A stretch of DNA of 64,000 bases from Azoarcus sp. KH32C (GTDB lineage Bacteria > Pseudomonadota > Gammaproteobacteria > Burkholderiales > Rhodocyclaceae). Every line of letters starts with the position of its first letter. Within the stretch, counting starts at the first letter, position 1. The notes below the pieces were generated by a model. That model did no database searches. It worked only from the letters and a program-made list of their open reading frames with translations, and had not been told where the DNA came from. The stretch covers positions 2,870,311-2,934,310 of the forward strand of contig NC_020516.1 in assembly GCF_000349945.1 (NCBI RefSeq), read 5' to 3'. A program made the translations under genes and the position numbers. This document shows, piece after piece, positions 1 through 64,000 of this stretch.

Positions 1-287
1 TGTTCACGCTGTTCTACAAGTCCGATTCGTCGATGAACGTGTCGGGCTGGAAGAACGAGAAGTTCGACCAGTTGCTGGATGCTGCGCGCGGTGAAACCAA
101 TGAAGCCAAGCGCAAGCAGATGTATGCCGACATGCAGGTGTTGGTGCATGAGCAGTGCGGCGTCGGGATTCCGATGTTCATCAACTCGGTCGACGGTTTC
201 ACGAACAAGCTCAAGGGTTATGGCAGTCATCCGCTGGCCGGCCTCATGGGCTTTGATTTCGCCGAGCACGTCTGGCTCGACGCGTGA
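1..287 (+). CDS. ABC transporter substrate-binding protein, family 5 (DppA/OppA-like), C-terminal fragment (gene starts upstream of window)
   Basis: C-terminal peptide ...GWKNEKFDQLLDAARGETNEAKRKQMYADMQ...FINSVDGFTNKLKGY is typical of the SBP_bac_5 C-terminus. It is followed directly by two DppBC-like permeases and a fused ATPase. Confidence 0.7.
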   Translation, partial: FTLFYKSDSSMNVSGWKNEKFDQLLDAARGETNEAKRKQMYADMQVLVHEQCGVGIPMFINSVDGFTNKLKGYGSHPLAGLMGFDFAEHVWLDA

Positions 288-308
288 CGGGCAGATGGAT
301 GACCAATC

Positions 309-1262
309 ATGAACGGAACCACTGCAAGACTTGTCCTGAAACGGCTCGGGGTCGGCGTGCTGACCCTGCTGATCGTGTCGGTCGTGATCTTCACGATCAC
401 CGCGCTCTTGCCGGGCGACGCCGCCCAGGCCCTCCTGGGCCAGGACGCTACCCCGGAGACCGTGGCGGCGCTGCGCGCCAAGTTCGGGCTCGATCAGCCC
501 GCCCACCTGCGCTACCTCCAATGGCTGGTGGGCCTGGTCAGCGGCGATCCGGGCAGCTCCCTGGTGAACGGCCTGCCGGTGGCGGAGCTCATTGGCAGCC
601 GCCTGCCCAACACCCTCAAGCTCGCGGCGATTGCCGCGCTGGCCGCAGTACCTGTGGCGCTGACCATCGGCATCGTGTCGGCGATGTTCCGCGGCTCGCT
701 TTTCGATCGCTTCATGAACATGGCTGCGGTCTCCGCCGTTTCGGTGCCGGAGTTCCTGATCGCCACGCTCGCGGTGTTGCTCTTCGCGGTTCATCTGCAA
801 TGGCTGCCGGCGCTGTCGCACGTCTCCGAGATCAACTCCTTCGGCGACATGCTGCATGCCTACGCGATGCCGGTCCTGACCTTGTGCTGCGGGCTGGTGG
901 CCCAAATGGCGCGCATGACCCGGGCGGCGGTGATCGACCAGTTGAGCGCGCCCTACGTTGAGATGGCGATGCTCAAGGGCGCGCGGCCGGTCCGCGTGGT
1001 GCTCACCCACGCGCTGCCGAACGCGGTCGGGCCGATCGCCAACGCGGTCGCCCTGAGCCTGTCCTACCTGCTCGGCGGGGTGATCATCGTGGAGTCGATC
1101 TTCCACTATCCGGGCATCGCAACCCTGATGCTCGACGCCGTCTCCAGCCGCGACATTCCCGTGGTGCAGGCCTGCGCGATGCTGTTCTGCGTGGGTTACA
1201 TGATGCTGGTCCTTGCGGCCGACGTCAGTGCAATCGTTTCGAATCCGAGGCTGCGCAAATGA
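309..1262 (+). CDS. ABC transporter permease (DppB/OppB-like, BPD_transp_1)
   Basis: 317 aa with multiple TM segments. N-terminal MNGTTARLVLKRLGVGVLTLLIVSVVIF motif is characteristic of DppB/OppB permeases. Operon context. Confidence 0.85.
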   Translation: MNGTTARLVLKRLGVGVLTLLIVSVVIFTITALLPGDAAQALLGQDATPETVAALRAKFGLDQPAHLRYLQWLVGLVSGDPGSSLVNGLPVAELIGSRLPNTLKLAAIAALAAVPVALTIGIVSAMFRGSLFDRFMNMAAVSAVSVPEFLIATLAVLLFAVHLQWLPALSHVSEINSFGDMLHAYAMPVLTLCCGLVAQMARMTRAAVIDQLSAPYVEMAMLKGARPVRVVLTHALPNAVGPIANAVALSLSYLLGGVIIVESIFHYPGIATLMLDAVSSRDIPVVQACAMLFCVGYMMLVLAADVSAIVSNPRLRK

Positions 1263-2182
1263 ATGCTTCCATCACTCCCGCGGGGCCCGAGGGCGGCCGC
1301 CCTGTGGCTCCTCCGATCAACACGCAGTCGGCAAAGCGACGAAGCCGGCGCGGCACGATGTCCGTCACCGGCCTGATCGGCCTCTTCATCGTGGGCTTCT
1401 GGCTGGTGATGGCGGTGGTAGGCCCCGCGGTGGCCCCCCACGCGGCGAACGATCTGATCAGCGACGAGTCCTTCGGCGCCTTAAGCGCTGCGTACCCCTT
1501 GGGAACCGACTATCTGGGACGCGACATGCTGAGCCGGGTGCTGCACGGAGCTCCCTACACCATCGGCGTGGCGCTGGCCGGCACCGTGTGCGCCTGCCTG
1601 CTCGGCACCATACTGGGCCTTACCGGGGCTGCGGCCGGCACCGGCGGCAAGGCGGGACGCTGGGGCGACGAGCTCCTGAGCCGCACCATGGACGCGCTGG
1701 TCGCGATCCCGAACAAGATGTTCGCCCTGATCATGGTCGCCTCCTTCGGCTCCTCGGTCCCGCTGCTGATCCTCACCGCCGCGCTGGCCTATACGCCGGG
1801 CTCCTACCGGATCGTGCGCGCCCTGGCCGTCAACGTGATGACCCTGGACTTCATCCTGGCGGCGCGTGCTCGCGGCGAAGGCATGGCCTACATCATCTTC
1901 ATCGAGGTCCTGCCCAACATGTTCCGTCCGGTGCTCACCGACTTCGGCATGCGCTTCGTGTTCGTGGTGCTGCTGCTCGCCGCGATGAGTTTCCTCGGGC
2001 TGGGCGTGCAGCCGCCCGATGCGGACTGGGGCTCGCTCGTGCGCGAGAACATCCTGGGCCTGGGCGACGGTGCCCCGGCAGTGCTGGCCCCTGCGGTCGC
2101 GATCGCGACCCTCACCATCGGCGTGACCCTGCTCATCGATAGCGTCGGTGGGCGTGGCAAGCGCGAGAAGGACGGTGTCTGA
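1259..2182 (+). CDS. ABC transporter permease (DppC/OppC-like)
   Basis: 307 aa with TM segments and a DppC-like N-terminal region. Start overlaps the upstream stop (ATGA). Confidence 0.85.
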   Translation: MNASITPAGPEGGRPVAPPINTQSAKRRSRRGTMSVTGLIGLFIVGFWLVMAVVGPAVAPHAANDLISDESFGALSAAYPLGTDYLGRDMLSRVLHGAPYTIGVALAGTVCACLLGTILGLTGAAAGTGGKAGRWGDELLSRTMDALVAIPNKMFALIMVASFGSSVPLLILTAALAYTPGSYRIVRALAVNVMTLDFILAARARGEGMAYIIFIEVLPNMFRPVLTDFGMRFVFVVLLLAAMSFLGLGVQPPDADWGSLVRENILGLGDGAPAVLAPAVAIATLTIGVTLLIDSVGGRGKREKDGV

Positions 2183-2184
2183 CC

Positions 2185-4032
2185 ATGAATGAGATCGTGA
2201 AAGTCAGCGGCCTGCAGGTCGCCGCCCGCAACGCACTGGGCGAGGACGTGCCCATCGTCCATGGCGCGGACTTCGTGCTCGAGAAGGGCGAGGTGCTCGC
2301 GCTGATCGGCGAGTCCGGCTCGGGCAAGACCACCATTGCCCTGTCGCTGCTGGGTTATGCGCGCAAGGGCTGCCGCATCGTGGGCGGATCGGTGCGCATC
2401 TGCAACGTGGACGTGCTCAAGCTCGACCAGGACGAGCTCGCCGGGCTGCGCGGCCGCACCGTGTCCTACATCGCCCAGAGCGCGGCAGCGGCGTTCAATC
2501 CGTCCAAGACCATCATGGACCAGGTGATCGAGAGCGCGCTCATCCACAAGACGATGGCGCGCCGCCAGGCCGAGGCCAAGGCGGTCGGGCTGTTCCGCGA
2601 GCTCGCTCTGCCGGATCCGGAAGGGATCGGCGCGCGCTATCCGCACCAGGTCTCCGGCGGCCAGCTGCAGCGCCTGATGGCGGCGATGGCGCTCATCACC
2701 GATCCGGCGGTGGTCGTCCTTGACGAGCCGACCACGGCGCTCGACGTCACCACCCAGATCGAGGTGCTTCGCGCCTTCAAGAAGGTGGTCCGCGAGCGTG
2801 GCACCACGGCGGTCTACGTGTCCCACGACTTGGCGGTCGTCGCGCAGATGGCCGACCGCATCGTGGTGCTGCAAAACGGTCAGATCCAGGAAAACGGCCG
2901 CACCGAGCAGATCCTCTCCGCACCGGCTCACCCCTACACCCGCAGCCTGCTGGCCGCGATGGACCCCGCCTCCCGGGCCGCCGCGACCGTGAGCACACGG
3001 CAAGACCGGCAGGACGTCATCCTCGACGTGCGCGATCTCGAAGTGCGCTTCGGAAACGGAAAGGCCGGCGGCGGGAAGGTGGTCCTGCACGACATCAACC
3101 TGCAGATCCGCCGTGGTGCGACGGTGGGCGTGATCGGCGAGTCGGGCTCCGGCAAGACCACGCTGGCACGCGCCATCGCGGGCCTGGTCGCCCCGTCCGC
3201 GGGCCACGTCCTGCTCGACGGCAAGGCGCTCTCCCCGACGCTGGAAGGGCGCACGCGCGACCAGTTCCGCCGCGTGCAGTACGTGTTTCAGAACGCGGAC
3301 ACCGCGCTCAATCCGCAGCACTCGATCGAAGCCATCCTGTCGCGTCCGCTCAAGTTCTATCACGGCATGACGAGTGAGCAGCGGCGCAAGCGCGTGGCCG
3401 AGCTCCTCGACCTGGTGCGCCTGCCCCAGAGCGTGGCGCAGCGCCGCCCGGGCGAGCTCTCCGGCGGGCAGAAGCAGCGTATCAACCTCGCCCGCGCGCT
3501 CGCCGCCGAGCCCGACCTGATCCTGTGCGACGAGGTGACGTCGGCGCTGGACACCGTGGTCGGCGCGGCCATCCTCGAGCTGATGGCGGAGCTGCGCCGC
3601 GAGCTCAACGTGTCCTACATGTTCATCAGCCATGACCTCGGCACCGTGCGCTCCATCTGCGACGAGATCGTGGTGCTGTACGCGGGCCGCAAGGTCGAGG
3701 TGCGTCAGCGCGAGGCGAAGCAAGAGCCACCTTTCCACCCTTACTCTCACCTCCTGGACACCTCCATTCCCATGCTGCGCCGCGGCTGGCTGGAGGAGGT
3801 GACCGGACGCACGGCGGCGACGCTGCCGGCCCTTGCCGCCGGCCTCTCGCCGCAGACGGGCCTGTGCCCCTTCATCGACCGCTGTGCCCTGCGGGTGGAC
3901 GGCCTGTGCAATACCACCCCCCCACCGCTGCGGCAGCTCGCGGGCGGCGGCAGCATCCTCTGCCACCGCTCCGAGGAAGAACTCGTCCGCGCCCAGGGGA
4001 CACTCAAACTCGTTACAGGAGAAGCAGCATGA
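2185..4032 (+). CDS. ABC transporter ATP-binding protein with duplicated ATPase domains (DppD/DppF fusion)
   Basis: 615 aa. Two Walker A motifs (GESGSGKTT twice), two ABC signature LSGGQ motifs and Walker B/H-loops. Confidence 0.9.
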   Translation: MNEIVKVSGLQVAARNALGEDVPIVHGADFVLEKGEVLALIGESGSGKTTIALSLLGYARKGCRIVGGSVRICNVDVLKLDQDELAGLRGRTVSYIAQSAAAAFNPSKTIMDQVIESALIHKTMARRQAEAKAVGLFRELALPDPEGIGARYPHQVSGGQLQRLMAAMALITDPAVVVLDEPTTALDVTTQIEVLRAFKKVVRERGTTAVYVSHDLAVVAQMADRIVVLQNGQIQENGRTEQILSAPAHPYTRSLLAAMDPASRAAATVSTRQDRQDVILDVRDLEVRFGNGKAGGGKVVLHDINLQIRRGATVGVIGESGSGKTTLARAIAGLVAPSAGHVLLDGKALSPTLEGRTRDQFRRVQYVFQNADTALNPQHSIEAILSRPLKFYHGMTSEQRRKRVAELLDLVRLPQSVAQRRPGELSGGQKQRINLARALAAEPDLILCDEVTSALDTVVGAAILELMAELRRELNVSYMFISHDLGTVRSICDEIVVLYAGRKVEVRQREAKQEPPFHPYSHLLDTSIPMLRRGWLEEVTGRTAATLPALAAGLSPQTGLCPFIDRCALRVDGLCNTTPPPLRQLAGGGSILCHRSEEELVRAQGTLKLVTGEAA

Positions 4033-4337
4033 CGGGACGATTCGTGAGACTCGCCGAAACCAGCCGCGCGCTTGTGCGCTTCGAACTAGACGGCAAGCCC
4101 GTCGAAGCCCTCGCGGGCGACACGCTGCTCGTCGCCATTCTGAGCAACGGCACGAGCGTGCGCAGCTGCGAGTTCGGCGGGGGCACGCGCGCCGGCTTCT
4201 GCCTGATGGGCGCATGCCAGGACTGCTGGGTGTGGACCGCGGCCGGCGAGCGGCTGCGCTCCTGCACCACGATGGTCGAGGAAGGCATGCAGATCGTAAC
4301 CACCCAACCGGAGGCATCATGGGCCAAGGTCGCGTGA
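4029..4337 (+). CDS. (2Fe-2S)-binding protein, HcnA/opine-oxidase small-subunit-like
   Basis: ATG at 4029 overlaps the ATPase stop. ~102 aa with Cys-rich segments (CEFGGGTRAGFCLMGACQDCWVW) typical of the small 2Fe-2S subunit of HcnABC/sarcosine-oxidase-like complexes. Confidence 0.65.
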   Translation: MTGRFVRLAETSRALVRFELDGKPVEALAGDTLLVAILSNGTSVRSCEFGGGTRAGFCLMGACQDCWVWTAAGERLRSCTTMVEEGMQIVTTQPEASWAKVA

Positions 4338-5695
4338 TCATCGTCGGCGCCGGACCGGCCGGCGTGCGCTGCGCCGAGGCGCTGGTCGCGGCGGGGATCA
4401 GACCGATCGTGGTGGACGAAGGCCGCCGCGACGGCGGGCAGATCTACCGGCGCCAGCCGGAAGGCTTCAACCGCTCCTACCCCACGCTGTATGGGACGGA
4501 AGCCGAGCGCGCGCGCTCGCTGCACCAGACCTTCGAGTCGCTGCGCGGGTCGATCGACTATCGGCCCGAGACGCTCGCCTGGAACATCTTCGACCGGCAG
4601 TTGTACACGGTCTCGGCGGGGGTATCGAAGGCGCTGCCCTTCGACGCGCTGGTAGTGTGCTCGGGCGCGACCGACCGCCTCATGCCCGTGAAGGGCTGGC
4701 ATCGCGCGGGCACCTACAGCCTGGGCGCGGCACAGATCGCGCTGAAGTCCCAGGCCTGCGCCATCGGGCGCCGGGTGGTGTTCGCCGGCACGGGCCCCCT
4801 GCTCTACCTGGTGGCGGCCCAGTACGTGAAGGCGGGCGCGCACGTGGAAGCGGTACTGGATACCTCGAGCCTGTGGAAGCGCGTGTGCGCCCTGCCCAAG
4901 CTCGCCGCCCGCCCGCGGGTGCTGGTGAACGGGCTCTCCCTCATGCGCACCCTGCGCGGCGCCGGCGTGAGGATCGTGACCGGCATCGAGCCGGTGGAAA
5001 TCCACGGCTCGCCCGAAGATGGCGTATCGGGGATCACCTACCGCAGCCGGGACGGCTCGACACACCAGCTGGCGTGCGACGCGGTGGCGCTGGGCTACCA
5101 CGTGCGGCCCGAGACGCAACTCGCCGACCTCGCACGTTGCGAGTTCCGCTTCGATGCCGAGACGCGCCAGTGGCTGCCCGCCGTCGACCAGGACGGCAGG
5201 AGCACCGTGCCCGGCGTGTATCTCGCCGGAGACGGCGCCCGCGTGCTCGGCGCCGACGGCGCGGAGATCGCCGGAAAGCTCGCCGCCTGGGCGCTGCTGC
5301 AGGATCTGGGCCGACCGGTGCCCGAGGCCGAGCGCGACGCCCTGCGCCGCGAACGCGGAGTGATGGACCGGTTCCGCCAAGGCCTGGTCGAAGCCTTCCC
5401 CTGGCCTGCCGAGCAGGCCGCACGCCTGCCCGACGAGGCAATCGTGTGCCGCTGCGAGGCGATCACGGCCGGAGAGCTGCGCCGGGTGGTGAACCAGATG
5501 GGCGCCTGCGAGGCCAACCGGGCCAAGGCCTTCAGCCGGGTCGGCATGGGACGTTGCCAGGGACGGTATTGCGGGCATGCGGGGGCGGAAGTCATTGCGC
5601 ATGCCGCCGGCGTGCCGGTGGAACAGGTGGGGCGTCTGCGCGGCCAGGCGCCGGTGAAACCGCTCTCCATAGCGGTGCGGGAGGAAGTGGAATGA
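4319..5695 (+). CDS. FAD/NAD(P)-binding oxidoreductase, HcnB/OoxA-like subunit
   Basis: Internal start MGQGRVIIVGAGPAGVRCAEAL (dinucleotide-binding GxGxxG). C-terminal BFD-like 2Fe-2S motif (CRCEAITAGEL...CQGRYC). Overlaps neighbouring genes as in an operon. Confidence 0.75.
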   Translation: MGQGRVIIVGAGPAGVRCAEALVAAGIRPIVVDEGRRDGGQIYRRQPEGFNRSYPTLYGTEAERARSLHQTFESLRGSIDYRPETLAWNIFDRQLYTVSAGVSKALPFDALVVCSGATDRLMPVKGWHRAGTYSLGAAQIALKSQACAIGRRVVFAGTGPLLYLVAAQYVKAGAHVEAVLDTSSLWKRVCALPKLAARPRVLVNGLSLMRTLRGAGVRIVTGIEPVEIHGSPEDGVSGITYRSRDGSTHQLACDAVALGYHVRPETQLADLARCEFRFDAETRQWLPAVDQDGRSTVPGVYLAGDGARVLGADGAEIAGKLAAWALLQDLGRPVPEAERDALRRERGVMDRFRQGLVEAFPWPAEQAARLPDEAIVCRCEAITAGELRRVVNQMGACEANRAKAFSRVGMGRCQGRYCGHAGAEVIAHAAGVPVEQVGRLRGQAPVKPLSIAVREEVE

Positions 5696-6837
5696 ACGCG
5701 CGGAAAGCAGATGTCATCATCGTTGGCGGCGGCATCATGGGGGCCGCCACGGCTTTCTTCCTGCGCAAGCGCGGCATGTCGGTCATCCTGCTCGAGCGGG
5801 GATTGATCGGCCAGCAGGCCAGCGGCGTCAACTTCGGCAATGTGCGCCGGATGGGCCGCCCGATCGAGCAACTGCCGCTGGCAAACCGCTCGCGCGAGAC
5901 CTGGCTGAAGTTCAAGGAATTGTTCGGTGACGATGTCGAACTCTTGCTGAACGGCCATCTGCGCGTCGGCTTCACGCCGGCGCACGAAGAACGGATGGCG
6001 AAGTATGCACAGGACGCGAAGGACTTCGGCCTGGATATGCAGATGATGGGCGCGAAAGCGCTGCGCGAACGCTTTCCATACCTGGGGCCGGAAATTACTG
6101 CGGGTTGCTATGCCCCCCACGACGGTCATGCGAACCCCCGTCTCGCGGCACCGATTATCGGCCGTGCAGCGGTGCGCGAAGGCGCGCAGGTGTTCGAAAA
6201 CACCGAGATCGTGAGTGTCGAGAAGGATGGCGAGGACTTCCGCGTGACCGCCGCCGATGGGCGGACCTTCCGTGCGCCCGTGGCGTTGATCACCGCCGGC
6301 GCCTGGGGCGACCGCATCAGCGCCAAATTCGGCGAACCGGTGCCCATGATCGCCAAAGGGCCGCAGATGTGCGTCACCGAACCTGTGCCTTACGCCATCG
6401 GGCCGACCATTGGTGCGATGGCGGACGTGTTCGAACAAGTCGTCTTCTTCCGCCAGGTTGCGCGCGGCAACATCGTCATCGGCGGCGGCGGCCACGAACC
6501 GGTGGATCTGGAGAATCGGCGCGCCTACGTGAACCCGCACAGAACGCTGTTCAAGCTGAAGAATGCGCCGCGCGTGGTGCCGGCGTTCAATCACCTGAAC
6601 ATCATTCGCGTCTGGAGCGGGATCGAGGGTTACATGGAAGACAGCAGCCCGGCCATGGGGCCGAGCGCGCGCGTGCCCGGCCTGTATTACGCGTTCGGCT
6701 TCTCCGGCGAAGGCTTCCAGTTGGGACCGGGCGTGGGCGACGTGATGGCGGAACTGATCCACACCGGCGCCACGACCACCCCGATCGAGCAGTACCACAT
6801 TGGCCGCTTTGCCAAGCAGGCGATGCAGGCGGCGTAG
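5692..6837 (+). CDS. FAD-dependent oxidoreductase, HcnC/OoxB/sarcosine-oxidase-beta-like (DAO family)
   Basis: MNARKADVIIVGGGIMGAATAFFL Rossmann motif. 381 aa DAO-family protein translationally coupled to the upstream subunit. Confidence 0.8.
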   Translation: MNARKADVIIVGGGIMGAATAFFLRKRGMSVILLERGLIGQQASGVNFGNVRRMGRPIEQLPLANRSRETWLKFKELFGDDVELLLNGHLRVGFTPAHEERMAKYAQDAKDFGLDMQMMGAKALRERFPYLGPEITAGCYAPHDGHANPRLAAPIIGRAAVREGAQVFENTEIVSVEKDGEDFRVTAADGRTFRAPVALITAGAWGDRISAKFGEPVPMIAKGPQMCVTEPVPYAIGPTIGAMADVFEQVVFFRQVARGNIVIGGGGHEPVDLENRRAYVNPHRTLFKLKNAPRVVPAFNHLNIIRVWSGIEGYMEDSSPAMGPSARVPGLYYAFGFSGEGFQLGPGVGDVMAELIHTGATTTPIEQYHIGRFAKQAMQAA

Positions 6838-6873
6838 CGTTCATTCATATCCCCATCGAATCGAGAACAAACC

Positions 6874-7629
6874 ATGTCGAATTTGCAGCAAGCAGCGGCC
6901 GTGCTGGCCAACCCGCCATCCTTCGTCGATCTGCGCCAATTTGCGCGAGACAAGAGCCTCGGCATCGTCGTGACAACTTCGGCCGGAGAGGACCGCTTCC
7001 TTTCCAGCCGCCGCATCCTGGACTGGGCACCGGGACTGGTGACGGCGGGCGTCATTACCCTCGAAGCCGGCAGCGGCTCCGTGCAGTCCCTGCCGGCGGA
7101 TGAATTCATCATCGTCAACGAAGGCAGCCTAACCCTGACGCAGCAGGGCTCCACCCTGACGCTGGGGCCGAACCAGAGCGCGGTGCTCAAGCACGGCGCC
7201 GCATTCACCTGGTCCGCACAAGGCCCGGTGTCGCTGATCTTCACCCGTTACAACAAGAGCCAAGCGGGCGACGGTGCCATCGTGCCGATCCAGGAAAACC
7301 CGGAGATGGGACCGTCGGCGGGCGGACCGCTGGCCGAGCTGCTGCTCACGCCGGCGCCGGTTTGCCGCAATTACACCGACTACCGTTCGGCCGACGGCGA
7401 ATTCACCTGCGGTACCTGGGACTCGACGCCCTACACCCGCCGCGCGATGTTCTTCCGCCACATGGAGCTGATGCACCTGCTGGAAGGGAGCGTGACCTTC
7501 GTCGATGAAGCGGGTCGCAGCGGCACGTTCTCGGAGGGCGACATTTTCCTCATCGAGCAGAGGGCCTCTTGCAGCTGGGAGAGCCGCGAGCAAGTGGCGA
7601 AGGTGTACGTGATCTACCGCCCGGCGTAA
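6874..7629 (+). CDS. cupin domain-containing protein (bicupin, DUF861-like)
   Basis: 251 aa with two repeated cupin-like halves, each ending in an EGS/EGD...F motif. No signal peptide. Family assignment is by eye only. Confidence 0.5.
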   Translation: MSNLQQAAAVLANPPSFVDLRQFARDKSLGIVVTTSAGEDRFLSSRRILDWAPGLVTAGVITLEAGSGSVQSLPADEFIIVNEGSLTLTQQGSTLTLGPNQSAVLKHGAAFTWSAQGPVSLIFTRYNKSQAGDGAIVPIQENPEMGPSAGGPLAELLLTPAPVCRNYTDYRSADGEFTCGTWDSTPYTRRAMFFRHMELMHLLEGSVTFVDEAGRSGTFSEGDIFLIEQRASCSWESREQVAKVYVIYRPA

Positions 7630-7640
7630 GAGAAATCTGA

Positions 7641-8297
7641 ATGACCAAGCGCGTTGCCTTTGTCCATACCGTCGGTTTCCTGGTCGAGGATTTCCGGGCG
7701 CGCATTCGCGCCGATGTTCCCGCCGCCGACTGCTTTCATATCCTTAACGAAAGCCTGTTACAAGATCTGTTGCGCGGAGCACCGCAGCCGCTGGTTTACC
7801 GGCGCGTGGTCGATCAAATCGTGCTGGCGGCGCAAGCGCAGCCCGAACTGATCGTCGTCACCTGTTCATCGACGTCTCCGGCCGTGGATATCGCGCGGCG
7901 CATCGTGCAGCAGCCGATCCTGAAGATCGACGACCCGATGGCGTCGGAAGCGGCGCGCAGCGGTCCGCGCATTGGGCTGCTGTGCACGGCAAGCAGCACG
8001 GTAGAACCGAGCAGCGCACTACTGCACGCGCATGCCGCAGAGCAAGGGCGCGAGATCACGATCAAGACGGTGCTGCGCCCCGAGGCCTACCAGGCGCTGA
8101 TGGCAGGCGATCGTGCGGGACACGACGCAATTCTTTATGAAGCGGCTGCCGAGCTTTCCAACGAGGTGGATGTACTGGTGCTTGCTCAGGCCTCGCTGGC
8201 GCATTTGCGCGACACGCTCGCCGCGAAACTCAAATGCCCGGTATTGGCAAGCCCGCCTTTGCTGATGCGGGAAATCGCCAGACTCTGCGCCGAATGA
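7641..8297 (+). CDS. Asp/Glu/hydantoin racemase family protein (EutA / arylmalonate-decarboxylase-like)
   Basis: 218 aa. Conserved Cys-containing motifs of the Asp/Glu racemase superfamily (VVTCSSTSP ... LLCTASST). Confidence 0.65.
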   Translation: MTKRVAFVHTVGFLVEDFRARIRADVPAADCFHILNESLLQDLLRGAPQPLVYRRVVDQIVLAAQAQPELIVVTCSSTSPAVDIARRIVQQPILKIDDPMASEAARSGPRIGLLCTASSTVEPSSALLHAHAAEQGREITIKTVLRPEAYQALMAGDRAGHDAILYEAAAELSNEVDVLVLAQASLAHLRDTLAAKLKCPVLASPPLLMREIARLCAE

Positions 8298-8356
8298 ACC
8301 AATGGCGGTTATCGCCAATGAAATACCCCCACGACCCCTAATCCAAAAATACAGAG

Positions 8357-9349
8357 ATGAAGACGCTGCTGCTCAAGAAAGAGGAAGTCAGCCGATTGAT
8401 ATCCATGAAGGAAGTCATCGGTGCGGTCGAAGAAGCCTACAAGGCCTTCAGCAGCGGCCAGGTGGATCAGCCCCCGTATATCGGGATTCATCTCCCTCCC
8501 CCGCGGGGCGAAATCGACTTCAAGCTCGGATACTACAAGGGCAATGAAGTAATCTCCATGAAGGCGTCTTCTGGAGGCTTCCCCGACAACCAGCGGCTCT
8601 ACGGCGTGCCCAGCGGCATGGGGACCATTCTGCTGTTCGATGCCAGGAGCTGCGCCTTGATCTGCGTAATGGACGGAAGCCTGCTCACCGGCCTCCGGAC
8701 CGGGGCATGCGGCGCCGTTTCGGTAAAGGCGCTGGCGCGGAAGAACTCCAAAAAGATCACCTCCATCGGCACCGGGAATCAAGCCAGGATGCAGATCCGG
8801 GCAATTACCGAGGTCATGAAGATCGAGGAGATCCATGCTTGGGACCACACCCAAGAGTCGCTTTCCAAATACAAAGCGGACATCGAAAACGAATTCGGCA
8901 TTCCCGTGATCATGGGAGGCTCCATGAAGGAAGCTGTGGAGCAGGCCGACATCCTCATTACCACGACCCGGGGAAAAGGCTCGCTGGTGGAAGCCGACTG
9001 GGTAAAACCCGGCACACACATCGTTGCGATCGGCACGGATATGAGGGGCAAGCAGGAATTCGATCCCGAGATCTTCAGGAATGCCAAGATCGTGAATGAC
9101 TCGATCGAGCAGTGCATCGATAAAGGCGAGACCTGGCATCCGTTGAATCGAGGAATCATTGCCAAGGAAGATATCCACGGAGAAATCGGCGAGATCCTGC
9201 TGGGCAGAAAAGCCGGCAGAGAAAATGATCAAGAAATCACGATCTTCGATTCGACCGGAATGGCCATCCAGGACAATACCACCTCGTACAAGATCTATCA
9301 GAACGCAATAGAAGGCAACGTTGGAACCTTCTTCGAATTCATTGCGTAA
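8357..9349 (+). CDS. ornithine cyclodeaminase / mu-crystallin family protein (EutC-like)
   Basis: 330 aa with NAD-binding GTGNQAR Rossmann motif. OCD/mu-crystallin family fold signature by eye. Lies in a lower-GC segment. Confidence 0.85.
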
Positions 9350-9382
9350 TTTCGATCGAAGCCCTCCCCGGAAATAGCCACC

Positions 9383-10354
9383 ATGCGCAACTACCCGACC
9401 ATTCAGGACATTCGCGAAGCCCAGGAACGGCTGAGGCCCCACATCAAGCACACGCCGCTATTGCGTGGAGAAAAGATGGAGAAGGCCCTCGGCTGCCAGG
9501 TATGGCTCAAGCCCGAAACCCTGCAGATCACGGGCGCCTTCAAGATCCGCGGCGCGCTGAACAAGACCCTTTCGCTTCCAAGGGAAGAGATCGCCAACGG
9601 CATCATCGCCACGTCTTCGGGCAATCATGCCCAGGGGCTCGCTTACGCCGCCAGGATGCTCGGCGTAAAGGCGATATTGGTGCTTCCGGTCACCACGCCG
9701 AAGATCAAGATCGCCAATACCGAAGCCCTCGGGGCGGAAGTCATCCTTTTCGATGGCGATAACGCTGCCAGATGGAAAAGGGTGTATGAAATTGCCGAAG
9801 AAATGAATTACGCCGCGGTTCACGCTTTCGAGGACCCTCTGGTGATGGCGGGTCAGGGAACGATCGGCCTGGAGATATTGGAAGATCTGGAAGATGTGGA
9901 CGCGGTGATCATTCCCATGGGCGGCGGAGGCCTTATTTCAGGAATCGCGACCGCCATCAAGGAAACGAAACCTTCGGTGCGTGTAATAGGCGCTGAGCCG
10001 GCCTTGACGCCGAAGTACTTCCACAGCAGGAAGAACAAGGAACGTACGTCGCTGCCCTTGAAGAACACCATTGCGGATGGCTTGAGACTCAGCGTTCCGG
10101 GTCGGAACCCGTTTCCCATTATCGAAAAGTACGTCGATGAAATTGTTCTCGTTGAAGACGAGCACATCATCGCGGCCATGCGCATGCTGGCCAAGGATGC
10201 GAAGTTGATCGCCGAACCCGCCGCGTCGATCGGCATTGGCGCTCTATTGGCCGGCGCCGTAAAGGTCGAAGCAGATGAAAAAGTCTGCGTGGTATTGAGC
10301 GGCGGGAACTGGGACTTGAGCGACCTTGCCGAGATATACGGAGCTGGAGAGTAA
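9383..10354 (+). CDS. threonine/serine dehydratase-like PLP-dependent enzyme (EutB-like)
   Basis: 323 aa. PLP lysine motif (TGAFKIRGA) and GGGGL glycine-rich loop of the PALP family. Lower-GC segment. Confidence 0.85.
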   Translation: MRNYPTIQDIREAQERLRPHIKHTPLLRGEKMEKALGCQVWLKPETLQITGAFKIRGALNKTLSLPREEIANGIIATSSGNHAQGLAYAARMLGVKAILVLPVTTPKIKIANTEALGAEVILFDGDNAARWKRVYEIAEEMNYAAVHAFEDPLVMAGQGTIGLEILEDLEDVDAVIIPMGGGGLISGIATAIKETKPSVRVIGAEPALTPKYFHSRKNKERTSLPLKNTIADGLRLSVPGRNPFPIIEKYVDEIVLVEDEHIIAAMRMLAKDAKLIAEPAASIGIGALLAGAVKVEADEKVCVVLSGGNWDLSDLAEIYGAGE

Positions 10355-10381
10355 GGAGCGGTCGCGTCTGAGGAGACCGTC

Positions 10382-10792
10382 ATGGATGCCCATCCGATCG
10401 CCTATGGCGTTTCCCACCTGAGCCCGCCTCGCCGCCGGGCACCGGACGGCGAGGAGCGCGCGGCGGCCGGCGCCGTCGCGCGGGCCAAGCAGTTCATCGA
10501 AGACAACTTCCGCGAGCCGATCAGCCTCGACGGCCTTGCCGCCCTCGTCGGCCTCACCCGCTTCAGCCTGGCCAAGCACTTCCGCCAGCGCGTCGGCGTC
10601 TCGCCCTACCGCTACGTGTGCGAGGTTCGGGTGCGTCATGCGCAACGGATGATGGCGCAGGGATTTCGGCTGACCGATGTCGCGAGCGAGGTCGGCTTTT
10701 TCGACCAGAGCCACCTTGCCCGGCATTTCAAGCGTAGCTGCGGGATGACGCCGCGGGAATACATCTCGCGCTGCCTGCACACGCGGGTCTAG
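10382..10792 (+). pseudogene. AraC-family HTH-only ORF, probable N-terminally truncated regulator remnant
   Basis: 136 aa containing only the dual HTH_18 region (...LVGLTRFSLAKHFRQRVGVSPYRYV...FFDQSHLARHFKRSCGMTPREY). It lacks the usual ~150 aa sensor domain. It begins exactly where GC content jumps back to ~68% after the low-GC insert. Confidence 0.5.
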
Positions 10793-10850
10793 TCCGGACG
10801 CGCCCCCCTTGGACTGACCGACGTCCCGGGGGATAAATCGACTCCCTTTC

Positions 10851-10888
10851 CCTCGGGGTGCTCCCTTCGACGCCCCGAGGTTTTTTTT
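10851..10888 (+). terminator. rho-independent terminator
   Basis: Perfect 8-bp stem CCTCGGGG / CCCCGAGG with a 14-nt loop, followed by T8. Confidence 0.65.
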
Positions 10889-11107
10889 GCCTGGATGTCG
10901 TCGCGTACACGAAATGTAGAGTCGATCTGTGGCAGCGCACACGCTCGCCTTCGGGCACGCCTGCTTTGATCGGCCGCTTCGGCCAGCCTGAGCATTTCCT
11001 GCACTTCGGCCTTGAGCTGGGCTTCGATCTTTTCGGCGTGCTCGTAGGAGAGCGCGCTGTGCCGATTGGCGTGGCGCAATGAATCGCCTATTCGAAGGTC
11101 CTCGCGG

Positions 11108-12181
11108 TCAGATGTCGAGCACGAGCTGCCCCGACTTGGCGCGCGAGACGCAGATCATGATCTTGTCACCGGCCTTGCGCTCCTTGGCGCTGAGGAATGC
11201 GTCGCGATGGTCGGGCGTGCCGGCGATGACGCCAGTCAGGCAGGTGCCGCAGACGCCCTCGCGGCACGAGGTGGCGACGTCGATGCCGTGCGCGCACAGC
11301 GCTTCGACGATGCTTCTGCCGGCAGCGACCGGGATCGTGCGCCCGGAGCGTTGCAGCTTGACTTCGAAGGCGTCGCTCGGCGCCGTCTTGGCGGCGGGGT
11401 CGGCGCTGAAGTATTCGAGGTGGATCGCGTCGGGCGGCCAGATGCCGGCCGTGACCTCGCCGATCAGATCCGTGAAGCGGCGCGGGCCGCACATATAGAG
11501 GTGGTGGCCCTGCGGGCATTTCCCGAGCAGCGGCTGCAGCAGCTCGCGCACCCGGTCGGCGGCGGGATGGTGGAAGTTCACTTTGTCGGCGTACGGCTCG
11601 GACGAGAGCACCTCATGGAACGCGGTCTCCGCGATCGAGCGCGTGAAGTAATGCAGCTCGTACGAGGCGCCGCGAGCCTGCAGCTCCTGTGCCATCGCCA
11701 GTAGCGGCGTGATCCCGATGCCGCCGGCGATCAGCACGTAATGGCGGGCTCCGTCGACGAGCTCGAAGTGGTTGCGCGGACCGCTGATGGCGAGCGTGTC
11801 GCCGACGCTCACGCGCTGGTGCATTGCGCGCGAGCCGCCGCGCGAGTCGGGCGCGTTCTTGACCGCGATGCGGTACGTGTCGCGCGCGCCCGGCGCGCCG
11901 CACAGCGAGTACTGGCGCACGGTCTCGTCGTCGATCCGCACGTCGATGTGCGCGCCGGCGCTCCAGGCGGGCAGCGTAGAGCCGTCGGCGCTCACGAGCT
12001 CGAACGACTTGATGTCGGCGGCCTCGTCGACGATGCGCCGCACGCGCACCGTCAGCGCCGCGACGGGAGTCTGCACCGGGCGGCGGCCGCGCAGCGACCT
12101 GCGGACCGCGGTCCAGGCGAGCACGATTAGCATGGGAATCGCGAGCGTGGCAATGAGCTGCAAAAGCAGGGAGGTATTCAT
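11108..12181 (-). CDS. PDR/VanB-family oxidoreductase (flavin reductase fold + NAD-binding + C-terminal 2Fe-2S ferredoxin) with N-terminal TM anchor
   Basis: Start chosen at MNTSLLLQLIATLAIPMLIVLAW with a GGAG RBS 6 nt upstream. FAD/FMN-binding RxYS motif (RQYSL). C-terminal CxxxxCxxC...C plant-type ferredoxin motif (CREGVCGTCLTGV...C). Confidence 0.75.
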   Translation of the reverse strand: MNTSLLLQLIATLAIPMLIVLAWTAVRRSLRGRRPVQTPVAALTVRVRRIVDEAADIKSFELVSADGSTLPAWSAGAHIDVRIDDETVRQYSLCGAPGARDTYRIAVKNAPDSRGGSRAMHQRVSVGDTLAISGPRNHFELVDGARHYVLIAGGIGITPLLAMAQELQARGASYELHYFTRSIAETAFHEVLSSEPYADKVNFHHPAADRVRELLQPLLGKCPQGHHLYMCGPRRFTDLIGEVTAGIWPPDAIHLEYFSADPAAKTAPSDAFEVKLQRSGRTIPVAAGRSIVEALCAHGIDVATSCREGVCGTCLTGVIAGTPDHRDAFLSAKERKAGDKIMICVSRAKSGQLVLDI

Positions 12182-12248
12182 CTCAATCTCCGTGCGCCTG
12201 GTCGCGCAACGGCGCAAAGCGCCGTGCGCGTGACAGCGGGCTAGTGAA

Positions 12249-12989
12249 TTACTCGGGCAGGTGGGGCAGCACGAACGACAGCGTCGCCAGGTGTTCGTCG
12301 TGGTTCGTCTTCGCAGGATTCGCAGGGGGCGTGGCGAGCGTTGCCGTGACGACGTTGAGGCCCTGGTTGCGCACCCTGATCGTCGCGATGCCGTCGGCGC
12401 CGGTTTTCAGCGGTTCGGAATCGGGGTCGGTGACGTAGTCGGGCTGCACGCTGGCGCCCTGCACGGGTTTGCCTTCATACAGCACCCGAACCGTGAGCGC
12501 CTGGCCCATCTTGTCCGGCAGTTCCTTCACGAGCGGCACGATCTGCAGCTTGTGGGCGGGCAGTACGGGCGTTGCCACGTCCAGCCGACGCAGGTGCACC
12601 GTGTACTTGACGGTGTGCTCGCTGATCGTCGCATCGGGCACCTCGTCCTTGCCCTTGTTGTGCCACTTGCCGTCGGGCGTCTTGCACCACGGGCCGTTGT
12701 CCAGGATTGCGGCGACGACGGCCGGCTTGTTGTCGGTGTTCACCACGAGCAGCGGGCCGCTGGGCGCCAACTGCGTCGGCACCTCCTTGCCGTCTTGGTC
12801 GTAAGCCGCGACGGTCTTCACCTTGGGCAGACGCTTCACCGCGTCCAGATCGTCAGCGCCGACTCCGTAGATCAGCGCGAGCTGGTTGGAACGCTGCGCG
12901 AACCAGATGCCATGGGCCTGCGCCACGGTCGTGGTGCCGAAGCCCGCAATCACGCTCGCCACGAGCGCAAGTTTGCCGAAAGTCTTCAT
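12249..12989 (-). CDS. DUF4198 domain-containing periplasmic protein
   Basis: 246 aa with signal peptide MKTFGKLALVASVIAGFGTTTVAQA. Family resembles DUF4198/NikM-like proteins usually found with PepSY and outer-membrane proteins. Confidence 0.6.
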   Translation of the reverse strand: MKTFGKLALVASVIAGFGTTTVAQAHGIWFAQRSNQLALIYGVGADDLDAVKRLPKVKTVAAYDQDGKEVPTQLAPSGPLLVVNTDNKPAVVAAILDNGPWCKTPDGKWHNKGKDEVPDATISEHTVKYTVHLRRLDVATPVLPAHKLQIVPLVKELPDKMGQALTVRVLYEGKPVQGASVQPDYVTDPDSEPLKTGADGIATIRVRNQGLNVVTATLATPPANPAKTNHDEHLATLSFVLPHLPE

Positions 12990-13025
12990 TTTTATCTCCT
13001 ATCCTCTATTGGGGGAACATCACAT

Positions 13026-14111
13026 TTAGAAGTTGTGCCTGATGCCGAAGTCGAATCCGTTGGAGGACTTGCCCGGAGCCGTCACGGCGCCGTTCAGGGC
13101 CGAGGCAGACGCGCCTTCATTGGTCACGTGAGCGGCGGCCGTATACAGGGCAGTGCGCTTCGACAACGGATAGACATAACCAAGCGCCCACTTCTTGGCC
13201 GCCGGGCTGCCTGCCGCATCAGTGCCGTAACGCGAGTACGCAACGCGGATGGCTCCGACGCCGGCGGGGATCCGCGCGCCCACCAGCCAGCCCCTGGCGT
13301 TGACCGGACCCTTCTCGTCCCATTCGTACATGCCCATGACCTGGACCACACCGAAGTCATAACTCGCGCCTGCGTTGTTCTGCCGGACGTTGCCCACTGC
13401 GTAGAAGGTCCTGCCGACTGCGCCCGACATCGTCAAATTGCCGGTCGAGTAGATGGCGCGGAGGCCATAGCCGTTGCCGTCCTTGGAGGTTTCGGTACCA
13501 CTGGGGTTTTCGCCCATGTAGTACATGGCGTGGAACTGGAAGCCGGAGCCGCTGAATCCGCCGGGTCCGTATCCGACCGCGGCGGCGTTGAAGCCATGGC
13601 CGTAGAGGTACGAGATGCTGTTGGAGGCGCGGACCAGGGTCGGGCCGGTGATCGCGGAATTCAACACCTGGCTGCCTCCGCTGCCGCTGAGGTCGAATGG
13701 ATCGAAGTCGGCCATGTTCAAGTACTGCGGCACGAAGTCGCGGCCGAGGCGAATCTCACCCCAGTCGCCTCCCACGCTGATGTGCGAACGGCGGTTGAAC
13801 GTGAAGCCCCCACCGCCCACAACACCGGTGGGCTGGTTGTTGGTGTTGGTGGATTGGCCAGTGCCGGTGTCGGCGTTGAAGCCGCTTTCAAGCCAGAATC
13901 CGGCCTTGAGGCCGCTGCCAATATCCTCTGTGCCTTTGAAGGCGATCCTGGAAGCGGCAAGGTAGCCGTTGGCCAGTTGGCTCTCGTTCGAAATGCTGCC
14001 AGTACCACGTGCGACGGCGAGGTCTACGGCACCGAACACGGAGACGTTGGATTGAGCGAAAGCGGTGCCGGCGAGCGAGGCCGCGAGGACCGCGGGTACG
14101 AGTGTTTTCAT
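13026..14111 (-). CDS. outer-membrane porin (Gram-negative porin, betaproteobacterial OmpC-like)
   Basis: Internal start MKTLVPAVLAASLAGTAFAQS (signal peptide). Gly/Asn-rich beta-strand pattern and C-terminal ...GIRHNF with terminal Phe. Confidence 0.85.
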   Translation of the reverse strand: MKTLVPAVLAASLAGTAFAQSNVSVFGAVDLAVARGTGSISNESQLANGYLAASRIAFKGTEDIGSGLKAGFWLESGFNADTGTGQSTNTNNQPTGVVGGGGFTFNRRSHISVGGDWGEIRLGRDFVPQYLNMADFDPFDLSGSGGSQVLNSAITGPTLVRASNSISYLYGHGFNAAAVGYGPGGFSGSGFQFHAMYYMGENPSGTETSKDGNGYGLRAIYSTGNLTMSGAVGRTFYAVGNVRQNNAGASYDFGVVQVMGMYEWDEKGPVNARGWLVGARIPAGVGAIRVAYSRYGTDAAGSPAAKKWALGYVYPLSKRTALYTAAAHVTNEGASASALNGAVTAPGKSSNGFDFGIRHNF

Positions 14112-15202
14112 TGCGCTTGAATTCCCTTGCATTCGACGTGTTTCCGAGAGGCAGTCTGCGTTTTCGCTTTCATCCGGAAGCGTTGCACCGCACCCGTCAA
14201 GGCCAGCCCGGCGAGCGCCAGCGCGAACAGGGTCCACAACACGCGCGCCACGAGCGCGCCCGCCAGGCCCGGGGTGCCGGGCAGCGTGCCAAGGTGCAGC
14301 GGGTAGACGACGTTGAGATAGCGCACGCTCAGCGGCTGCTCGGCGGCGCGCACGACGCGTAGCACCGAGGCGTCGGATGCGCTCACGAACACGTTGTTGA
14401 GACCGATGGGATGCCACTCGTCGCCGCGCATCCGGATGCGCACCTGACCGTTGCGGGGCGGGTAGATGCGAATGGGGCGCGCCTGCGGCAGCGCTGACAC
14501 AGCGGCGACGAGGGCCTGGCCCAGGGTTGCCGTCTGCGGCCCGCTCGCAGCTGGTGCCGCCACGCCGGGTGCAGCGGCCGTCTGACCCGGCCAGGCCGAC
14601 ATCGCTGCACTCGCCCATTCCGGTGAGCGCAGCACGAAGCCGGTCACCAGCATCATCGCCACCGGCAACACGAAGACCGGGCCGATCACGCGATGCACGC
14701 GCCGCCACGGCGTGGCCGGCGGCAGGTGACGCATGCGCAACCAGACCCGCAGCCCCATCGCAACCAGCACCAAGGCGATCAGCGCGATCGCACGCAGCAC
14801 CCAGGGGCCGACGTCAGCAAGCAGCAAGCGTTCGTGCAGGCCGTACAGCAGCGTTCTCGCCTGGCTGCTGTCCGGCCGCAATTCGCCTGCCGTGCCATGC
14901 ACGACATCGATGTCGGCCCAGCCACTTTCGTTGGAACTCGAGGCGAGCAGGCGCACGCTCACAGGCGCCTGCGCGTCAGGCGGCAAGTTCACGTACTCGA
15001 TTTTCGCCGCCGGATATTGGCGCGCCAGTGCGGCCAGGCCCTGGTCCACTGCCGAGGCCCAAGCCTGCACCGCAGGGGGACTCTCCTGCTGCGCCGGCAG
15101 CGGCTGCATCCACAACAGGACCGCGCCACCCAGGGCCTGAATCGCGAGCAGCGGAGCGAGGATCCAACCGAGGCGGCCATGCCATTGGTAAGAGAACTTC
15201 AT
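14108..15202 (-). CDS. PepSY-associated TM helix domain protein
   Basis: 364 aa. N-terminal MKFSYQWHGRLGWILAPLLAIQALGG motif typical of the PepSY_TM family. 4-nt overlap with the porin start. Confidence 0.8.
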   Translation of the reverse strand: MKFSYQWHGRLGWILAPLLAIQALGGAVLLWMQPLPAQQESPPAVQAWASAVDQGLAALARQYPAAKIEYVNLPPDAQAPVSVRLLASSSNESGWADIDVVHGTAGELRPDSSQARTLLYGLHERLLLADVGPWVLRAIALIALVLVAMGLRVWLRMRHLPPATPWRRVHRVIGPVFVLPVAMMLVTGFVLRSPEWASAAMSAWPGQTAAAPGVAAPAASGPQTATLGQALVAAVSALPQARPIRIYPPRNGQVRIRMRGDEWHPIGLNNVFVSASDASVLRVVRAAEQPLSVRYLNVVYPLHLGTLPGTPGLAGALVARVLWTLFALALAGLALTGAVQRFRMKAKTQTASRKHVECKGIQAQ

Positions 15203-15344
15203 ACGACCTCCTGTTCATGGCTGACGGGGTTGCTCGGACGGTTACGAACTTTTCTTATGTAGTGCATCTATGTCTCCTCTTACCCGATGGAGGGGTGTGG
15301 TTATGACGCCGCGCCGGTCCCCACCGCCCGACACGGTGCGGGAA

Positions 15345-16835
15345 TCACCGCTTCAGGTTGCCCTGGCAGACGTATTTCGTATGCATGTACTCGTCGAGGC
15401 CGTAACGGGAGCCCTCCCGCCCGTAGCCGGAATCCTTGACCCCGCCGAAGGGCGCAGCCTCGGACGCGAACGCGCCCTCGTTGACCGCGACGATGCCGGA
15501 CTCCAGTGCGGCGGCGACGCGCCACACCCGATCGATGTCATTGGAGTAGAAGTACGAGGCGAGGCCGTAGGGGGTGGCGTTGGCGATCTCGATCACCTCC
15601 GCTTCGCTACCGAAGCGGAACACCGGCACCACGGGGCCGAAGGTCTCCTCATGCGCGAGCGCCATCTCGGTGGTCGCCCCCGTGATGAGCGCCGGCGAGA
15701 CGAAGTTCGGTCCGAGCTGCCCGAGCCCGCGGGTGCTTCCGAATACGAGCCGGCCCCCCTTGTCGAGGGCGTCCTCGATGTGGCGCAGGATCTTGTCGAC
15801 GGCGCGTGCGTTGATCATCGGACCGATGAGCGCGTCGGGACGGGTGGCGGGGCCCACCGTGAGCTTGGCCATGCGTTCGGCGAGCTTGGCGACGAATGCG
15901 TCGTGCACCGCCCCGTGCACGAACACCCGGTTCGGACTGACGCACGTCTGCCCGCCGTTGCGGAACTTGGCGGTCATCAGTCCGGCCACGGCGGCGTCGA
16001 GGTCGGCGTCCTCGAACACGATGAACGGCGCATTGCCGCCGAGCTCGAGCGAGAGTTTCTTCAGGGTATCGGCCGATTCGCGCGCGAGATGCTTTCCAAC
16101 GGGCGTCGAGCCGGTGAAGGTGATCTTGCGCACGCGTGGATCCTTGAGCCATTGGCCCACGACCGCGGGCGTGGTCTCGCGCGATGCGGTGACGATATTG
16201 AGGGTCCCCGCCGGCAGCCCCGCCTCCTGGGCGAGCCGCAGCAGCGCGAGCGAGGTGAGCGGCGTGTCCTCGGCGGGCTTGCACACCACCGTGCAGCCCG
16301 CGGCAAGTGCGGGCGCGATCTTGCGGGCGATCATTGCCGCCGGGAAGTTCCACGGCGTCACTGCCGCCACGACCCCGACCGGCTCCTTGACCACCGTCAT
16401 GCGGCGCCCGTCCACCGGCGCCGGGATCACGTCGCCGTAGGCGCGCACGGCCTCCTCGGCGAACCATTCCACGTAGCTCGCGGCATACAGCACCTCGCCG
16501 CGGGCCTCGGCAAGCGGCTTGCCCTGCTCGCGCGAGATGATGCGGGCGAGATCTTCCTGGTGCTCGACGATCGAGGCATGCCAGCGCTTGATGAGCTGTG
16601 CGCGCTGGCGTGCGGGGGCGTCGCGCCAGGCGGGAAACGCGGCACTGGCGGCGTCCACTGCCGCTTTCGCATCCGCCCCGCTGCTGTCGACCACCGGCAC
16701 GATGACGCTGTCGTCGGCCGGATCGACGACAGCGAAGGTCCTGCCGTCCGCCCCCTCGCACCAATGTCCTCCGATGAAGTTCCGGGACTGGATAAGGTCG
16801 TCACGCGCCGGCGTGAGGGTCAAGGTCGAAGTCAT
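15345..16835 (-). CDS. gabD: NAD(P)-dependent succinate-semialdehyde dehydrogenase (aldehyde dehydrogenase family)
   Basis: ALDH catalytic motifs (ELGGNAP, Cys in GQTCVSPNRV). Start placed at MTSTLTLTP. The upstream in-frame extension begins with GTG and is probably not translated. Confidence 0.8.
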   Translation of the reverse strand: MTSTLTLTPARDDLIQSRNFIGGHWCEGADGRTFAVVDPADDSVIVPVVDSSGADAKAAVDAASAAFPAWRDAPARQRAQLIKRWHASIVEHQEDLARIISREQGKPLAEARGEVLYAASYVEWFAEEAVRAYGDVIPAPVDGRRMTVVKEPVGVVAAVTPWNFPAAMIARKIAPALAAGCTVVCKPAEDTPLTSLALLRLAQEAGLPAGTLNIVTASRETTPAVVGQWLKDPRVRKITFTGSTPVGKHLARESADTLKKLSLELGGNAPFIVFEDADLDAAVAGLMTAKFRNGGQTCVSPNRVFVHGAVHDAFVAKLAERMAKLTVGPATRPDALIGPMINARAVDKILRHIEDALDKGGRLVFGSTRGLGQLGPNFVSPALITGATTEMALAHEETFGPVVPVFRFGSEAEVIEIANATPYGLASYFYSNDIDRVWRVAAALESGIVAVNEGAFASEAAPFGGVKDSGYGREGSRYGLDEYMHTKYVCQGNLKR

Positions 16836-17126
16836 GGCGCATCCTCTGCATTGGGTTGGGCGAGCGGTATTCGTCGCCGCACGAGCGGCCACCTACCGGA
16901 TGCACATAGATTAGGGATGGATGGACGGACGATGGTCGCGTCGGCAAGGGCGCGGACGGCAGCAAATGGCGAATTCGATCGCCTGACGAAACTTTCTGCG
17001 GCAAGGGGCGAAACGCTGCTGCCGGAGCGGTTCCACCCCGCCCGGCGCTCCGCCTCCATGTCTCTCAACCTTTTGCGGAGCAAGGGTCTAATGTAAGAAA
17101 GGCACGAGCTGCCGCATCACGAGGCC

Positions 17127-19580
17127 ATGAGGAAAGCCAGCATGGGGGATCGAATTCGAGGGCGGGACGCGCCCATTGATGAGGGACCGCTGAGGCGGGG
17201 CAACGGCCTCGCCGTGCTGCGCTGCGTTACCTCGCTCATCGCCACGGCGAGCGACGAACGATCGCTACTGGAACAGGTGTGCAAGGCGGTCGTCGACGCT
17301 GCCGGCTATCGCTGCGCCTGGATCGGGTACGTCGATGAGGGACACGCAACGCTGCGACCGGCGGTGGCCTGGGGCTCGGGTCGCCTTGCCGACGGTCAGT
17401 TGAGCGTCATGACGGAGGGCGGCGAACAGCCTCCCGGGACCCTTTCGGCGCAAGGGACGCAGGTGCCGGCTGAGGCGGCGGTGCGCCTTCCTGCGCTCGA
17501 TGCGCGAGCGGCGTGCACTTCGCTGCAGGGCGCCGACGGAGAACTGCTGGCGGTGATTCCGTTGTGTGCCGGCTCGAACCCGCTGGGCGTGCTGCTGGTT
17601 CAGGAGGCCGGCATTCCCACGCTCGACGACGCGGAACTTGCCCTGCTGCGCGAGGCAGGCCGCGTCCTCGCGTACGGTATCGCTGCCTTGCGCTCCGCAG
17701 CCGAGCGCGCCCGAGCGGAGGCAGAGCTCGCGAGAATCGACCGCGCCCGGCGTACGCTGAGCGCGGGCAACCGCGCCCTGGTCCGCGCGACCGCGGAGCA
17801 GGTGCTCCTCGATGAAGTCTGCCGCATCAGCGTCGAAGAGGGCGGATATCGGGATGCCTGGGTGGCGTACCTGCGCCACGACGAGGACAAGAGCGTGGAG
17901 GTGATGGCCCAGTTCGGCGTCGATCGCGCCTACCTGGAGGGCCTGCGATGCAGCTGGGGGCCCAGCACGTCAGGCCGCGGGGCGGTGGGCATCGCCATCC
18001 GGACCGGACGCCCCAGCATCGGCCGCAACATCGCGGAAGACCCCGATCTCGCGCCTTGGCGTGACGAGGCGCTGCGCCGGGGCATCGCCGCGGTCAGCGC
18101 CTTTCCGCTGCGCGTGGACGGGGCGGTCATCGGGACCCTCGGATTGCACGCGAGCGACCCGGACGCCTTCAACCAGGCAGAGGAGGAATTGCTGAGCGAG
18201 CTCGCGGACGACCTTGCCTTCGGGATCGAGACCCTGCGCACGCGTGCGCGCTCCCGCGAGGCCGAGGCAGCGATCAAACGCCTGGCCGAGCAGGACGCCC
18301 TCACGGGGCTGCCCAACCGCTGGCGGCTGCGCAAGCGGCTGGACGACGAGATTGCCTCCTCGAAGCGTACGCACCGCTCGCTGGCGCTGCTTATGGTGGG
18401 TATCGACCAGTTTCAGGAGGTGAACGAGACGCTGGGCTACGAGCAGGGCGACGTCGTCCTGTCCGAGATTGCTGCGCGCCTGGCGCGTATCGCCGGCGAC
18501 TGCGCGAACATCGCGCGCATGGGTGAAGCCGAGTTCGCCATCCTGCTGCCGGACGGCGACGCGGCGAGCGCCGCACGAACGGGCCAGCGCATCCTCACGG
18601 CACTCCTCGAACCGGTGGAGGCCGGCGACGTCTTGCTGGATGCCAGCGGCAGCATCGGGATCGCCGTTTTCCCCGGGCACGGCTCGGAACCGGATGCACT
18701 TATCCGGCGCGCCAACGTGGCCATGCAGCAGGCGCGCCAGCAGGGCCAAAGGATGGCGCTCTACACCGGCGGACAGGACAAGGAGTGCGCGCGGCGGCTG
18801 GCGCTCATCGGCGACCTGCACCGGGCCATCGAAAGGAACGAACTGCGGCTCTACTGCCAGCCGAAGGTGCGCATCGCGGGTGGGGAAACCTGCGGCGCCG
18901 AAGCGCTGGTACGCTGGGAGCACCCACGGCTGGGCCTGATCCAGCCCAGCGAGTTCATCGCGCTGGCCGAGCGCACCGGCCTCATCAGTCCGCTTACCGA
19001 CTGGGTCATGCGGGCGGCCTTCCGCCAGGGCTATATGTGGCGCGATGCAGGGGTGCGTGTGCCGCTGGCGGTCAACGTCTCGGCCCGCGACCTGCGCGAT
19101 CCACGCCTCGTCGAGCGCGTGAGCTACCTGATGGCCACGTGGGGGGGTGAGCCCGATGCGGTGCAGTTCGAGCTCACAGAGAGTGCGCTGATGCACGATC
19201 CGCACGGTTGCCTGGAGAGCATGCGGCGCCTCAAAGACCTCGGCATCAAGCTCTTCATCGACGACTTCGGCACCGGTTATTCATCGCTGGCCTACCTCCA
19301 GAAGTTTCCGGTCGACGCCATCAAGATCGACCAGAGCTTCGTCCGCGACATGCTTTCGGATACCGACTCGGCGGTGATCGTGCGCTCCACGATCGATCTG
19401 GCCCACGACCTGGACCTGGAAGTCGTGGCCGAAGGCGTCGAAGACCGCCAGAGGTGGGACCATCTGGCCGAAGAAGGCTGCGATATCGCGCAGGGCTATT
19501 TCGTAAGCCAGCCCCTCCCGGCCGACACCTACCTCGCCTGGCGCGCTGACGCGACGATCGTCAAAGGACCGCTGCAGTAG
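17127..19580 (+). CDS. signalling protein with GAF domains, degenerate GGDEF domain and EAL phosphodiesterase domain
   Basis: 817 aa. The GGDEF site reads RMGEAEF (degenerate). EAL motif is present (AEALVRWEHP). DDFGTGYSSL and KIDQSFV are EAL signature motifs. Confidence 0.85.
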   Translation: MRKASMGDRIRGRDAPIDEGPLRRGNGLAVLRCVTSLIATASDERSLLEQVCKAVVDAAGYRCAWIGYVDEGHATLRPAVAWGSGRLADGQLSVMTEGGEQPPGTLSAQGTQVPAEAAVRLPALDARAACTSLQGADGELLAVIPLCAGSNPLGVLLVQEAGIPTLDDAELALLREAGRVLAYGIAALRSAAERARAEAELARIDRARRTLSAGNRALVRATAEQVLLDEVCRISVEEGGYRDAWVAYLRHDEDKSVEVMAQFGVDRAYLEGLRCSWGPSTSGRGAVGIAIRTGRPSIGRNIAEDPDLAPWRDEALRRGIAAVSAFPLRVDGAVIGTLGLHASDPDAFNQAEEELLSELADDLAFGIETLRTRARSREAEAAIKRLAEQDALTGLPNRWRLRKRLDDEIASSKRTHRSLALLMVGIDQFQEVNETLGYEQGDVVLSEIAARLARIAGDCANIARMGEAEFAILLPDGDAASAARTGQRILTALLEPVEAGDVLLDASGSIGIAVFPGHGSEPDALIRRANVAMQQARQQGQRMALYTGGQDKECARRLALIGDLHRAIERNELRLYCQPKVRIAGGETCGAEALVRWEHPRLGLIQPSEFIALAERTGLISPLTDWVMRAAFRQGYMWRDAGVRVPLAVNVSARDLRDPRLVERVSYLMATWGGEPDAVQFELTESALMHDPHGCLESMRRLKDLGIKLFIDDFGTGYSSLAYLQKFPVDAIKIDQSFVRDMLSDTDSAVIVRSTIDLAHDLDLEVVAEGVEDRQRWDHLAEEGCDIAQGYFVSQPLPADTYLAWRADATIVKGPLQ

Positions 19581-19647
19581 ATGCACCTGCTGGAGGGCGC
19601 GGTCACGCTCGGAGACGAGCGCGGCCCGCGCGTCCGGATCCTTGCGG

Positions 19648-20358
19648 CTAAACGTTATTCCCGGACATATCGAAGACGAGGACTTCCGCGGAATGCGCGT
19701 CGTCGAGGACGATCGACGATTCGCCGTCGAGCGCCGCCCCGTCGCCCGTGCCGAGACGCTGGCCGTTGAGCGTGACCTCGCCGCGGGCGACCTGCACCCA
19801 CGCGATACGCCCCGCGGCGAGTCCGTGTTCCACGCTCTGGCCGCCGTCGAGCAGCGTCGAGTACAGGCGCACGTCCTGATGAACCGTCACCGAGCCGTCA
19901 CTGCCATCCGGGCTCGCGATCAGACGCAGACGCCCGTTGCGCTCGTCACTCGGGAAATTGCGCTGTTCGTATCCGGGTTTGAGACCGCGTGCGGCGGGGA
20001 TGATCCAGATCTGCAGGAAGTGGACCGGGTCGGAGCCCGAGTGGTTGTATTCGCTGTGGCTGATGCCGGTGCCGGCAGTCATGCGCTGCACGTCCCCTGG
20101 CCGGATCACCGAGCCCGTGCCGATACTGTCCTTGTGCTCGAGCGCGCCCTCCAGCACATAGGAAATGATCTCCATGTCGCGGTGGCTGTGCGTCGGAAAG
20201 CCCTCGCCGGGAATGACGCGGTCTTCGTTGATGACGCGCAAGGGGCCGAAGCCCATGTGCTTGGCGTCGTAATAGTGCCCGAACGAGAAGCTGTGCTTCG
20301 AATTCAGCCAGTCGAAATCGGCCACGCCGCGCTCGTTTGCCCTTCTGATCGTGATCAT
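19648..20358 (-). CDS. pirin family protein
   Basis: 236 aa with cupin His motifs (HSHRDMEIISYVLEG ... ISHSEYN) typical of pirin/YhhW. Confidence 0.85.
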   Translation of the reverse strand: MITIRRANERGVADFDWLNSKHSFSFGHYYDAKHMGFGPLRVINEDRVIPGEGFPTHSHRDMEIISYVLEGALEHKDSIGTGSVIRPGDVQRMTAGTGISHSEYNHSGSDPVHFLQIWIIPAARGLKPGYEQRNFPSDERNGRLRLIASPDGSDGSVTVHQDVRLYSTLLDGGQSVEHGLAAGRIAWVQVARGEVTLNGQRLGTGDGAALDGESSIVLDDAHSAEVLVFDMSGNNV

Positions 20359-20546
20359 TTTGAAGCTCCTTGTGAGTGTCCGTGGGGATCACTGTAGGAG
20401 CGTTCAGGTGGGCGAAAAACCACCCCCGTCGCGATTCACTGTTGCATCATGGGCAACAATTGATGCGAAGGGCTGGGATTGAACGGGCAACAATCAAACT
20501 CGGCCAGGGAGAGGATGGCAATCCGCCCCCTGGCGTTCGGAAGGAA

Positions 20547-22193
<1,647 letters not shown>

Positions 22194-22340
22194 TTTTTGG
22201 CCCTAGGGGGAAAGAAAAAGTCGGAAAAATCTGAAACAAGCCGCGAAGGGGCTCAAGTATCGGGGCCCGGCGTGGCGGGGTCAATCCGCGGCCCGCACAC
22301 CAATTGTTTCAACGCGCCACTCCTCGCAAGCGCCATTCCC

Positions 22341-22985
22341 TCAGAACGGGACAACGCTTTCGAAAGTCATGGGCACCCGCCGCTCGGGGTGGATGAACGC
22401 GATCGCCGTGGCGTGCAGATGCATGCGGGCATGGCGCGCCGCGCTGTCCGGCGGCGCGTAGAGCACGTCGCCGAGGATGGGATGGCCCAGCGACATCAGG
22501 TGCACGCGCAACTGGTGCGTCCGGCCGGTGACGGGCTTGAGCTCCATGCGCGAGACGGCCTCGGCGCCCTCCCCGCTGCGGGCAACGACGCGATACCGGG
22601 TCAGCGCGCGGCGGCCGTTCACCGGGTCGACGATCTGGCGCGGATTGTTGTCGGGGTCCGCCGCGAGAGGCAGATCGATCTCGCCGCTGTCGCTCGCGAC
22701 GTGGCCGTGGACCGAAGCGACGTAGCGCTTGCCGACGGTCCGCTGGGCGAAGGCTGCGTTCATCCGGCGCAACATTTCGGCGCCGCGGGCGAGCAGGATC
22801 AGCCCGGAGGTCGCCATGTCGAGCCGGTGCACGAGCAAGGCATCGTCGTAGAGCGCCTGCACCCGCGCTTCGAGGCAGTCCTGCCGGTCGTCGCCGCGGG
22901 CGGGCTGTGAGAGCAGGCCGGCCGGCTTGTCGGCCACGACGATCGCGTCGTCGGCGTAGAGGATGGCGGGAGCGAGATGCGGCAC
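22341..22985 (-). CDS. rluA: RluA-family pseudouridine synthase
   Basis: 214 aa with catalytic HRLDMATSGL motif. Confidence 0.85.
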   Translation of the reverse strand: MPHLAPAILYADDAIVVADKPAGLLSQPARGDDRQDCLEARVQALYDDALLVHRLDMATSGLILLARGAEMLRRMNAAFAQRTVGKRYVASVHGHVASDSGEIDLPLAADPDNNPRQIVDPVNGRRALTRYRVVARSGEGAEAVSRMELKPVTGRTHQLRVHLMSLGHPILGDVLYAPPDSAARHARMHLHATAIAFIHPERRVPMTFESVVPF

Positions 22986-23112
22986 TGTCGGGAAAGGATA
23001 AGAGGCTTACGCGGCCAAGCCTTTTATCAAGAATCCGCCGCGGCGGCAAACGGAAAATTCCCCGACTTTGCCGGCACAATAAGGCCCCCAACCCTTTGCA
23101 TGCCGAGTACTC

Positions 23113-23922
23113 ATGTCCCGACTGCCCCAACGCATCGTCTGCCTCAGCACCGAAACCGTCGAGGTTCTCTATGCGCTCGGCGAAGCGCATCGCATCGTCG
23201 GGATTTCCGGCTACACCGTGATCCCGCCCGAGGCCCGCAAGGAAAAGCCGAAGGTGTTCGCGTTCTCAACCGGTGATCTCGAACGGATCCTCGCAGTCCA
23301 GCCCGACCTGGTGCTGTGCTTCTGCGACCTGCAGGCCGACATCGCACGCGACCTCGTCAAGGCCGGCGTCCCGGTACACGTCTTCAACCAGCGCAGCGTC
23401 GAAGACATCCTCGCGATGATCGAGACGGTCGGGCGCCTCGTCGGCGCGGAGGAACGGGCGCAAGCGCTGGTCGGCGAGCTCGAAGCCGTGATCGCCGCCA
23501 CACGCGCCGCGGCGGCCCGCCTTCCCCATCGGCCGCGCGTGTACTTCGAGGAATGGGACGAGCCTGCGATCTCCGGCATCCGTTGGGTGTCGGAATTGAT
23601 CGGGATCGCGGGCGGCGAAGACGTCTTCGGCGAACTCGCGGCCCGACCGTCCGCACGCGACCGAATCCTTCCCGATCCTTTGGAGGCCGCCCGCCGATGC
23701 CCCGACCTCATCATCGGATCCTGGTGCGGCAAACGCTTCCGGCCCGAAAAAGTTGTGGCACGGCCGGGCTGGGAGGATGTGCCCGCCGTGCGCGACGGGC
23801 ACATCCACGAGCTCAAGTCGGCGATCATCCTCGCCCCCGGCCCGGTCGCGATCCGCGAGGGGCTACCCGCGCTGGCAAAGCTGATCGCGGATTGGGCGAA
23901 GGGGCCGGGAGCGGGCACTTAG
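23113..23922 (+). CDS. BtuF/TroA-like (PBP type 2, cobalamin/iron-siderophore class) binding protein, apparently without signal peptide
   Basis: 269 aa Peripla_BP_2-like sequence (...QPDLVLCFCDL...). N-terminus MSRLPQRIVCLSTETVEVLYAL has no hydrophobic leader. Confidence 0.6.
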   Translation: MSRLPQRIVCLSTETVEVLYALGEAHRIVGISGYTVIPPEARKEKPKVFAFSTGDLERILAVQPDLVLCFCDLQADIARDLVKAGVPVHVFNQRSVEDILAMIETVGRLVGAEERAQALVGELEAVIAATRAAAARLPHRPRVYFEEWDEPAISGIRWVSELIGIAGGEDVFGELAARPSARDRILPDPLEAARRCPDLIIGSWCGKRFRPEKVVARPGWEDVPAVRDGHIHELKSAIILAPGPVAIREGLPALAKLIADWAKGPGAGT

Positions 23923-23948
23923 CAGATCCTTTTCCCGCTCGCTACCTG

Positions 23949-24596
23949 TTACTCCACGCGCTTGCCCAGCCAGGGCGAGCTGGCGAGGTGCCCCCGTTCG
24001 AAGGCGGCGATTTCCGCCGCATGGAGCAGCGTCTCGCCGATGTCGTCGAGCCCGTTGAGCAGCCGGTCCCGGCGGAAGGGATCGATGTCGAACGTAATCG
24101 CCTCGCCCGACGGCGTCACGACAACCTGCTTCTCCAGGTCGACCGTCAGGCGATAGCCCTCGGTCGCCGCGACTTCGTCGAACAGGCGGTCGATCACGTC
24201 GCTCGGCAGCGTGATCGGCAGCAGGCCGTTCTTGAAGCAGTTGTTGAAGAAGATGTCGGCGAAGCTGGTCCCGACCAGTGCGCGGATGCCGTACTGCTCG
24301 AGCGCCCACGGCGCATGCTCGCGTGACGAGCCGCAGCCGAAGTTCTCGCGCGTGAGCAGGATGCTCGCCCCTTCGTAGCGCGGCCGGTTCAGCTCGAAAT
24401 CCGGATTGAGCTTGCGGCTCGCCGGGTCGATGCCGATGTAGCCCGCATCGAGGTAGCGCCATTCGTCGAAGCAATGCGGCCCGAATCCGGAGCGGTGGAT
24501 GGACTTCAGGAACTGCTTCGGGATGATCGCATCCGTGTCGACGTTTTCCCGGTCGAGCGGCGCGACGAGGCCGTTCAGGACGGTGAATTTGTTCAT
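23949..24596 (-). CDS. leuD: 3-isopropylmalate dehydratase small subunit
   Basis: 215 aa. Full-length colinearity with LeuD ([31 protein letters not shown]...). Confidence 0.95.
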
Positions 24597-24605
24597 ATCT
24601 TTTCC

Positions 24606-26009
24606 TCAGTTCAATTCGCGGACGTCAACGAAACGGCCAGCGACCGCAGCGGCGGCCGCCATTTCGGGGCTCACGAGGTGCGTTCGGCCCCCCGCGCCCT
24701 GACGCCCTTCGAAGTTACGGTTCGACGTCGAGGCACAGCGCTCGCCGGCACCGAGGCGGTCGTTGTTCATCCCCAGGCACATCGAACAGCCCGGCTCGCG
24801 CCACTCGAAGCCCGCTCGCACGAAGATCCGGTCCAGCCCCTCCCGCTCGGCCTGCTCCTTCACGAGTCCCGACCCGGGCACGACGATCGCGAGCTTCACG
24901 TTGACCGCGACGCTGCGCCCTTCGACGACCTTGGCCGCGGCGCGCAGGTCTTCGATGCGCGAATTGGTACAGGAGCCGATGAAGACCTTGTCGATGGGGA
25001 CGTCCGTGATCGGCGTCAGCGGTTCGAGGCCCATGTAGGCGAGTGCGCGCTCGATCGCGTCGCGCTTGACCGGGTCGCTCTCAGCAGACGGATCCGGCGT
25101 GCGACCGCCCACGGGGATCACCATCTCCGGCGACGTGCCCCAGGTGACCTGCGGCGCGATATCCGCCGCGTCGATCTCGACCATCCGGTCGAAGACCGCG
25201 TCGGGATCGGAACGCAGCGTCTTCCACGCTTCGACCGCCTCATCCCATTTGTTGCTGCACGGCGCGTAGGGACGCCCCTTGAGGTAGTCGATCGTCGTGT
25301 CGTCGACCGCAACGAGACCCGCCCGCGCGCCGGCCTCGATCGCCATGTTGCAGACCGTCATCCGGCCTTCCACCGACATCTCGCGGAACACGCTGCCGGC
25401 GAATTCGATCGTGTGTCCGGTGCCGCCCGCGGTGCCAATGCGGCCGATGATGTGCAGCGCGACATCCTTGGGCGTGACGCCTGCCGCGAGCCGGCCCTCG
25501 ACGCGGACCAGCATGTTGCGCGATTTCTTCATCACCATGCACTGCGTCGCGAGCACATGCTCGACGTCCGACGTGCCGATCCCGAAGGCCAAGGCGCCGA
25601 ACGCGCCGTGCGTGCTGGTGTGCGAATCGCCGCAAACGATGGTCATGCCCGGCAGCGTCGCCCCCTGCTCCGGTCCGATGACGTGCACGATGCCTTGGCG
25701 CTTGTCGTCGAGGCCGAAGAGCGTCACCGCATGCTCCTTGCAGTTCTCGATCAGCGTGTTGACCTGCAGCGCTGCGATCTCGTCCTCGATGCCCTTCACG
25801 CGGTCCTTGGTCGGCACGTTGTGGTCCGGCGTCGCGACGATGCTACTGATGCGCCACGGCTTGCGGCCGGCGAGCTTCAGGCCCTCGAAGGCCTGCGGGC
25901 TCGTGACCTCGTGCATGATGTGGCGGTCGATGTAGATCAGGCTGCTGCCGTCGTCGCCCTGCCTGACGACGTGCGCGTCCCAGATCTTGTCATAGAGTGT
26001 CTTTCCCAT
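24606..26009 (-). CDS. leuC: 3-isopropylmalate dehydratase large subunit
   Basis: 467 aa aconitase-family protein with conserved Cys ligands. Adjacent to leuD. Confidence 0.95.
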
Positions 26010-26121
26010 CGCGTCCTGGCTCCTGGTCGTTTAACCGCAGGGGCCATGGTCGCAAAGCGCGGCGAGGCTGAAAAACGGTCCTTCGCCATGGCAGCCATCT
26101 CGTTTGGAGATGGCTGACCCG

Positions 26122-27006
26122 TCATGCGGTCAGGTGAGAAAGCAGCAGGCGCGCCGCGACGGGAAGATAGGCAGCATCTCGAACCACGATGTGAAGTTGG
26201 CGCGTCGCCCACTTGTCGGTCAGCCGGATCAGCCGCAGCCCGAGCGCGGAGGCGAAGAAGCGGCCGACGCGTTCCGGAACGACGCCGACGCCGAGCCCGA
26301 CATCCACCATCCGGCACAAGGCGTCGAAGCTCGTCACATGAATGCGCAGGCGGCGGACCATGCCCGCTTCGGCCGCGGCGTTTTCGAGCAGCGTGAAGAG
26401 CGCGCTGTTCTGGCTCAGACCAACATGGTCGTAGGCGAGACTCGCGACGTAGCCCGTCTCCTCCATCGCCGCGAGCGGGTGGTCGGGCCGCACCAGCAGG
26501 ACGAGCTGGTCGCAGCGGTACGGATAGCATTCGAGGCCGTCAAGTTCGCCTGCGTCGGACACGACACCGAGATCGGTCCGTCCCTCGCGCACGGCACGCA
26601 GGATGTCCGTGCTCAGGTGTTCCTGCAGGTCGATCTTGATGCCTTCGTTCGCCGTCATGAAGGCCCGGAGATCCTCGGGCAGGAATTCGACGACGGCGGA
26701 GATGTTTGCGTGCATGCGCACATGGCCCCGCACGCCCTGCGCATATTCGGACATCTCCGCGTGCAGCAGGTCGACGCTTCGCAGCACGCTGCGCGCATGA
26801 AACAGCAGCGCCTCGCCCGCGGCCGTGGGCTTGACCCCCCGCGCGCCGCGTTCGAGCAGCGGCAGGCCGAAGAGCTGCTCCAGTTCGACGAGCCGCTTGC
26901 TGACCGCCGACGCGACGATGTGCTCGCGCTCGGCGCCCTTCGCGATCGCGCCCGTCTCGCAGACCGCGACGAAGAGCTGCATCGAAACGAGGTCGACCCG
27001 TTTCAC
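26122..27006 (-). CDS. LysR-family transcriptional regulator
   Basis: 294 aa with N-terminal HTH (MKRVDLVSMQLFVAVCETGAIAKGAEREHIVASAVSKRLVELE) plus a LysR substrate-binding domain. Confidence 0.85.
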   Translation of the reverse strand: MKRVDLVSMQLFVAVCETGAIAKGAEREHIVASAVSKRLVELEQLFGLPLLERGARGVKPTAAGEALLFHARSVLRSVDLLHAEMSEYAQGVRGHVRMHANISAVVEFLPEDLRAFMTANEGIKIDLQEHLSTDILRAVREGRTDLGVVSDAGELDGLECYPYRCDQLVLLVRPDHPLAAMEETGYVASLAYDHVGLSQNSALFTLLENAAAEAGMVRRLRIHVTSFDALCRMVDVGLGVGVVPERVGRFFASALGLRLIRLTDKWATRQLHIVVRDAAYLPVAARLLLSHLTA

Positions 27007-27127
27007 GACGACGCCCTCGCCGCTCTCACCCGCGTTGCTGTCTTCAAGTTCCCTCTTCTCCCCGGCGATTCAGCTCGCATCCGGAGAGTTTCGGGGATCG
27101 CGACGCAGGTTCGCAAGCCCCAGGCGC

Positions 27128-28183
27128 TCAGGCGGCGCCCGCGGACAATGCGTCGATGCGCCTTCGGAGCGTCGCGCACTCGTCGACGAATCGAGAGCGC
27201 ACATGCGCGAAATAATCTTCCCAGTCGTCGACGCTTCTCGCCTGACGATAGACGGTGTCGAGTTGGAGGGTCTGGATAGCAAGGATCAGGTCGGCAACCT
27301 GGTCCTGCAGGTCGCGGACGCGACTGCGCGCCGAGTGGTCGGTCGATGCGCTTGTGCTCGCCGTGGTGTCCTGGCGCGCGATGGAATCGGTTTCGAGTTC
27401 GCCCAGGAGACGCTGAAGTGCCGCCAGGTCGCTCCTGCGATAGGCTTCCTGGACGCTGAGAAAGGACTCGTGCGCCGCGTCCTTGTCGGTGTCGCCCACC
27501 CGGTCCGGATGGCAGCGCATGACGGCCGCGCGGTAGAGACGGCGCAGCTCGTCTTGTTCCTCTTCGTCCAGTTGCGCGGATGCCTGCCGTGAGGACTCCT
27601 CGACGGTCTTGTGAAAGGCGTCGCGTTCCTTCGCGGCCGCGCCCGCCTCTTCGCGGTCGGAAGCCGCGCCCGTTTGTTCGGCTCTCAGCCGGTAGTATTC
27701 GGCGCGCAGCATCAAGCATTCCTCGATCACCGTGCCCAAGGCCACGTACTGGGACTGCTGGAACTGGCACACCAGCCGCTGCATCTCCGCGAGCCGCACT
27801 GTGAGATCCCGCATCTGCCCTTGCAACATGACCGCACGGGCGATCAGCTTGTCCAGGTCCGCATCGGGCATATGCGCGACGGCGGCTTCGGCGGTGGCGG
27901 GTTCGGGGACTTCCTCGTCCTCGATTTCAGCGGATTCCGCGGGCAGGACTTCGAGCTCGGGCAGAAGCTCTTCCGACTTCGACGCTGGCTGCTGTTCCGG
28001 CTCGGCGGCAGGTCCAGGCTCTGCGACCTGCGGTTCGGGTTCGACGAGAGGCGGTGGAAGCTCGACAACGGCGGCTGCGGCCGTGGTCTCGTCTCGCTTG
28101 ATCTCAGGAGTCCGGCGCTCACCCTGGCCGAAGAAGGCGAGCATCGCGCCGCGGACGCGGTGAACGAAGGTCGATAGATTCAT
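27128..28183 (-). CDS. J-domain (DnaJ-like) protein with acidic Pro/Glu-rich N-terminal region
   Basis: 351 aa. C-terminal J-domain with HPD motif (LYRAAVMRCHPDRVGD...). N-terminal ~110 aa are low-complexity E/P/A-rich. Confidence 0.55.
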   Translation of the reverse strand: MNLSTFVHRVRGAMLAFFGQGERRTPEIKRDETTAAAAVVELPPPLVEPEPQVAEPGPAAEPEQQPASKSEELLPELEVLPAESAEIEDEEVPEPATAEAAVAHMPDADLDKLIARAVMLQGQMRDLTVRLAEMQRLVCQFQQSQYVALGTVIEECLMLRAEYYRLRAEQTGAASDREEAGAAAKERDAFHKTVEESSRQASAQLDEEEQDELRRLYRAAVMRCHPDRVGDTDKDAAHESFLSVQEAYRRSDLAALQRLLGELETDSIARQDTTASTSASTDHSARSRVRDLQDQVADLILAIQTLQLDTVYRQARSVDDWEDYFAHVRSRFVDECATLRRRIDALSAGAA

Positions 28184-28361
28184 GCCCGAATCGCGTCACC
28201 GTTTCGATGCCGCGCCCCCGAAAAGTGTCGACCTTAGCATTCTGACGGAATATCGGCCGCCAAGAGCGTCGATTCCGGTAAGGAAATGTCATCGGGGGAG
28301 GCCGTGGCGGGCCTGCGGAGGGCGACGCGTCGCACGGGATTGCGACGCGTCGTCGAAAGGC

Positions 28362-28958
28362 TTAGCTCGCGAGCCGGCGATCGGGGAAGTCGATCACCCG
28401 CGCCTGGTGCCGACGTTCCTGGAAGAACTGCTGCAGGCCGGTCTTGCCACGTGCCGGCGAGAAGCCGGTGAGCATCTGCATCTTGGTCTGCGCGGCGGTC
28501 ATGATGTCGAACCATGCGCGGAGCAAGACTTCCATGCGTGCGGCGCTTTCCGGGCTCAGCTGCGGCATCGTCTCGCTGTCCATGGCCTGACGGCGCGAGA
28601 TGTTGTCGATTGCGAGGTTCGCGGTCTCGTTCTGGATCTGGAGCAGCCGTTCCCGCAGCGACAGCAGCAGCGTGTTCATGACCATGATCGTCCGCATGCT
28701 CATGTTGCCGGCCGCTTCGCTGGCGTGTAGCGAGTCCGACCCTTCGGGCAACGGCGGGACGATCATCGACGCGCTCTCGCGCAGCCCGAGCGTCTCTTCG
28801 ATGCTTGCGATGGCGGCCTGCCAAGCTGTCGTTGCGCTGAGTTGTTGTTCCCAGGCCAAGCCGATGGTTTCCCTGCTCATTTCATCAAGGTTGAAAGGCG
28901 GGATGAATTCGTATTCCAGGGCATCGGTGTGGATGGTGTTCAGGTTCGTTGTCCTCAT
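28362..28958 (-). CDS. hypothetical protein
   Basis: Start chosen at MRTTNLNTIHTD, preceded by a GAGGAG RBS 8 nt upstream. ~198 aa with no recognised domain. Co-directional between rtcR and the J-domain gene. Confidence 0.4.
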   Translation of the reverse strand: MRTTNLNTIHTDALEYEFIPPFNLDEMSRETIGLAWEQQLSATTAWQAAIASIEETLGLRESASMIVPPLPEGSDSLHASEAAGNMSMRTIMVMNTLLLSLRERLLQIQNETANLAIDNISRRQAMDSETMPQLSPESAARMEVLLRAWFDIMTAAQTKMQMLTGFSPARGKTGLQQFFQERRHQARVIDFPDRRLAS

Positions 28959-29171
28959 GTTGCCGTCTCCTCGGTCTAGGTTTAACTCCGGATTGATGCC
29001 GCCGGTTGGAGCGAGTGGCTCCGTCCAGTACATCCGGAACGATGCAAATGTGCGACCGCCTCCGAACCCAAAGGAATCCCCAAGGCGGAAATCATTCCAG
29101 GTCAAACGATAGTCTGAAGTGTCCTCCCGACCTGTTACAAAATGATCACAGCCGTAACGGATCATCGCGTA

Positions 29172-30770
<1,599 letters not shown>

Positions 30771-30908
30771 GGTTTTATCTTTTCGGATAAGTAACTCGAT
30801 ACAAGTCTATATTCCGCGCCCTGGTCTCGCTCGCCAGGATTTCACACGAAGGGAAACAGTGCCGTCGTATCAACGGCTTCGCGATTCGTTCGACGATCGC
30901 CATGCCGC

Positions 30909-30924
30909 TGGCACGCCTCTCGCA
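30909..30924 (+). promoter_or_regulatory. sigma-54 (-24/-12) promoter: TGGCACG-N4-TCGCA
   Basis: TGGCACGCCTCTCGCA matches the TGGCACG-N4-TTGCW consensus with GG and GC correctly spaced. It is oriented towards the slipin-rtcB genes and opposite the EBP gene rtcR. Confidence 0.65.
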
Positions 30925-31052
30925 ATAGGTGAAGCGATCGCCGACGCGCTGCAATGGCCCACGGGCCGGGGCTGAAGACCCCGCCGGTGCGCGGGAGCCG
31001 GAGTCCGCTCTGTCGTTCCTGCGTATGCCGCCGCCGTGTGGATGCGATCGCC

Positions 31053-31171
31053 GTGCGGTCCCCTGGAGGGGGCAACCGGGTTCGATTCCCGGGCCGCACT
31101 CGATTGGATAGCTCAGTCGGTAGAGCAGCTGCGATAGCAGCCTGTCGCGGGTTCGACTCCCGCTCCAAACC
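31053..31171 (+). ncRNA. tandem tRNA-like structured RNA in the rtc operon leader (Y-RNA/YrlA-like candidate, not a decoding tRNA)
   Basis: Module 1 (31053-31099): 7-bp acceptor-like stem GTGCGGT/GCCGCAC, a small hairpin and a T-arm CCGGG-TTCGATT-CCCGG. Module 2 (31102-31171): acceptor stem GATTGGA/TCCAAAC (6/7 bp), canonical D-arm GCTC-AGTCGGTA-GAGC and T-arm GCGGG-TTCGACT-CCCGC. Its anticodon arm is a 5-bp stem with a GATA tetraloop, so no anticodon loop and no CCA. Lies between the sigma-54 promoter and the slipin gene. Confidence 0.5.
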
Positions 31172-31430
31172 TGTCCTGACACGACAGTTGATGCAGCAGT
31201 ACCCGCCGGTTGCGGTGTGCGCGAGCACCCGCCGCCGGTCCGCCCGGCCCCCGGCCCGCCCTCGCGGCAGGGCGTTCGGCAAGGCGGCAGATGGGTTCCG
31301 CCGCTCCCCGGTGCCTCGGCGCCGTGGAGTACCGGACCGCCGGCCCCCTGCCCTGCGCCTCCCCGCCCGTGTCGGCCGGTTGGCCCGACGGACCGGCGCC
31401 CGACCGGCAACAACAAAAAGGAGAACGAAA

Positions 31431-32570
31431 ATGTTGAAGCGATTCGTGGTGAAGAAAGACGAGCGTGGCGCACTGCTCCGGGAGGCGGACTTCGAGCGCA
31501 TCCTGAAATCCGGGCGCTACCGGTTTTTTGATCCGTTCGGCCGGCTCTCGCTCGTCACGTGGAAGGCGGACGCTCCGATGACCGATCTCGGGATCGTCGA
31601 CTACCTGCTTCAACATGAACCGGCGGTCGCCGCCGAGCATTTCGAACGGATGGAGCTGACCGAAGACCAGGCCGGCCTGCGTTACGAGAACGACGTGCTA
31701 GTCGAAATCCTGCCGCCGGCAGCCCGCCGCTTCGTGTGGAAGGGCGTGGTACGGCATCGACTGGAGACGGTCGACCTGCGCGCCGGCTACGCCGTGGCGC
31801 CGGAGGTCGCCGCGCACCTGGTCCAGCCGGCCTTGCGCGGACGCGCCGTGATGGGGCTCGGTTATCTGCTGCTTGCGCAGGTGCCGGCCTATCACGTCGG
31901 CGTGCTGAAGGTGGACGGAAAGGTGCAACGGCTGATGCCGGCGGGAGTCGAAGGGTTCTGGCGTTTCAACCGGGACATCCAGGTCGAACTGGTCGATACG
32001 CGGCTGCAGAACATGGAGGTCAGCGGCCAGGAGATCCTGTCGCGCGACAAGGTCGGGCTGCGGCTCAACCTCGCGGCGACCTGGCGTTACACCGACGTGC
32101 TGCTGGCGTACGAGAAGCTGAGCAAGCCGGCCGATCACCTGTACCGTGAACTGCAGTTCGGTTTGCGGGCCGCCGTCGGGACGCGGGCCATCGACGAGCT
32201 GCTGGAGAACAAGCAGACGATCGACGAGGTCGTGGGCGACTATGTGGCCCGCAAGCTCGACGGTTTCGGGATCGAGGTGAGCAGCGTCGGGGTGAAGGAC
32301 ATCGTGCTGCCGGGGGAGATGAAGAACATCCTCGCGCAGGTCGTGGAGGCCGAAAAGTCGGCCGAGGCGAACGTGATCCGGCGCCGCGAGGAAACGGCCG
32401 CGACGCGCTCGCTGCTCAACACCGCGAAGGTGATGGAAGACAACCCGACGGCGCTGCGCCTGAAGGAGCTCGAGACGCTGGAAAGGGTCGCCGAGCGGAT
32501 CGACCGGATCTCGGTGTTCGGAGGCCTCGACCAGGTGCTGAGCGGGCTCGTGAGTATCAAGAATGCGTGA
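31431..32570 (+). CDS. slipin / SPFH (band-7, stomatin-like) domain protein
   Basis: 379 aa with strong RBS AAAAAGGAGAA. C-terminal ~250 aa show SPFH-domain hallmarks (…KVGLRLNLAATWRY…IDELLENKQTIDE…EAEKSAEANVIRRREE…). Start of rtcB overlaps its 3' end. Confidence 0.75.
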   Translation: MLKRFVVKKDERGALLREADFERILKSGRYRFFDPFGRLSLVTWKADAPMTDLGIVDYLLQHEPAVAAEHFERMELTEDQAGLRYENDVLVEILPPAARRFVWKGVVRHRLETVDLRAGYAVAPEVAAHLVQPALRGRAVMGLGYLLLAQVPAYHVGVLKVDGKVQRLMPAGVEGFWRFNRDIQVELVDTRLQNMEVSGQEILSRDKVGLRLNLAATWRYTDVLLAYEKLSKPADHLYRELQFGLRAAVGTRAIDELLENKQTIDEVVGDYVARKLDGFGIEVSSVGVKDIVLPGEMKNILAQVVEAEKSAEANVIRRREETAATRSLLNTAKVMEDNPTALRLKELETLERVAERIDRISVFGGLDQVLSGLVSIKNA

Positions 32571-33795
32571 GAGAAAAATGGATTTCCAGTTGCTGGAAGT
32601 GGAAAACGGCAAGCCGATCAAGATGTGGACATCGGGCGTGCCGGTCGAGGACGAGGCGCGCCGGCAGTTGATGGCGACGGCCTCGATGCCCTTCATATAC
32701 AGGCACATCGCGGTGATGCCGGACGTGCATCTGGGCAAGGGATCGACGATCGGCAGCGTGATCCCGACCCGCGGTGCGATCATTCCCGCGGCGGTCGGCG
32801 TCGATATCGGCTGCGGGATGATCGCCGCCCGCACGACGCTGACGGCGAAAGATCTGCCGGACAACCTGCACCGCCTGCGGACCGCGATCGAACACGCGGT
32901 GCCGCACGGGCGCACCACCCCGCGCGCGGGCCGTGACGTCGGCGCCTGGGAGAGGACGCCGGCCGAGGTCGATGCGGCCTGGCGCGCGCTGCTGCCGGGC
33001 TTCAACCGCATCACGGAAAAGTATCCGAAGCTGAAGAACACGAACAACTACAAGCACCTCGGGACGCTCGGGACCGGCAACCATTTCATCGAGGTGTGCA
33101 TCGACGAGGAGGACCGCGTCTGGTTCATGCTGCATTCGGGGTCACGCGGCGTCGGCAATGCGATCGGCAACCTGTTCATCGAACTGGCGCAGGTGGACAT
33201 GCGCGAGCACCTCGCGAATCTGCCCGACCGCGATCTCGCGTACTTCAAGGAAGGCAGCAAGCATTTCGACGACTACGTCGAGGCGGTCGGCTGGGCGCAG
33301 GACTATGCGCGGCGCAATCGCGCGGTGATGATGCATCACGTCGTGGAGGCGGCCCGGTCGGTGATCGGGAAGGCTTTCGCGGCGGACGTCGAAGCCGTGA
33401 ACTGCCACCACAACTACGTCCAGCGCGAAACACATTTCGGCGCGGATATCTTCGTCACGCGCAAGGGAGCCGTTTCGGCGCGCAAGGGTGAGCTCGGCAT
33501 CATCCCGGGATCGATGGGCGCAAAAAGCTACATCGTCCGCGGACTCGGCAACGAGGAAGCGTTCTGCTCCTGCAGCCACGGTGCGGGACGGGTGATGAGC
33601 CGCAACGAGGCGAAGCGACGGTTCACGGTCGAGGATCAGGTCAGGGCGACGGCCCACGTCGAATGCCGCAAGGATCGCGACGTGATCGACGAGATCCCGA
33701 TGGCCTACAAGGACATCGACCGTGTGATGGAGGCGCAGCGCGAACTGGTCGAAGTCGTGCATACGCTGCGCCAGGTGGTGTGCGTGAAGGGCTGA
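32563..33795 (+). CDS. rtcB: RNA-splicing ligase RtcB
   Basis: 410 aa. Conserved RtcB motifs (DVHLGKGSTIGSV, GCGM, metal-binding His/Cys, NHNYV, GSMGAKSYIV, HGAGR). Confidence 0.9.
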   Translation: MRERKMDFQLLEVENGKPIKMWTSGVPVEDEARRQLMATASMPFIYRHIAVMPDVHLGKGSTIGSVIPTRGAIIPAAVGVDIGCGMIAARTTLTAKDLPDNLHRLRTAIEHAVPHGRTTPRAGRDVGAWERTPAEVDAAWRALLPGFNRITEKYPKLKNTNNYKHLGTLGTGNHFIEVCIDEEDRVWFMLHSGSRGVGNAIGNLFIELAQVDMREHLANLPDRDLAYFKEGSKHFDDYVEAVGWAQDYARRNRAVMMHHVVEAARSVIGKAFAADVEAVNCHHNYVQRETHFGADIFVTRKGAVSARKGELGIIPGSMGAKSYIVRGLGNEEAFCSCSHGAGRVMSRNEAKRRFTVEDQVRATAHVECRKDRDVIDEIPMAYKDIDRVMEAQRELVEVVHTLRQVVCVKG

Positions 33796-33907
33796 GGGCG
33801 CACGCATCGAAGCGTCTTGCCGTCACATTTCATTGTCACAAATCGGCAACTGAAATGTAACAGCACGGGACTAGGCTGCCGGGTTCCACTTTTCACCCGG
33901 TCGCCCG

Positions 33908-35980
33908 ATGCGTGCGTTGCGTTCATCCCTCCTCGGCAAATACCGCCTGCTGGTGCTGGCTGTTGCGGCGTTCTTCGCGCTCAGCGTCAGCGTGTACTCG
34001 CTCAACTTCCTGATGCTTCGCCAAGTCGACCTCGACGCGACGAGGATCAACGACGGCGGGAAGTTGCGCGGGTACTCGCAGCAGCTGGCGAAGGCGATCC
34101 TTACGCTCTCCCACGAGTCGTCGCAGGGCGAGCCGATCCAGACCAGCCAGGCGCAGATTTCGGAAGCCGTCCTGGCCTTCGATCAGTCGCTCACGGAAAT
34201 TCGCAGTTTGGCGAGCGAGGACCACGACCCGACCGAGCAGCAACTGTTGGACGAGATCGATAAGCAATGGACGCCGCTGCGCGATGCGGCGAACGCGCTG
34301 ATCGGCGAGCGACCATTCAGCGAAACGGACGTGCAGGCCACCTTCACGCTCAGCGACACGCGGAACGTGCGTCTGTTGCAGCTCGCGGGCGACCTGACCC
34401 AGCACCAGGAGGCCCTTGCAGCCGAGCGGGCGCAGTCGATGCGTTACCTGCAGTTCGGCGCGATCGGGCTCGCGCTGCTCAATTTCCTCTACATCGTCGT
34501 CCACGTCTTCCGCAGTCTGCGCCGCAGCGACCGCGAGGCCGAGCAGGCGCGCCGCGAAACCGACGACATCCTGCGCACGGTGCGCGAGGGGCTCTTCCTG
34601 ATGCATCGGGACGGCACGGTCGGGACGCAGCGCTCGGCGCATCTCGCGAAGGTGTTTCCGCAGCCGCTGGCGCCCGGACACAACTTCCTGACGATGCTCG
34701 CGACGCTGGTCTCCGACGAAACGATGCAGTCGGTCCGGCAGTACGTGGAGCTGCTGTTCAACGAACGGGTGAAACCGGCCTTGCTGGCGGACCTTAATCC
34801 GCTGAATCGCGTCGAGATCGCGCCACAGGGACGCGGCCGGACGATGCACCTGAACTTCGGCTTCCATCCGGTGCGCGGCGAAGGCGGCACGGGGATCGAC
34901 GCCCTCCTCGTCGCGGCCGTCGACGTCAGCCAGGAGGTGCGGCTGGAGCAGGAGCTGGCGGGCGCCGAGGAGCGCGCGCGCAACGAGGTTTCGCTGCTGC
35001 TTGGCGTGCTGGAGAACGAGCCGGCGGAGGTGATGCGCTTCCTCGCCGAGGCGAAAGCAAGGCTAGAACGGGCGAACGGCGTGCTGCGGGACGTGCCGGT
35101 CGAAGTCGGCGCCTATCTCGCGGCCGTCACGCGAGTGTTCCGGGAAGTTCACACGATCAAGGGCGAGGCTGCGGCGCTGTCGATGGGCACCGTCGCCGCC
35201 CAGGCGCACGAGTTCGAGGACGTCCTCACGGCGCTCGTCAAGCGGCGGAATCTCGGCGGCGACGACCTGATCCCGGTCGCGACCGGCATTGGCCATCTGA
35301 TGCAAGAGCTGGCGAAAGTCGATGCCGTGGTCGGGCGGATCGGCGCCTTCACGCGTGTCGCCCCGGGACGGGACACTTCCGCCGCCGACGTGGCAGGCAA
35401 GGACGCAAGCGCCGACGACTGCGTCTACCAGTCGATGCAGCGCATCCAGCGCTTCGCCCTGTCGGTTGCGGCCGAGCTCAACAAGAAGCTGCGCGTCGAG
35501 ACCTCCCTGCCCCACGTCGAGGATGTGCCGGCGTCCGTGCACCGCGTGCTGCGCGAGGGACTGCCGCAGCTCGTTCGCAATGCGGTCGTGCACGGCATCG
35601 AAAGTGCCGACGAGCGCCGCCTTGCGGGCAAGCAGGAGGAAGGCCGGTTGCGCATCGAGTTTCAGCGCACTGCCGATGGCGGACTCGAACTGACGGTCGC
35701 CGACGACGGCCGCGGGATCGATGTCGCGGCCTTGCGGCGGCATCTCGTCGACGCCGGCTATCGCGATGCCGACGCAGTCCAGGCGATGAGCGATCGCGAG
35801 GTCGTCGCGACGCTCTTCGAGCCGGGCGTGTCGACTGCGGCGAGCGTCACCGAGCATGCGGGCCGCGGCGTTGGCCTGGATGCGATCAGCGCGCTCGCAC
35901 GCGAGACCGGCGCGCGGCTGAAGCTCGCCTCCACCCCGCGCACCTACACGCGCTTCACCCTTCAATGGAGCCCGACATGA
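33908..35980 (+). CDS. membrane-anchored CheA-like sensor kinase (periplasmic sensor, Hpt domain, CheA-type HATPase; no CheW-like P5 domain)
   Basis: 690 aa. Two TM segments (aa ~14-36 and ~196-217) flank a ~160 aa periplasmic region. Hpt motif FREVHTIKGEAA. CheA N-box LVRNAVVHGIE and G-boxes (DDGRGID, GRGVGLD). Protein ends right after the ATPase domain. Confidence 0.7.
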   Translation: MRALRSSLLGKYRLLVLAVAAFFALSVSVYSLNFLMLRQVDLDATRINDGGKLRGYSQQLAKAILTLSHESSQGEPIQTSQAQISEAVLAFDQSLTEIRSLASEDHDPTEQQLLDEIDKQWTPLRDAANALIGERPFSETDVQATFTLSDTRNVRLLQLAGDLTQHQEALAAERAQSMRYLQFGAIGLALLNFLYIVVHVFRSLRRSDREAEQARRETDDILRTVREGLFLMHRDGTVGTQRSAHLAKVFPQPLAPGHNFLTMLATLVSDETMQSVRQYVELLFNERVKPALLADLNPLNRVEIAPQGRGRTMHLNFGFHPVRGEGGTGIDALLVAAVDVSQEVRLEQELAGAEERARNEVSLLLGVLENEPAEVMRFLAEAKARLERANGVLRDVPVEVGAYLAAVTRVFREVHTIKGEAAALSMGTVAAQAHEFEDVLTALVKRRNLGGDDLIPVATGIGHLMQELAKVDAVVGRIGAFTRVAPGRDTSAADVAGKDASADDCVYQSMQRIQRFALSVAAELNKKLRVETSLPHVEDVPASVHRVLREGLPQLVRNAVVHGIESADERRLAGKQEEGRLRIEFQRTADGGLELTVADDGRGIDVAALRRHLVDAGYRDADAVQAMSDREVVATLFEPGVSTAASVTEHAGRGVGLDAISALARETGARLKLASTPRTYTRFTLQWSPT

Positions 35981-36348
35981 AAGCGAGACTGCTGATCGTC
36001 GATGATTCGATGGTGATCCGGAACCTGATCGCCCGCCAGATGCTCGACGAGCGCCTGCCGCCGATGGACGTTGTCGGGCTGGCGGCCGACGGCGAGCAGG
36101 CGCTGGCGATCGCGCTGTCGAAGCACCCCGACTTCATCACGATGGATCTGACGATGCCCAACATGGACGGCGAGGCCTGCATCGAACGCCTCGCGGCGGT
36201 GCTGCCGAGCGCCAGGATCATGGTGGTGTCCGCCCTCAGCGACAAGACGACGGCGCTGCGCGCCATCAGCAAAGGCGCCCACGGCTTTCTGCACAAACCC
36301 TTTACCGACGAACAACTGGTCGCCGCCCTGCTGGAGTTGATGAGTTGA
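35965..36348 (+). CDS. CheY-like response regulator (receiver domain only)
   Basis: LLIVDDS, phospho-acceptor D in FITMDLTMPNMDG and a conserved Lys. Start may instead be the ATG at 35977 (MKARLL), which overlaps the upstream stop. Confidence 0.85.
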   Translation: MEPDMKARLLIVDDSMVIRNLIARQMLDERLPPMDVVGLAADGEQALAIALSKHPDFITMDLTMPNMDGEACIERLAAVLPSARIMVVSALSDKTTALRAISKGAHGFLHKPFTDEQLVAALLELMS

Positions 36349-36818
36349 ACTACCGCGCGCTGAATCACGAAGACATCGAAGTGTTCTCCGAGGCGATCTC
36401 CGCCTTCTTCCTCAACATGACCCACGAGCCGGCCATGGTGCGCACGGCCTACATGCTGGAGGGGAGCACTCCGCCGCTCTGGGGCGATTTCAACGGGGTG
36501 ATCGAGGTCTCAGGCGGCTTTCGCGGCAGCATTACCTTCTCGGCCCCGGGGGGGATGCTCGGGCAGGTGCTCGACGTCATGGGAGAAAGGGAGCAGTCGG
36601 CCGACCGCTGCCTGGACGTGGTCGGCGAGATCGCCAACATGATGTCAGGGCGGGCGCGTCGCCATTTCGGCGAGGATCTGACGATCGCGCCGCCGAAAGC
36701 CTGCCTTCGCTCTGCGCGGCACACGCTGCCCGGTGCGAGCGGGACCCCGTACGCAATTCCGTTGCGCTGGCGGACCTTCGAGGCCAACCTGGTCGTGCAC
36801 CTGGACATCCGCCGATAG
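36345..36818 (+). CDS. CheX-like chemotaxis phosphatase
   Basis: 157 aa. CheX/CheC-family motif (DVVGEIANMMSGRA). Start overlaps the upstream stop. Confidence 0.65.
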   Translation: MNYRALNHEDIEVFSEAISAFFLNMTHEPAMVRTAYMLEGSTPPLWGDFNGVIEVSGGFRGSITFSAPGGMLGQVLDVMGEREQSADRCLDVVGEIANMMSGRARRHFGEDLTIAPPKACLRSARHTLPGASGTPYAIPLRWRTFEANLVVHLDIRR

Positions 36819-36922
36819 GCGGACGTGACATCCGCTTACCCTGCGTTTCTTGATTTACCGCTCCGCGTCGCCCAGATTCCTTGGGTGCGAACCTTTGCAG
36901 GGTGAGCGAAGGAGTGTGGGGC

Positions 36923-37711
36923 ATGACCGGAGAATTGGGCGGCAAGGTGGCGGTGGTCACGGGTGCCGGCAGCGGCATCGGCAAGGCGATTGCGGAGAAG
37001 CTGGCGCAGGCCGGCGCGATGGTCGCGGTGACGGACCTTAATCTCGCGAGCGCCGAACAGGTCGCGAACGAAATCGTCGCCGCTGGCGGGCGGGCGGTTG
37101 GGATTGCGATGGATGTGGTCGACGAACGCGCCGTGGATGAGGCGATCGACCAGATCGCGGCCAAGCATGGCAGCGTGGACGTGCTGATATCGAACGCGGG
37201 CATCCAGATCGTCGATCCGATCGTGGAATTCAAGCTGGCGGACTGGAGGAAGATCCTGGCGATCCACCTCGACGGCGCCTTCCTGACGACCCGCGCGGCG
37301 CTACGCCACATGTACCGCGACAACCGCGGCGGGGTCGTGATCTATACGGGCTCGGTGCATTCGCACGTCGCCTCGCCGCTCAAGTGCGCCTACGTCACGG
37401 CCAAGCACGGCATGCTGGGGCTTGCGCGCGTGTTGGCGAAGGAAGGCGCGGAGCACGGCGTCCATTCCTACGTCGTGTGTCCGAGCTTCGTGCGCACGCC
37501 GCTCGTCGATAAGCAGATCCCGGAACAAGCGCGGGATCTGGGCATCAGCGAGGAGGAAGTGGTGAGGAAGGTGATGCTCGGGGAGACGGTGGATGGTGAG
37601 TTCACGACGCTGGAAGATGTCGCGAACACGGTGCTCTTCCTGGCGGCGTTTCCGACTGCCGCGTTCACCGGGCAATCCTTCCTGCTGACGCATGGCTGGG
37701 TTATGCATTGA
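36923..37711 (+). CDS. bdhA: 3-hydroxybutyrate dehydrogenase (SDR family)
   Basis: Start at [24 protein letters not shown] (TGxxxGIG). SDR catalytic YxxxK. High colinearity with BdhA by eye. Confidence 0.8.
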
Positions 37712-37741
37712 ACTGCGCCTCGACCGTCCGGAGCTGCACGA

Positions 37742-38899
37742 GTGCGACGACACAGGCCGCCATTCAAGACCATCGCCCTCGTGCTGCAGGGAGGTGGTGC
37801 TCTGGGTGCCTATCAGGCAGGGGTGTATGAAGGGCTCGACGAAGCCGGGATCCATCCGGACTGGTTGGCCGGGATTTCGATCGGGGCGATCAATACGGCA
37901 TTGATCGCGGGGAGTGCGCCCGGCGCGCGAGTCGCCAATCTGCACACGTTCTGGGAGACCGTGTGTCGCCCGGTCTTCGTCCAGCCGATGGCCGACGCCG
38001 TGCAGTCATGGGTCGGACAGCTGGGCGACGGCGCCCGCCGGGTGTTCAACGCCGTGGTCGCGTGGCGCGGGGTCGTCGAGGGCCAGCAGGGCTTCTTCAC
38101 GCCGCGGCTACCGCCGCCGTGGCTCGCCGTGAATGTCCCGCCGTCGGAGGCGAGCTATTACGACACGGCTCCGCTGCGCGTGACGCTCGAGCAACTCGTG
38201 GACATCGACCGCATCAACGCCGGTCATCCGCGCGTGTCGGTGGGCGCAGTCAACGTGCGCACGGGCAACTTCGAGTACTTCGACAACACCGTGGGACCGT
38301 GGAAGGGTCGGCTGCGGCTGGAGCATTTCATGGCGTCGGGCGCCCTGCCCCCGGGCTTTCCGCCGGTGGAGATCGACGGCGAGTTCTACTGGGATGGCGG
38401 ACTCGTGTCCAACACGCCGCTGGCGCATGTGCTGGAGGACGAGCCGCGCCACGACACGCTCGCCTTCCAGGTCGACCTGTGGAGCGCGCTCGGGACGGTG
38501 CCGACAAACATCTGGGACGCGCAGGAGCGCCAGAAGGACATCCAGTATTCGAGCCGCACGCGCGCGATCACGGACCTGATGGCGCGCGAACAGCAACTCC
38601 GCCATCTCGTGAGCGAGATGCTGAAGCATGCGCCGGAAGACATGCGGCAGTCCGACCACTGGTGCCGCGAGGCCGCCCATTGGGCCTGCGGGCGGCAGGT
38701 CAGCGTCATCCACCTGATCTACCAGGAAAAGGAATGGGACGGGCTGGCGAAGGACTATGAGTTCGGTCCATTGACGATGCACGACCACTGGGCGAGCGGT
38801 CTCGACGACATCCACGCGAGCCTCGAACACAAGGAGTGGCTGGAGCTGCCGCCGCGCCATCAGCGTTTCGTCACCTACGACTATCACCGCGACGACTGA
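37742..38899 (+). CDS. patatin-like phospholipase family protein
   Basis: Oxyanion hole LVLQGGGALGAYQAG and nucleophile elbow GISIGAINTA (GxSxG). Catalytic DGG (YWDGGLVSNTP). Confidence 0.8.
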   Translation: MRRHRPPFKTIALVLQGGGALGAYQAGVYEGLDEAGIHPDWLAGISIGAINTALIAGSAPGARVANLHTFWETVCRPVFVQPMADAVQSWVGQLGDGARRVFNAVVAWRGVVEGQQGFFTPRLPPPWLAVNVPPSEASYYDTAPLRVTLEQLVDIDRINAGHPRVSVGAVNVRTGNFEYFDNTVGPWKGRLRLEHFMASGALPPGFPPVEIDGEFYWDGGLVSNTPLAHVLEDEPRHDTLAFQVDLWSALGTVPTNIWDAQERQKDIQYSSRTRAITDLMAREQQLRHLVSEMLKHAPEDMRQSDHWCREAAHWACGRQVSVIHLIYQEKEWDGLAKDYEFGPLTMHDHWASGLDDIHASLEHKEWLELPPRHQRFVTYDYHRDD

Positions 38900-38992
38900 G
38901 GCCGCGCCGGCTCCGGTTGCCGATTGATTCATCCGTCTGCGCTCCGACGATGTATTCTCCATCGTCATCGACTCAGCATGAGAGCAAGACGC

Positions 38993-40366
38993 ATGAAATA
39001 TGAAGTAGTCGACACACAGATCGACGCACAGATCTCCCCAGTCGGGCGTATGGAAGTCCTCTCCAGGGCCGAGGCGGCGCGCCTGTCGTCGCATGATCAG
39101 AGGGGGCTGCACGAGATCTTTCGCAACTGCGCGCTGGCCGTGCTCAACTGCGGCAACGGAATCGACGACGCGAAGGAGTTGCTCGAGCGCTATCATTCCT
39201 TCGAAATCGACATCATCCAGCGTTCGCGCGGGATCAAGCTCGATATCCGCGGCGCGCCGGCAAGCGCCTTCGTCGACGGCACGATGATCCGCGGCATCCA
39301 GGAGCATCTCTTCACCGTCCTGCGCGACGTCATCTACGCGAGCACCGAGATCGACGTCGGAAGCTCCGAGGCGATCACCGACGCGGTGTTCCACATCCTG
39401 CGCAACGCCGGCATCATGAAGCCTACGCTGCAGCCGAACATGGTGGTGTGCTGGGGCGGACATTCGATCAGTCGCGAAGAGTACGACTACACGAAGCTGG
39501 TCGGCTACCAGCTCGGCCTGCGCGGGCTGGACATCTGCACCGGCTGCGGTCCGGGTGCGATGAAGGGGCCGATGAAGGGCGCGACGATCAGCCACGCGAA
39601 GCAACGCATCCCGAACGCGCGCTACCTGGGCTTCACCGAGCCCGGCATCATCGCCGCGGAGTCGCCGAATCCGATCGTCAACGAGCTGGTGATCCTGCCG
39701 GACGTCGAGAAGCGCCTCGAGGCCTTCGTCCGCGCCGGCCACGGCTTCATCGTCTTCCCCGGCGGCGTCGGCACGGCCGAAGAGATCCTCTATGTCCTGG
39801 GCATCCTGCTGCACCCGGACAATGCGAAACTCCCCTTCCCGCTCGTGTTTACCGGGCCTCGGAGTGCGGCCGAGTATTTCCGCCAGATCGATCGATTCAT
39901 CGGCCAAACGCTCGGCGAGGAGGCGCAGCGCCGCTACAAGATCATCGTGGACGACCCCGTCGCAGTCGCGCGCGAGATGCAGGCGGGGATCGCCGACGTG
40001 CGTGCCTACCGCAAGGAAACGCAGGACGCGTACTACTTCAACTGGTCATTGCGCGTCGAGCATGAGTTCCAGCGTCCGTTCCGGGCGACGCACGAGAGAA
40101 TGCGCAAGCTCTCGCTGCACAAGAATCAGCCGCGGCACCTGCTGGCGGCGAACCTGCGCCGGGCCTTCTCGGGCGTCGTTGCGGGCAACGTCAAGGCCGA
40201 CGGGATCCGCGAGATCGAGAAGCACGGCAGCTTCGAGATCCAGGGCGATCCGGAGATCCTGCAGCCGATGGACGCGCTGCTGGCGTCCTTCGTCGCGCAG
40301 GGCCGGATGAAGCTGCCGGGCAAGGTCTACAACCCCTGCTACCGGATCGTCGCAGAGACGGTTTGA
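38993..40366 (+). CDS. ppnN: nucleotide 5'-monophosphate nucleosidase PpnN (LOG family, YgdH-like)
   Basis: Start at MKYEVVDTQIDAQISPVGRMEVLS. Near full-length colinearity with E. coli PpnN, including the PGGxGTxEE LOG motif (VFPGGVGTAEEILY). Confidence 0.85.
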   Translation: MKYEVVDTQIDAQISPVGRMEVLSRAEAARLSSHDQRGLHEIFRNCALAVLNCGNGIDDAKELLERYHSFEIDIIQRSRGIKLDIRGAPASAFVDGTMIRGIQEHLFTVLRDVIYASTEIDVGSSEAITDAVFHILRNAGIMKPTLQPNMVVCWGGHSISREEYDYTKLVGYQLGLRGLDICTGCGPGAMKGPMKGATISHAKQRIPNARYLGFTEPGIIAAESPNPIVNELVILPDVEKRLEAFVRAGHGFIVFPGGVGTAEEILYVLGILLHPDNAKLPFPLVFTGPRSAAEYFRQIDRFIGQTLGEEAQRRYKIIVDDPVAVAREMQAGIADVRAYRKETQDAYYFNWSLRVEHEFQRPFRATHERMRKLSLHKNQPRHLLAANLRRAFSGVVAGNVKADGIREIEKHGSFEIQGDPEILQPMDALLASFVAQGRMKLPGKVYNPCYRIVAETV

Positions 40367-41793
40367 ACCGCTGGCCCGTCGCCCGGCCCCCAGCCGCCGC
40401 CCAAGGCTCGCACCAGCGCGACCGTCGTTTGGTATTGCGCCGACCGCACCTGCAGCGCTTCGCGGCGGTTGCGCAACTCGCTGCGGCGGGCGTCGAGCAG
40501 GTCGAGCTGGCTGACGAGCCCGCTGCGGTAGCGCACATCCGATAGCACCGTCGCGCGGCTCGCGGAAGCGACCGCGCGCGACTGCGCTTCGCTCTGGTCG
40601 GCGAGGAGGCGCAGCGCGGATAGCTGGTCTTCGACGTCCTTGAAGGCGACGAGCACCTGTTCGCGATAGCCGGCGAGCGCAGCATCGAGTTCCGCGCTGG
40701 CGTTCTTCACGCCTGCGTCGCGCCGCCCGCCGTCGAAGATCGGCAGCGACAGCAGCGCGCCGATGCCCCAGGAGCGGGCCGACCATTTGAAGAGATCGCC
40801 GAGGTCGGTCGACGCGTAGCCGCCGGAACCGGTCAGCGCGATGTCGGGGAACCATGCCGCTTGCGCGACACCGACGCGTGCCTGCGCGGCGAGCATCGAT
40901 TGGCGGGCGGAGGCGACGTCGGGACGGCGTGTGAGCACCGTCGAGGGGACGCCAGCCGGGATCACGGGCAGCGCCGTGCTCCAGTCGCCGGCATCGACCC
41001 CGAAGTTGGAAGCCGCGTCGCCGACCAGCACTGCGAGCGCGTGCTCGACTTCCGCGCGGCGGCGGTCGAGCGCGAACGCGTCGGATTCAGTCGCGGCGAG
41101 TTCGGTGCGCACGCGCGCGACGTCCAGTTCGGCGATGTCACCGGCTTCGAAGCGCCGTTCGGTAAGCGATAACGTGTCGCGATAGGCTCCGACGGTCTCG
41201 CGCACCAGCGCGCGTTCGGCATCCAGCGCCCGCAGCGCGAGGTAGCTGCGCGCAACGTCCGCCTGCACGAGAAGACGCGCGTTGCGGAGCAAAGCCTCGC
41301 GGCTGTCGGCGTCGAGCGACGCGGCCTTGCTCGCCTGCGAGAGTCGCCCGAAGAGATCGAGCTCCCACGAGAAGTTCGCGCCGGCACGGAACAGGTTGCC
41401 GGCGCCGCCGCCGGCCGGCGTGATCGCCCCGCCCTGCCGCGTGACGTCCGCGCCGATGCCGACTTGCGGCGAGCGATCGGCGTCCGTCGCCTGCAGCAGC
41501 GCGCGGGATTGCGCGAGCCGGGCCGCGGCGATCTGGATGCTGTTGTTGCGCTCCAGCGCACGCTCGACGAGCCCGTCGAGAACTGGGTCGGAGAAGGCCT
41601 TCCACCATGTGCCGTCGGCTTGCGCCTGGGCTGGCACGGCCTGCGTCCAGCGGCCGTCGCCTTCCTTGAAGGCCGCCGGCGCAGTCGGCAACGCGGCGGG
41701 ATCGATCCCGGGCGCCGTGGCGCAGCCGGCCAGCACGAGGGCGGCGAGGAGCGGCGCGAGCGCAGTGCGCAGGGGATGAGTCAGCAGTGTCAT
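40339..41793 (-). CDS. RND efflux outer-membrane factor (OprM/NodT family lipoprotein)
   Basis: Start MTLLTHPLRTALAPLLAALVLAGCA (lipobox) with AAGGAG RBS. OEP-repeat family. Convergent 28-nt overlap with the ppnN 3' end. Confidence 0.85.
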   Translation of the reverse strand: MTLLTHPLRTALAPLLAALVLAGCATAPGIDPAALPTAPAAFKEGDGRWTQAVPAQAQADGTWWKAFSDPVLDGLVERALERNNSIQIAAARLAQSRALLQATDADRSPQVGIGADVTRQGGAITPAGGGAGNLFRAGANFSWELDLFGRLSQASKAASLDADSREALLRNARLLVQADVARSYLALRALDAERALVRETVGAYRDTLSLTERRFEAGDIAELDVARVRTELAATESDAFALDRRRAEVEHALAVLVGDAASNFGVDAGDWSTALPVIPAGVPSTVLTRRPDVASARQSMLAAQARVGVAQAAWFPDIALTGSGGYASTDLGDLFKWSARSWGIGALLSLPIFDGGRRDAGVKNASAELDAALAGYREQVLVAFKDVEDQLSALRLLADQSEAQSRAVASASRATVLSDVRYRSGLVSQLDLLDARRSELRNRREALQVRSAQYQTTVALVRALGGGWGPGDGPAVQTVSATIR

Positions 41794-41803
41794 GTTCAAC
41801 TCC

Positions 41804-44800
41804 TTATTCGTGATGCGCACGCGGTGCGGCAAGGCCCGGAGCGGTTGCGGCGCCGCCCGTCGCGGACGAGCCGGCGAAGGCTTCGAGGTGCGGGATCTCG
41901 CCGTGCAGCTTCAGCGCGCGGTTGCCCGCGAGCCGGCGCAGCAGCACGTAGAACACCGGCGTCAGGAAGAGGCCGAAGGCCGTCACACCGATCATCCCAG
42001 CGAACACCGCGACGCCCATCGCGCTCCGCATCTCGGCACCGGCGCCGGTCGAGAGCACCAGCGGCAGCACGCCCATCACGAACGCCAGCGAGGTCATCAG
42101 GATCGGCCGCAGCCGCAGCCGGGCCGCTTCGATCGCGGCCAGCATCGGCGTGCGTCCGGCGAACTCCAGCTCGCGGGCGAACTCGACGATCAGGATCGCG
42201 TTCTTCGCCGACAGCCCGACCAGCACGATCAGGCCGATCTGCGTGAAGACGTTGTTGTCGCCGCCGGACAGCCACACGCCGGTCATCGCCGCGAGGATCC
42301 CCATCGGCACGATCAGGATGATCGCGAGCGGCAGTGTCAGGCTTTCGTATTGCGCCGCGAGCACCAGGAAGACCAGCAGGATCGCGAGCGGGAACACCCA
42401 CACTGCCGAGTTACCGGCGAGGATTTCCTGATAGGTCAGCTCGGTCCATTCGAAGCTGATGCCCGACGGCAGCGTTTCGGCCGCGATGCGTTCGACCGCC
42501 GCCTTGGCTTGGCCCGACGAGTAGCCGGGGGCCGGCGCGCCGCTGATGTCGGCCGACAGGAAGCCGTTGTAGCGCATTGCGCGTTCCGGCCCGAAGCTCG
42601 ACTGAATGTTCATCAGCGACGACAGCGGCACCATCTCCCCGCCCGGCGCACGCACCTTCAGCAACCCGACGTCCTCGGCGCGGGCGCGGAACGGGGCGTC
42701 GGCCTGCACGCGCACCGAATACGTCCGGCCGAAGCGGTTGAAATCGTTCACGTAGAGGCTGCCGAGGTAGATCTGCATCGTGTCGAACACGTCGGTCACC
42801 GGAATGCCGAGCTGGCGCGCACGGGTGCGGTCGATGTCGGCATAGAGCTGCGGCACGTTCACCTGATAGCTCGAGAACAGCCCCGCAAGCTCGGGCGCCT
42901 TCGACGCCTTCGCGAGGAAAGCCTTGGTCGCGGCATCGAGCGCCTCGTAGCCGAGCGACGCGCGGTCTTCGAGCTGCAGCTTGAAGCCGCCGGTCGTCCC
43001 GAGCCCCTGCACGGGCGGCGGCGGGAACATCACGATGAAGGCGTCCTCGATGCCGGCGAACTTCTTGTTGAGCTCCATCGCGATCGCGCCGGCGCTCAGC
43101 TCCTTGCCCTTGCGCTCTTCGAAGGGTTTCAGCGGCGTGAACACGATCCCCGAGTTCGAGCTGTTGGTGAAGCCATTGATCGACAGGCCGGGGAAGGCCA
43201 CGGCGTGCTCGACACCCGGCTGCTGCAGCGCGATCTCGCCCATGCGACGGATGACCTCTTCCGTGCGGTCGAGCGTCGCGCCGTCCGGAAGCTGCGCGAA
43301 GCCGATCAGGTACTGCTTGTCCTGCGCCGGCACGAAGCCGCCGGGCACTGCCTTGAAGAGCCCGAACGCCAGGCCGACGAGTGCGAGATAGACGATCATC
43401 ATCACCGCCTTGCGCCCGATCGCGCCGCGCACGCCGCCGCCATAGGCTTCGGCGCCGCGGTGGAACACACGGTTGAAGGCACCGAAGAAGCGCCCGAAGA
43501 CCTTGTCCATGCCGCGCGTCAGCGCATCCTTCGGCGCGTCGTGACCCTTCAGCAGCAGCGCGGACAGCGCCGGCGACAGCGTCAGCGAGTTGATCGCCGA
43601 GATCACCGTCGACATCGCGATGGTCAGCGCGAACTGCTTGTAGAACTGGCCGGAGAGGCCGGTGATGAAGGCGAGCGGTACGAACACCGCGATCAGCACC
43701 AGCGCGATCGCGATGATCGGGCCGGAGACTTCGCGCATCGCGCGGTAGGTCGCTTCGCGCGGCGAGAGCCCCGCCTCGATGTTGCGCTCGACGTTCTCGA
43801 CAACGACGATCGCGTCATCGACGACGATACCGATCGCGAGCACCAGCCCGAAGAGGGTGAGCGCGTTGATCGAGAAGCCGAAGAGGTGCATCACCGCAAA
43901 GGTGCCGACGATCGACACCGGCACCGCGAGTAGCGGAATGATCGACGCGCGCCAGGTCTGCAGGAACAGGATCACGACGAGCACGACCAGCGCGACCGCT
44001 TCGAGCAGCGTATGCACGACCGCCTCGATCGACGCCCGCACGAACTGAGTCGGGTCATAGACGATTTCGTAGTCGACGCCTTCGGGCATGTGCTGCTTCA
44101 ACTGCTGCATCGTTTCCCGGACGTGGTCCGAGATCTGGATCGCGTTCGAACCCGGCGCCTGGAAGATCGGAATCGCGACGGCGTCCTTGTTGTCGAGCAG
44201 CGAGCGCAGCGCGTAGTCGGCGGCACCCAGCTCGATGCGGCCGAGATCGCGCAGGCGCGTCACGGCGCCATCGGCACCGGTACGGACGATGATGTCGCCA
44301 AACTCCTCCTCGCTTTGCAGGCGGCCTCGGGCATTCACCGGCAGCTGCAGGTCGATGCCCTTCAGACCCGGCGACGCACCGATGACGCCGGCCGCGGCCT
44401 GCACGTTCTGCTCGCGGATCGCGCGGACCACGTCGCCCGCGGAAAGGCCACGCGCCGCAACTTTCTGCGGATCGAGCCAGATCCGCATCGAATAGTCGCC
44501 GGAGCCGAAGAGCTGCACTTGGCCGACGCCCTCGATACGCGCGAGACGGTCCTTGACGTTGAGCAGCGCGTAGTTGCGCAGGTAGGTCATGTCATAGCGG
44601 CCGTTCGGCGACAGCAGGTGCACGACCATCGTCAGGTCAGGCGAGCTCTTGACCGTCGTGATGCCGAGTCGGCGCACTTCCTCGGGCAGGCGCGCCTCGG
44701 CTTGCGAGACGCGGTTCTGCACAAGCTGCTGGGCCTTGTCCGGGTCGGTGCCGAGGCGGAACGTGACGGTCAGCGTCAGCAGGCCGTCGGTCGTCGCCTG

Positions 44801-45046
44801 GCTGCCCATGTAGAGCATGCCTTCGACGCCGTTGATCGACTCTTCGAGCGGCGTCGCGACCGTTTCGGCGATCACCTTCGGGTTCGCGCCGGGATACTGT
44901 GCGCGCACGACAACCGACGGCGGCACGACTTCGGGGTACTCCGACACCGGCAGCACGCGCAGCGCGATCAGGCCGGCGATGAACATCAGCAACGACAGCA
45001 CGCCAGCAAAGATCGGGCGGTCGATGAAGAAGCGGGATAGGTTCAT
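41804..45046 (-). CDS. RND multidrug efflux permease (AcrB/MexB family)
   Basis: Start at MNLSRFFIDRPIFAGVLSLLMF (classic AcrB N-terminus). ~1080 aa with 12 TM and large periplasmic loops. Confidence 0.9.
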   Translation of the reverse strand: MNLSRFFIDRPIFAGVLSLLMFIAGLIALRVLPVSEYPEVVPPSVVVRAQYPGANPKVIAETVATPLEESINGVEGMLYMGSQATTDGLLTLTVTFRLGTDPDKAQQLVQNRVSQAEARLPEEVRRLGITTVKSSPDLTMVVHLLSPNGRYDMTYLRNYALLNVKDRLARIEGVGQVQLFGSGDYSMRIWLDPQKVAARGLSAGDVVRAIREQNVQAAAGVIGASPGLKGIDLQLPVNARGRLQSEEEFGDIIVRTGADGAVTRLRDLGRIELGAADYALRSLLDNKDAVAIPIFQAPGSNAIQISDHVRETMQQLKQHMPEGVDYEIVYDPTQFVRASIEAVVHTLLEAVALVVLVVILFLQTWRASIIPLLAVPVSIVGTFAVMHLFGFSINALTLFGLVLAIGIVVDDAIVVVENVERNIEAGLSPREATYRAMREVSGPIIAIALVLIAVFVPLAFITGLSGQFYKQFALTIAMSTVISAINSLTLSPALSALLLKGHDAPKDALTRGMDKVFGRFFGAFNRVFHRGAEAYGGGVRGAIGRKAVMMIVYLALVGLAFGLFKAVPGGFVPAQDKQYLIGFAQLPDGATLDRTEEVIRRMGEIALQQPGVEHAVAFPGLSINGFTNSSNSGIVFTPLKPFEERKGKELSAGAIAMELNKKFAGIEDAFIVMFPPPPVQGLGTTGGFKLQLEDRASLGYEALDAATKAFLAKASKAPELAGLFSSYQVNVPQLYADIDRTRARQLGIPVTDVFDTMQIYLGSLYVNDFNRFGRTYSVRVQADAPFRARAEDVGLLKVRAPGGEMVPLSSLMNIQSSFGPERAMRYNGFLSADISGAPAPGYSSGQAKAAVERIAAETLPSGISFEWTELTYQEILAGNSAVWVFPLAILLVFLVLAAQYESLTLPLAIILIVPMGILAAMTGVWLSGGDNNVFTQIGLIVLVGLSAKNAILIVEFARELEFAGRTPMLAAIEAARLRLRPILMTSLAFVMGVLPLVLSTGAGAEMRSAMGVAVFAGMIGVTAFGLFLTPVFYVLLRRLAGNRALKLHGEIPHLEAFAGSSATGGAATAPGLAAPRAHHE

Positions 45047-45071
45047 GATGGTGCTCTCGATTGCGGGCGAA

Positions 45072-46304
45072 TCACGATTGCGGCGCGTCGGTGGCGCGGG
45101 CAGCGTTGTTGCTCTGGGACTGACGACTGTCCATCGCCACGGCCTGCGGCGCGACGAGCGAACCCGGCCGCACGCGCTGCAGGCCATTGACGACGATGCG
45201 CTCGCCCGCCTGCAGTCCTCCGCTGACGATGCGCAGGCCGTCGGCGGTGCCGCCGAGCGTGACTTCGCGGTACTCGGTCTTGTTGTCCGCGTCGACGACC
45301 AGCACGAACTTGCGGCTCTGGTCGGTGCCGATCGCGCGTTCGTCGATGAGCACGGCCGATGCCGCGTGCGGGCGCCCCATACGCAGCTTGGCGAACTGGC
45401 CGGGCATCAGGCTGCCCTCCGGGTTGTCGAACACCGCGCGCACGCGCACCGTGCCGCTACGCGCATCGACCTGGTTGTCGACGAGTTGCAGGTGGCCGTC
45501 GAACGGGAGTTCGGAGGTCGCGGCCGTTCCCATCTGCACCGGGATGCTTTCGAGCCGTGCCGGCTTGCCGTTCGCGCCGCGTAGTTCCTGCAGCGCACGC
45601 GCGACGACCTGCTCGTCCGCGTCGAAGCTCGCGTAGATCGGGCTGACCGACACCAGCGTCGTCAGCACCGGCGCACTGGGGCCGGCAGCGACGAGGTTGC
45701 CGACAGTGACTTCGAGCTTCCCGACGCGGCCCGACACGGGTGCCTTCACCTGCGTGTAACCGAGATTCAGGCGCGCCGACTGCAGCGCGGCCTGCGCGGC
45801 CCGCAGTTCGGCATCCGAGGCGCGGTGGGCGTTGGCGCGTTCTTCCAGTTCGCGCTCTGCGATCGCACGCTGCTCCCACAGGCGCTGGGCGCGTTCGTGT
45901 TCGCTCGTCGTGAAGGCGACGCGGGCCTGCGCGGCGGCGACCTGAGCGGAGGCGCGGTCGACTTCCGCGGCGTACGGCGCGGGATCGATCGTGATGAGCA
46001 GGTCGCCCGCCTTCACGAGCCCGCCCTCGCGGAAATGCACCTCCTGCACCGTGCCGGCGACGCGCGAGCGGATGTCCACGCGCTCGACCGCTTCGAGCCG
46101 GCCCGAGAATTCGTCCCAGGTCGCGACCTCGCGCTGCTCGACGGTCGCGACCGACACGGGCGTCGCAGCAGGCGCTGCGGCAGCCGGGGCAGCTTCCACC
46201 TTCGCGGACCAGGGCGCGGCAATGCCGGCGGCGATTGTGGTCAGGCCGATCGCGGCAGCGCCGGCGATCCAGAGGCGACGTGGTTTCCGGATATTGTTGT
46301 TCAT
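45072..46304 (-). CDS. RND efflux periplasmic adaptor (membrane fusion protein, AcrA/MexA family)
   Basis: Start at MNNNIRKPRRLWIAGAAAIGL. HlyD-like coiled-coil and lipoyl domains. Upstream of the RND permease. Confidence 0.85.
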   Translation of the reverse strand: MNNNIRKPRRLWIAGAAAIGLTTIAAGIAAPWSAKVEAAPAAAAPAATPVSVATVEQREVATWDEFSGRLEAVERVDIRSRVAGTVQEVHFREGGLVKAGDLLITIDPAPYAAEVDRASAQVAAAQARVAFTTSEHERAQRLWEQRAIAERELEERANAHRASDAELRAAQAALQSARLNLGYTQVKAPVSGRVGKLEVTVGNLVAAGPSAPVLTTLVSVSPIYASFDADEQVVARALQELRGANGKPARLESIPVQMGTAATSELPFDGHLQLVDNQVDARSGTVRVRAVFDNPEGSLMPGQFAKLRMGRPHAASAVLIDERAIGTDQSRKFVLVVDADNKTEYREVTLGGTADGLRIVSGGLQAGERIVVNGLQRVRPGSLVAPQAVAMDSRQSQSNNAARATDAPQS

Positions 46305-46335
46305 GACATGACTCCTGTCGGGGAACGGCCGTGGA

Positions 46336-47274
46336 TCAAAGCGGACCGGGAGACGCCGGCTCGTGGCCGGCGGGCCGTGCTGCCCGGTTCGCGATAAGGA
46401 ATTCGTGGATGCGCGTGCGCACCGGCTCACTCCAGGAGTCGTGGGTGACCGCCGGGTTGAGCAGCGCGTCCGGCCAAGCGCTGGGCGCCGGCAGTACGCA
46501 TTCGGCCGACGGCACACCGGCGGCCCGCAGCCGCCGCGCATAGGCGAGCGTCTCGTCGCGCAGCGGATCGTCCTCGGCGGTGATCAGCAAGGCCGGCGGC
46601 AAGTCGGCCAGGCGCAATGAGCGGCCGGGAATCGCATAAGGGTGCTCGGCATTGGCCGGTTCGCGCAGGTAACTGCACCAGCCGGTCGCCAGCGGGCAGC
46701 CGGCGGGACCCTGCTCGCTGCGGCGAACGGATGCCGTGCCGAGGCAGGGGTCGAGCATTGCCGACAACAGGATCTGGCCGGCGAGCCGCGGCGCGTGACG
46801 GTCGCGGGCCATCAGCGCGATCGCGGCGGCGATATTGCCCCCCGCCTCCTCGCCTGCGACGAAGACCGAAGCCCCCTGCCCCGCGAGCTGCGCGCGCTTC
46901 CGATAAGCCCACTGCAAGGCCGCGTAGGCGGCATCGACCGGCGCCGGGAACGGATGGGCCGGTGCGAGCGGGTAATCGACGGACATCACGACCGCGCCCG
47001 CGCCGAGCAACAGATTGGCAACCGCCGCGCCGCTGTCGAGCGATCCGGAAACGAAGGCCCCACCGTGGAAATGGACGACCAGTGGAGACCCCGAGCTACG
47101 CGTCCCGTAGACGCGGACGTTCAACGGCGCGGCAAGGCCGACGTCGATGCGGCTGTCCGCGATGGGCGGCAGTTGCGTCGGGGTTGCGGATCGGGTCTGC
47201 GAAGACGGGGACATTTTCGTTCCGGGACGGCGTGCGCCGAATACTGTGTTGGTGCCCTGAACGATAGATGTCAC
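46336..47274 (-). CDS. alpha/beta hydrolase (HSL/esterase-lipase family, abhydrolase_3)
   Basis: HGGAF oxyanion motif (VVHFHGGAFVSGS). Nucleophile GxSxG-like GEEAGGNIAA. True start may be an internal Met. Confidence 0.7.
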   Translation of the reverse strand: MTSIVQGTNTVFGARRPGTKMSPSSQTRSATPTQLPPIADSRIDVGLAAPLNVRVYGTRSSGSPLVVHFHGGAFVSGSLDSGAAVANLLLGAGAVVMSVDYPLAPAHPFPAPVDAAYAALQWAYRKRAQLAGQGASVFVAGEEAGGNIAAAIALMARDRHAPRLAGQILLSAMLDPCLGTASVRRSEQGPAGCPLATGWCSYLREPANAEHPYAIPGRSLRLADLPPALLITAEDDPLRDETLAYARRLRAAGVPSAECVLPAPSAWPDALLNPAVTHDSWSEPVRTRIHEFLIANRAARPAGHEPASPGPL

Positions 47275-47372
47275 TCGCTGTGGAATAAATAATCATTCCG
47301 TAGCTTCTTTATTTATGTTGGTGAATAATCGCGCTGCAGCAATTGCAGCGATCGAACGGGAGGGAGAGGCAA

Positions 47373-48284
47373 ATGGACCAATTTCAGGCACTGCGCGTCT
47401 TCGCGCGCGTCGTCGAGGCCGGCACTTTCACGAAGGCGGCCGACTCGCTGGGAATGCCGAAACCGACGGTGACGAAGCTGATCCAGAGCCTGGAATCGCA
47501 CCTGCGCGTAAAGCTCCTCAACCGCACCACCCGGCGCGTCACCGTCACCGCCGATGGCGCCGCCTACTACGAGCGCACCGCGCGGCTACTGACGGAACTT
47601 GAGGAAATCGACGCCAGCTTGTCGAACGCGCAGGCCTCGCCGAAGGGGCGCGTGCGAATCGACGTCCCTGCCGTGCTCGCCAGCCGGATCATCCTGCCCG
47701 CGCTGCACACCTTCCACGCACGCTATCCGGACATCCAGATCGACATGGGCGTCGGCGACCGGCTGGTCAACCTGATTGCCGATAACGTCGACTGCGTCGT
47801 CCGCGGCGGCAATATCATCGATGAATCCTTGGTCGCGCGGCGCATCTCCCAGGTCGAATTCATGACCTGCGCAACGCCGGGCTACCTGGCGACTTACGGC
47901 GTGCCCACGCATCCCTCCGAACTCGACGGGCCACATCGCGTCGTCGGCTATTTTTCCGCCGGCACAGGACGCATCTCCCCGTTCGAATTCGAGCGCGACG
48001 GGGAACGCATTGAAATCGTCGGCAATTACGGCGTTGCCGTGAACGACAGCAACGCCTATCTCGCCGCCGGCTTGGCGGGGCTCGGCATCATCCAGAGCGG
48101 CGCCTCCGTCCTCCAGGAGCATGTGAAGACCGGCGAGCTCGTGCCGGTGCTCGAAGACTGGACGACCCCGGGGCTTCCGATCTACGTCGTCTATCCGCCG
48201 AACCGGCATCTCAGTGCCAAGACCCGCGTCTTCGTCGACTGGATCGCCGAATTGTTCGGCCCGTCGAATGTGCGGAGGCGCTGA
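47373..48284 (+). CDS. LysR-family transcriptional regulator
   Basis: MDQFQALRVFARVVEAGTFTKAADSLGMPKPTVTKLIQSLE HTH plus a LysR substrate-binding domain. Divergent from the hydrolase gene. Confidence 0.8.
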   Translation: MDQFQALRVFARVVEAGTFTKAADSLGMPKPTVTKLIQSLESHLRVKLLNRTTRRVTVTADGAAYYERTARLLTELEEIDASLSNAQASPKGRVRIDVPAVLASRIILPALHTFHARYPDIQIDMGVGDRLVNLIADNVDCVVRGGNIIDESLVARRISQVEFMTCATPGYLATYGVPTHPSELDGPHRVVGYFSAGTGRISPFEFERDGERIEIVGNYGVAVNDSNAYLAAGLAGLGIIQSGASVLQEHVKTGELVPVLEDWTTPGLPIYVVYPPNRHLSAKTRVFVDWIAELFGPSNVRRR

Positions 48285-48285
48285 C

Positions 48286-49932
48286 TCAGCTCGCCCGCTC
48301 GCGTAGCAGCTTCTTGTTGATCTTGCCGACGCTGGTTTTCGGGATCTCCTGCACGAACACGATGCGGTCGGCTTCCGGCACGCCGTATTTGCATAGGCGG
48401 TTCGTCTCGACCTGGCGCATCAGGTGCTCGCGGATCGCCTCTGGCGCGAGCGTGACCCCGGGCTTGGGCACGACGTAGGCCATCGGCCGCTCGCCCCACT
48501 TGTCGTCACGGATCGCGATCACCGCGGATTCCTGCACGCCCGGCACTTCCGCGATCAGGCTTTCGACCGCGATCGACGACACCCACTCGCCGCCGGTCTT
48601 GATCACGTCCTTGATGCGATCGACGATGCGGACGAAGCCGTCCGGCTGTACCACCGCCACGTCCTGCGTATGCAGGTAACCGCCCGCCCACAACTCCTCG
48701 GACGCCTGCGGCTTCTTGAAATACGCCTGGGTCAGGAAGGGCGCGCGCAGCACGATCTCGCCCTGCGCCTGGCCGTCGTGCGGCACATCGCGCATCTCGC
48801 TGTCGACGACGCGGAATTCGATCATCGGCACGGGCCGGCCCGTCAGGGAGCGCAGACGCACCTCGGCATCGAGGTCCGCGGGTGCATCCGCATCGCGAAT
48901 CTGCGCGAGCGCCACGATGGGCCCCGTTTCCGACATGCCATAACCGGCAAACACGTCGATCCCCCGCTCCACTGCCGCCTTGCATAGTGCCGACGGCAAT
49001 GCGGCGCCGCCGATGATCACCTTCCAGCCCGAGAGGTCGTAATCGCCGCCGGCCGCGGCTTGCAGCAGCATCTGCAGGATCGTCGGCACGCAGTGCGAGA
49101 ACGTGACCTTCTCGTCGCGCTTTAACTTGAGCAACGCGTCCGGGACGTAACGCCCGGGCAGCACAGTCCGCAATCCGAGCAGCACGGCGACATAGGGAAC
49201 GCCCCACGCGAGTACGTGGAACATCGGCGTGATCGGCATGTACACGTCTTCGCGATGCAGGCGCTGTCCTTCCCGCGGGGCGCACAGGCTCAAGGCCGTC
49301 GTCAGCGCATGCAGCACGATCTGCCGATGGCTGTAGCACACGCCCTTCGGGTCGCCGGTCGTGCCGGTCGTATAGAAGGTCGCGGCCTTCGTGTTCTCGT
49401 CGAAGTCGGCGAAGTCGAAGTCCGGCGATGCCTTCCCCACCAGTTCCTCGTACTCGCCCGCGAAGCTCAGCGTTGTCGCCGGCATCGCCTGTCCATCCGC
49501 GAGCACAACGATCTGGCGCACGGCCTTCAGCTCCGGCTTCAGCTGCTCCAGCAGCGGCACGAAGTCGGCATGCACCAGCACCACTTCGGCTTCGGAATCG
49601 TTCAGCGTGTAGGCGATCTGCTGTGGCGACAGGCGCACGTTCACCGTGAACATCGTCGCCCCCATCATCGGGATCGCAAAATAGCTCTCAAGGTAACGAT
49701 GGCTGTCCCAGTCCATCACCGCGACCGTCGTGCCGGGGCGCACGCCGATCGCGCTCAGCGCCGATGCGAGCCGCCCGATGCGTTCGCGGAAGTCGCTGAA
49801 GCGGTAGCGCATTTCCCCGCGGTAGGTGATCTCCTGGTTGCCGTACAGGCTCACCGAATTCAACAGCAACTGCTTGATCAGCAGCGGATAGGCATAGGCC
49901 GACGCGGCGGCCGCGATCAGGTTGTCCGTCAT
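48286..49932 (-). CDS. AMP-dependent synthetase/ligase (long-chain/medium-chain fatty-acid--CoA ligase-like)
   Basis: Start at MTDNLIAAAAS. AMP-binding motif TTGTTGDPKG. Conserved GYGMSETG and C-terminal K-containing motif. Confidence 0.85.
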   Translation of the reverse strand: MTDNLIAAAASAYAYPLLIKQLLLNSVSLYGNQEITYRGEMRYRFSDFRERIGRLASALSAIGVRPGTTVAVMDWDSHRYLESYFAIPMMGATMFTVNVRLSPQQIAYTLNDSEAEVVLVHADFVPLLEQLKPELKAVRQIVVLADGQAMPATTLSFAGEYEELVGKASPDFDFADFDENTKAATFYTTGTTGDPKGVCYSHRQIVLHALTTALSLCAPREGQRLHREDVYMPITPMFHVLAWGVPYVAVLLGLRTVLPGRYVPDALLKLKRDEKVTFSHCVPTILQMLLQAAAGGDYDLSGWKVIIGGAALPSALCKAAVERGIDVFAGYGMSETGPIVALAQIRDADAPADLDAEVRLRSLTGRPVPMIEFRVVDSEMRDVPHDGQAQGEIVLRAPFLTQAYFKKPQASEELWAGGYLHTQDVAVVQPDGFVRIVDRIKDVIKTGGEWVSSIAVESLIAEVPGVQESAVIAIRDDKWGERPMAYVVPKPGVTLAPEAIREHLMRQVETNRLCKYGVPEADRIVFVQEIPKTSVGKINKKLLRERAS

Positions 49933-50129
49933 GGCTGTCTCCACCCTTGTTGTTCGATGTGCGGGATGCTCGTGCGCTAGTTCAGCATAGCGTTTGCCCG
50001 TCGTTGCGCCGATGAAAAATGCCGCATCTGCAACTGTTACGCACGGAAATGGTCCGGCCTGTATCTGTGCTTTCCGACCGCAACTTGAAAGAATGGAAAG
50101 CAAACCATCCACGAACCGGCAGGGCGAAA

Positions 50130-50735
50130 ATGACTGCAGCGGCAATCCCGGCAATCGATGTCGGCGGCAAACCGGAAACCCAGGGGCGGATACCGGGCAA
50201 CCATGGCATCTGGGTCGGCATCACCTGCGAATTCGTCGAATTCCTCGTGCTCTTCGCCGTGTACTTCATCGCCCGCGCGCACTTCCCCGCGGCCTTCCAG
50301 GATGGCGCTCCACGACTGTCGGTCGTCGCTGGCACCGTCATCACGCTGCTGATGGTCACCAGCAGCTTCTTCCTCGCCTGCTCGCTCGCCCGCATCCGCG
50401 CGGGCCGTCATCGCGAATCACTCTGGTGGCTGGTCGCCGCGCTGGTCCTCGCGCTCGGCTATCCGCTCGCGAAATACCTCGAAATCCAGTGGAACCTCGC
50501 GCACGGCATCAACGGCGAATCGGGGATCTTCTTCACCGTTTATTACTACCTCACCTTCACGCACCTGGTGCACGGCTTCTGGGGCATTCTCGGCATGCTG
50601 TGGGTGCTCGCGCGCCATCTTTCCGGTGGCTACACCGCCGACAACCACGACGGCCTCGAAGCGCTGGCGAGCTACTGGCACGCCACCGACATCATCTGGC
50701 TGATCATCTTTCCGCTCTTCTATGTGCTGGCCTGA
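50130..50735 (+). CDS. cytochrome c oxidase subunit III family protein (NorE-like)
   Basis: Start at MTAAAIPAIDVGG. ~200 aa, 5 TM, with heme-copper oxidase subunit III-like pattern (…HGFWGILGML…YWHATDIIWLIIFPLFYV). Confidence 0.7.
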   Translation: MTAAAIPAIDVGGKPETQGRIPGNHGIWVGITCEFVEFLVLFAVYFIARAHFPAAFQDGAPRLSVVAGTVITLLMVTSSFFLACSLARIRAGRHRESLWWLVAALVLALGYPLAKYLEIQWNLAHGINGESGIFFTVYYYLTFTHLVHGFWGILGMLWVLARHLSGGYTADNHDGLEALASYWHATDIIWLIIFPLFYVLA

Positions 50736-50738
50736 CCC

Positions 50739-51047
50739 ATGAAAGCGATCCCCGCGCCCCCCTCGACCTCGCTGACGCCGCTCGTCCTCTCCTGGCTCGG
50801 CCTCGTGACCCTGACCGTGTTCAGCCTGTGCCTCGCGCAATGGTCGGGCCACGCCGCGTGGCTGCAGCTGCCCGTCGCCGCCATCGTCTGGCTGAAGGGC
50901 TGGATCGTCGCGCGATCCTTCATCGAATCCCACCTCGCCCATCCCTTCATCGCGCGCGTGCTGCGGACCTTCATCCTCTGCGTGCCGCTCGCGTTGATCC
51001 TGACGACCTGGTTCGGCGATCGCATCGCGCGGCTGACGACGCTGTAG
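50739..51047 (+). CDS. small membrane protein, prokaryotic cytochrome c oxidase subunit IV-like (NorF-like)
   Basis: 102 aa with 3 TM, immediately downstream of the COX III-like gene. Family assignment is tentative. Confidence 0.45.
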   Translation: MKAIPAPPSTSLTPLVLSWLGLVTLTVFSLCLAQWSGHAAWLQLPVAAIVWLKGWIVARSFIESHLAHPFIARVLRTFILCVPLALILTTWFGDRIARLTTL

Positions 51048-51059
51048 CGGCCGCGCCGT

Positions 51060-52676
51060 TCAGCGCCGGAAGCGCGAGACCAGCTCGCGCAAGGTCCCGG
51101 CATGGTTGTGGACGTTGCTCGCCATCTCCTCTCCGCGCTGCGCGGCGTGAGTGTTGATGTCGCTCTTCTGAACCAGGCGCTCGACGTTCTCGGCGATCAG
51201 CGTGCTCGCCTTGGCCTGTTCGCGCGCTGCGTCCGACACGTCGATGAGGTTCCCCAGCGCCACGGACGCCGAGCGCTGCAACTCATCGAGCGGATCCTGC
51301 AGGTCGTGCATCAGTTTCACGCCGGACCCCAACTGCTGCGTGGCGTCATCCATCTGCTTGACGGCCGCTTCCGTCTGATCGCGGATCGCCTCGATCATGA
51401 CGTTGATCTCCGTCGTCGAAGAACTCGTCCGCTCCGCGAGTTTGCGCACTTCGTCGGCGACCACCGCGAAGCCGCGGCCCTGCTCGCCGGCCCGCGCGGC
51501 CTCGATGGCGGCATTGAGCGCCAGCAGGTTGGTCTGGCCGGCAATTTCGCGGATCACGTCGACGATGTGGCTGATCCGTTGCGAGGTTTCCTGCAGTCGA
51601 TGGATCGTATCGCCCGTTGCCGACACGTCGGCCGCGATCTTGTTGATCTCGGCCACGGCTTCGTCGACGAGCGACTTTCCGGTCTCCGCAACGCTCACCG
51701 TCCGCTCGGCGACCGTCCGCGCGTTTTCAGCGTTGTCCGACACATGCGTGATGCTCACGCTCATCTCCTCCACGGCCGCCGCGATCGCGTTCAGCGACTC
51801 GCTCTGCTCCTGCACGCAGCGCGTGATCTCCGCAGCGGCCGACGACATCCCGCCCGCGGAGTCGCCCAGCGCGTCCGCACTGCCCGCCATGCTGCCGATG
51901 ATGCGCCGCAGGTTTTCCTGCATGCGTTGCAGCGACCGCAGCAGGTCGCCGATCTCGTCGCGGCCGGCCGAAGCGAATTGCGCGCCGAGGTCGCCGCCGG
52001 CAATGCGTTCGGCGACGACCGAGGCCTCGCGAACGGGACGCGCGATGCTGCGGGCCATCAGGAACGCGCTCACCGCAGCCCCGGCAAGCGCGAGCACCAG
52101 CGTCGTGGCGACCACCAGCCGCGCCTGGGAATATGCGGCCGCGGCATTGTCATAGTCGGACTTGCTGATCCGCTGTTCGGCCTGCACGAGCTCGTCGGTC
52201 AGCGAGTCGAGAACCTTGAAATAGTCGTCCGCCGTCTGCAGCGCGGAGCGCCCCATGTTGATGTCGCTGTCCGCAAGGTCGATCGCCTGGGAGACGCTCT
52301 TGCGGTACTTGGCGATCTGCGCAGCGATCTTTTCTCCAAGCGCCCTTTCATCGGCAGCAAGGTCCGGCTTCGCCATCCAGGTGTCGAACTTCGCGACAAC
52401 CCGCCCGAGTTCATCATCCGCCGCCTTGCCATCCTTCTGCAGCTGCGGCGAGCCGGAAAGATCCGCCCACATCAGCAAACGGTATGCACGGGCGTGACTC
52501 TCGAGGACGTCGGACCTGACTTCCTCCGCGGTCTGGAGGTATTGCTGTCGGACGTTGAACAGATCGTCGAGAACCTCGCGCTGGGTGCTCATCGTCAAAT
52601 GGCCGGCGACGGCCAGCAACAACAGAAAAACCAAGGTGATCGCCGGCGCCACCAGAGCTTTCTGGTACAGGTTCAT
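51060..52676 (-). CDS. methyl-accepting chemotaxis protein
   Basis: 538 aa. Two TM segments, HAMP domain and the highly conserved MCP signalling hairpin (…[20 protein letters not shown]…). Confidence 0.9.
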
Positions 52677-52760
52677 GGCGCATCCTCGAAGGAAGGTCGT
52701 GTGTGTGCTCCGTGCCGGCCCCTTGCAGCGCCGGCACGCGACAGGTCGAAGGAAGCCGCT

Positions 52761-53210
52761 TCAGCGCTTGTAGATGCCGGCGCAGACGACCGTGTCTTCA
52801 AGCTTCTCGCAATACATCTGCTTGGGAAGCACCTTCTTCGTGACAGGGTCGGTGAACTTGTAGTCCTGCCAGAACTTGCCCTTGCTCTGCGCGAGATCGA
52901 CACGCTCCTTGACGAAGAGCTTGCCGTCGGGGTCCTTCATGTCGATGAGATCCTTGCCGACCTGCTTCGCATTCTGGCCGTGGGCTAGCACCTTGCCCTG
53001 AAGGTCATAGACGACGGGATAAAGGTCCCGATCGACCCACTTCGGGTCCTTCGCGGTAATCTCGTCGTAAGTCGCCTGCTTGTTAGCCTTGATCGCCGAG
53101 ATTGCCTTCGTGACCATCGCTTCGGCGTCCTTCGCGGTCGCATATTCGCTTGCGATCGCCGTGTGTGCGGCAAGCAGAAGGCCGGTAGCCAGCAGTAGAG
53201 TGCGCCTCAT
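52761..53210 (-). CDS. periplasmic single-Cache (sCache_2-like) domain protein
   Basis: Start MRRTLLLATGLLLAAHTAIA (signal peptide) with GGAG RBS. ~150 aa with sCache-like pattern (…YPVVYDLQGKVLAHGQN…GKDLIDMKDPDGKLF…). Confidence 0.55.
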   Translation of the reverse strand: MRRTLLLATGLLLAAHTAIASEYATAKDAEAMVTKAISAIKANKQATYDEITAKDPKWVDRDLYPVVYDLQGKVLAHGQNAKQVGKDLIDMKDPDGKLFVKERVDLAQSKGKFWQDYKFTDPVTKKVLPKQMYCEKLEDTVVCAGIYKR

Positions 53211-53323
53211 CGTCGTTACTCCTTTGGGGTGGGAACGTCTTGTAGTTGTTTTCGGTAATCCGTTCCCCATTGTAGTGCGTCGAATATCGAATGCCGCCTT
53301 GTTAGGCACGTTCCGGGCGGCAC

Positions 53324-54811
53324 ATGCGACTCGACTTCATCCGGGTCAAGTACGCGTCCAGCCGTCAGCGGATAATGTCGTGCTGCCTCCTCCGCGCCGG
53401 AACCGACGTGAACCTCTACGACCGCCTCGCCCTCGACATCGAACAACGCATCCGCGACGGCGTACTGCGCGCCGGTGAGCGCCTGCCCTCGGTGCGCAAG
53501 GCCTGCGAATCGCAGCGCCTGAGCCCCTCGACGGTCCTCAAGGCCTACTACCTGCTCGAAAGCCGCGGCCTGATCGAAGTTCGGCCGCAATCCGGCTACT
53601 ACGTCGGCCCCCGCGCCCTGGGCGCCCTCCCCGAGCCGCGGATGACGCACCCCGTCGGCGCCTCCACCGCACTGCAGGTCAGCGACTTCATCTTCGAGAT
53701 CCTCGAAGCGGTCAAGGACCCCGCCGTCGTACCGCTCGGATCGAGCTTCGCCAGCCCCTACCTCTATCCGCTCGACAAGCTCGGCCGTTTCCTCGCCGCC
53801 GCCGCGCGCCACATGGACCCGCGCGCCACCGTCACCGACCTGCCGCCCGGCAACGACGAACTGCGCCGCCAGATCGCGCTGCGCTACCTCGCCGGCGGCG
53901 TCGCCCTCGCACCCGGCGAAATCGTCATCACCACCGGCGCGATGGAAGCCCTCAACCTCTGCCTCGAAGCCGTCACCCAGCCCGGCGACCTCGTCGCGGT
54001 CGAATCCCCCACCTTCCACGCCGGCCTGCAGATGATCGAACGGCGCGGCCTCAAGGTCATCGAGATCCCCACCCACCCGCGCGACGGCGTCAGCCTTGCC
54101 GCCCTCGCCGACGCGCTGCGCCACCACCCCGTCAAGGCCTGCCTGCTGATGCTCAACTTCCAGCATCCGATGGGCAGCCTCGTCCCGGACGACAACCGCC
54201 GCGCCCTCCTCGACCTTCTGCGCCACCACGACGTCCCGCTGATCGAAGACGACACCTACGCCGAACTCCACTTCGACCGCCACGCCCCGCTCGCCACCAA
54301 GGCCCTCGACAGCACCGGCCTCGTGCTCCACGTCTCCAGCTTCTCCAAAAGCCTCGCCCCCGGCTACCGCGTCGGCTGGGTCGCCGCCGGCCGCTACGCC
54401 CAGAAGATCCAGAGGCTGAAGCTCTCCGCGAGCCTCGCCACCACCATCCCAGTCCAGATCGCCATCGCCGACTTCCTCAAGCAAGGCGCCTTCGACACCC
54501 ACCTCCGCCGCCTGCGCAGCGCCCTCGAAGTCCAGGAAGCCGCGATGGCCGCGGCGATCGAACGCTACTTTCCCGCGGGCACCCGCCTCACCCGGCCGCG
54601 CGGCGGCTATTTCGTGTGGGTCGAACTACCCCCGAACTGCGACGCCCTCGCCCTCCATCGGCGCGCGCTGGATGAAGGGATCAGCCTTGCGCCGGGGCCG
54701 ATCTTTTCGGCGAAGCGGGAGTATGGGAACTGCATTCGGCTGAATTTCGGGCATCCGTGGACGGAGGAGATCGAGCGGGCGGTGAGGCGGTTGGGGGAGA
54801 TGTTGCGGTAA
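53324..54811 (+). CDS. MocR-like GntR-family regulator fused to an aminotransferase class-I/II domain
   Basis: N-terminal GntR wHTH (LYDRLALDIEQRIRDGVLRAGERLPSVRKACESQRLSPSTVLKAY) plus a ~350 aa PLP-aminotransferase-fold domain (SFSKSLAPGYRVGW). Confidence 0.85.
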   Translation: MRLDFIRVKYASSRQRIMSCCLLRAGTDVNLYDRLALDIEQRIRDGVLRAGERLPSVRKACESQRLSPSTVLKAYYLLESRGLIEVRPQSGYYVGPRALGALPEPRMTHPVGASTALQVSDFIFEILEAVKDPAVVPLGSSFASPYLYPLDKLGRFLAAAARHMDPRATVTDLPPGNDELRRQIALRYLAGGVALAPGEIVITTGAMEALNLCLEAVTQPGDLVAVESPTFHAGLQMIERRGLKVIEIPTHPRDGVSLAALADALRHHPVKACLLMLNFQHPMGSLVPDDNRRALLDLLRHHDVPLIEDDTYAELHFDRHAPLATKALDSTGLVLHVSSFSKSLAPGYRVGWVAAGRYAQKIQRLKLSASLATTIPVQIAIADFLKQGAFDTHLRRLRSALEVQEAAMAAAIERYFPAGTRLTRPRGGYFVWVELPPNCDALALHRRALDEGISLAPGPIFSAKREYGNCIRLNFGHPWTEEIERAVRRLGEMLR

Positions 54812-55200
54812 GGGATGCGTCGGTCGGCTACCTCGCCGCGTGGTCCCCGCCTCGGTCCGGGCAGCCAAGCGTTGTTGCCGTTGGTGTGCCACGCGAAGGA
54901 CCGCTCCATGAGACCCTCCGACGGGCGAATACGAACCACAAGAGGCGATTGATGTCCCCCCGAGGGGACATCCAAACCCCCTAGTAGTATGCTATGCAGT
55001 TGAAACGCCGCTTTTCAAGGATATCTATTCGCAGGAATACCATTCCCGGCCGCATCGGAAGCGTTGAACGGCAATCCAATCCGTGTGGATGTTTTGACAA
55101 TCCAGAGTTCGGTAGACTCGACGCGAAGTTGGGGCGTAAAACTGAATCCCGATAACAAAGTTAGAACTACATCATCTTAACCGTTGATCTGACACAGAAT

Positions 55201-56280
55201 ATGAATTCAATTCTTGTAACGGGACTAGCTATTGGTTCAGAGCCTGAAATTGACGCTTGCTCTGCCTGCAATTATGACTTGTCTTGGCTTTTCGAGCACC
55301 CATCCACATTGCTTTGGGCAGACAAGATTATCGTCACCGAAGGAATTAAGAACGCAATTGATGGTGAGTATTTTGCTCATGTAGACAAGCCGGAGTTTTC
55401 CAAGGGATTAAAGACAATTTTTGAAATTCTTCAGGATGCAGGCTTGCTCGATGTCAGGAAAGCGGCAAACGTCATTACCCCAACGGTGCGGGATTCACTT
55501 TATGAGCAGATTGAACTTGATCGAAAACTGATGTGCGAGGTCTTTCCTAAGGATACTAGGCTCGCCGCTGACTCTGGTGTCCCTGGTCAGTTTTTCGTCC
55601 ACGATTACGAGTACTGCACGCCAGCCTTGTGGTCTGTTTATGCGTCGCTTCATTTAGCGGACACGTGGGACACAAACGTTCTCTTCTCGCCGAACGTATA
55701 CAACTATCTTCGATACAAATTCGGTTTGCAATCCGATCTCCTAAAGTCGGCCTCCCAACTCACCGCGTTCGAAAAAGTATTTTCTTCGTTTGTCCCGGAA
55801 ACCCCCCTTCTCCCTTCGTACTTTATCGACACCCAGTGTGGCACCTGCACGACCGAGAAAACTTGTCGGTCCAATGCGCTGCCCAATCTCGAGGCAAACT
55901 TGCGGAAGATTTTGGCGTGGCGGGATTACGACGAGTTTCATGAAATGCGAAAAGTTTTCGATGATCTTTCGAAGAAGCGCCGAGAATGCGTCGACCCCAC
56001 TGAACTGATAGCTGAATTTGAGCAGCGCGAATCTAAGCTTCAGCGCAGAATTAATGGCGTTTTTCCAAAGATCGAACGCTGGACAAACTTGGCGTCGGTT
56101 GTCGCAATCCCCGTTGCTCTAGGAGGCGTCACTTCCGGCTCGACTCTTCTTGCGTCATCTGCTGGAGCAATCGCGGGGCTGGCCGAGGTCTCTAAGAAAT
56201 ACATGGAGATCACGAAGAATCGCTATCGATGGCTTGGCTTCCGCAATAAGGCGGTAAAAGACGCAGCGTCGAAGAAGTAA
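55201..56280 (+). CDS. hypothetical protein (no recognisable domain; C-terminal hydrophobic segment)
   Basis: 359 aa ORF in a ~48% GC island. Cys cluster CSACNYD near the N-terminus. Predicted TM-like stretch WTNLASVVAIPVALGGVTSGSTLLASSAGAIAGLA near the C-terminus. Confidence 0.45.
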   Translation: MNSILVTGLAIGSEPEIDACSACNYDLSWLFEHPSTLLWADKIIVTEGIKNAIDGEYFAHVDKPEFSKGLKTIFEILQDAGLLDVRKAANVITPTVRDSLYEQIELDRKLMCEVFPKDTRLAADSGVPGQFFVHDYEYCTPALWSVYASLHLADTWDTNVLFSPNVYNYLRYKFGLQSDLLKSASQLTAFEKVFSSFVPETPLLPSYFIDTQCGTCTTEKTCRSNALPNLEANLRKILAWRDYDEFHEMRKVFDDLSKKRRECVDPTELIAEFEQRESKLQRRINGVFPKIERWTNLASVVAIPVALGGVTSGSTLLASSAGAIAGLAEVSKKYMEITKNRYRWLGFRNKAVKDAASKK

Positions 56281-56433
56281 TCGAGTGTGCGTGAGCAGTC
56301 GGGGACTCAAGGGGGCTTTTCTTGGCGTCATTCATTTCCGGTGTCTCCGATCTCGCGCTCGATTTCGATTCGTCGGTGGACGGGCAGGGGGAGTCCATTT
56401 CATCCCTTATGTGTCACAAGAGGTCCTAGCGTA

Positions 56434-57138
56434 ATGACATTCGAAGAGTGGCTCACTCATCAAGGACTGTCCCTGTCGTCGGTGAGCAAGTATGAAGCGG
56501 CGATTCGCGGCGCGATCAGCGAATGGGCAATGGACAACGACATTGTTGCCGGCCCTCTCACTTCAATTGTGAGTCCCTCAGCGTTTGGCGCCATAGCTGC
56601 GCGAGTCAGGGCTCTGCCGATTTACCAGGAACGGAATGAGCGCGGCCACAATATGTATAACAGTGCGCTTGCGAAGTTCGCAGAATACCTCTCCGAGTCG
56701 AAAGGTGGAGATCTTGAATCCGACGTCGATGACATTTTGCAGTCAAAAGAGGTCGGGGATACCGAGAAAGCTAACCTCATTAAGTCGAGAATCGGCCAGG
56801 GAACGTTCCGTCAGAAGGTCGTGGCTTACTGGGCTCGCTGTGCGGTAACCGGCTTCAAAGACCCAGCCTTTCTGGTTGCCTCGCATATTAAGCCTTGGCG
56901 AGCCTCAAAAAACTCCGAGCGATTGGACCCGTTCAACGGATTGCTGCTCTTGCCGAACATCGATAAAGCTTTTGATGGGGGCTACATTACGTTTGCTTCC
57001 GATGGGAAAATCATCATCTCCCCCCAACTCCCGGAGCCGTCGGTGCTCGGAATCTCCGAGGAAATGCATGTGACCCTCGACCGGCGCCATCAAGTCTTTA
57101 TGGATTTCCATCGATCTTCGGTCTTTCGCGCCACCTGA
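56434..57138 (+). CDS. HNH endonuclease (HNH_2 / PF13391-like) domain protein
   Basis: Start MTFEEWLTHQ with AAGAGGT RBS. C-terminal motif CAVTGFKDPAFLVASHIKPWRASKNSERLDPFNGLLLLPNIDKAFDGGYITF is the characteristic HNH_2 nuclease signature. Low-GC island. Confidence 0.7.
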   Translation: MTFEEWLTHQGLSLSSVSKYEAAIRGAISEWAMDNDIVAGPLTSIVSPSAFGAIAARVRALPIYQERNERGHNMYNSALAKFAEYLSESKGGDLESDVDDILQSKEVGDTEKANLIKSRIGQGTFRQKVVAYWARCAVTGFKDPAFLVASHIKPWRASKNSERLDPFNGLLLLPNIDKAFDGGYITFASDGKIIISPQLPEPSVLGISEEMHVTLDRRHQVFMDFHRSSVFRAT

Positions 57139-57245
57139 CATGACGTTGCAGCAGACGCCCGAAACCGGGGCGTTCTTCGAACAGGCCACGTGGTGCGGGC
57201 GGCCTGAATTTCACGTTAGCTTTTAACGGACGATCACTCGCCCCA

Positions 57246-58163
57246 ATGCATCCATTTCAGGTAATTCAAAAGCTTCATCCATCTGTTTCGGTACCACTGA
57301 CCTACCTGTTCGCGACAGTCGGATATATTTGGCGCTTCACGACAGGAACAAGTATCGGTGTTCTTATTCTCTCGGCCGCGGCATATTACGCAGCGAGCAC
57401 GTTTGGGAGCGTAAAGCCATTCAGCTTTGGTGAGCTGATAGTCTGGATCGCCGGCCTTTCCGACGAGCTGAAGGCTGCTGCACTAACATCGGTCCTCACC
57501 ATAACCGGATTTCTGATTGCATTTCATAGCTCAACGGCCTCGTGGAAAAAACAGGTTCAAAACCAATTGAAGCTTGACGCGGCGGTCGAGATCGAGGGGT
57601 TCTTCGCCGAGGTCTCGGCCCTGCTAATCGAGAGTAAGCTTTACGCTCAAAGCATTGTTGATGCGGTTATTCGCATACGTGAGTTGGGAGCAACTTCAGA
57701 AACGCAATACGAGCTACGCAGGATTGTCGAGGAAACGCCGAAGTTTCTTGATACGAGGCAGCGAATTTCGGCGTTGTCGGTTGGGGTTCACCGGCTGGCG
57801 GGCAAGAACCACACGCTGTTATCAACGGTTTGGGGTGGCCAAGAAGCCCTAGCGAACGCTATTGAAGCCTTTCAGGAAATTGCGGCGTGCACCTGGTTTC
57901 CAACTCCCTATGTGGACTGCGCGGATGAACGGTATATCGACATATTTGTCTCACAGGTCGACATAACAAAATGCGCTACCTTTATCGAAACAAGCGACGC
58001 GAAGGGGTTGTACATGAACGCGGTTACCGGTGGTCTCCGTGGCATCCTGATTGCCCCAGTCATGGAATTGAATCTTTCAGCGCTATGCAATTTGGCTAAG
58101 CATCGGCGGGTGATGGGCAAGGCATTTGGAGTAATCAGGGATGGTGGTCGAGGCCATGGTTAG
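57246..58163 (+). CDS. hypothetical membrane protein
   Basis: 305 aa. Three N-terminal TM segments followed by a soluble alpha-helical domain with no recognised family. Low-GC island. Confidence 0.4.
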   Translation: MHPFQVIQKLHPSVSVPLTYLFATVGYIWRFTTGTSIGVLILSAAAYYAASTFGSVKPFSFGELIVWIAGLSDELKAAALTSVLTITGFLIAFHSSTASWKKQVQNQLKLDAAVEIEGFFAEVSALLIESKLYAQSIVDAVIRIRELGATSETQYELRRIVEETPKFLDTRQRISALSVGVHRLAGKNHTLLSTVWGGQEALANAIEAFQEIAACTWFPTPYVDCADERYIDIFVSQVDITKCATFIETSDAKGLYMNAVTGGLRGILIAPVMELNLSALCNLAKHRRVMGKAFGVIRDGGRGHG

Positions 58164-58199
58164 CGGTTTAGTGACCCCCTGAACTATCATGGAAAATAA

Positions 58200-59141
58200 T
58201 CACCCCTTCCCGTTAAACCGCCGATAAGTCTCCGACGGCAACTCCCCAAATAACTGCTTGTAGTCCCGCGAAAAATGCCCGAAGTGCCAGAAGCCCCAAT
58301 AGGTGGCGGCTTCGGAGACGGAGGCGCAGGTCCGTAGCATGCGGCGGACGCCGTTGAGTCTGACCATCCTGAGAAAGGCGATCGGGTTGAGGTTCAGGAC
58401 GTCCTGGAAGCAGTATTGCAGGGTGCGGCGGCTGACGCCGATGGCCTTGCAGACGTCGAGGATGGAGGTCGGGGATTCGGGGCGGCTGAGGATGAAGTCT
58501 CGGGCGCGGGCGACGATTTGCCAGCGTTTGGACAGGGAGATCAGTTCGCCTTCGGGGTGAGCGTCGTCGACCAGTAGCTCGGTGACGTTGGAGACGACCG
58601 AGTCGCGCAGCGAGCGCTGGAGCGGCGCGTTGTCCATGAGGCGCGGAGCGCTCTCCAGCATTTCGAAGAAGCCGCGCAGGAATTCGCGCATTACCGCGAT
58701 CTTGCTCGCCTGTGCGACGCTGAGGTGCGGGCGGTCGAGCGAGGTTTCGAGCGAGGCCGCTTCGTCGTCGGACAGCGCGGAAAGTACCTGGTCACGGGAG
58801 ATGACCACGCCGCCCATGACGAGATCGGCGGGAGAATAAAATTCGAACCCGCCGTCGCCGGAAAAGTGGTGCACCGTGGTGTTGTTGGTTATTGCGCCGC
58901 AAAAAACTCCCGACCCGGAAAGCTGCAATGGCACGCCCAGGGCGACGACGGCGTCGCTTAATTCCCCACTCTGAAAGAGGCCTTTGCTGGTGTATTCGAC
59001 GAATAGGTGCACGTCGTCGAATCGGACTTCGGTATAGGTGCCGGTAAAGCGTCCGGGCGACATTTGGGCATATGTCTGATGCCATCCGCGCAATCTCGCG
59101 GCCTGCTCGTCGACGTCTTGGCTGGCAATGAATTGAAACAT
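58200..59141 (-). CDS. AraC-family transcriptional regulator
   Basis: 313 aa. C-terminal dual HTH_18 (…ILDVCKAIGVSRRTLQYCFQDVLNLNPIAFLRMVRLNGVRRML…WGFWHFGHFSRDYKQLFGELPSETY). Confidence 0.8.
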   Translation of the reverse strand: MFQFIASQDVDEQAARLRGWHQTYAQMSPGRFTGTYTEVRFDDVHLFVEYTSKGLFQSGELSDAVVALGVPLQLSGSGVFCGAITNNTTVHHFSGDGGFEFYSPADLVMGGVVISRDQVLSALSDDEAASLETSLDRPHLSVAQASKIAVMREFLRGFFEMLESAPRLMDNAPLQRSLRDSVVSNVTELLVDDAHPEGELISLSKRWQIVARARDFILSRPESPTSILDVCKAIGVSRRTLQYCFQDVLNLNPIAFLRMVRLNGVRRMLRTCASVSEAATYWGFWHFGHFSRDYKQLFGELPSETYRRFNGKG

Positions 59142-59510
59142 CCTTACCCCGTTGAGTCCCCATCAGGGTGGCCGATATTGCGGTGCAATGTGCCGCCTTG
59201 TGGTCGGCGCAATTGCCGCGGCGTGTGTAGAGAATAGCCTAAAGGGAGGGTGATGTTGCAAGCCATTGGATCGCCCCTGTGAGTACGGCGTCTGTGGGCA
59301 AAATTTGCCAAATTTGGATAGTCGTGGATCGGCGGTTCTGATTGGTGGCCGCCCTACCCCGCGCCTATCGCCGAAGTCATAGGCTCGGAGCGCTTTCCGA
59401 GCCGATCTGAAAAATGCCGATATCGGATAGCGCGAAATCGCCGCGATTTTTAACTTACGTCTCACGCTGCGGCAGATGTCCTGGCGCAGGTGAGCACCGT
59501 AAGGGAATCT

Positions 59511-60398
59511 ATGGAAATCAAAAACACATTGCCTCGCACCAAGGGCATATCGGCGTTGATCTTGATTGGCCTTGCATTTCAGTTTTCGGGAGTCGCGGCG
59601 GCGGACGCGAACAAGGCGGACGATGCGGCCCCGTCCAGCATCACCGTGACCAGCTCGGCAACCTTGACCAACGACTATATCTGGCGTGGTCTGACGCAGA
59701 CCTTCGGCAAGCCGGCGCTTCAGCTTGGCGTCGAGATGCAGCACGAGTCCGGTCTGTATCTGGGAGGCTGGGGTTCGAACGTGACCGAACGGTGGATTCC
59801 CGGTGCGAATCTGGAGCTTGACGTCTACGGCGGGTTTCGCAAGCCGATCCCCGGCGTCGAAGATCTCGGCCTGGATGTGGGGATGATCTACGTCTACTAC
59901 CCGGGAGGCGACTACTCGAAGGCCCTGGATGGCAACACCTTCAAGGGTTCCAGCCCGAACACGCTGGAGGCCTACTTCGGGGTCACCTATAAATCAGTGT
60001 CGCTCAAGTATGGTCGGACACTGAGCAAATTCTACGGCTGGAACGAAAACAATTCGGCTCCAGGGGTCTTTTCGGCAACGGCGACTTCGGCTGGAGTCAC
60101 CGGCTCGACGCGGGGTTCGCAATACGTCGAGTTGAATGTGAATCATGAAATCGGCGACGGATGGACCGCCAACGGTCAATTCGGGCATCAATGGATTGCC
60201 CACAGCAAGGGGCTCGACTGGAGTTACTACCGCGTCGGCGTCACCAAATCCCTGCCCTCGAACTGGAGCGTCGGAATCGCCTACTCGCGCACGAACGAGC
60301 CGAAGGCGTTCGAAGACTACGCATCCCTGACGGGCAACGGAGACACCGTCGATGCGGCACGGCCACGATTGCTCGTGTCGGTGTCGCGGCAGTTCTAA
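59511..60398 (+). CDS. TIGR02001 (Gcw_chp) family putative outer-membrane beta-barrel protein
   Basis: Start at MEIKNTLPRTKGISALILIGLAFQFSGVAAA (signal peptide). Hallmark TNDYIWRGLTQT motif near the N-terminus. Alternating beta-strand pattern with C-terminal aromatic residue. Confidence 0.6.
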   Translation: MEIKNTLPRTKGISALILIGLAFQFSGVAAADANKADDAAPSSITVTSSATLTNDYIWRGLTQTFGKPALQLGVEMQHESGLYLGGWGSNVTERWIPGANLELDVYGGFRKPIPGVEDLGLDVGMIYVYYPGGDYSKALDGNTFKGSSPNTLEAYFGVTYKSVSLKYGRTLSKFYGWNENNSAPGVFSATATSAGVTGSTRGSQYVELNVNHEIGDGWTANGQFGHQWIAHSKGLDWSYYRVGVTKSLPSNWSVGIAYSRTNEPKAFEDYASLTGNGDTVDAARPRLLVSVSRQF

Positions 60399-60425
60399 GA
60401 AAGAATTGATGGAGGAGCACACAAA

Positions 60426-61865
60426 ATGACACAAGAAAGACATGGCCTGCATATCGGAAAGGTCACCCACCACGAATTGAAACAGACCCTGAATGCCTGG
60501 CAGCTGTGGGGTATTGCAGTTGGATTGGTTATTTCCGGAGAATATTTCGGCTGGAGTTACGGCTGGGCTTCGGCCGGCACATTGGGATTCGTCATCACCT
60601 CGATTTTCATCGCGGCGATGTATACGACTTTCATTTTCAGCTTTACCGAATTGACGAGTTCGATCCCCCATGCGGGCGGCCCCTTCGCTTATGGACGGCA
60701 CGCTTTCGGGCCGGTGGGCGGTTATCTCGCGGGTTTCGCGACGCTCGTGGAATTCGTCTTCGCCCCGCCTGCGATTGCGCTGGCGATCGGGGCCTACCTC
60801 AACGTGCAGTTCCCTGAGCTGAATCCGAAGGATGCGGCCGTCGGGGCCTACATCGTCTTCATGCTGTTGAATATCGTTGGCGTGGAGATTGCCGCGACTT
60901 TTGAATTGTTCGTCACGGTCATCGCGATCTTCGAATTGCTCGTGTTCATGGGCGTCGTGTCGCCCGGATTCTCGCTCGACAATTTCACCAAGGGTGGCTG
61001 GTCCGGCCAGGACGAATTCAGCCTCGCGGCGATTCCCGGCATGTTCGCCGCGGTGCCGTTCGCGATCTGGTTCTTCCTTGCGATCGAAGGCGTTGCGATG
61101 GCGGCCGAGGAAGCGAAGGATCCGAAGCGCTCGATTCCTATCGCCTACGTCACCGGAATCCTGACGCTGCTCGTCCTCGCCATCGGCGTGATGACTTTCG
61201 CCGGCGCTTCGGGGGACTGGACCAAACTCTCCAATATCAACGATCCGCTGCCGCAGGCGATGCGCTCGATCGTCGGTGAGAACAGCGGCTGGACGCACAT
61301 GCTGGTCTGGCTGGGGCTCTTCGGTCTGATCGCCTCCTTCCACGGCATCATCCTCGGCTATTCGCGGCAGATCTTCGCGCAGGCCCGGGCCAACTACCTG
61401 CCCGCCTATTTCGCCAAGGTGCATCCGCGCTTCAAGACGCCCCACCGCGCCATCATTGCCGGCGGTGTGGTCGGCATCGCGGCGATCTATAGCGACGAGC
61501 TGATCCAGTTCGGCGGCCAGACGCTCACCGCGAACGTCGTCACGATGTCCGTGTTCGGCGCGATCGTGATGTACATCATCAGCATGGCGGCGCTGTTCAA
61601 GCTGCGCCGCTCGGAACCGGGCATGGCGCGCCCCTTCGTCGCGCCGATGTATCCGTGGTTCCCGGCCTTCGCGCTGCTGGCGGCCGTGGTGTGCCTCGTG
61701 ACGATGATCTACTACAACCCGCTCATCGCGGCGCTCTTCTTCGGCCTGATGGCTGCCGGCTACGTCGTGTTCCACCTGACCCGCCACCAGCGCGAAGTCG
61801 CGCCGCTGGACGATCTGCTGGAGTCGCCCGCCGAGCTCGCCGCCGAAGCGAACGTTGCCCGCTGA
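60426..61865 (+). CDS. eat: ethanolamine permease (APC superfamily, Eat/EutP type)
   Basis: 479 aa with 12 TM. N-terminal region LKQTLNAWQLWGIAVGLVISGEYFGWSYGW is typical of ethanolamine permeases. Adjacent to eutB. Confidence 0.8.
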   Translation: MTQERHGLHIGKVTHHELKQTLNAWQLWGIAVGLVISGEYFGWSYGWASAGTLGFVITSIFIAAMYTTFIFSFTELTSSIPHAGGPFAYGRHAFGPVGGYLAGFATLVEFVFAPPAIALAIGAYLNVQFPELNPKDAAVGAYIVFMLLNIVGVEIAATFELFVTVIAIFELLVFMGVVSPGFSLDNFTKGGWSGQDEFSLAAIPGMFAAVPFAIWFFLAIEGVAMAAEEAKDPKRSIPIAYVTGILTLLVLAIGVMTFAGASGDWTKLSNINDPLPQAMRSIVGENSGWTHMLVWLGLFGLIASFHGIILGYSRQIFAQARANYLPAYFAKVHPRFKTPHRAIIAGGVVGIAAIYSDELIQFGGQTLTANVVTMSVFGAIVMYIISMAALFKLRRSEPGMARPFVAPMYPWFPAFALLAAVVCLVTMIYYNPLIAALFFGLMAAGYVVFHLTRHQREVAPLDDLLESPAELAAEANVAR

Positions 61866-61882
61866 AATAGGAACACTCCACA

Positions 61883-63181
61883 ATGGATAAGAAGCCCCTC
61901 CGCCTTACCTCGATCCTGCTGGCATCCGTTCTTGGCGCGAGCCTCGTCGGGTGCGCGCAAACGCCGCCGAACGCCCTCGCCGCCTCGGCCGTCACGGCAC
62001 CCGCAAAGCTCTCCGCTGGCCGCTGGGACGGCTTCAACCGCGAGCGCATCGATGCGCTGATCGCTGCCTACGGCAAGTCGGCTCCCGGCTACGATGCGGC
62101 GAAGCCGCCGTATGTCGTGTTCGACTGGGACAACACCAGCATCTTCCTCGACGTCGAAGAGGCGGTGCTCGTGTATCAACTGCAGAACCTCGTGTTCGGT
62201 GCCACCCCCGAGCAGCTGGACCGCGCGATCCGCAAGGACGTTCCGCACGCCGCCTTCGGCAAGGACTACAACAACGCAGCCGGCGCGCCGGTCAACGTCG
62301 ATGCGGTGGCGACCGACATCGTCGCGAGCTACACCTGGCTGTATCGCAACTACGCCGGCCTGAAGGGGGACAAGCCGCTCGACGAGATCAAGCGCAGTCC
62401 GCACTACGAGGCCTTCATCACGAAGATGCGCTATCTCTACGAGGCGATCGGGGACACCTTCGATCATGCCGTGTCCTATCCTTGGGTGACATATCACTTC
62501 ACGGGGATGACCGAGGCGCAAGTGCGCAAGCTGACCGCCGATAGCGTGGCCTGGCAGCTGTCGCAACCGGTCGGCAAGGTGAAATGGACGAGTCCGGCGG
62601 AGCTGCCGGGCCGCGCCGGGGTCGTATCGATCTCGTGGAAGGACGGCTTGCGGCTGGTGCCCGAGATGCAGGAGCTGTATCGCACCTTGCGTGATGCGGG
62701 CTTCGACCTGTGGGTGTGCTCCGCGTCCTTCATCGACGTCGTCAAGGAGATCTCGTCGAATGCGCAGTTCGGCTACAACAACCCGGCGGACCGCGTGCTT
62801 GCGATGGAGCTCGAGCGCAACGCGGATGGCGTGATCCGGGGCGAGTTCCGTCGCGGATACGACCAGACGCAGGGCGTGGGCAAGACGCAAAACATCCGGC
62901 GCTTTCTGGTCTCCAAGTATGGGTACGGGCCAGTGTTCGTCGCGGGCGACAGCGAGGGCGACCAGAACATGATGCAGGACTTCGCCGACACGCGGATGGT
63001 GCTGATCGTCAATCGGCTCAAAGGCGAGGACATCGGCAAGTTCGCGCAAGTCGCCGTTGCGAGCCATGGCCAGTCCGACGCGAAGTATCTGCTGCAAGGG
63101 CGCAACGACAACACCGGGGAATTCGTGCCCTCGCAGTTGCACTACAAGCTCGGCAGTACCGAGGGCAAGGCGCTGAAGTGA
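61883..63181 (+). CDS. periplasmic HAD-superfamily phosphatase lipoprotein (PchP-like phosphocholine/phosphoethanolamine phosphatase candidate)
   Basis: Lipoprotein signal with lipobox (LVGCAQ). HAD motif I DxDNT (VVFDWDNTSIF). Motif IV GDSEGDQNM. 432 aa. Confidence 0.55.
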   Translation: MDKKPLRLTSILLASVLGASLVGCAQTPPNALAASAVTAPAKLSAGRWDGFNRERIDALIAAYGKSAPGYDAAKPPYVVFDWDNTSIFLDVEEAVLVYQLQNLVFGATPEQLDRAIRKDVPHAAFGKDYNNAAGAPVNVDAVATDIVASYTWLYRNYAGLKGDKPLDEIKRSPHYEAFITKMRYLYEAIGDTFDHAVSYPWVTYHFTGMTEAQVRKLTADSVAWQLSQPVGKVKWTSPAELPGRAGVVSISWKDGLRLVPEMQELYRTLRDAGFDLWVCSASFIDVVKEISSNAQFGYNNPADRVLAMELERNADGVIRGEFRRGYDQTQGVGKTQNIRRFLVSKYGYGPVFVAGDSEGDQNMMQDFADTRMVLIVNRLKGEDIGKFAQVAVASHGQSDAKYLLQGRNDNTGEFVPSQLHYKLGSTEGKALK

Positions 63182-63219
63182 GCGGCGAGAAGGATGGCGA
63201 AAGGAATGGAGGACCAAGG

Positions 63220-64000
63220 ATGAGCGGCTATTCTCACACCATCGACGGCCAGGTCTGGCGCTTTCCGGATCTGAAGGCGCTGATGGCGAAGGCGAGTCCC
63301 GCGCGCTCCGGCGATCAGCTCGCAGGCATCGCCGCGGCCAGCGACGAGGAGCGCGTCGCCGCCCAGATGGCGCTGGCCGAGTTGCCGTTGCAGCGCTTTC
63401 TCGACGAGGCGCTGATCCCGTACGAGACCGACGAAGTCACGCGGCTGATCATGGACGAGCACGACGCGGCTGCGTTCGCCCCGGTCAGCCACCTGACCGT
63501 GGGTGACTTCCGCAACTGGCTGCTGTCCGAGGAGGCCGACGAGGCGGCGCTTGCCGCGCTCGCGCCCGGCCTGACGCCCGAGATGGCCGCGGCCGTCAGC
63601 AAGATCATGCGCGTGCAGGACCTGATCCTCGTCGCGAAGAAATGCCGCGTCGTCACGGCCTTCCGCAACACGATCGGATTGCCGGGGCGGCTTTCGACGC
63701 GGCTGCAGCCCAACCACCCGACCGACGAGCCCAGCGGCGTCGCCGCGAGCATCGTCGACGGGCTGATGTACGGCAGCGGCGACGCCGTGATCGGCATCAA
63801 CCCGGCCACCGACAGCGTCTCCGCCGTGACGACGCTGATCCGCATGCTGGACGCGATCATCACGAAGTACGAGATCCCGACCCAGTCCTGTGTGCTGACG
63901 CACGTCACCACGAGCATCGAGGCGATCAACCGCGGCGCGCCCGTGGATCTCGTGTTCCAGTCGATCGCCGGCACCGAGGCCGCGAACGCCGGCTTTGGCA
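63220..64000 (+). CDS. eutB: ethanolamine ammonia-lyase large subunit (5' part; continues beyond window)
   Basis: MSGYSHTIDGQVWRFPDLKALMAKASPARSGDQLAGIAA... is colinear with the EutB N-terminus. Conserved TVGDF and GINPATDS segments. Confidence 0.9.
   Translation, partial: MSGYSHTIDGQVWRFPDLKALMAKASPARSGDQLAGIAAASDEERVAAQMALAELPLQRFLDEALIPYETDEVTRLIMDEHDAAAFAPVSHLTVGDFRNWLLSEEADEAALAALAPGLTPEMAAAVSKIMRVQDLILVAKKCRVVTAFRNTIGLPGRLSTRLQPNHPTDEPSGVAASIVDGLMYGSGDAVIGINPATDSVSAVTTLIRMLDAIITKYEIPTQSCVLTHVTTSIEAINRGAPVDLVFQSIAGTEAANAGFG

Follow-up and report, generated by a model that had tools for sequence, protein, structure and literature searches.

Gene content of the operon

The window considered here is a 64-kb stretch of the Azoarcus sp. 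KH32C genome, and its left end is occupied by a single plus-strand operon encoding, in order, an importer, a flavoenzyme, a bicupin, a racemase-like protein, an OCD-family enzyme, a PLP enzyme and a short AraC regulator, followed by a terminator. The features are as follows.

1..287, + strand: 3' end of the gene for the importer's periplasmic substrate-binding protein, the rest lying outside the window (in tblastn, 94 aa align with 48% identity to neighbour family c7, of the SBP_bac_5 type; same position as the SBP genes of loci L002, L004 and L007)
309..1262, + strand: ABC importer permease, DppB/NikB/Opp2B-like (PF00528 and PF19300; top NCBIfam matches Opp2B, GsiC, Opp1B and NikB, all below cut-off)
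1259..2182, + strand: ABC importer permease, DppC-like (PF00528, OppC_N)
2185..4032, + strand: fused double ATPase, DppD/F-, NikD/E- and CntD/F-like (two ABC_tran domains and oligo_HPY; CntD 379.7 against a cut-off of 380; NikE 381)
4029..4337, + strand: OdhC-like small 2Fe-2S subunit of a three-subunit flavin opine-dehydrogenase-like enzyme (PF13510 Fer2_4, 88 bits; ATG overlaps the ATPase stop; 58-68% identity to (2Fe-2S)-binding proteins of L003-L005)
4319..5695 (approximate start), + strand: OoxA/OdhA-like alpha subunit (Pyr_redox_2, Fer2_BFD, SO_alpha_A3; 68-72% identity to its L003-L005 counterparts)
5692..6837, + strand: OoxB/OdhB-like catalytic beta subunit of the DAO family (PF01266 DAO, 231 bits), completing the gene order C-A-B
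6874..7629, + strand: two-domain cupin of the Cupin_3/DUF861 type (PF05899, two stretches), found beside the OCD/PLP pair in 25 of 67 contexts
7641..8297, + strand: Asp/Glu-racemase-superfamily protein, not EutA (PF01177, 64 bits)
8357..9349, + strand: OCD/mu-crystallin-family NAD(P)-dependent enzyme, 330 aa, putative imine reductase or amino-acid dehydrogenase (PF02423 OCD_Mu_crystall, 265.9 bits against a cut-off of 24)
9383..10354, + strand: fold-type II PLP enzyme of the Ser/Thr-dehydratase and serine-racemase group, 323 aa, lacking a regulatory C-terminal domain (PF00291 PALP, 287.5 bits)
10382..10792, + strand: HTH-only AraC-family regulator, 136 aa (HTH_18/HTH_AraC only)
10850..10888, + strand: intrinsic-terminator-like hairpin CCCTCGGGG...CCCCGAGG followed by T8, the operon end

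The upstream genes are those described in the initial annotation, namely Dpp/Nik-type permeases, a fused ATPase and a three-subunit opine-oxidase-like flavoenzyme (2Fe-2S, OoxA-like and OoxB-like). Based on their Pfam domains, the 2Fe-2S gamma, OoxA-like alpha and DAO-type beta subunits stand in tandem as in OdhABC-type enzymes, with genes that overlap at their ends (4029/4032 and 5692/5695), and the C-A-B order is that reported for B. thailandensis Odh (PMC4575208). Opine catabolism is classically encoded in this way, with such a flavoenzyme next to an ABC importer and an OCD-family gene, as for OdhABC and the Ti-plasmid Oox-Nox systems with ocd (PMC4575208). The KH32C operon differs from these systems in that its importer is of the Dpp/Nik/Cnt type rather than the polar-amino-acid type, it has no arginase, its OCD-family protein falls short of the ornithine cyclodeaminase model score, and it adds a bicupin and a PLP dehydratase. 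The bicupin had no match in an NCBIfam search. A scan of 6.8-11.3 kb found no sigma-70-like promoter, and an Rfam scan of the window returned one tRNA only, far away at 31.1 kb.

The OCD-family and PLP enzymes

The initial annotation had assigned the ORFs at 8357-9349 and 9383-10354 to the ornithine-cyclodeaminase and threonine-dehydratase-like families, and the gene next to them to the Asp/Glu-racemase family. These assignments stand, with matches to PF02423, PF00291 and PF01177 (the last at 7641-8297), respectively. The OCD-family enzyme stays under all NCBIfam equivalog cut-offs, including that of ornithine cyclodeaminase proper (NF005762, 143.6 against a cut-off of 350). Its closest solved structures are the A. 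fulgidus alanine dehydrogenase (1omo), Pyr2C reductase (6t3e) and iminosuccinate reductase (6rqa). Similarly, the PLP enzyme, whose translation shows the motifs FKIRG, SSGNHAQ and GGGGLISG and whose closest structures are TdcB (2gn0) and serine racemases, scores below the threonine ammonia-lyase (IlvA/TdcB) models (TIGR01127, its top NCBIfam match, 312.8 against 378.75; TdcB, 296 against 453). It aligns to positions 1-294 of the 380 positions of ilvA_1Cterm, and the catalytic part alone therefore matches. By NCBIfam and PDB comparison, the two proteins are about equally near to BhcD/BhcB, EutC/EutB, archaeal AlaDH, Pyr2C reductase, TdcB, serine racemase and 3-hydroxyaspartate ammonia-lyase.

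These scores bear on the idea that the two enzymes act independently, on different amino acids derived from the imported compound, one as a true ornithine (or lysine/diaminobutyrate) cyclodeaminase like that of the Ti-plasmid occ/noc systems and the other as a catabolic serine/threonine dehydratase. In octopine and nopaline catabolism, OCD does adjoin the opine oxidase genes (PMC4575208), and the top NCBIfam match of the PLP enzyme is, as stated, a threonine ammonia-lyase. The ornithine cyclodeaminase score, however, is less than half of its cut-off, and no arginase gene was found in the operon with Pfam. Furthermore, the OCD and PLP genes are adjacent in 79 of 80 fetched loci and in 67 contexts with unrelated neighbours, which argues for a joint function, and independent action is accordingly considered improbable.

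A precedent for joint function is the BhcB/BhcD pair of the beta-hydroxyaspartate cycle (beta-hydroxyaspartate dehydratase and iminosuccinate reductase), which likewise combines a fold-type II PLP dehydratase with an NAD(P)H imine reductase of the OCD/mu-crystallin superfamily, and the BhcD structure, 6rqa, is among those closest to the KH32C OCD-family enzyme. To our knowledge, BhcB/BhcD is the sole such pair for which a logic of dehydration followed by imine reduction has been established experimentally. The KH32C proteins are not BhcB and BhcD themselves: they score far under the equivalog cut-offs (261.7 against 550 and 214.6 against 500) and are encoded in an importer/opine-dehydrogenase operon in which Pfam finds neither an aminotransferase (BhcA) nor an aldolase (BhcC). 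A literature search returned no study of the OCD/PLP pair, and in the PLSDB entries for S. meliloti 1021 pSymA and LMB1 pA the corresponding regions are unannotated.

Relationship to EutA, EutB and EutC

The initial annotation had read the racemase-like, OCD-family and PLP genes as a EutA/EutC/EutB trio. EutABC are currently proposed to turn hydroxy-DABA into DABA (PMC13188858), and the likeness is real as far as it goes, as the same superfamilies are paired, a racemase-superfamily gene is nearby, and removal of a beta-hydroxyl is the proposed outcome (PMC13188858). The identification with EutB and EutC itself does not survive. For the PLP enzyme, the EutB models (TIGR02991/NF005680) give 225.8 and 250, with cut-offs of about 413, and for the OCD-family enzyme, TIGR02992 gives 227.4 with a cut-off of 471.65, whereas a control pair at locus L058 passes the same models (516/524 and 542, respectively). 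The KH32C proteins are 33% and 32% identical to this Eut-passing pair. L058 also holds a deeply diverged paralogous set comprising a cupin_3 protein, a DAO protein and EutB-type and EutC-type proteins.

The surroundings also differ from those of Eut clusters. Searches with Pfam and NCBIfam found no EutD/EutE and no Ehu or Ueh transporter in the KH32C operon, nor any peptidase_M24 or AstE/AspA family member, and EnuR is likewise missing. The initial annotation had taken the presence of a Dpp-type importer and an opine-oxidase-like enzyme, in place of Ehu/Ueh and EutDE, to point to a substrate other than ectoine, and this part of its reasoning is upheld.

The racemase-like protein cannot be called EutA, as it matches no NCBIfam family at E<=1e-3; a PDB sequence search with it gave no match either. 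Nor is it a constant partner, since its gene lies beside the pair in only 5 of 67 contexts and is absent in two of the three closest relatives (L007 and L008). Its linkage is instead to otnK and otnC, as the subfamily travels with these 3-oxo-tetronate kinase and decarboxylase genes. At locus L006, the cupin gene and the racemase-like gene are separated by a 2057-bp segment with otnK and otnC, and at L091 a homologue with 30% identity is directly followed by OtnK. Both genes are missing in the KH32C operon, which lacks the otnK/otnC of its closest relative and may therefore be partly decayed.

Base composition

According to the initial annotation, GC content falls to about 50% exactly across the OCD and PLP genes and returns to about 68% at the AraC gene. 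A drop is indeed present, and the AraC gene stands at 0.681, but the depth was overstated and the limits were drawn too sharply. The two genes have GC contents of about 0.548 and 0.571, and 8298-10380 as a whole has 0.559, compared to 0.669 in the left flank and 0.649 in the whole window; values down to 0.507 are reached only in 300-nt windows around 9001-9450. Compared with windows of 2083 nt across the 64 kb, which average 0.649 with an sd of 0.040, 8298-10380 is about 2.3 sd low, and a still lower value is found only near 55 kb. In codon usage, the racemase-like gene at 7641 shares the low GC3 (0.72) of the pair (0.72-0.73), as against 0.82-0.89 in the neighbours. With 0.559 against about 0.67 in the flanks, and with this difference in GC3, the composition is atypical, as expected of a recently inserted island.

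With host codon usage, the pair would be expected to have GC contents of 0.598 and 0.636, and about 0.549 and 0.573 are observed. Lysine makes up 6.9% of the pair's residues as against 2.4%, and isoleucine 10.3% as against 5.0%. The deficit thus arises about half from proteins rich in Lys, Ile and Glu, and about half from atypical codons whose third positions have adapted only incompletely to the host. In 77 of 79 loci the flanks have a higher GC content than the pair, the mean deficit of the pair being 6.8 points. Such a dip can be a stable trait of a conserved mobile module and is not necessarily the sign of a recent event.

The short AraC regulator

The HTH-only AraC ORF at 10382-10792 and the terminator that follows it, a hairpin with T8 at 10850-10888, had both been recognized in the initial annotation and are borne out. 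Alignment with L006 and L008 ends at 10887, which is also the end of synteny with the relatives. The claim that the AraC gene was clipped by an insertion is contradicted by its family, as all 86 homologues (E<=1e-10) are 99-170 aa long and carry HTH_18/HTH_AraC only. Homologues of 131-165 aa are present in six other operons, and in Caballeronia NK8, P. sprentiae, B. pyrrocinia and Marinomonas they end importer/opine-dehydrogenase operons that lack the pair. Judged from these comparisons, the KH32C protein is an intact member of a naturally short family, indicating that shortness alone does not mark an AraC protein as truncated. Like MarA and SoxS, these regulators consist of the AraC DNA-binding region alone, but they form a family of their own, score weakly against the MarA, SoxS and RamA models, and are encoded as the last gene of importer/catabolic operons.

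Distribution of the cassette and age of its acquisition

The initial annotation further proposed a horizontal insertion. The pair is indeed compositionally foreign and mobile, but the event is not particular to this window, as the nearest relatives have the same racemase/OCD/PLP/AraC junctions, the short AraC gene and the GC dip. Exactly 8357-10355 matches Burkholderia, Sinorhizobium, Rhizobium, Microvirga and Cupriavidus plasmids at about 79-80% nucleotide identity, and the flanks have no match. The OCD protein is 77-93% identical in 80 genomes of alpha-, beta- and gamma-proteobacteria. In tblastn searches, the one fetched locus in which no PLP gene adjoins the OCD gene is a contig end, and the 67 contexts are those in which the pair is called as adjacent genes. 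The family comprises 1224 proteins at E<=1e-40, all with generic names only. A DAO-family flavoenzyme flanks the pair in most of the 67 contexts, the monomeric family c4 in 35 and the OdhB type in 15. About a quarter of the contexts have no flavoenzyme gene nearby, and coupling to an amine dehydrogenase is therefore not obligatory.

The pair is a module exchanged among the catabolic islands of soil- and plant-associated Proteobacteria. It is almost invariant in three proteobacterial classes and has moved repeatedly from one such island to another in rhizobia, Burkholderia, Pseudomonas, Ralstonia and Azoarcus, which suggests a common but unassigned reaction in the degradation of amino-acid conjugates made by plants or microbes. 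Between classes the identity is about 82%, which extreme purifying selection could explain as well as transfer could.

In KH32C, the acquisition is not recent. The same junctions are present in the relatives L006, L007 and L008. A. toluolicum T, at 92% nucleotide identity, has them, and so do an Azoarcus MAG and a Lysobacteraceae MAG; together with KH32C, these three form one clade in a tree of the pair. A repeat search for insertion scars found chance-level matches only, and 6.8-11 kb holds no ORF of the size of an integrase or transposase. As Aromatoleum toluolicum and the Azoarcus MAG share the junctions, the acquisition is old; on the evidence of synteny, it predates the split of the sampled Azoarcus/Aromatoleum relatives, and it placed the cassette after the opine-dehydrogenase genes and ahead of a regulator whose short length is original.

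A further explanation would have a recent insertion deliver a EutA/EutB/EutC trio and cut short a local AraC gene. It is favoured by the presence of all three protein superfamilies and by a genuine fall in GC. Against this, the Eut cut-offs are widely missed and the EutA, EutD/EutE and Ehu/Ueh counterparts are missing, the racemase-like gene is tied to otnK/otnC, the short AraC is the norm of its family, and the arrangement is common to the relatives. This explanation is therefore extremely improbable.

Proposed function

The account put forward here, with a little less than even confidence, is that an old, shared mobile cassette within an opine-type operon supplies a dehydratase and an imine reductase that act downstream of a flavin opine dehydrogenase. 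For the pair itself, a BhcB/BhcD-like mechanism appears most likely from its gene adjacency and family resemblance. An imported N-substituted, opine-like amino acid would be cleaved by the flavoenzyme, and the PLP enzyme would dehydrate the resulting beta-hydroxy amino acid to a 2-enamine/2-imino acid, from which the OCD-family enzyme would then form the matching amino acid by NAD(P)H-dependent reduction. Overall, this would be a nitrogen-conserving "dehydroxylation" of the kind that BhcB/BhcD have been shown to perform and that has been proposed for EutB/EutC. That the OCD and PLP genes are strictly adjacent fits the hand-over of an unstable imine. Counting against this mechanism, the pair reaches none of the curated equivalog models. 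Defining the substrate would improve the annotation of many genomes of plant-associated bacteria, in which this step is a gap, and would also test whether a PLP dehydratase with an OCD-family imine reductase is a general means of removing beta-hydroxyls from amino acids.

The order of the steps could also be reversed, for which DauA/DauB of Pseudomonas aeruginosa provide a precedent. In such an imine salvage, a 2-imino acid would arise when the flavoenzyme oxidizes a D- or N-substituted amino acid and would be reduced by the OCD-family enzyme to the L-amino acid, after which the PLP enzyme would deaminate this L-beta-hydroxy amino acid to a 2-oxo acid and ammonia. Consistent with this order, the OCD gene precedes the PLP gene, a DAO-family gene often lies directly upstream of the pair and is co-directional with it in most alpha-proteobacterial loci, and the closest OCD-family structures include alanine dehydrogenase and Pyr2C reductase, whose substrates are free imino or keto acids. 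However, the imine formed by a flavoenzyme from an opine-type secondary amine hydrolyses into two halves without a reductase, the pair is also found without a nearby flavoenzyme, and both known pairs of a PLP dehydratase and an OCD-family enzyme (Bhc and Eut) are thought to work dehydratase-first. Imine salvage is regarded as rather unlikely.

A more specific and quite doubtful proposal is that the operon family degrades a new opine-type compound, either nicotianamine/phytosiderophore-like or another N-(carboxyalkyl) amino acid, taken up by the Nik/Cnt-like importer. Its keto-acid half would be a four-carbon keto sugar acid handled by otnK/otnC, with the racemase-like protein as a new kind of tetronate isomerase, and its amino-acid half would be a C4 amino acid with a beta-hydroxyl, which the OCD/PLP pair would "dehydroxylate". 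If true, the pair would represent a third, very widespread lineage of dehydratase/imine-reductase modules. The nicotianamine/azetidine idea is retained as a low-probability lead.

The KH32C window holds neither the HAD-II gene nor the other accessory genes that neighbour the pair elsewhere. In other genomes, these neighbours, which would fit such a C4 amino-acid pathway, include an azetidine-2-carboxylate-hydrolase-like HAD-II enzyme, GNATs, class-III aminotransferases, an APH-like kinase and aldehyde dehydrogenases; the HAD-II neighbour matches azetidine-2-carboxylate hydrolase and related entries at 70-82 bits only.

Operon context and gene identities

The OCD-family gene and the adjoining PLP-enzyme gene (hereafter, the pair) are part of a mosaic catabolic operon of the opine type. 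Pfam and NCBIfam profile searches confirm the reading frames, coordinates and superfamilies named in the initial annotation, including an AraC-family frame limited to its HTH domain and followed by a terminator, the latter read from the sequence:

7641-8297, plus strand: Asp/Glu-racemase superfamily gene
8357-9349, plus strand: OCD/mu-crystallin family gene
9383-10354, plus strand: fold-type II PLP enzyme, threonine-dehydratase-like
10382-10792, plus strand: AraC-type protein of 136 aa, DNA-binding region only
10850-10888, plus strand: hairpin then T8, closing the transcription unit

On the same strand 5' of the pair, the operon encodes two Dpp/Nik-type permeases and a fused double ATPase, then an opine-oxidase-like flavoenzyme of three subunits (2Fe-2S, OoxA-like and OoxB-like) and a two-domain cupin. 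In translation, the OCD-family protein retains the cofactor motif GTGNQA, and the PLP enzyme the expected motifs FKIRG, SSGNHAQ and GGGGLISG. The importer permease and ATPase genes (309-4032) score best with nickel/metallophore-type models, above the dipeptide models (Opp2B, NikB and NikD/E lead; CntD reaches 379.7 against a cut-off of 380), and there is a weak hint that a metal-chelating opine-type compound may be the imported substrate.

The pair as a mobile unit

When 6800-11100 was compared with plasmids by megablast, the match was limited to 8357-10355, exactly both genes, at ~79-80% identity to replicons of Burkholderia, Microvirga, Cupriavidus, Sinorhizobium and Rhizobium. A gap of 10-11 GC points between the pair and its richer flanks is seen in B. 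cepacia and S. meliloti as well. A scan with one genome per species gave 80 loci from alpha-, beta- and gamma-proteobacteria, with 77-93% protein identity to the window OCD-family protein and the PLP gene directly 3' of the OCD gene in 79 of them (tblastn), the exception being a contig end. Pair GC is below that of the flanks in 77/79 loci (mean -6.8 points), and is still 0.63-0.64 even in loci where GC3 is ~0.87. In a concatenated-protein tree, mean between-class identity (~82%) is near the within-class values (84-90%), and some copies are clearly placed across class lines: those of Cupriavidus and Ralstonia fall within a Pseudomonas clade, and that of a Lysobacteraceae MAG within the Azoarcus/Aromatoleum clade. 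The plasmid match and GC contrast bear out the earlier proposal of a foreign, horizontally moved two-gene unit, and the pair is a travelling cassette. A database search at E<=1e-40 found 1224 family proteins, with generic names only.

The reported fall in GC is real, with a return to 0.681 at the AraC gene, but it stops short of the stated ~50%: the genes themselves stand at ~0.548-0.549 (OCD) and ~0.571-0.573 (PLP) beside a left flank of 0.669, and values of ~0.51 are confined to local windows near 9000-9450. The stretch is ~2.3 sd under the mean of same-length windows, and just one other part of the 64 kb is lower. If both proteins are recoded with the codon usage of neighbouring genes, GC should be 0.598 and 0.636, above the observed 0.549 and 0.573; roughly half of the deficit is thus protein composition (Lys 6.9% versus a comparison value of 2.4%, Ile 10.3% versus 5.0%, Glu 8.4% versus 5.1%), and the rest comes from an unusual choice among synonymous codons (GC3 0.72-0.73 versus 0.82-0.89). 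The racemase-like gene has an equal codon anomaly (GC3 0.72; GC observed 0.627, expected 0.684), so the left compositional boundary is at ~7640, not 8298, and at the codon level the dip does not run exactly across the two genes. A second, deeper low-GC stretch lies at 55000-61000, where 1-kb windows range over 0.48-0.60 and the lowest 2-kb value, 0.506, is near 54950. An Rfam scan of the window found no rRNA match there; its sole RNA family match is a tRNA gene at 31102-31171 (RF00005, 46 bits).

Age of the acquisition and the short AraC regulator

Aromatoleum toluolicum T is collinear with the window (96% up to 7631, 92% over 7630-10887), and an Azoarcus MAG and the Lysobacteraceae MAG show a like dip in GC and identical OCD/PLP/AraC/terminator junctions. 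A search around the pair for flanking repeats, tRNA and mobility genes found none. With junctions and dip recurring in three relatives, the pair is neither a recent nor a window-specific insertion.

The variable spot is the interval between the cupin and OCD genes, which holds the racemase-like gene alone in KH32C and is empty in both MAG relatives. A. toluolicum, the closest relative of KH32C, carries an extra 2057-bp otnK-otnC segment (7238-9294 of its locus L006; window equivalent 7630-7640) between the cupin and racemase-like genes, with a 3-oxo-tetronate kinase (650, cut-off 350) and a 3-oxo-tetronate 4-phosphate decarboxylase (337, cut-off 250; NCBIfam equivalog). This segment is variably present across loci; a further pair-bearing locus (L022) likewise has the cupin directly followed by the racemase-like gene.

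Synteny with A. toluolicum breaks right after the terminator for ~4.4 kb (window 10888-15281, L006 12532-17889) and picks up again at an aldehyde dehydrogenase (15345-16892, minus strand). A. toluolicum has kinase, aminotransferase and Lrp genes there instead; the KH32C side holds a 560-aa ORF and:

11108-12217, minus strand: PDR-type FNR/2Fe-2S reductase
12249-12989, minus strand: secreted protein of 246 aa

The AraC gene had been taken for a resident regulator clipped by the insertion. Homologues with 50-58% identity are 133-165 aa long, and all 86 found database-wide at E<=1e-10 have 99-170 aa and HTH domains only. In Caballeronia sp. NK8, Paraburkholderia sprentiae and B. pyrrocinia, the short gene lies directly 3' of opine-dehydrogenase genes; in Halomonas sp. 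ML-15 and Marinomonas posidonica, it comes after the gene for a Dpp-type importer's fused ATPase, and in Halomonas it is also 5' of a PLP/OCD pair. The NK8 operon corresponds to that of KH32C without four genes, cupin through PLP, and has the short AraC gene as well. Given this uniform length and recurrence at operon ends, the window AraC is intact, not clipped, and belongs to a family that is HTH-only by nature and closes such operons. The implied history is that the cupin-to-PLP block entered between dehydrogenase genes and regulator in an ancestor, leaving the regulator unharmed. Genes of this distinct HTH-only AraC family end Dpp/Nik-type importer or opine-dehydrogenase operons in the window, in three loci with opine-dehydrogenase genes (L003, L004, L005) and in L086 and L088, with hosts in Rhodocyclales, Burkholderiaceae, Halomonas and Marinomonas.

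Relation to Eut proteins and to otn genes

The initial annotation, largely right in its observation but not in the fresh insert or the clipped regulator, also failed in reading the three enzymes as EutA/EutC/EutB. The OCD-family protein scores 227 with the EutC model (cut-off 472), the PLP enzyme 250 and 226 with the EutB models (cut-off ~413), and the racemase-like protein matched no NCBIfam model. A control pair from Rhizobium ruizarguesonis (L058) passes the Eut models (542 and 524/516), yet shares no more than 32% and 33% identity with the pair in the window. Nor does the KH32C operon contain EutD/EutE or Ehu/Ueh genes. The Eut identity is rejected on these grounds and is exceedingly improbable; the general inference of a cyclic or N-substituted amino-acid substrate other than ectoine holds from gene context. 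The control pair (L058 15609-19361) adjoins a DAO-type flavoenzyme, a single-domain Cupin_3 protein and polar-amino-acid ABC permeases, and is not beside eutD/eutE; a set of cupin_3, DAO, PLP and OCD genes thus recurs in two deeply diverged versions.

The racemase-like gene is beside the pair in only 5 of the 67 contexts in which both pair genes were called, and where found, usually follows otnK-otnC. On S. meliloti LMB1 plasmid pA (L091 6992-9007), a 30%-identical homologue directly precedes an OtnK above cut-off, indicating that the association persists at deep divergence; these genes sit inside a PotA-type ABC transporter cluster. The subfamily has neither an NCBIfam model nor a solved structure. 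Given its rarity beside the pair and its otn neighbourhood, the racemase-like gene is functionally linked with four-carbon keto sugar acid metabolism, not with the pair. In A. toluolicum, otnC and the racemase-like gene are separated by a 17-codon ORF (MPEFAANLWMMSAGAYV; L006 9191-9244) that is absent from other loci. It appears to resemble the N-terminal end of OtnI/Hyi, the 2-oxo-tetronate/hydroxypyruvate isomerases; if the likeness is genuine, the ORF could be a remnant pointing to replacement of otnI by the racemase-like gene.

Possible chemistry of the pair

By sequence, the OCD-family protein is about equidistant from BhcD, EutC, archaeal alanine dehydrogenase and Pyr2C reductase, and the PLP enzyme from BhcB, EutB, TdcB, serine racemase and 3-hydroxyaspartate ammonia-lyase. 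Bhc model names are among the NCBIfam matches, and PDB 6rqa is among the structure matches. BhcB and BhcD convert beta-hydroxyaspartate via iminosuccinate to aspartate. For EutB and EutC, the proposed reaction is from hydroxy-DABA to DABA (PMC13188858). Both are known pairings of the window pair's two superfamilies, and both remove a beta-hydroxyl via dehydration and then imine reduction; the same logic is therefore the most likely here, if tentatively so. The flavin opine dehydrogenase would free an amino acid from the imported compound, the PLP enzyme would dehydrate it at its beta-hydroxyl, and the OCD-family enzyme would reduce the resulting imine. The main rival, rather unlikely, runs the other way round: the imine made by the flavoenzyme would first be reduced by the OCD-family enzyme, as DauB does for DauA, and the L-amino acid so formed would be deaminated by the PLP enzyme. 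Separate, ordinary roles for the two enzymes are disfavoured by strict adjacency and seem improbable.

A literature search found no paper treating this pair. It is best described as a very widespread, apparently new variant of the "PLP dehydratase + OCD-family reductase" pairing, ordinary in kind yet unusually conserved, mobile, generically named and directly testable.

Gene contexts across genomes

Among the 67 contexts, a DAO-family flavoenzyme flanks the pair, often directly upstream (monomeric type in 35, OdhB type in 15), as does a bicupin in 25; Lrp regulators, HAD-II hydrolases, aldehyde dehydrogenases, GNATs and class-III aminotransferases also occur. Such variable upstream enzymes and transporters around a near-invariant pair suggest that it handles a common small intermediate fed by different imported compounds. 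Accessory genes absent from the window lie 3' of the pair in A. toluolicum, a MAG relative (L007), L019, L021, L035, L056, L072 and others, with an APH-like kinase, a class-III aminotransferase-like protein and Lrp as a recurrent set; GNATs and aldehyde dehydrogenases recur as well, and the accessory HAD type II hydrolase has L-azetidine-2-carboxylate hydrolase (3smv) among its nearest solved relatives.

Follow-up and report, generated by a model that had tools for sequence, protein, structure and literature searches.

A module that combines the RNA ligase RtcB with a Band-7 protein and a tRNA-like RNA, the b7a-tRNA, was described by Burroughs and Aravind (2016), according to bioRxiv 10.1101/312249. 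In Pseudomonas aeruginosa the corresponding locus consists of rtcR and, on its other side, PA4582 (PaFlo8, an SPFH protein), rtcB, PA4584 (RlaP) and rtcA. Expression of PA4582 was induced 3.2-fold by H2O2 (PMC1250226). [quoted passage not shown] In Salmonella, the ligand of RtcR is a tRNA 5' half with a 2',3'-cyclic phosphate end, and RtcA was reported to be required for full induction (PMC7790460).

We compared with these systems a 64-kb stretch of DNA from Azoarcus sp. KH32C, called the window below. The most probable reading, with a probability of about 0.8, is that the region contains a reduced but otherwise ordinary version of the RNA-repair module made up of an SPFH (Band-7) protein, a tRNA-like RNA and RtcB under the control of RtcR. 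The genes lie where an initial annotation, made from the sequence, had placed them, and the features are as follows.

27128-28183, minus strand: J-domain protein, 351 aa, a neighbour outside the rtc system
28362-28958, minus strand: hyp198, a rare, all-helical, remotely phasin-like family, also a neighbour outside the rtc system
29172-30770, minus strand: rtcR, 532 aa, CARF, AAA+ sigma-54 activator and HTH domains
30775-30790: palindrome TTATC-N6-GATAA, best candidate for the RtcR UAS
30820-30838: repeat CCTGG-N9-CCAGG, present but not conserved
30868-30880: IHF-like site TATCAACGGCTTC, 40 nt upstream of the promoter
30908-30924, plus strand: sigma-54 promoter CTGGCACGCCTCTCGCA, GG at 30910-30911 and GC at 30922-30923
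30961-31267, plus strand: structured leader or non-coding RNA of about 310 nt, conserved, covarying, multi-helix
30961-30988 and 30989-31024, plus strand: two 5' hairpins of the leader
31054-31098, plus strand: mini tRNA-like module, T-arm at 31076-31092
31102-31171, plus strand: full tRNA-like module with a 4-nt 'anticodon' loop, Rfam tRNA score 46.1 bits
31171-31187, plus strand: leader hairpin after the full tRNA-like module
31205-31267, plus strand: 3' domain of the leader
31431-32570, plus strand: slipin, SPFH/Band-7 protein of 379 aa with N-terminal extension, SPFH domain and coiled-coil tail
32578-33795, plus strand: rtcB, RNA ligase of 405 aa, probable start taken from relatives (longest open reading frame from 32563)
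33800-36823, plus strand: cassette of PilJ-Hpt-HATPase kinase, CheY and CheX, a neighbour outside the rtc system

Conservation of the slipin-rtcB locus

The comparison covered slipin loci of 80 species from Rhodocyclales, Thiobacillus, Gallionellaceae and Pseudomonas. A divergent rtcR is present in 70 of these, with orthologues 67-82% identical to the RtcR of the window, and in about 71 the slipin gene is followed by rtcB. A tRNA-like element precedes the slipin gene in 61 of the 80 loci, with variable 'anticodons'. The pairing of slipin and rtcB under a divergent RtcR/sigma-54 promoter and with a tRNA-like RNA, as noticed in the initial annotation, is therefore real and strongly conserved. 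It had been regarded as an uncharacterised variant of the RNA-repair response, but the slipin-RtcB module is already known from comparative genomics, both in the description by Burroughs and Aravind, as summarised in the preprint, and through the presence of PA4582/PaFlo8 in the rtc locus of P. aeruginosa, and is not new.

The identities of the two rtc proteins are clear from profile scores. RtcR matches Pfam RtcR with 288 bits and Sigma54_activat with 166 bits, lies above the equivalog cut-off of NCBIfam RNA_repair_RtcR (844.6 against 650) and scores 879 bits with the PADLOC RtcR model. RtcB gives a full-length match to Pfam RtcB of 441 bits and is 71-86% identical to the RtcB proteins encoded after slipin genes in relatives. 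The codon aligned to 32578 (MDFQLL) is ATG in 34 relatives, 18 of which have no upstream in-frame start, and the RtcB start is most likely at this position, 7 nt past the slipin stop codon (32568-32570). The slipin and rtcB genes would thus not overlap, contrary to the translational overlap proposed earlier.

Divergent control region and leader RNA

Out of 70 intergenic regions, 59, including that of the window, have a strict sigma-54 pattern at the same position; the counterpart in E. coli is CTGGCACGACGGTTGCA. Transcription would be expected to start near 30935. The IHF-like site TATCAACGGCTTC agrees with WATCAANNNNTTR apart from the last base; 23 of 59 relatives carry this consensus within 80 nt of the promoter, 22 of them 39-42 nt upstream of it, and in the alignment a TCA-N5-TT core is conserved to at least 80%.

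As the UAS, the repeat CCTGG-N9-CCAGG had been suggested. It is indeed found at 30820-30838, but among the 70 intergenic regions it is unique to the window, and the alignment around it is variable. Four perfect 5-bp inverted repeats are present in this 140-nt stretch against 1.5 expected, a count equalled by 10% of shuffles, so the repeat is unremarkable. The palindrome TTATC-N6-GATAA lies between the rtcR start codon, at a distance of 5 nt, and the -24 element, which follows about 118 bp downstream. Its strict form occurs in 24 intergenic regions out of 70, where shuffling predicts 0.04, and allowing up to two substitutions raises the number to 61. At the equivalent position E. coli has GATATC/TATC half-sites. 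Together with the IHF-like site, the palindrome appears to be a better UAS candidate than the CCTGG-N9-CCAGG repeat.

Downstream of the promoter the leader is conserved over its whole length in 59 loci. In its helices 96.1% of the cells are paired, compared to 35-46% when the partners are slid, and 36 pairs have changed on both sides, compared to 12-19; the observed pairing and covariation values were reached by none of 500 shuffles. The tRNA-like RNA of the initial annotation corresponds to the full module recovered by the Rfam tRNA model. Rfam YrlA, whose gathering score is 69, matched the leader only weakly and in part, with 21.8 bits.

Proposed working of the module, distal gene loss and neighbouring genes

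A possible course of events starts with damaged RNA, which would be sensed by the CARF domain of RtcR; a tRNA half as in Salmonella is a likely type of ligand. RtcR would oligomerize upstream of the promoter at a site adjoining the start of its own gene, for which the palindrome at 30775-30790 is the candidate, and open the sigma-54 promoter, assisted by IHF-mediated bending of the DNA. The predicted transcript carries the structured RNA with its two tRNA-like modules, the slipin gene and, 7 nt on, rtcB. The SPFH protein, presumably soluble and probably assembled into a ring or cage like other SPFH proteins, could act with the tRNA-like RNA as a scaffold or cofactor.

Alternatively, the slipin may tether RtcB together with the tRNA-like RNA to the inner membrane, in the manner of the classical stomatin and HflK/C scaffolds. 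Its SPFH and coiled-coil regions are homologous to the membrane proteins stomatin, HflK and QmcA, and members of its family are annotated as 'slipin' or 'HflC-like'. Yet no transmembrane-like segment was found in the slipin: averaged over 19 residues, its Kyte-Doolittle score peaks at 1.34, compared to 2.36 in the true membrane kinase encoded next to the module. The place of the stomatin membrane hairpin is taken by a folded, charged and beta-rich N-terminal domain (approximately residues 1-115) that is conserved in all homologues, and a gene for the NfeD partner is absent. The sequence gives no indication of the membrane-associated variant suggested in the initial annotation, and we consider membrane anchoring unlikely.

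The main peculiarity of the locus is its missing distal part. That rtcA does not follow rtcB had been noticed before; tblastn with two RtcA queries extends this to the whole 64-kb window, which gave no match, and RlaP, HEAT and zf_Tbcl are likewise missing from it. Downstream rtcA is kept in 50 of the approximately 71 slipin-rtcB loci, including the closest relatives (L010-L014). Since these retain the gene, its absence here is best explained as a secondary loss, and the Azoarcus KH32C/Aromatoleum lineage would have lost rtcA as well as the RlaP, HEAT-repeat and zinc-finger genes seen in relatives. Activation and repair would then have to rely on cyclic-phosphate ends that nucleases produce directly. 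In view of the role of RtcA in induction in Salmonella and its reported binding to the CARF domain in E. coli, the KH32C locus might be poorly inducible, unless a copy of rtcA is present elsewhere in the genome.

The losses could also mean that the locus is a decaying remnant with little function, in which rtcR, slipin and rtcB are heading for inactivation. The closest relatives keep the distal genes that are gone here, RtcA contributes to induction in Salmonella (PMC7790460), and an Aromatoleum MAG with 87% identity has a 3-kb deletion that takes out most of rtcR together with promoter, RNA and slipin gene, so that rtcB is left promoterless. In the window, however, rtcR, slipin and rtcB are full length, as are their domain matches, and promoter, palindrome, IHF-like site and all RNA helices are intact. 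The dN/dS of rtcB, compared to its Aromatoleum orthologue, is 0.05. Slipin-rtcB operons without rtcA, each with at least 1.5 kb of downstream sequence, recur in about 14 other species, 8 of which keep RlaP. Furthermore, RtcB can use cyclic-phosphate ends directly. Decay is considered unlikely.

The genes flanking this reduced module appear to be unrelated to it. The CheA-like kinase module reported after rtcB is present, with PilJ-Hpt-HATPase, CheY and CheX, but no CheA-like homologue occurs in any of the 80 slipin loci. Exactly this block of 3,024 bp is missing from these loci and from the Aromatoleum MAG, which is otherwise collinear with the window and 87-90% identical; relative to that genome the block is a 3-kb indel.

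Downstream of rtcR, the J-domain protein (338 aa with a start at 28144 in the NCBI call) contains the HPD motif and matches Pfam DnaJ over HMM positions 13-51 of 63 with 26.5 bits, slightly below the gathering score of 27.8. The domain had been called C-terminal but spans approximately residues 197-261 of 351, with some 90 residues after it. For hyp198, all homologues agree on the start that gives 198 aa. Only 5 homologues were found among 5.8e9 proteins and 73 clusters among 1.84e9. Pfam Phasin_2 is matched by 7 of 54 aligned family members; hyp198 itself matched no Pfam model, and direct profile comparison with phasin was weak (17% probability).

The initial annotation suggested a proteostasis-linked variant of the response; in such a model these two proteins would be lineage-specific rtc accessories, co-expressed with rtcR and linking RNA repair to DnaK-dependent proteostasis. 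Both genes do run in the direction of rtcR, both are under purifying selection (dN/dS 0.14 for hyp198), and the pair also adjoins rtcB in the sister Aromatoleum MAG. The gap from rtcR to hyp198 is 213 bp, however, and that from hyp198 to the J-domain gene 178 bp, which amounts to co-directional adjacency rather than an established operon. Across genomes the linkage to rtcR is not maintained: hyp198 homologues are missing from all 80 slipin loci, a J-domain homologue from 79, and gene families downstream of rtcR are shared by at most 8 of 64 loci. In the one exception, a Rhodocyclaceae MAG (L048), the J-domain gene lies 3 kb downstream of rtcR, and a nitronate monooxygenase gene and, on the opposite strand, an Ada-like gene lie in between. 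The approximately 30 J-domain homologues stand in unrelated contexts; those in five other context types, and distant hyp198 homologues in three, are not near rtc genes. The Aromatoleum MAG retains the pair despite the deletion of rtcR and slipin, which argues that it is independent of both. A role of these proteins as rtc accessories is therefore very unlikely. The initial annotation proposed to read neighbours that do not recur beside rtcR in related genomes as chance adjacency. The slipin-rtcB pair recurs in about 71 of the 80 loci and the J-domain/hypothetical pair does not recur; judged in this way the slipin linkage is not due to chance, and hyp198 and the J-domain gene would be unrelated neighbours.

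Comparison with known systems

Of the two neighbours, the 351-aa protein shares the HPD-containing core of stand-alone bacterial J-domain proteins, but with a partial match slightly under the Pfam threshold. In hyp198 it is the helical C-terminal half that can be related to Pfam Phasin_2, by way of the family profile. Elsewhere the two genes show no linkage to rtc genes.

The module of Burroughs and Aravind (Nucleic Acids Res 2016) likewise has an SPFH gene directly upstream of rtcB and a tRNA-like non-coding RNA before the SPFH gene, an arrangement spread over distant proteobacteria. The window differs in that it lacks the rtcA, RlaP, HEAT-repeat and zinc-finger genes carried by relatives. 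With about 310 nt, two tRNA-like modules and hairpins on either side, the covarying leader RNA of the window and its relatives exceeds the size of a single tRNA-like molecule.

In P. aeruginosa the divergent rtcR, the sigma-54 promoter, slipin and rtcB are found in the same order as in the window; the slipins of Pseudomonas and the window are about 65% identical and the RtcB proteins 75-81%. Pseudomonas keeps RlaP and/or rtcA, whereas the window lacks both. Two full tandem tRNA-like elements are detected by ARAGORN in Pseudomonas, while in the window the upstream module retains only an acceptor-like stem, a hairpin and a T-arm.

The E. coli rtcBA and Salmonella rsr-yrlBA-rtcBA operons share with the window the CARF-AAA+-HTH regulator, the RtcB ligase and the divergent layout of UAS, IHF site and sigma-54 promoter. 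They possess rtcA and lack an SPFH gene, the opposite of what is found here, and a TROVE gene is absent from the window locus. Where Salmonella has Rsr (Ro60) and Y RNAs as the pair of scaffold and RNA, the KH32C module has the slipin and its tRNA-like RNA.

Gene content and conservation of the rtc locus

The rtc genes and their neighbours are arranged in the window as follows.

27128-28183, minus strand: J-domain protein of 351 aa, with an HPD motif and a partial J-domain (Pfam DnaJ)
28362-28958, minus strand: hyp198, a hypothetical gene encoding 198 aa (ORF listing)
29172-30770, minus strand: rtcR (NCBIfam equivalog; Pfam RtcR and Sigma54_activat)
31102-31171, plus strand: tRNA-like element (Rfam tRNA, 46.1 bits)
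31431-32570, plus strand: slipin, an SPFH/Band-7 protein (Pfam Band_7, 94 bits)
32578 (inferred start) to 33795, plus strand: rtcB (Pfam RtcB)
33800-36823, plus strand: PilJ-Hpt-HATPase kinase, CheY-like receiver and CheX (Pfam/NCBIfam scans)

The gene list and coordinates of the initial annotation proved right when compared with the ORF listing and the Pfam and NCBIfam matches. Three of the proteins (the J-domain protein, hyp198 and slipin) have 100% identity to NCBI entries from Azoarcus sp. KH32C. RtcR scores 844.6 bits against the NCBIfam equivalog NF038308 (cut-off 650) and is made up of CARF, AAA+ sigma-54-interaction and HTH domains (Pfam RtcR and Sigma54_activat; NCBIfam), and the RtcB ligase covers the whole Pfam RtcB model with 441 bits. 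The rtcR, slipin and rtcB genes are all full length, and the dN/dS of 0.05 found for rtcB indicates strong constraint on this gene. The start codon of rtcB is most probably at 32578, 7 nt after the slipin stop codon, because the codon that opens MDFQLL at this position is an ATG in 34 relatives, 18 of which have no in-frame start upstream of it. On the start derived from these relatives, the translational overlap of slipin and rtcB that had been proposed was rejected. All genes between the promoter and rtcB are accounted for by Pfam and NCBIfam and none encodes a TROVE protein (Rsr), which confirms that rsr is missing from the locus. In PADLOC, RtcR was the sole match at the locus, and no defence-system assignment was obtained for slipin, hyp198 or the J-domain protein. 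Scans for terminators and sigma-70 promoters over window positions 27000-34100 gave nothing above shuffle expectation, so that the operon boundaries are not informed by such signals.

A genome scan with slipin as the query gave at least 530 relatives, from which 80 loci, one per species, were retained; these span Rhodocyclales, Thiobacillus, Gallionellaceae, Pseudomonas and others. The suggested link between slipin-rtcB and RtcR is general in this set, with slipin followed by rtcB in about 71 loci and rtcR divergent from the slipin gene in 70. A tRNA-like element was detected by ARAGORN 260-350 nt 5' of the slipin start in 61 of the 80, with "anticodons" that are variable or unassignable across loci; Pseudomonas differs in having the element in two tandem copies (ARAGORN). 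At L057, L070, L073 and L083 the RtcB encoded after slipin shares no more than about 30% identity with the usual RtcB, so another RtcB paralogue has been swapped in, and no rtcA is present behind it. Slipin genes without an RtcR or RtcB match in the available flanks were found at L025, L051-L053, L055 and L077; truncation may explain the absence, since the contigs are in some cases short. ARAGORN placed a tRNA-like element 5' of slipin in L051, L052, L053 and L077.

The presence of an SPFH protein had led to the suggestion of a membrane-associated repair response. By the Kyte-Doolittle check, a heuristic that bears on a membrane anchor and leaves room for peripheral membrane binding, the best 19-residue mean in slipin is 1.34, as compared to 2.36 in the neighbouring kinase, and no N-terminal transmembrane or hairpin anchor was detected. 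The N-terminus is instead a charged, beta-rich, folded domain for which Pfam gives no match at E <= 10, and resemblance to stomatin is limited to residues 187-378. This lack of a hydrophobic segment argues against the membrane-associated reading.

Leader RNA and control region

The tRNA-like element, 70 nt long, is exceeded by the structured RNA found in the same region. Between the sigma-54 promoter and slipin lies a conserved, covarying RNA of about 310 nt (30961-31267, plus strand), and the leader is conserved throughout, from approximately 30937 to 31275, in 59 loci. The structure obtained with RNAalifold from 28 betaproteobacterial sequences, with one helix added by eye, has 74 pairs in 14 helices. 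Of the cells in the alignment 96.1% are paired, as compared with 35-46% after sliding of the partners. Changes on both sides are seen in 36 pairs, where the controls give 12-19, and for the covariation score, 0.324 here, the control value does not exceed 0.09. None of 500 shuffles reached the observed values. The leader consists of two 5' hairpins, a mini tRNA-like module (31054-31098) with an acceptor-like stem, a hairpin and a T-arm, a full tRNA-like module, and a 3' domain. The full module has a 4-nt anticodon loop to which ARAGORN assigns no anticodon. Rfam returned only the tRNA model on the leader, with no family covering the remainder; a partial YrlA match reached 21.8 bits (gathering threshold 69), and no YrlA or YrlB Y RNA was over threshold at the locus.

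The predicted sigma-54 promoter, CTGGCACG-N5-TCGCA at 30908-30924, is divergent and faces the repair genes, and the pattern CTGGCACG-N5-TCGCW recurs at this position in 59 of 70 intergenic regions, that of the window included. Alignment of the upstream parts reveals a palindrome, TTATC-N6-GATAA, beside the start codon of rtcR (window 30775-30790). Its strict form is present in 24 of the 70 regions, where shuffling gives an expectation of 0.04, and forms with at most two substitutions in 61. An IHF-like sequence, WATCAANNNNTTR, is conserved 39-42 nt upstream of the promoter (window 30868-30880). The arrangement resembles that in E. coli, where GATATC/TATC half-sites, an IHF-like site and CTGGCACGACGGTTGCA follow each other in the same order as in the window. 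The E. coli rtcBA promoter has been described as a UAS, an IHF site and a sigma-54 site (PMC9650030). Judged from this conservation, the palindrome and the IHF-like site are better candidates for RtcR-binding and DNA-bending sites than the inverted repeat CCTGG-N9-CCAGG originally put forward as a UAS. That repeat was rejected as the UAS: the stretch around it is variable, none of the other loci has the repeat, and perfect 5-bp inverted repeats are not significantly enriched there.

Loss of rtcA, and conservation of the genes that flank the locus

The statement that no rtcA follows rtcB can be extended to the whole 64-kb window, in which tblastn with two RtcA proteins found no match at E <= 1e-4. 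Tblastn matches in the window were also not obtained for RlaP, the HEAT protein or the zinc-finger protein, and a tblastn search of a plasmid collection (PLSDB), in which a KH32C plasmid is perhaps not included, gave no Azoarcus RtcA match. Since rtcA is found downstream in 50 loci, including the closest relatives L010-L014, and is missing in about 14 others that have 1.5 kb or more of sequence downstream, of which 8 have kept RlaP, its loss appears to be secondary and recurrent, and not unique to KH32C. Two example relatives examined with Pfam have a treble-clef zinc-finger gene between slipin and rtcB, and genes for a HEAT-repeat protein, RlaP and RtcA after rtcB. The extra operon genes, which in L014 occupy 11171-11617, 12898-14310 and 14333-15145 and are missing in the window, encode a PF13451 zinc finger, a HEAT-repeat protein of 470 aa and the nucleotidyltransferase RlaP; the make-up of these extras differs among many loci. 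A copy of rtcA elsewhere in KH32C would matter mechanistically, because RtcA in Salmonella contributes to the formation of the tRNA halves with cyclic phosphate that are bound by the CARF domain of RtcR (PMC7790460), and CARF binding by both RtcA and RtcB of E. coli is reported in PMC9650030.

A sister genome, the Aromatoleum MAG (L001, DATFAO010000017.1), is collinear with the window at 87-90% identity and also lacks rtcA. A clean 3-kb deletion in this genome, equivalent to window 29529-32533, has taken away three-quarters of rtcR from its 5' end, together with the promoter, the RNA and nearly the whole slipin gene, and has left rtcB promoterless. About 11 nt at the junction (L001 8422-8432) align to both window 29519-29529 and window 32533-32543, which suggests microhomology at the deletion junction. 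The KH32C/Aromatoleum lineage is trimming the rtc locus. A CheA-like kinase module does follow rtcB in the window, as had been noted. Compared with the Aromatoleum MAG, this CheA-like/CheY/CheX block (33800-36823) is an exact three-gene indel of 3,024 bp; no flanking repeats were found around it, and homologues occur in none of the 80 slipin loci. A 15-nt inverted repeat (33818-33832 and 33851-33865) is located in the upstream non-coding part of the block.

On the other side of the locus, the J-domain protein scores 26.5 bits against Pfam DnaJ (gathering threshold 27.8) over HMM positions 13-51 of 63. The HPD motif of the initial annotation is present, but the domain spans residues 197-261 or so of 351 and its placement at the C-terminus is not correct. 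The homologue in L048 scores 29.2 bits, over the threshold, and most of the listed homologues carry a precomputed PF00226 match. About 30 homologues were found, and for eight the genomic context was looked up, one having no gene on record. Among these, a neighbourhood like that of the window occurs only in the Aromatoleum MAG. The other contexts contain TetR/RND efflux and phage-like genes, AhpC/phasin/DsbA genes, histone-deacetylase-like and HNH genes, or a cyclase, and no rtc genes were found near these homologues. Only one of the 80 slipin loci (L048) has a J-domain homologue, which is not adjacent but 3 kb from rtcR; the genes in between encode a nitronate monooxygenase and, in the opposite orientation, an Ada-like protein. 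Homologues of hyp198 are present in none of the 80. An index of 5.8 billion proteins contains 5, a family of 73 clusters was obtained when 1.84 billion representatives were searched exhaustively with a profile, and the three different contexts in which hyp198 homologues were looked up contain no rtc or J-domain genes. Gene families downstream of rtcR are each common to at most 8 of 64 loci. The neighbourhood survey across genomes thus recovers slipin-rtcB but not the J-domain/hyp198 pair, and these two genes can hardly be regarded as rtc accessory genes. Like the kinase cassette they are not conserved with rtc loci and, by the measure that the initial annotation itself had named, are chance adjacencies.

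Some indications on the nature of hyp198 were obtained. A 267-aa version of the ORF was rejected because all homologues begin at the methionine of the 198-aa form. Pfam gives no match at E <= 10 for hyp198 or for the flanks of the J-domain in its neighbour, and a PDB sequence search gave no match for hyp198, while the J-domain protein had J-domain matches that were no more than marginal (E 0.03-0.06). The AlphaFold model of hyp198 made with 5 sequences is all-helical with a mean pLDDT of 46.9, and for that reason not usable for a fold search. In the hyp198 family alignment (A4), 7 of 54 members match Pfam Phasin_2, with a best E-value of 7e-13; the member P0204 was retrieved by the hyp198 profile at 4.3e-6 and matches Phasin_2 at 1.5e-7. 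Direct comparison of the hyp198 profile with one phasin gave a weak result. In view of the matches in distant family members, the helical C-terminal half of hyp198 is probably phasin-like. In one other lineage (L003-L005, L007-L009 and L098) a homologue of the J-domain protein adjoins a Phasin_2 gene in convergent orientation, and the pair lies between AhpC-like and DsbA-like genes. Taken with the phasin-like hyp198 of the window, this hints that the real association, seen in two lineages and so too rarely for a firm claim, may be that of the J-domain protein with a phasin or phasin-like protein, independent of RNA repair.

A possible RNA–protein particle and relation to known systems

The leader of about 310 nt, in which two tRNA-like modules are accompanied by at least six other covarying hairpins, could be a stand-alone RNA that joins an SPFH protein, soluble and assembled as a ring or cage, in a Ro/Y-RNA-like or vault-like particle serving RtcB, of which KH32C would have a natural minimal version. 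We consider this doubtful, with a chance of roughly one in four. If true, the leader RNA would be released from the transcript, the minimal locus of KH32C would comprise the RNA, slipin, RtcB and RtcR, and neither the core function nor signalling by RtcR would need RtcA or RlaP.

As originally posed, the finding matters little: the architecture has been published and is present in a model pathogen, and the J-domain protein, the hypothetical gene, the kinase module and the candidate UAS, which had seemed to set the locus apart, are not conserved. Its value is in the documentation of a naturally minimal SPFH/tRNA-like RNA/RtcB system, in testable regulatory sites (the palindrome, the IHF-like site and the sigma-54 promoter), and in a leader RNA structure supported by covariation. 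The four-part locus without RtcA and RlaP offers a clean genetic background for studying the roles of slipin and the RNA, and also suits the question whether RtcR activates without RtcA.

The slipin-rtcB arrangement, initially taken as novel, has precedents. A Band-7/b7a-tRNA/RtcB module was described by Burroughs & Aravind (2016), as summarised in bioRxiv 10.1101/312249. The operon of P. aeruginosa is PA4582-rtcB-PA4584-rtcA with a divergent rtcR, in which PA4584 is RlaP and PA4582 is the SPFH protein PaFlo8, located inside the rtc locus; expression of PA4582 is raised 3.2-fold by H2O2 (PMC1250226). With the KH32C locus a new member, in reduced form, is added to this known and computationally described SPFH/tRNA-like RNA/RtcB kind.

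Follow-up and report, generated by a model that had tools for sequence, protein, structure and literature searches.

RNA-repair operons built around RtcB and RtcR are widespread, and the element analysed here bears on the question of which substrates they act on and which accessory factors they use. RtcR responds to damaged tRNAs (PMC7790460; PMC11090510). One RNA from RtcR-controlled RtcB operons is YrlA (RF02553; Chen et al. 2014, Wang et al. 2018), a mimic of the tRNA elbow that is encoded next to rsr. The circular permutation of YrlA leaves the acceptor stem closed by a loop and places the 5' and 3' ends in the Ro60-binding stem (10.1101/312249). [quoted passage not shown] Rfam holds no family for b7a-tRNA. 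To our knowledge, it has been an unvalidated computational prediction since 2016.

In Pseudomonas aeruginosa PAO1, PA4581.1 ("tRNA-Arg4") lies between rtcR (PA4581) and the genes PA4582 (slipin/PaFlo8)-rtcB-rtcA (PMC13637947; PMC8619066; PMC13086221). PA4581.1 is detectable by qRT-PCR in PAO1, and the "tRNA-Arg4" signal is equal with and without rtc induction (PMC13637947). The equal signal is at odds with strictly RtcR-dependent synthesis; cross-detection is possible. In eukaryotes, RNase P and RNase Z release the members of the mascRNA/menRNA family from longer transcripts.

Here, we analysed a 64-kb stretch of the Azoarcus sp. KH32C genome (64,000 nt, referred to as the window) that carries an element of this kind. 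A previous reading of this DNA, made without database searches (the sequence-only reading), had treated the element as new, which is at variance with the prediction of the class in 2016 and with the tRNA-Arg4 annotation of the P. aeruginosa copy. Since the class is already known, the gain lies in a precise anatomy with exact boundaries: two modules reduced to different degrees, with selection acting on the elbow and the acceptor and not on the anticodon, and two further covarying domains, a 5' domain and a rod, which may be protein-binding or processing parts.

Operon layout and promoter

The features of the locus are listed in Table 1. We compared it with a sample of 80 related beta- and gammaproteobacterial loci; leader loci number at least 552 in all, and the slipin family has more than 7800 close relatives. 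The order of a leftward rtcR, a rightward sigma-54 promoter, two tRNA-like modules, slipin and rtcB is kept in about 70 of the 80 loci. An rtcR homolog is divergent and upstream in 68/80 loci, and rtcB lies downstream on the same strand in 72/80. The Band_7 gene is located directly upstream of the RtcB gene on the same strand, a layout common to the related loci. The locus has the make-up of an Rtc operon, with a divergent rtcR coding for a CARF and AAA+ sigma-54 activator and a -24/-12 promoter upstream of rtcB. The other flanking genes code for a histidine kinase, a DnaJ-domain protein and one ORF product without a Pfam match.

Table 1. Coordinates of the features of the rtcR-slipin-rtcB locus (positions in the window)
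Feature	Position	Strand	Description and evidence
rtcR	29172-30770	-	CARF-domain sigma-54-dependent activator, divergent from the operon; Pfam RtcR 2.3e-86 and Sigma54_activat 8.2e-49
Sigma-54 promoter TGGCACGCCTCTCGCA	30909-30924	+	-24 GG, -12 GC; TCGC in place of TTGC, family-specific
5' leader domain	30934-31051	+	Closing helix P0 (30934-41/31044-51) around a three-way junction
Parts of the three-way junction	Outer helix 30956-58/31030-32; hairpin 30964-71/30979-85; helix 30986-98/31015-29	+	RNAalifold, 56 loci
Module 1, mini-tRNA	31053-31099	+	7-bp acceptor, 16-nt insert, T arm, no anticodon arm; MFE fold
Module 2, full cloverleaf tRNA mimic (b7a-tRNA)	31102-31171	+	ARAGORN; Rfam tRNA; covariation; no CCA
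Hairpin C-TGTC-CTGACAC-GACA-G	31171-31187	+	Conserved; abuts the 3' end of the module 2 acceptor
3' domain, rod of ~200 nt	31205-31408	+	Helices 31205-10/31402-08, 31233-42/31389-98 and 31258-67/31363-72
Side hairpin and variable tip of the rod	Side hairpin 31212-15/31229-32; tip 31275-31355	+	Part of the 3' domain
A-rich ribosome-binding region	31420-31433	+	SD GGAGA 31420-24, slipin ATG 31431; unpaired in MFE and consensus folds
Slipin (SPFH/Band-7), 379 aa	31431-32570	+	Pfam Band_7 1.2e-26; translation without obvious transmembrane segment; 100% identity to the slipin of Azoarcus sp. KH32C
RtcB RNA ligase	32563-33795	+	Pfam RtcB 7.2e-132; start overlaps the slipin stop by 8 nt

The GG/GC spacing of TGGCACGCCTCTCGCA fits the sigma-54 type. 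The element CTGGCACG-N4-TCGCWAT occurs 450-575 nt upstream of the slipin ATG in about 70 of the 80 related loci, and a pattern demanding TTGC at -12 missed almost all of them; TCGC is the form used by these promoters. No sigma-70-like site was found in 30600-31600. The sequence-only reading had proposed a sigma-54 promoter facing rtcR, with the modules forming the first part of the slipin-rtcB transcript that starts from it. The promoter sequence is indeed located there and conserved as described above, and the conserved layout argues for the proposed transcript; the leader RNA is predicted to be co-transcribed with slipin and rtcB.

An ORF at 30954-32570 was considered as an N-terminally extended form of slipin and was dropped, as in-frame stops lie 48 nt or less from the ATG in 20/70 relatives. 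The AlphaFold2 model of slipin has a mean pLDDT of 46, which is too low for reading an RNA-binding N-terminal domain. When viral contigs were scanned for slipin, one truncated locus was obtained, and a plasmid search returned only secondary replicons of Burkholderia, without annotation.

Structure and conservation of module 2

Both abutting tRNA-like modules that had been recognized from the sequence are present, and all sequence features lie at the positions that had been given for them. Module 2 scored 46.1 bits against the Rfam tRNA model (cut-off 29; E = 1.2e-6, search of the whole 64-kb window), a comparison that the sequence-only reading had recommended. Because the Rfam tRNA gathering score is reached, we call the element a mimic and not an unrelated RNA. 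ARAGORN reported it as tRNA-??? with a 4-nt anticodon loop. Its D arm (GCTC-AGTCGGTA-GAGC), its T arm (GCGGG-TTCGACT-CCCGC), the 5-bp anticodon stem (GCTGC/GCAGC) with a GATA cap (GAUA in RNA) and the lack of CCA were described correctly in the earlier reading, but the 7-bp acceptor was not: only 6/7 pairs form in the window, with a mismatch at A31103/A31169. Across 60 homologs, only the inner 5-6 pairs of the acceptor are kept, and pair 1:72 is unpaired in 47/60.

Among the module 2 homologs, no change occurs in the D stem GCTC/GAGC and hardly any in the T arm GCGGG-TTCGAnT-CCCGC. Conservation and covariation, which had been put forward as a check, came out in favour of the element. In alignment A2, pairing reaches 92% of the cells, with double changes at 15 pairs. 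Covariation was observed in each of the five pairs of the anticodon stem, in the inner acceptor and the T stem, and in the 3' hairpin; the covariation of module 2 and this hairpin was above all slid controls and was matched by none of 500 shuffles. A covariance model of module 2 plus its 3' hairpin (R1) gave one match in the window (94.8 bits) and scored more than 60 bits in 71/80 related loci, with all matches in these loci located approximately 250-330 nt upstream of slipin. For the Levitt pair 15:48, no covariation support was found, and several sequences with A15 retain C48 (by eye).

A decoding tRNA would have a 7-nt loop with an anticodon conserved among orthologs and a 7-bp acceptor followed by a discriminator and CCA. 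The possibility that the modules are ordinary or decaying tRNA genes, either decoding tRNAs as the PAO1 annotation has it or pseudogene remnants, draws on the above-cut-off Rfam match of module 2, on a 7-nt loop of the form YU-NNN-RN that is kept in 34/60 homologs, and on the identities that ARAGORN gives to homologs (Met, Ile, Arg and others; for Pseudomonas module 2, tRNA-Arg(ACG) in five loci and tRNA-Arg(CCG) in two). However, nowhere in module 2 is conservation lower than in the "anticodon" loop, which varies between 4 and 7 nt without a conserved triplet, measures 4-6 nt in 26/60 homologs, where it is often a UUCG- or GNRA-type cap, has 4 nt (GAUA) in the window, and carries differing "anticodons" in close relatives. 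The acceptor has 5-6 bp and is not followed by CCA. Because the loop is unconserved while the D and T arms are near-invariant, module 2 is regarded as an elbow/acceptor mimic and not as a decoding tRNA. Neutral decay is excluded because position, synteny and covariation persist across Rhodocyclales, Burkholderia and Pseudomonas. An origin as an ordinary or decaying tRNA gene is thus highly improbable, in agreement with the sequence-only reading, which had seen a tRNA mimic here and neither a decoding gene nor a decayed remnant. The "tRNA-Arg" annotation of the Pseudomonas copy is probably misleading.

Structure and conservation of module 1

Module 1 consists of an acceptor stem (GTGCGGT/GCCGCAC) and a T arm (CCGGG-TTCGATT-CCCGG), which had been recognized before, and of an insert made up of a CCCC-TGGA-GGGG hairpin and GCAA; this structure was reproduced by the single-sequence MFE fold. 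The earlier statement that the module has no D arm needs correction, as the GG-containing hairpin occupies the place of the D arm. The missing part is better described as the anticodon arm than as the D arm.

Homologs of module 1 were parsed by T-arm anchoring with a shuffle control and not from the MAFFT alignment, in which the 5' acceptor strands were misaligned. A homologous module was found in 67 loci, with 3-6 types of Watson-Crick pair at each acceptor position. The perfect 7/7 acceptor occurs in 23/51 distinct sequences versus 6.4% in shuffles; given that acceptors with 6/7 matches are common by chance, the information lies in the 7/7 excess and the fixed position alone. In 19 loci, nearly all of them from Pseudomonas, the counterpart of module 1 is a full cloverleaf. 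Module 1 is followed by TCGA in the window, and (N)CCA is encoded at this place in 20/43 relatives with the reduced form. We could not find a description of this N-CCA in the literature.

Flanking domains of the leader

The modules are embedded in further structured parts, for which Rfam has no family. The structure of the 5' domain agrees with the MFE fold. Within its three-way junction, the helix 30986-98/31015-29 bears the invariant GTATGCCGCC, and compensatory changes among the 56 loci were found at 30992:31021 (CG38/GC17), 30994:31019 (GC31/AT18) and 30997:31016 (GC16/CG16/AT14). The closing helix P0 is GCGATCGC/GCGATCGC in the window and TCGACCG/CGGTCGA at equal positions in Pseudomonas. 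The pairs of the hairpin behind module 2 covary as well (column 87:102, CG31/UA20; column 85:104, UA47/AU6), and this hairpin is not a terminator because no T-run stands behind it.

In the rod (alignment A4), 27 pairs are 94% paired and 22 of them show double changes; its covariation score was 0.476 versus 0.11 or less when slid, and 0/500 shuffles were as high. RNAalifold gave approximately 45 pairs, the MFE fold of the whole leader shows an equal rod, and the rod ends 12 nt before the SD. The strands of the 5' domain and of the rod are also conserved at the sequence level. The leader of approximately 500 nt is one conserved structured RNA; we found no such description in the literature, and it may not have been described.

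Two further candidates were set aside. A third tRNA-like module at 30945-30991, suggested by a weak match to the mascRNA model, was rejected, as its "T loop" is unconserved and these nucleotides form one of the hairpin arms in the 5' three-way junction. Long-range pairing of 30983-89 with 31204-10 was not accepted, as it showed palindromic CCGG cores and G-U changes only and as 30983-89 is already in a covarying local helix.

Comparison with known RNAs

Based on the secondary description and the identical genomic context, the element is identified as b7a-tRNA, a predicted non-coding RNA that resembles tRNA and lies beside a Band-7/SPFH gene and RtcB, which fits module 2. A Band-7/SPFH gene adjoins rtcB in the window, and the resemblance to tRNA is strong by Rfam, ARAGORN and the covarying cloverleaf; nothing tested contradicts the membership. 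PA4581.1, compared by its published description, has an equal intergenic position and operon type, no CCA and an unusual D loop. It differs in being annotated as a decoding tRNA, and comparative data of related loci argue against decoding. Most of the sampled Pseudomonas loci have two full cloverleaves, whereas module 1 of the window is reduced. Like mascRNA/menRNA, the element is a tRNA-shaped module in a long transcript, with an anticodon arm that is reduced or non-canonical. However, that family is eukaryotic, the mascRNA model matched module 1 only weakly (15.4 bits, far below the cut-off of 42.5), and processing is something that we infer for the leader.

The element and YrlA are both tRNA elbow mimics from RtcR-controlled RtcB operons without anticodon function, and neither YrlA nor module 2 has CCA. 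Module 2 also shares its D stem (GCUC/GAGC) and T stem (GCGGG/CCCGC) with YrlA, an indication that the two have a tRNA-elbow-binding partner in common. These shared stems and the equal operon type, together with a weak match to the Rfam YrlA model (31076-31126, 21.8 bits, E = 0.055, model positions 31-81 only), speak for the suggestion that the element is an orphan YrlA-type Y RNA acting without Ro60. The score is, however, far under the gathering score of 69, which no sequence in the whole 64-kb window reached, and the match spans the boundary between the modules, taking in the module 1 T arm and the module 2 D arm with non-pairing sequence between them. Moreover, the topology is not permuted: the acceptors are open in both modules and the anticodon stem of module 2 is capped, the reverse of YrlA, and there are two modules. 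The motif GNCGAAN0-1G of the Ro-binding helix is absent from the window leader and occurs in 34/70 relatives at scattered, non-homologous positions, and no rsr (Ro60 ortholog) was found with Pfam among the flanking genes. Membership of the YrlA family is refuted, and there is very little chance that an orphan YrlA accounts for the element. The idea of a YrlA-like role in an RtcB operon without rsr fared better, being the role that Burroughs & Aravind (2016) had proposed for b7a-tRNA, as related in the secondary description (10.1101/312249).

Proposed function and alternatives

On balance, we favour the reading that the tandem tRNA mimic, made under the control of RtcR and sigma-54 within the structured leader, is an RNA partner of slipin/RtcB. 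Upon activation of RtcR, the leader RNA would be made along with slipin and RtcB. It is non-decoding, and selection keeps the acceptor/T-arm stack and the elbow of D loop and T loop. Most likely, it would serve as a scaffold or cofactor for the cytoplasmic SPFH protein and RtcB, and its tRNA-shaped surface would be on offer to a factor that recognises tRNA; a similar role, together with Ro60, has been proposed for YrlA. The tRNA-like RNA would probably be excised by tRNA-processing enzymes, perhaps with a double-strand-specific RNase acting at the rod.

It is conceivable, although we hold this only tentatively, that the functional unit is the whole leader and not the 70-nt mimic. The leader would then be the counterpart of a complete Y RNA in the SPFH world, in which the rod is to the slipin oligomer what the Y RNA stem is to Ro60, namely a platform, the modules recruit RtcB or another tRNA-binding enzyme, and maturation by RNase P at the junction of modules 1 and 2 yields a mini-tRNA ending in N-CCA. 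The parts so combined are the 5' three-way junction, the CCA-type mini-tRNA, the cloverleaf mimic, the stacking hairpin and the rod of approximately 45 bp.

A purely cis-acting leader seems rather unlikely to us. Here, the modules would be signals for RNase P and 3' processing and the rod an RNase III-type site, the slipin-rtcB mRNA would owe its 5' end, stability and translation to cleavage, and the pieces cut out would be functionless. The modules do lie within the 5' UTR and are not a separate gene, module 1 offers what RNase P requires, a 7-bp acceptor and a T arm, and the rod stops shortly before an unstructured SD. In M. smegmatis, RNase P cleaves a YrlA that has a 7-bp acceptor (PMC4201824). 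Nevertheless, if the modules were processing signals only, there would be no need for an invariant D arm, for D and T stems that match YrlA exactly, for tandem modules over such phylogenetic depth, or for sequence conservation in the strands of the 5' domain and the rod. Processing and a function in trans are mutually compatible.

We consider a role as a decoy or sensor, which corresponds to the built-in ligand or decoy of the sequence-only reading, to be more doubtful still. In this case, the modules would be cut by tRNA-targeting nucleases, either sparing real tRNAs or giving cyclic-phosphate fragments for the CARF domain of RtcR, which would suit the first product of an RtcR-controlled promoter. 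The idea is weakened in that tRNA nucleases usually attack the anticodon loop, which in module 2 is the part that is least conserved and often a stable tetraloop. As for YrlA, a competitive-inhibitor role has been suggested, but the Salmonella RNA is uncut by a RecA-dependent nuclease (PMC7790460). Nucleases that cut the acceptor stem or the T loop remain compatible with a decoy or sensor.

Locus organization and sampling

The features of the slipin leader and of the genes around it are listed in the table below. Among the flanking genes, Pfam assigned a DnaJ-domain protein and one ORF with no Pfam match upstream of rtcR, and rsr was not found among them, as the sequence-only reading had stated; neither rtcA nor an archease gene follows rtcB at this locus. 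The protein sequence of the slipin (31431-32570) is 100% identical to that of the Azoarcus sp. KH32C slipin.

Features of the rtcR–slipin–rtcB locus in the window
Feature	Position	Strand	Basis or remark
rtcR	29172-30770	-	Pfam: RtcR/CARF domain and sigma-54 interaction domain
5' domain	30934-31051	+	Closing helix: first nucleotides of the predicted transcript with the segment just before module 1
Module 1 (mini-tRNA)	31053-31099		
Module 2 (cloverleaf tRNA mimic)	31102-31171	+	
Covarying hairpin	31171-31187	+	Starts at the nucleotide after the module 2 acceptor 3' strand
3' domain (~200-nt rod)	31205-31408	+	Long irregular stem; covariation and MFE
Slipin (Band_7/SPFH)	31431-32570	+	Pfam
RtcB	32563-33795	+	Pfam; 8-nt overlap with the slipin stop
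Chemotaxis-like signalling cluster	33908-36818	+	PilJ/Hpt/HATPase histidine kinase, response regulator, CheX-like phosphatase; directly 3' of rtcB

Related loci were collected by a slipin-alignment scan that yielded at least 552 relatives; the sample comprised 80 loci, one genome per species, from Rhodocyclales, Burkholderia and relatives, and Pseudomonas. In this sample, rtcR is divergent and upstream in 68 loci and rtcB lies downstream in 72, and in about 70 the promoter CTGGCACG-N4-TCGCWAT precedes the slipin ATG by 450–575 nt. The -12 element is TCGC rather than the consensus TTGC in nearly all loci sampled, including the window (30909-30924).

A conserved tRNA-shaped RNA in the leader

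The stretch between the RtcR-type sigma-54 promoter and slipin-rtcB holds a multi-domain RNA that is conserved and covaries, and its tRNA-like parts are selected for shape, not for decoding. All the sequence features described from the sequence alone are present in the window, and the observation of tandem tRNA-like modules is confirmed and statistically solid. ARAGORN identified module 2 as the sole tRNA-like gene of the 64-kb window, with an "anticodon" loop of 4 nt, and the only Rfam family above threshold was tRNA at the same position (46.1 bits; cut-off 29). In 60 of the 80 loci, ARAGORN placed a tRNA-like gene some 250–330 nt ahead of slipin and in the same orientation, and a covariance model built from 60 module 2 homologs and the hairpin that follows matched 71 loci above 60 bits, with a single match of 94.8 bits in the window.

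In the 60-sequence alignment, module 2 has standard pairs in 92% of cells and compensatory double changes at 15 pairs, and all five pairs of the anticodon stem covary; none of 500 shuffles and no slid control approached the observed covariation. The acceptor stem proposed earlier is present, but not as seven intact base pairs: the second pair is an A-A mismatch in the window, and the relatives keep only the inner five or six pairs. "Positions 1–2" of module 2 are unpaired because these nucleotides belong to the tail of module 1. Whereas the D stem (GCTC/GAGC) is invariant and the T arm (GCGGG-TTCGAnT-CCCGC) nearly so, the loop at the anticodon position is 7 nt long in 34 homologs, 6 in 15, 5 in 5 and 4 in 6, with unrelated sequences (CTCATCA, CTTCGG, GAAA, GCAA, GATA and others), so that ARAGORN assigned a different identity from species to species (Met, Ile, Thr, Val, Arg, Leu, Ser or "undetermined"). 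Selection on module 2 thus acts on the body of the tRNA, namely its elbow and acceptor, and not on decoding, which bears out the earlier view of a tRNA mimic rather than a decoding tRNA gene.

The fold of module 1 combines an acceptor stem of 7 bp with a small CCCC-TGGA-GGGG hairpin and a T arm whose TTCGATT loop is canonical; the module is found directly 5' of module 2 in 67 of the 80 loci. Three to six Watson-Crick pair types occur at each of its seven acceptor positions, and the stem is perfect in 23 of 51 distinct sequences, compared with 6.4% when the 3' strand was shuffled. The window and the other Rhodocyclales and Burkholderia loci have a 12–16-nt insert in place of its D and anticodon arms. 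In 19 loci, nearly all from Pseudomonas, module 1 is a full cloverleaf with the D arm TAGCTCA...GGTAGAGC, as in module 2; ARAGORN called two abutting tRNA-like genes in 20 loci, again nearly all Pseudomonas. In the double-cloverleaf loci (L031, L034, L039, L048-L056, L061, L064, L066, L072, L076 and L080; about 3060-3250), the two mimics overlap by 1–5 nt in ARAGORN coordinates, and the anticodon loop of each is non-canonical or variable.

An (N)CCA sequence directly follows the module 1 acceptor, abutting the conserved (C/T)TGGA of module 2, in 20 of 43 reduced-form relatives (among them L003, L004, L008, L011, L017, L018, L021 and L073-L075); the equivalent site in the window (31100-31103) reads TCGA. 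The encoded (N)CCA suggests descent from, or maturation like that of, a CCA-encoding tRNA gene.

Conservation of the leader extends beyond both modules. The closing helix of the 5' domain is GCGATCGC/GCGATCGC in the window, and Pseudomonas has TCGACCG/CGGTCGA at these positions. The helix encloses a three-way junction in which several pairs show compensatory changes. In a tool-made alignment, the 3' rod has 27 pairs, 94% paired, with double changes at 22, and its covariation score was 0.476 compared with at most 0.11 when slid. RNAalifold extended the rod to about 45 pairs, and single-sequence MFE folding recovered the same structure. The rod stops 12 nt short of the SD, which lies in an unpaired A-rich SD/ATG region. 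Neither domain matched any Rfam family at E values up to 10.

Relation to known RNAs

[quoted passage not shown] (bioRxiv 10.1101/312249), which relays the proposal that b7a-tRNA and YrlA are redundant in function and describes it as lacking experimental validation. Among the papers searched, b7a-tRNA came up in no other. The core finding is therefore already known as a 2016 prediction, while the full leader architecture may be new. The corresponding intergenic region of P. aeruginosa PAO1 contains PA4581.1, annotated as tRNA-Arg4, which lacks CCA, has an odd D loop and gave similar qRT-PCR levels whether or not rtc was induced (PMC13637947); the slipin there, PaFlo8, is PA4582 (PMC13086221). 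The tRNA-Arg annotation of such elements is probably misleading.

The D stem of module 2 with its flanking TA (31111-31126) and the T stem (31147-31163) are identical to the Rfam YrlA consensus, and the simplest reading of this sequence identity would be a shared partner that recognises the tRNA elbow, or a common origin. The proposed likeness to YrlA thus held, but the suggestion of an orphan Y RNA did not: the element falls short of the Rfam score for YrlA, differs in topology and lacks both the Ro-binding motif and an adjacent rsr.

Possible function

Cyclic-phosphate tRNA fragments would activate RtcR and thereby synthesis of the leader RNA (PMC7790460). RNase P, which cleaves YrlA in M. 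smegmatis (PMC4201824), could cut at the 7-bp acceptor stem of module 1, and, in relatives with (N)CCA, cleavage at the 5' edge of the module 2 helix would free a mini-tRNA with a CCA end. By analogy with the role proposed for YrlA with Ro60, the leader RNA might then work with slipin and RtcB. The anticodon arm is unconserved and often capped by a tetraloop, which weakens the idea that the modules serve as a built-in decoy or feedback element of the repair system, although this idea stays compatible with nucleases that cut outside the arm. A purely cis-acting processing element would explain only the position in the leader, leaving the invariant D arm and the identity with the YrlA stems unaccounted for.

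Variant loci and the slipin N-terminus

Three Burkholderiales loci (L073, L074 and L075) lack both rtcR and the sigma-54 promoter. Just upstream of their b7a leader-slipin(-rtcB), on the same strand, lies an array of ordinary-looking tRNA genes (L073 1966-2307; L074 1751-2922; L075 1994-2256), which in L074 comprises seven genes (Leu, Pro, Glu, Asp, Ser, Arg and His) with an ORF for an HNH endonuclease after them (Pfam HNH_5, 1.2e-15). This layout recalls Anabaena, in which TrcR co-regulates a stress-induced tRNA operon, HNH, slipin and rtcB (PMC10272220).

A stop-free, GC-rich frame prolongs the slipin ORF by 159 codons across the tRNA-like modules (30954-32570, +), and extended slipins are annotated in some database entries (P0006, 525 aa; P0018, 475 aa). 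This extension was rejected as an artefact because it is not conserved in the relatives, and the leader is thus non-coding. The N-terminal ~145 residues of slipin (31431-31860, residues 1–145) fall outside the Pfam Band_7 match, and AlphaFold confidently models the first ~80 as a beta-rich domain (pLDDT 80–92). Since no transmembrane segment is apparent, this region is a candidate for binding RNA or RtcB.

Follow-up and report, generated by a model that had tools for sequence, protein, structure and literature searches.

What does a membrane-bound, CheA-like kinase do when its gene lies next to rtcB and is followed by genes for a CheY-like receiver and a CheX-type phosphatase? These three genes occur in the 64,000-nucleotide stretch of Azoarcus sp. 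KH32C DNA that was analyzed here (the window). The reading that we favor, with a probability of roughly 0.7, is that their products work as an autonomous phosphorelay of three proteins, independent of any chemoreceptor array. The original prediction had described them as overlapping genes without a CheW, CheR/CheB or MCP partner nearby, and both statements hold. Kinase and receiver overlap by 16 nt and receiver and CheX by 4 nt (Table 1); the kinase stop TGA (35978–35980) overlaps the receiver's second in-frame ATG at 35977 (ATGA), and the TTG start of CheX overlaps the receiver stop (TTGA), which suggests translational coupling across the three genes. The 690-aa kinase is 100% identical to a database protein of Azoarcus sp. 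KH32C (P0001), and GC3 is 0.86–0.88 in all three reading frames (kinase 0.86), as is usual for genes of a genome with 66% GC. A scan of 29 neighboring ORFs between 11 and 55 kb found no CheW, CheR or CheB, and a single orphan MCP gene lies 14 kb from the cassette.

Table 1. Features of the kinase–CheY–CheX cassette and its surroundings, with positions in the window
Feature	Position	Strand	Basis or remark
Sigma-54-like TGGCACGCCTCTCGCA	30909-30924		between rtcR and operon
rtcB	32563-33795	+	
rtcB–kinase spacer, 112 nt	33796-33907	+	possible own promoter or operator; folding, repeat
Sensor kinase, 690 aa	33908-35980	+	ORF; NCBI start 3 codons later gives 687 aa, labeled 'ATP-binding protein'
TM helix 1, aa ~11-35	33938-34012	+	hydrophobicity (Kyte–Doolittle); helical in model
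Periplasmic PilJ/NarX-type four-helix sensor, aa ~36-180	34013-34447	+	Pfam PilJ, profile, model
Degenerate N-box/P-box INDGGKLRGYSQ, aa 47-58	34046-34081	+	6/10 specified positions of the McpN N-box
TM helix 2, aa ~181-205	34448-34522	+	hydrophobicity (Kyte–Doolittle); helix 139-221 in model
Cytoplasmic PAS domain, divergent, aa 226-340	34583-34927	+	model and Foldseek; no Pfam match in the KH32C sequence
PAS–Hpt connecting helix, aa 341-369	34928-35014	+	one unbroken helix in each of the two models
CheA-P1-type Hpt four-helix bundle, aa 372-483	35021-35356	+	Pfam Hpt; alignment with E. coli CheA
His415 codon, predicted phospho-accepting His of Hpt	35150-35152	+	alignment with E. coli H48
Disordered tether, 18 residues, aa 484-501, where CheA has P2 and P3	35357-35410	+	pLDDT < 50 (aa 484-499)
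CheA-P4-type ATP-binding domain, aa 502-687	35411-35968	+	profile, structure superposition, hhalign
CheY-like receiver, stand-alone, 127 aa (123 aa if ATG at 35977)	35965-36348	+	Response_reg
CheX-type CheY-P phosphatase, 157 aa, TTG start	36345-36818	+	Pfam CheX
Orphan MCP, 1 copy	51060-52676		

The kinase joins a two-TM periplasmic sensor to a CheA-type Hpt domain and ATPase, as had been read from its sequence, and hydrophobicity, Pfam, profile and model agree on this layout. Only two hydrophobic segments are present, with 19-residue Kyte–Doolittle windows above 1.6 confined to aa 7–37 and 180–204. Between them lies a PilJ-family four-helix bundle (Pfam PilJ, aa 36–134, 40.8 bits, cutoff 26.6, E = 2.5e-10), which is all-helical in the model at a pLDDT of 85–95. 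A single-sequence search of the PDB with the sensor domain alone gave no useful match; the family profile matches the ligand-binding domain of McpN (6gcv, E = 3e-4). On the cytoplasmic side, the modeled PAS region (cropped model, pLDDT 87.6) has the five-stranded antiparallel sheet and flanking helices of a PAS domain, and its best Foldseek matches in the PDB, to PAS domains or to sensor kinases that contain one, are led by FixL (E = 4e-6), with FlrB, the CitA PASc and Rv1364c next. Pfam finds weak PAS_4 matches in 5 of 25 relatives, and residues E227, G228 and L229 are invariant among the 43 sequences of the family alignment. This domain and the long helix that connects it to Hpt had been overlooked in the original prediction of a 'minimal' module: the three-gene unit stands, and the system is therefore less minimal than first stated.

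The catalytic half is CheA-like throughout. Within the Hpt domain (Pfam, aa 377–451, 34.5 bits, cutoff 24.6), H415, K418, H434 and E437 align with H48, K51, H67 and E70 of E. coli CheA, and across the 43 aligned sequences, which share 27–74% identity and in which all catalytic motifs are invariant, H415, K418 and E437 never vary and H434 is at least 90% conserved. The ATPase (HATPase_c, aa 551–686, 47.4 bits, cutoff 26.4) carries the N-box LVRNAVVHGIE (555–565) on which its assignment to the CheA type had been based, together with the G1 box DDGRG (599–603) and the G2 box GRGVG (652–656), the motif residues being invariant. The family profile matches E. coli CheA in P1 (residues 10–100, E = 1e-8) and in P4 (322–506, E = 4e-39), with no match between these two domains or after P4, and it matches the P4 chain of T. 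maritima CheA (1i58_A) at E = 3.5e-47; the modeled ATPase superposes on 1i58 and related CheA P4 structures with TM scores of 0.80–0.85 and an rmsd of 2.5–3.8 Å.

Could a dimerization domain nevertheless be hidden in this protein? HMMER often misses P3 and DHp helices, as has been noted for CheA P3 (PMC10542144), which would favor a two-component kinase of the ordinary type whose HisKA/DHp domain went undetected. However, Hpt and P4 are separated by 18 disordered residues, too few for a two-helix hairpin and too short for the ~60-aa hairpin of P3. Profile–profile comparison by hhalign with canonical CheA aligns P4 alone (probability 100%, E = 1e-46), in an alignment that begins just past P3, and the chain ends 3 residues beyond P4, with no P5. 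Pfam detected no HisKA, H-kinase_dim, P2 or CheW domain in the kinase (HisKA-family matches considered at E ≤ 0.01). Since Pfam, a profile search of the PDB, hhalign with five canonical CheAs and the model leave only the tether at this place, we ruled out a hidden HisKA or P3; the earlier statement that HisKA and a CheW-like P5 are missing is borne out, and the architecture is not that of an ordinary two-component kinase. Nor does the protein look like a decaying CheA remnant, given the invariant catalytic motifs and the GC3 of the kinase, or like an assembly artefact: a misassembled fusion at the N-terminus, which the original prediction had named as a refutation, is countered by the recurrence of the architecture in more than 100 independent assemblies. 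We consider this whole group of explanations extremely improbable.

How, then, should the kinase be classified? CheA as defined by Berry, Andrianova & Zhulin is described as having no sensor domain, and P3 and P5 were present in every one of the 13,673 CheA sequences surveyed (PMC10542144). The KH32C kinase has the Hpt and P4 domains of that definition, lacks P3 and P5 and possesses a sensor of its own, and by the published definition it is not a CheA. It shares with the P1-P2-P3-P4-P5 layout of CheA the His-Lys-His-Glu network at the spacing of E. coli H48/K51/H67/E70, the CheA-specific N, G1 and G2 boxes of P4, the placement of Hpt N-terminal to the ATPase, and its partners, a CheY-like receiver and a phosphatase of the CheC/CheX family. 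Unlike CheA, it is devoid of P2, P3 and P5/CheW, carries its own periplasmic sensor with two TM helices as well as a PAS domain, and is associated with no CheW, MCP, CheR or CheB. The split kinase CheA3/CheA4 of Rhodobacter (Cereibacter) sphaeroides likewise has P1 and P4 working outside the single-chain, five-domain layout, but both of its subunits keep P5 and are located in a chemoreceptor cluster, CheA4 also keeps P3, and neither has a membrane sensor.

The resemblance to class I sensor kinases is equally partial. With such kinases, NarX/NarQ (sensor-TM-HAMP-GAF-DHp-CA) and the PAS-DHp-CA kinases FixL and YF1 among them, the KH32C protein has in common a periplasmic four-helix sensor, a P-box/N-box-like motif and two TM helices, and the succession of a cytoplasmic transmission module, a His-bearing helical bundle and an ATPase; its overall PAS-helix-bundle-ATPase model superposes over ~495 columns on LOV/PAS-DHp-CA kinases, as on the PAS-DHp-CA chimeras 4gcz and 8a7f. 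In class I kinases the ATPase is immediately preceded by a dimeric DHp hairpin that bears the H-box His. The KH32C protein lacks this hairpin; the model shows a monomeric, CheA-type four-helix Hpt instead, and the ATPase is of the CheA type. An intrinsic phosphatase, too, is expected to be absent, which would explain the presence of CheX. The kinase differs further in having PAS rather than HAMP-GAF and in being partnered by a single-domain receiver rather than by a NarL-type transcription factor.

Both small partners appear intact, in keeping with their earlier description as a stand-alone CheY followed by a CheX phosphatase. The receiver (Response_reg, 86.4 bits, aa 10–122 of 127) has the acidic pocket, phospho-Asp, Thr/Ser and Lys of a single-domain response regulator and no output domain, with D13, D14, D61, S89 and K111 kept in 99–100% of 75 orthologues. 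CheX (Pfam, 57 bits, cutoff 27) aligns with solved CheX structures across GEIxNM, and its predicted active site, D91-x3-E95-x2-N98...P117, is kept in 100% of 73 orthologues. Autophosphorylation without P3, phosphotransfer to the receiver and CheX activity are what we infer from these residues and from the order of the genes. In the proposed relay, binding of a ligand in the periplasm, probably a small one, would be transmitted via TM2, PAS and the connecting helix and would alter the phosphorylation of His415 by P4. Hpt would take the role that DHp has in ordinary sensor kinases, and dimerization, the job of P3 in CheA, would be supplied by the sensor, TM and PAS regions. The phosphoryl group would pass from His415 to Asp61 of the adjacent CheY-like protein, which would act through binding a target because it has no output domain. 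CheX, through E95 and N98, would then strip the phosphate for a fast reset, since kinases of the Hpt type cannot themselves act as phosphatases.

The three genes make up a self-contained unit, as the locus was originally judged to be, and are inherited together: the order kinase–CheY–CheX recurs in 78 of the 90 related loci, comprising 10 of 10 from seven contig look-ups and 68 of 80 from species-representative genomes. The PAS-Hpt-P4 core accounts for at least 624 clusters at 50% identity (E ≤ 1e-30), and family members occur in beta- and gammaproteobacteria; Hpt and HATPase_c were detected in 9 of ten family representatives scanned, and CheW and H-kinase_dim in none of the ten. We found no description of this kinase architecture or family in open-access papers and bioRxiv. 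Current annotations read 'ATP-binding protein' or 'Hpt domain-containing protein'; others read 'CheA', which is wrong.

What might the receiver bind? The cassette could be an accessory input to flagellar chemotaxis, with the receiver either binding to FliM or acting as a phosphate drain on the main Che pathway, so that the ligand of the membrane kinase would bias swimming directly, without MCP, CheW or adaptation enzymes. The best solved relatives of the receiver are CheY and the CheB receiver, its F108 occupies the position of E. coli CheY Y106, CheX is elsewhere a chemotaxis phosphatase, and the orphan MCP encoded in the window suggests a chemotaxis system in KH32C; many host genera (Aromatoleum/Azoarcus, Cellvibrio, Rhodoferax and Polaromonas) are flagellated. 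However, neighborhood clustering found no recurrent flagellar or che gene beside the cassette, and the cassette, its conserved residues unchanged, occurs in Psychrobacter, Moraxella, Neisseria and Kingella, which are non-flagellated (other family members are found in Faucicola and Cardiobacteriaceae); therefore, the flagellar motor cannot be the sole output. A genome study of Psychrobacter reports that 16 of its strains have cheY and cheX, whereas other chemotaxis genes and flagella-assembly genes are absent from all strains (PMC4754876). The output of the family is not intrinsically the flagellar motor, and we regard a role as accessory chemotaxis input as unlikely.

A conserved fourth gene was considered as the output and rejected, as clustering of neighbors gave only lineage-specific ones. 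A gene for a TonB_C protein lies beside the cassette in 20 loci, mainly of Steroidobacteraceae and other gammaproteobacteria, and the Psychrobacter loci have an SBP_bac_3 gene and a second CheX as neighbors. An apparent 'ABC transporter' cluster (14 loci) was dismissed as a mixture of unrelated ABC ATPases. Phosphate genes (ppk/ppx, pstSCAB-phoU, PhoU_div) are found near the cassette in three loci (L005, L008, L009) and are not general.

Does the proximity to rtcB carry functional meaning? The measured gap of 112 nt is exactly that of the original prediction, rtcB and the kinase share a strand, and a scan of the spacer found neither an intrinsic terminator nor a sigma-70 promoter. These features, with the sigma-54-like element upstream, would suit a cassette that belongs to the Rtc RNA-repair regulon, is co-transcribed with a tRNA-like RNA, Band 7 and rtcB from an RtcR/sigma-54 promoter, and signals or responds to RNA damage. 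Comparative evidence points the other way: tblastn queries with RtcB, RtcR, Band 7 and PpnN against the 90 related loci, with 6–8 kb flanks where the contig allowed, found rtcB, rtcR or the Band 7 gene adjacent in none, and PpnN solely in Azoarcus sp. DN11 (L001 and L002, of identical gene order). In that strain, the closest complete genome (67% identity), the gene upstream of the cassette points away from it, so that the cassette there needs its own promoter. Moreover, the sigma-54 pattern occurs in the window at chance level (2 found vs 1.6 expected), and a periplasmic sensor fits poorly with cytoplasmic RNA damage. We accordingly rejected a functional link to rtcB; membership in the Rtc regulon seems quite improbable, and the position beside rtcB looks like a chance arrangement peculiar to KH32C. 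In this strain, transcription from the RtcR/sigma-54 promoter may still read through into the kinase, with no terminator between. When folded, the spacer has two hairpins (-44.4 kcal/mol, z -2.8) without a U-tract; it also contains an 8-bp inverted repeat, ACATTTCA-N18-TGAAATGT. The 9-mer AATGTAACA lies 53 nt before the kinase start in KH32C and 59 nt before it in Azoarcus DN11, a weak lead; the shared TGT[CA]AC / AATGTAACA element does not suffice to assign a regulatory site.

As for the ligand of the proposed autonomous relay, nitrate was considered. The sensor shares its PilJ-family ligand-binding domain with McpN (PA2788), the nitrate chemoreceptor of P. aeruginosa; unlike McpN, an MCP that signals via CheW and CheA, it is fused directly to the kinase. 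The nitrate N-box of McpN reads [IVL][ND]xAGxQRML[ST]Q, and the nitrate contacts include G58 and R61 (PMC6381276). KH32C has G51 and R54 at the places of these two residues, but its box departs from the strict motif (Table 1). Of 138 family members, 20 have the strict N-box, all outside the KH32C clade, and the key arginine is lost in two close homologues (P0012, 66% identity, and P0015, 63%), which argues against nitrate for that clade; with the box degraded and the arginine gone from these relatives, nitrate was rejected as the KH32C ligand. By the same motif, nitrate is very likely the ligand of the subfamily with the exact McpN N-box. An NrtA-like binding-protein gene follows the cassette in Thiobacillus (L022). 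A review of nitrate sensors covers DHp-containing architectures only.

These observations can be extended, more tentatively and at somewhat worse than even odds, to an undescribed and widespread class of 'one-piece' chemosensory kinases, in which a TM sensor would gate P1–P4 without arrays, CheW or methylation, the CheY/CheX pair would be obligatory, the output would be fast, non-transcriptional and directed at a non-flagellar target, also in non-motile bacteria, and one subfamily would sense nitrate directly. Such a family could be an intermediate on the way from DHp-type kinases to CheA or a CheA derivative that has reverted to direct sensing. CheA is described as unique among histidine kinases in never sensing by itself and as always having P3 and P5 (PMC10542144); this family breaks those rules, yet it keeps the catalytic chemistry of CheA. 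With one ligand-binding domain in control of P1–P4, the gating of phosphotransfer from P4 to P1 becomes testable without rebuilt receptor arrays, and the N-box subfamily offers a concrete starting ligand, nitrate. The 'orphan' cheY and cheX reported in non-motile Psychrobacter would be explained as well, and the family points to a CheY target outside the flagellar motor.

The window is a stretch of the Azoarcus sp. KH32C (Rhodocyclales) chromosome, and the three ORFs of the cassette, all on the + strand, lie where the original prediction had placed them. An NCBI entry for KH32C, named there only "ATP-binding protein", matches the kinase at 100% identity, and third-position GC, 0.86-0.88 across the three ORFs, matches the expectation for real genes in this organism. 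An in-frame receiver ATG shares bases with the kinase stop (ATGA, 35977-35980) and the TTG start of CheX shares bases with the receiver stop; judged by sequence, such overlaps across the cassette form a pattern typical of translational coupling. The rtcB gene ends at 33795, and the kinase begins 112 nt further downstream.

Coordinates of the promoter, the cassette ORFs and the modelled parts of the kinase (nt, window; aa, kinase)
Feature	Position	Strand	Length	Sequence or basis
RtcR/sigma-54 promoter, sigma-54-like	30909-30924			TGGCACGCCTCTCGCA
Kinase ORF	33908-35980	+	690 aa
Receiver ORF	35965-36348	+	127 aa
CheX ORF	36345-36818	+	157 aa
N-terminal sensor, helical, two membrane helices				AlphaFold2 model
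Alpha/beta domain	aa 226-340			AlphaFold2 model
Long helix	aa 341-369			AlphaFold2 model
Four-helix Hpt	aa 372-483			AlphaFold2 model
Disordered stretch	aa 484-499			AlphaFold2 model
ATPase	aa 502-687			AlphaFold2 model

First, the kinase is built from CheA-type modules and has no CheA dimerisation or CheW-like domain. Pfam places PilJ at aa 36-134, Hpt at 377-451 and HATPase_c at 551-686, each over the gathering score, and detects no HisKA, H-kinase_dim, P2 or CheW domain in the protein; the NCBIfam equivalog models for CheA match aa 511-686 alone, far under their cut-offs. When a profile of 43 family members was searched against all PDB sequences, it matched E. coli CheA in P1 (residues 10-100, E 1e-8) and P4 (residues 322-506, E 4e-39), and gave no match to P2, P3 or P5 of that protein. 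The claim of a CheA-type kinase devoid of both HisKA and a CheW-like P5 is thus borne out by domain scan and profile searches alike. Since P3 of CheA often escapes HMMER (PMC10542144), it matters that in a profile-profile comparison with five canonical CheAs P4 alone aligns, the alignment beginning just past P3 and stopping at the start of the CheW domain; there is no room for P3 in the kinase.

The catalytic residues are those of CheA. In E. coli CheA, the phospho-accepting histidine of P1 sits in a hydrogen-bond network made up of H48, K51, H67 and E70, and the profile alignment equates these four residues with H415, K418, H434 and E437 of the kinase, of which H434 is at least 90% conserved and the other three are invariant in the family. 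Equally invariant are the N box (N558, H562, G563, I564, E565), the G1 box (D599, D600, G601, G603) and the G2 box (G652, G654, G656).

Second, the structure model adds a domain that the original prediction had overlooked. In the whole-kinase AlphaFold2 model (mean pLDDT 85.4), the modelled ATPase fits the known structures of CheA P4 at TM 0.80-0.85, and the only two hydrophobic segments of the sequence (aa ~11-35 and ~181-205) are the membrane helices. The domain at aa 226-340, modelled on its own with a pLDDT of 87.6, is matched best in the PDB by PAS domains or by sensor kinases that contain one, among them FixL (E 4e-6), FlrB, CitA PASc, Rv1364c and LOV domains. Pfam does not recognise a PAS domain here in the KH32C sequence and returns weak PAS_4 matches in 5 of 25 kinase relatives; on the strength of the model, we assign the region as a PAS domain. 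Leaving the catalytic sites aside, the family is most conserved at residues within this domain (E227, G228, L229, L231, P298, L299, D339). About 495 columns of the whole model align with PAS-DHp-CA kinases, for example YF1 (4gcz) and LOV-FixL chimeras; the parts are thus arranged as in an ordinary sensor kinase, with a monomeric CheA-type Hpt in the place of the dimeric DHp.

Third, the kinase belongs to a large family that travels with its partners. An initial word-indexed search gave about 100 clusters, mainly from Rhodocyclales; a PAS-plus-helix profile read against 1.84 billion representatives clustered at 50% identity picked out 624 clusters when E<=1e-30 was required and 1,370 at E<=1e-10. 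Among ten scanned representatives, nine have Hpt plus HATPase_c and none has CheW or H-kinase_dim, and their N-termini hold one PilJ, two PilJ, an unrecognised sensor or almost nothing. Seven contig look-ups, with homologues at 29-67% identity, yielded 10 loci, all in the order kinase-receiver-CheX with genes usually overlapping; a further 80 came from scanning genomes chosen one per GTDB species. The kinase has receiver and CheX behind it in 78 of these 90 loci, the exceptions being mostly truncated contigs or distant matches, and sequence comparison thus indicates that the cassette is inherited as a unit. The receiver consists of one domain (Response_reg spanning aa 10-122 of 127) and, among known structures, most resembles CheY proteins and the receiver of CheB; CheX aligns to solved CheX structures through the GEIxNM active-site helix. 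Across 75 receiver and 73 CheX orthologues from related loci, receiver D13, D14, D61, S89 and K111 and CheX D91, E95, N98 and P117 are 99-100% conserved.

The hosts, by genome loci, include Rhodocyclaceae, Comamonadaceae, Thiobacillus, Cellvibrio, Lysobacter and Steroidobacteraceae, and further Psychrobacter, Moraxella, Faucicola, Neisseria (musculi, wadsworthii, dentiae), Kingella and Cardiobacteriaceae. This second group is not known to carry flagella, and the flagellar motor therefore cannot be the general output of the CheY-like protein. Neighbouring genes vary by lineage. In Psychrobacter, where the kinase sensor is not PilJ, an SBP_bac_3 (amino-acid-type) periplasmic binding-protein gene precedes the cassette at a median of 43 nt, and a second CheX paralogue behind it gives kinase-CheY-CheX-CheX (P. 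pacificensis, L056 5086-9574, and 10-11 other Psychrobacter/Moraxellaceae loci). A protein of ~600-680 aa is encoded directly upstream on the same strand in 20 loci of Steroidobacteraceae and related gammaproteobacteria; the example in locus L007 (4958-6994) has a Pfam TonB_C domain and that in L037 (4109-5923), by eye, a receiver-like N-terminus and a likely membrane segment. This TonB_C protein is a candidate lineage-specific partner or target of the cassette. The Rhodocyclaceae loci L005/L006 have ppk and ppx upstream and pstSCAB-phoU-phoBR downstream, a PstS-like gene flanks the cassette in L008 and a PhoU_div gene is found in L009; the association with phosphate genes holds for some lineages and is not general.

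Is the cassette part of the Rtc system? The suggestion that it is co-transcribed with rtcB from the sigma-54 promoter finds no support. rtcB is near none of the 10 contig look-up loci, and RtcB, RtcR and the Band 7 protein are absent from all 90 related loci, which lends no support to a conserved tie in function between the cassette and Rtc. PpnN is encoded two genes downstream in KH32C and directly behind CheX in Azoarcus sp. DN11; there a divergent gene precedes the kinase, and the cassette must hence have a promoter of its own. The KH32C rtcB-kinase spacer can fold into two hairpins (-44 kcal/mol, z -2.8) that no U-tract follows, and it shows no match to the sigma-70 consensus; read-through from the RtcR/sigma-54 promoter into the KH32C kinase would be possible. 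Some 50-60 nt before the kinase start lie an inverted repeat, ACATTTCA-N18-TGAAATGT (33827-33862), and a 9-mer, AATGTAACA, found at equal distance in DN11 (L001 ~7940); several Rhodocyclales loci have TGT[CA]AC elements 50-86 nt ahead of the cassette. The repeat or the 9-mer could, without statistical support, be an operator or promoter element.

The Rtc locus itself (29172-33795) is unusual: rtcR (-) and a Band 7/SPFH gene (31431-32570) are divergent, and the end of the latter shares 8 nt with the rtcB start; the kinase is the next gene after rtcB, which in KH32C is thus not followed by rtcA. Between the sigma-54-like promoter and the Band 7/rtcB genes, a tRNA-like element (31076-31171, +) scores 46 bits with Rfam tRNA and weakly matches YrlA (Y RNA-like), is called "tRNA-???" with an aberrant anticodon by ARAGORN, and has two T-arm-like GGTTCGAnTCC motifs at about 31082 and 31150; no Rsr/Ro gene is found among the scanned ORFs around it. 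Its sequence suggests an RNA of the Rtc operon that resembles Y RNA or tRNA. Immediately after rtcR, on its strand (27128-29165), two genes that may be co-transcribed with it encode a 267-aa protein without a Pfam match (28362-29165) and a 351-aa acidic, Pro/Glu-rich protein (27128-28183) with a marginal J-domain match (26.5 bits versus a Pfam cutoff of 27.8). Elsewhere, an orphan MCP (51060-52676, -; 4HB_MCP_1-HAMP-MCPsignal) without che genes around it suggests a conventional chemotaxis system elsewhere in KH32C, and an 817-aa GAF-GAF-GGDEF-EAL protein, a c-di-GMP turnover enzyme, is encoded 14 kb upstream of the cassette (17127-19580, +). GC falls to 0.57 at 8001-10000 and 0.53-0.59 at 54001-60000, versus about 0.66 elsewhere in the window; these stretches may be horizontally acquired.

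What might the sensor bind? Its sole solved match by family profile is the nitrate-binding PilJ domain of McpN (6gcv), in which R61 hydrogen-bonds nitrate and from which the N-box [IVL][ND]xAGxQRML[ST]Q was set as a marker of nitrate-binding PilJ domains (PMC6381276). Among the 138 full-length family members in hand, 20 have the strict N-box (Cellvibrio, Rhodoferax, Thiobacillus and others), 87 a relaxed G-x-x-R-x-x-x-Q box and 31 another sensor. In a Thiobacillus sp. MAG (L022 4122-8839), a strict N-box kinase (INLAGRQRMLSQ), CheY and CheX are followed by an NrtA-like NMT1_2 binding-protein gene (E 1e-108), a neighbour that supports nitrate as the probable ligand of the strict N-box subfamily, for which it is a good prediction. 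The KH32C box, INDGGKLRGYSQ, matches 6 of the 10 N-box positions and retains the Gly and Arg. Two homologues 66% and 63% identical to the KH32C kinase (P0012, P0015) have Ala or Gly in place of the nitrate-contacting Arg, and this residue is therefore not under strict constraint in the Azoarcus/Aromatoleum clade; nitrate is only a possibility for the KH32C kinase.

The residues predicted to serve ATP binding, His and Asp phosphorylation and CheX catalysis are all present and conserved. The sensor, transmembrane and PAS parts would dimerise, standing in for P3, and the signal would pass from the PAS domain through the helix to the Hpt, where it would gate the step in which the tethered P4, in cis or in trans, phosphorylates His415. 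The phosphate would then move to D61 of the receiver, which would act by binding a target protein. Hpt-type kinases have no phosphatase activity, and CheX would supply it, a role that would account for its constant presence.

CheA is the closest family to the KH32C kinase, and all 13,673 CheAs surveyed have P3 and P5 and no sensor domain of their own (PMC10542144), whereas the KH32C kinase has neither P3 nor P5 and a sensor of its own; unlike class I kinases, it has no DHp. Sequence and model suggest that it works like a hybrid of the two. A review of nitrate-sensor kinases covers DHp architectures only, and no description of the family was found in open-access papers and bioRxiv. The architecture originally proposed is supported, and the PAS domain, the family's size, its non-flagellated hosts and the subfamily with the N-box add to it. 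The parts and chemistry of the cassette are already familiar, and it is not a new kind of system; the kinase contradicts a recent generalisation about CheA, and the cassette offers a tractable experimental system.
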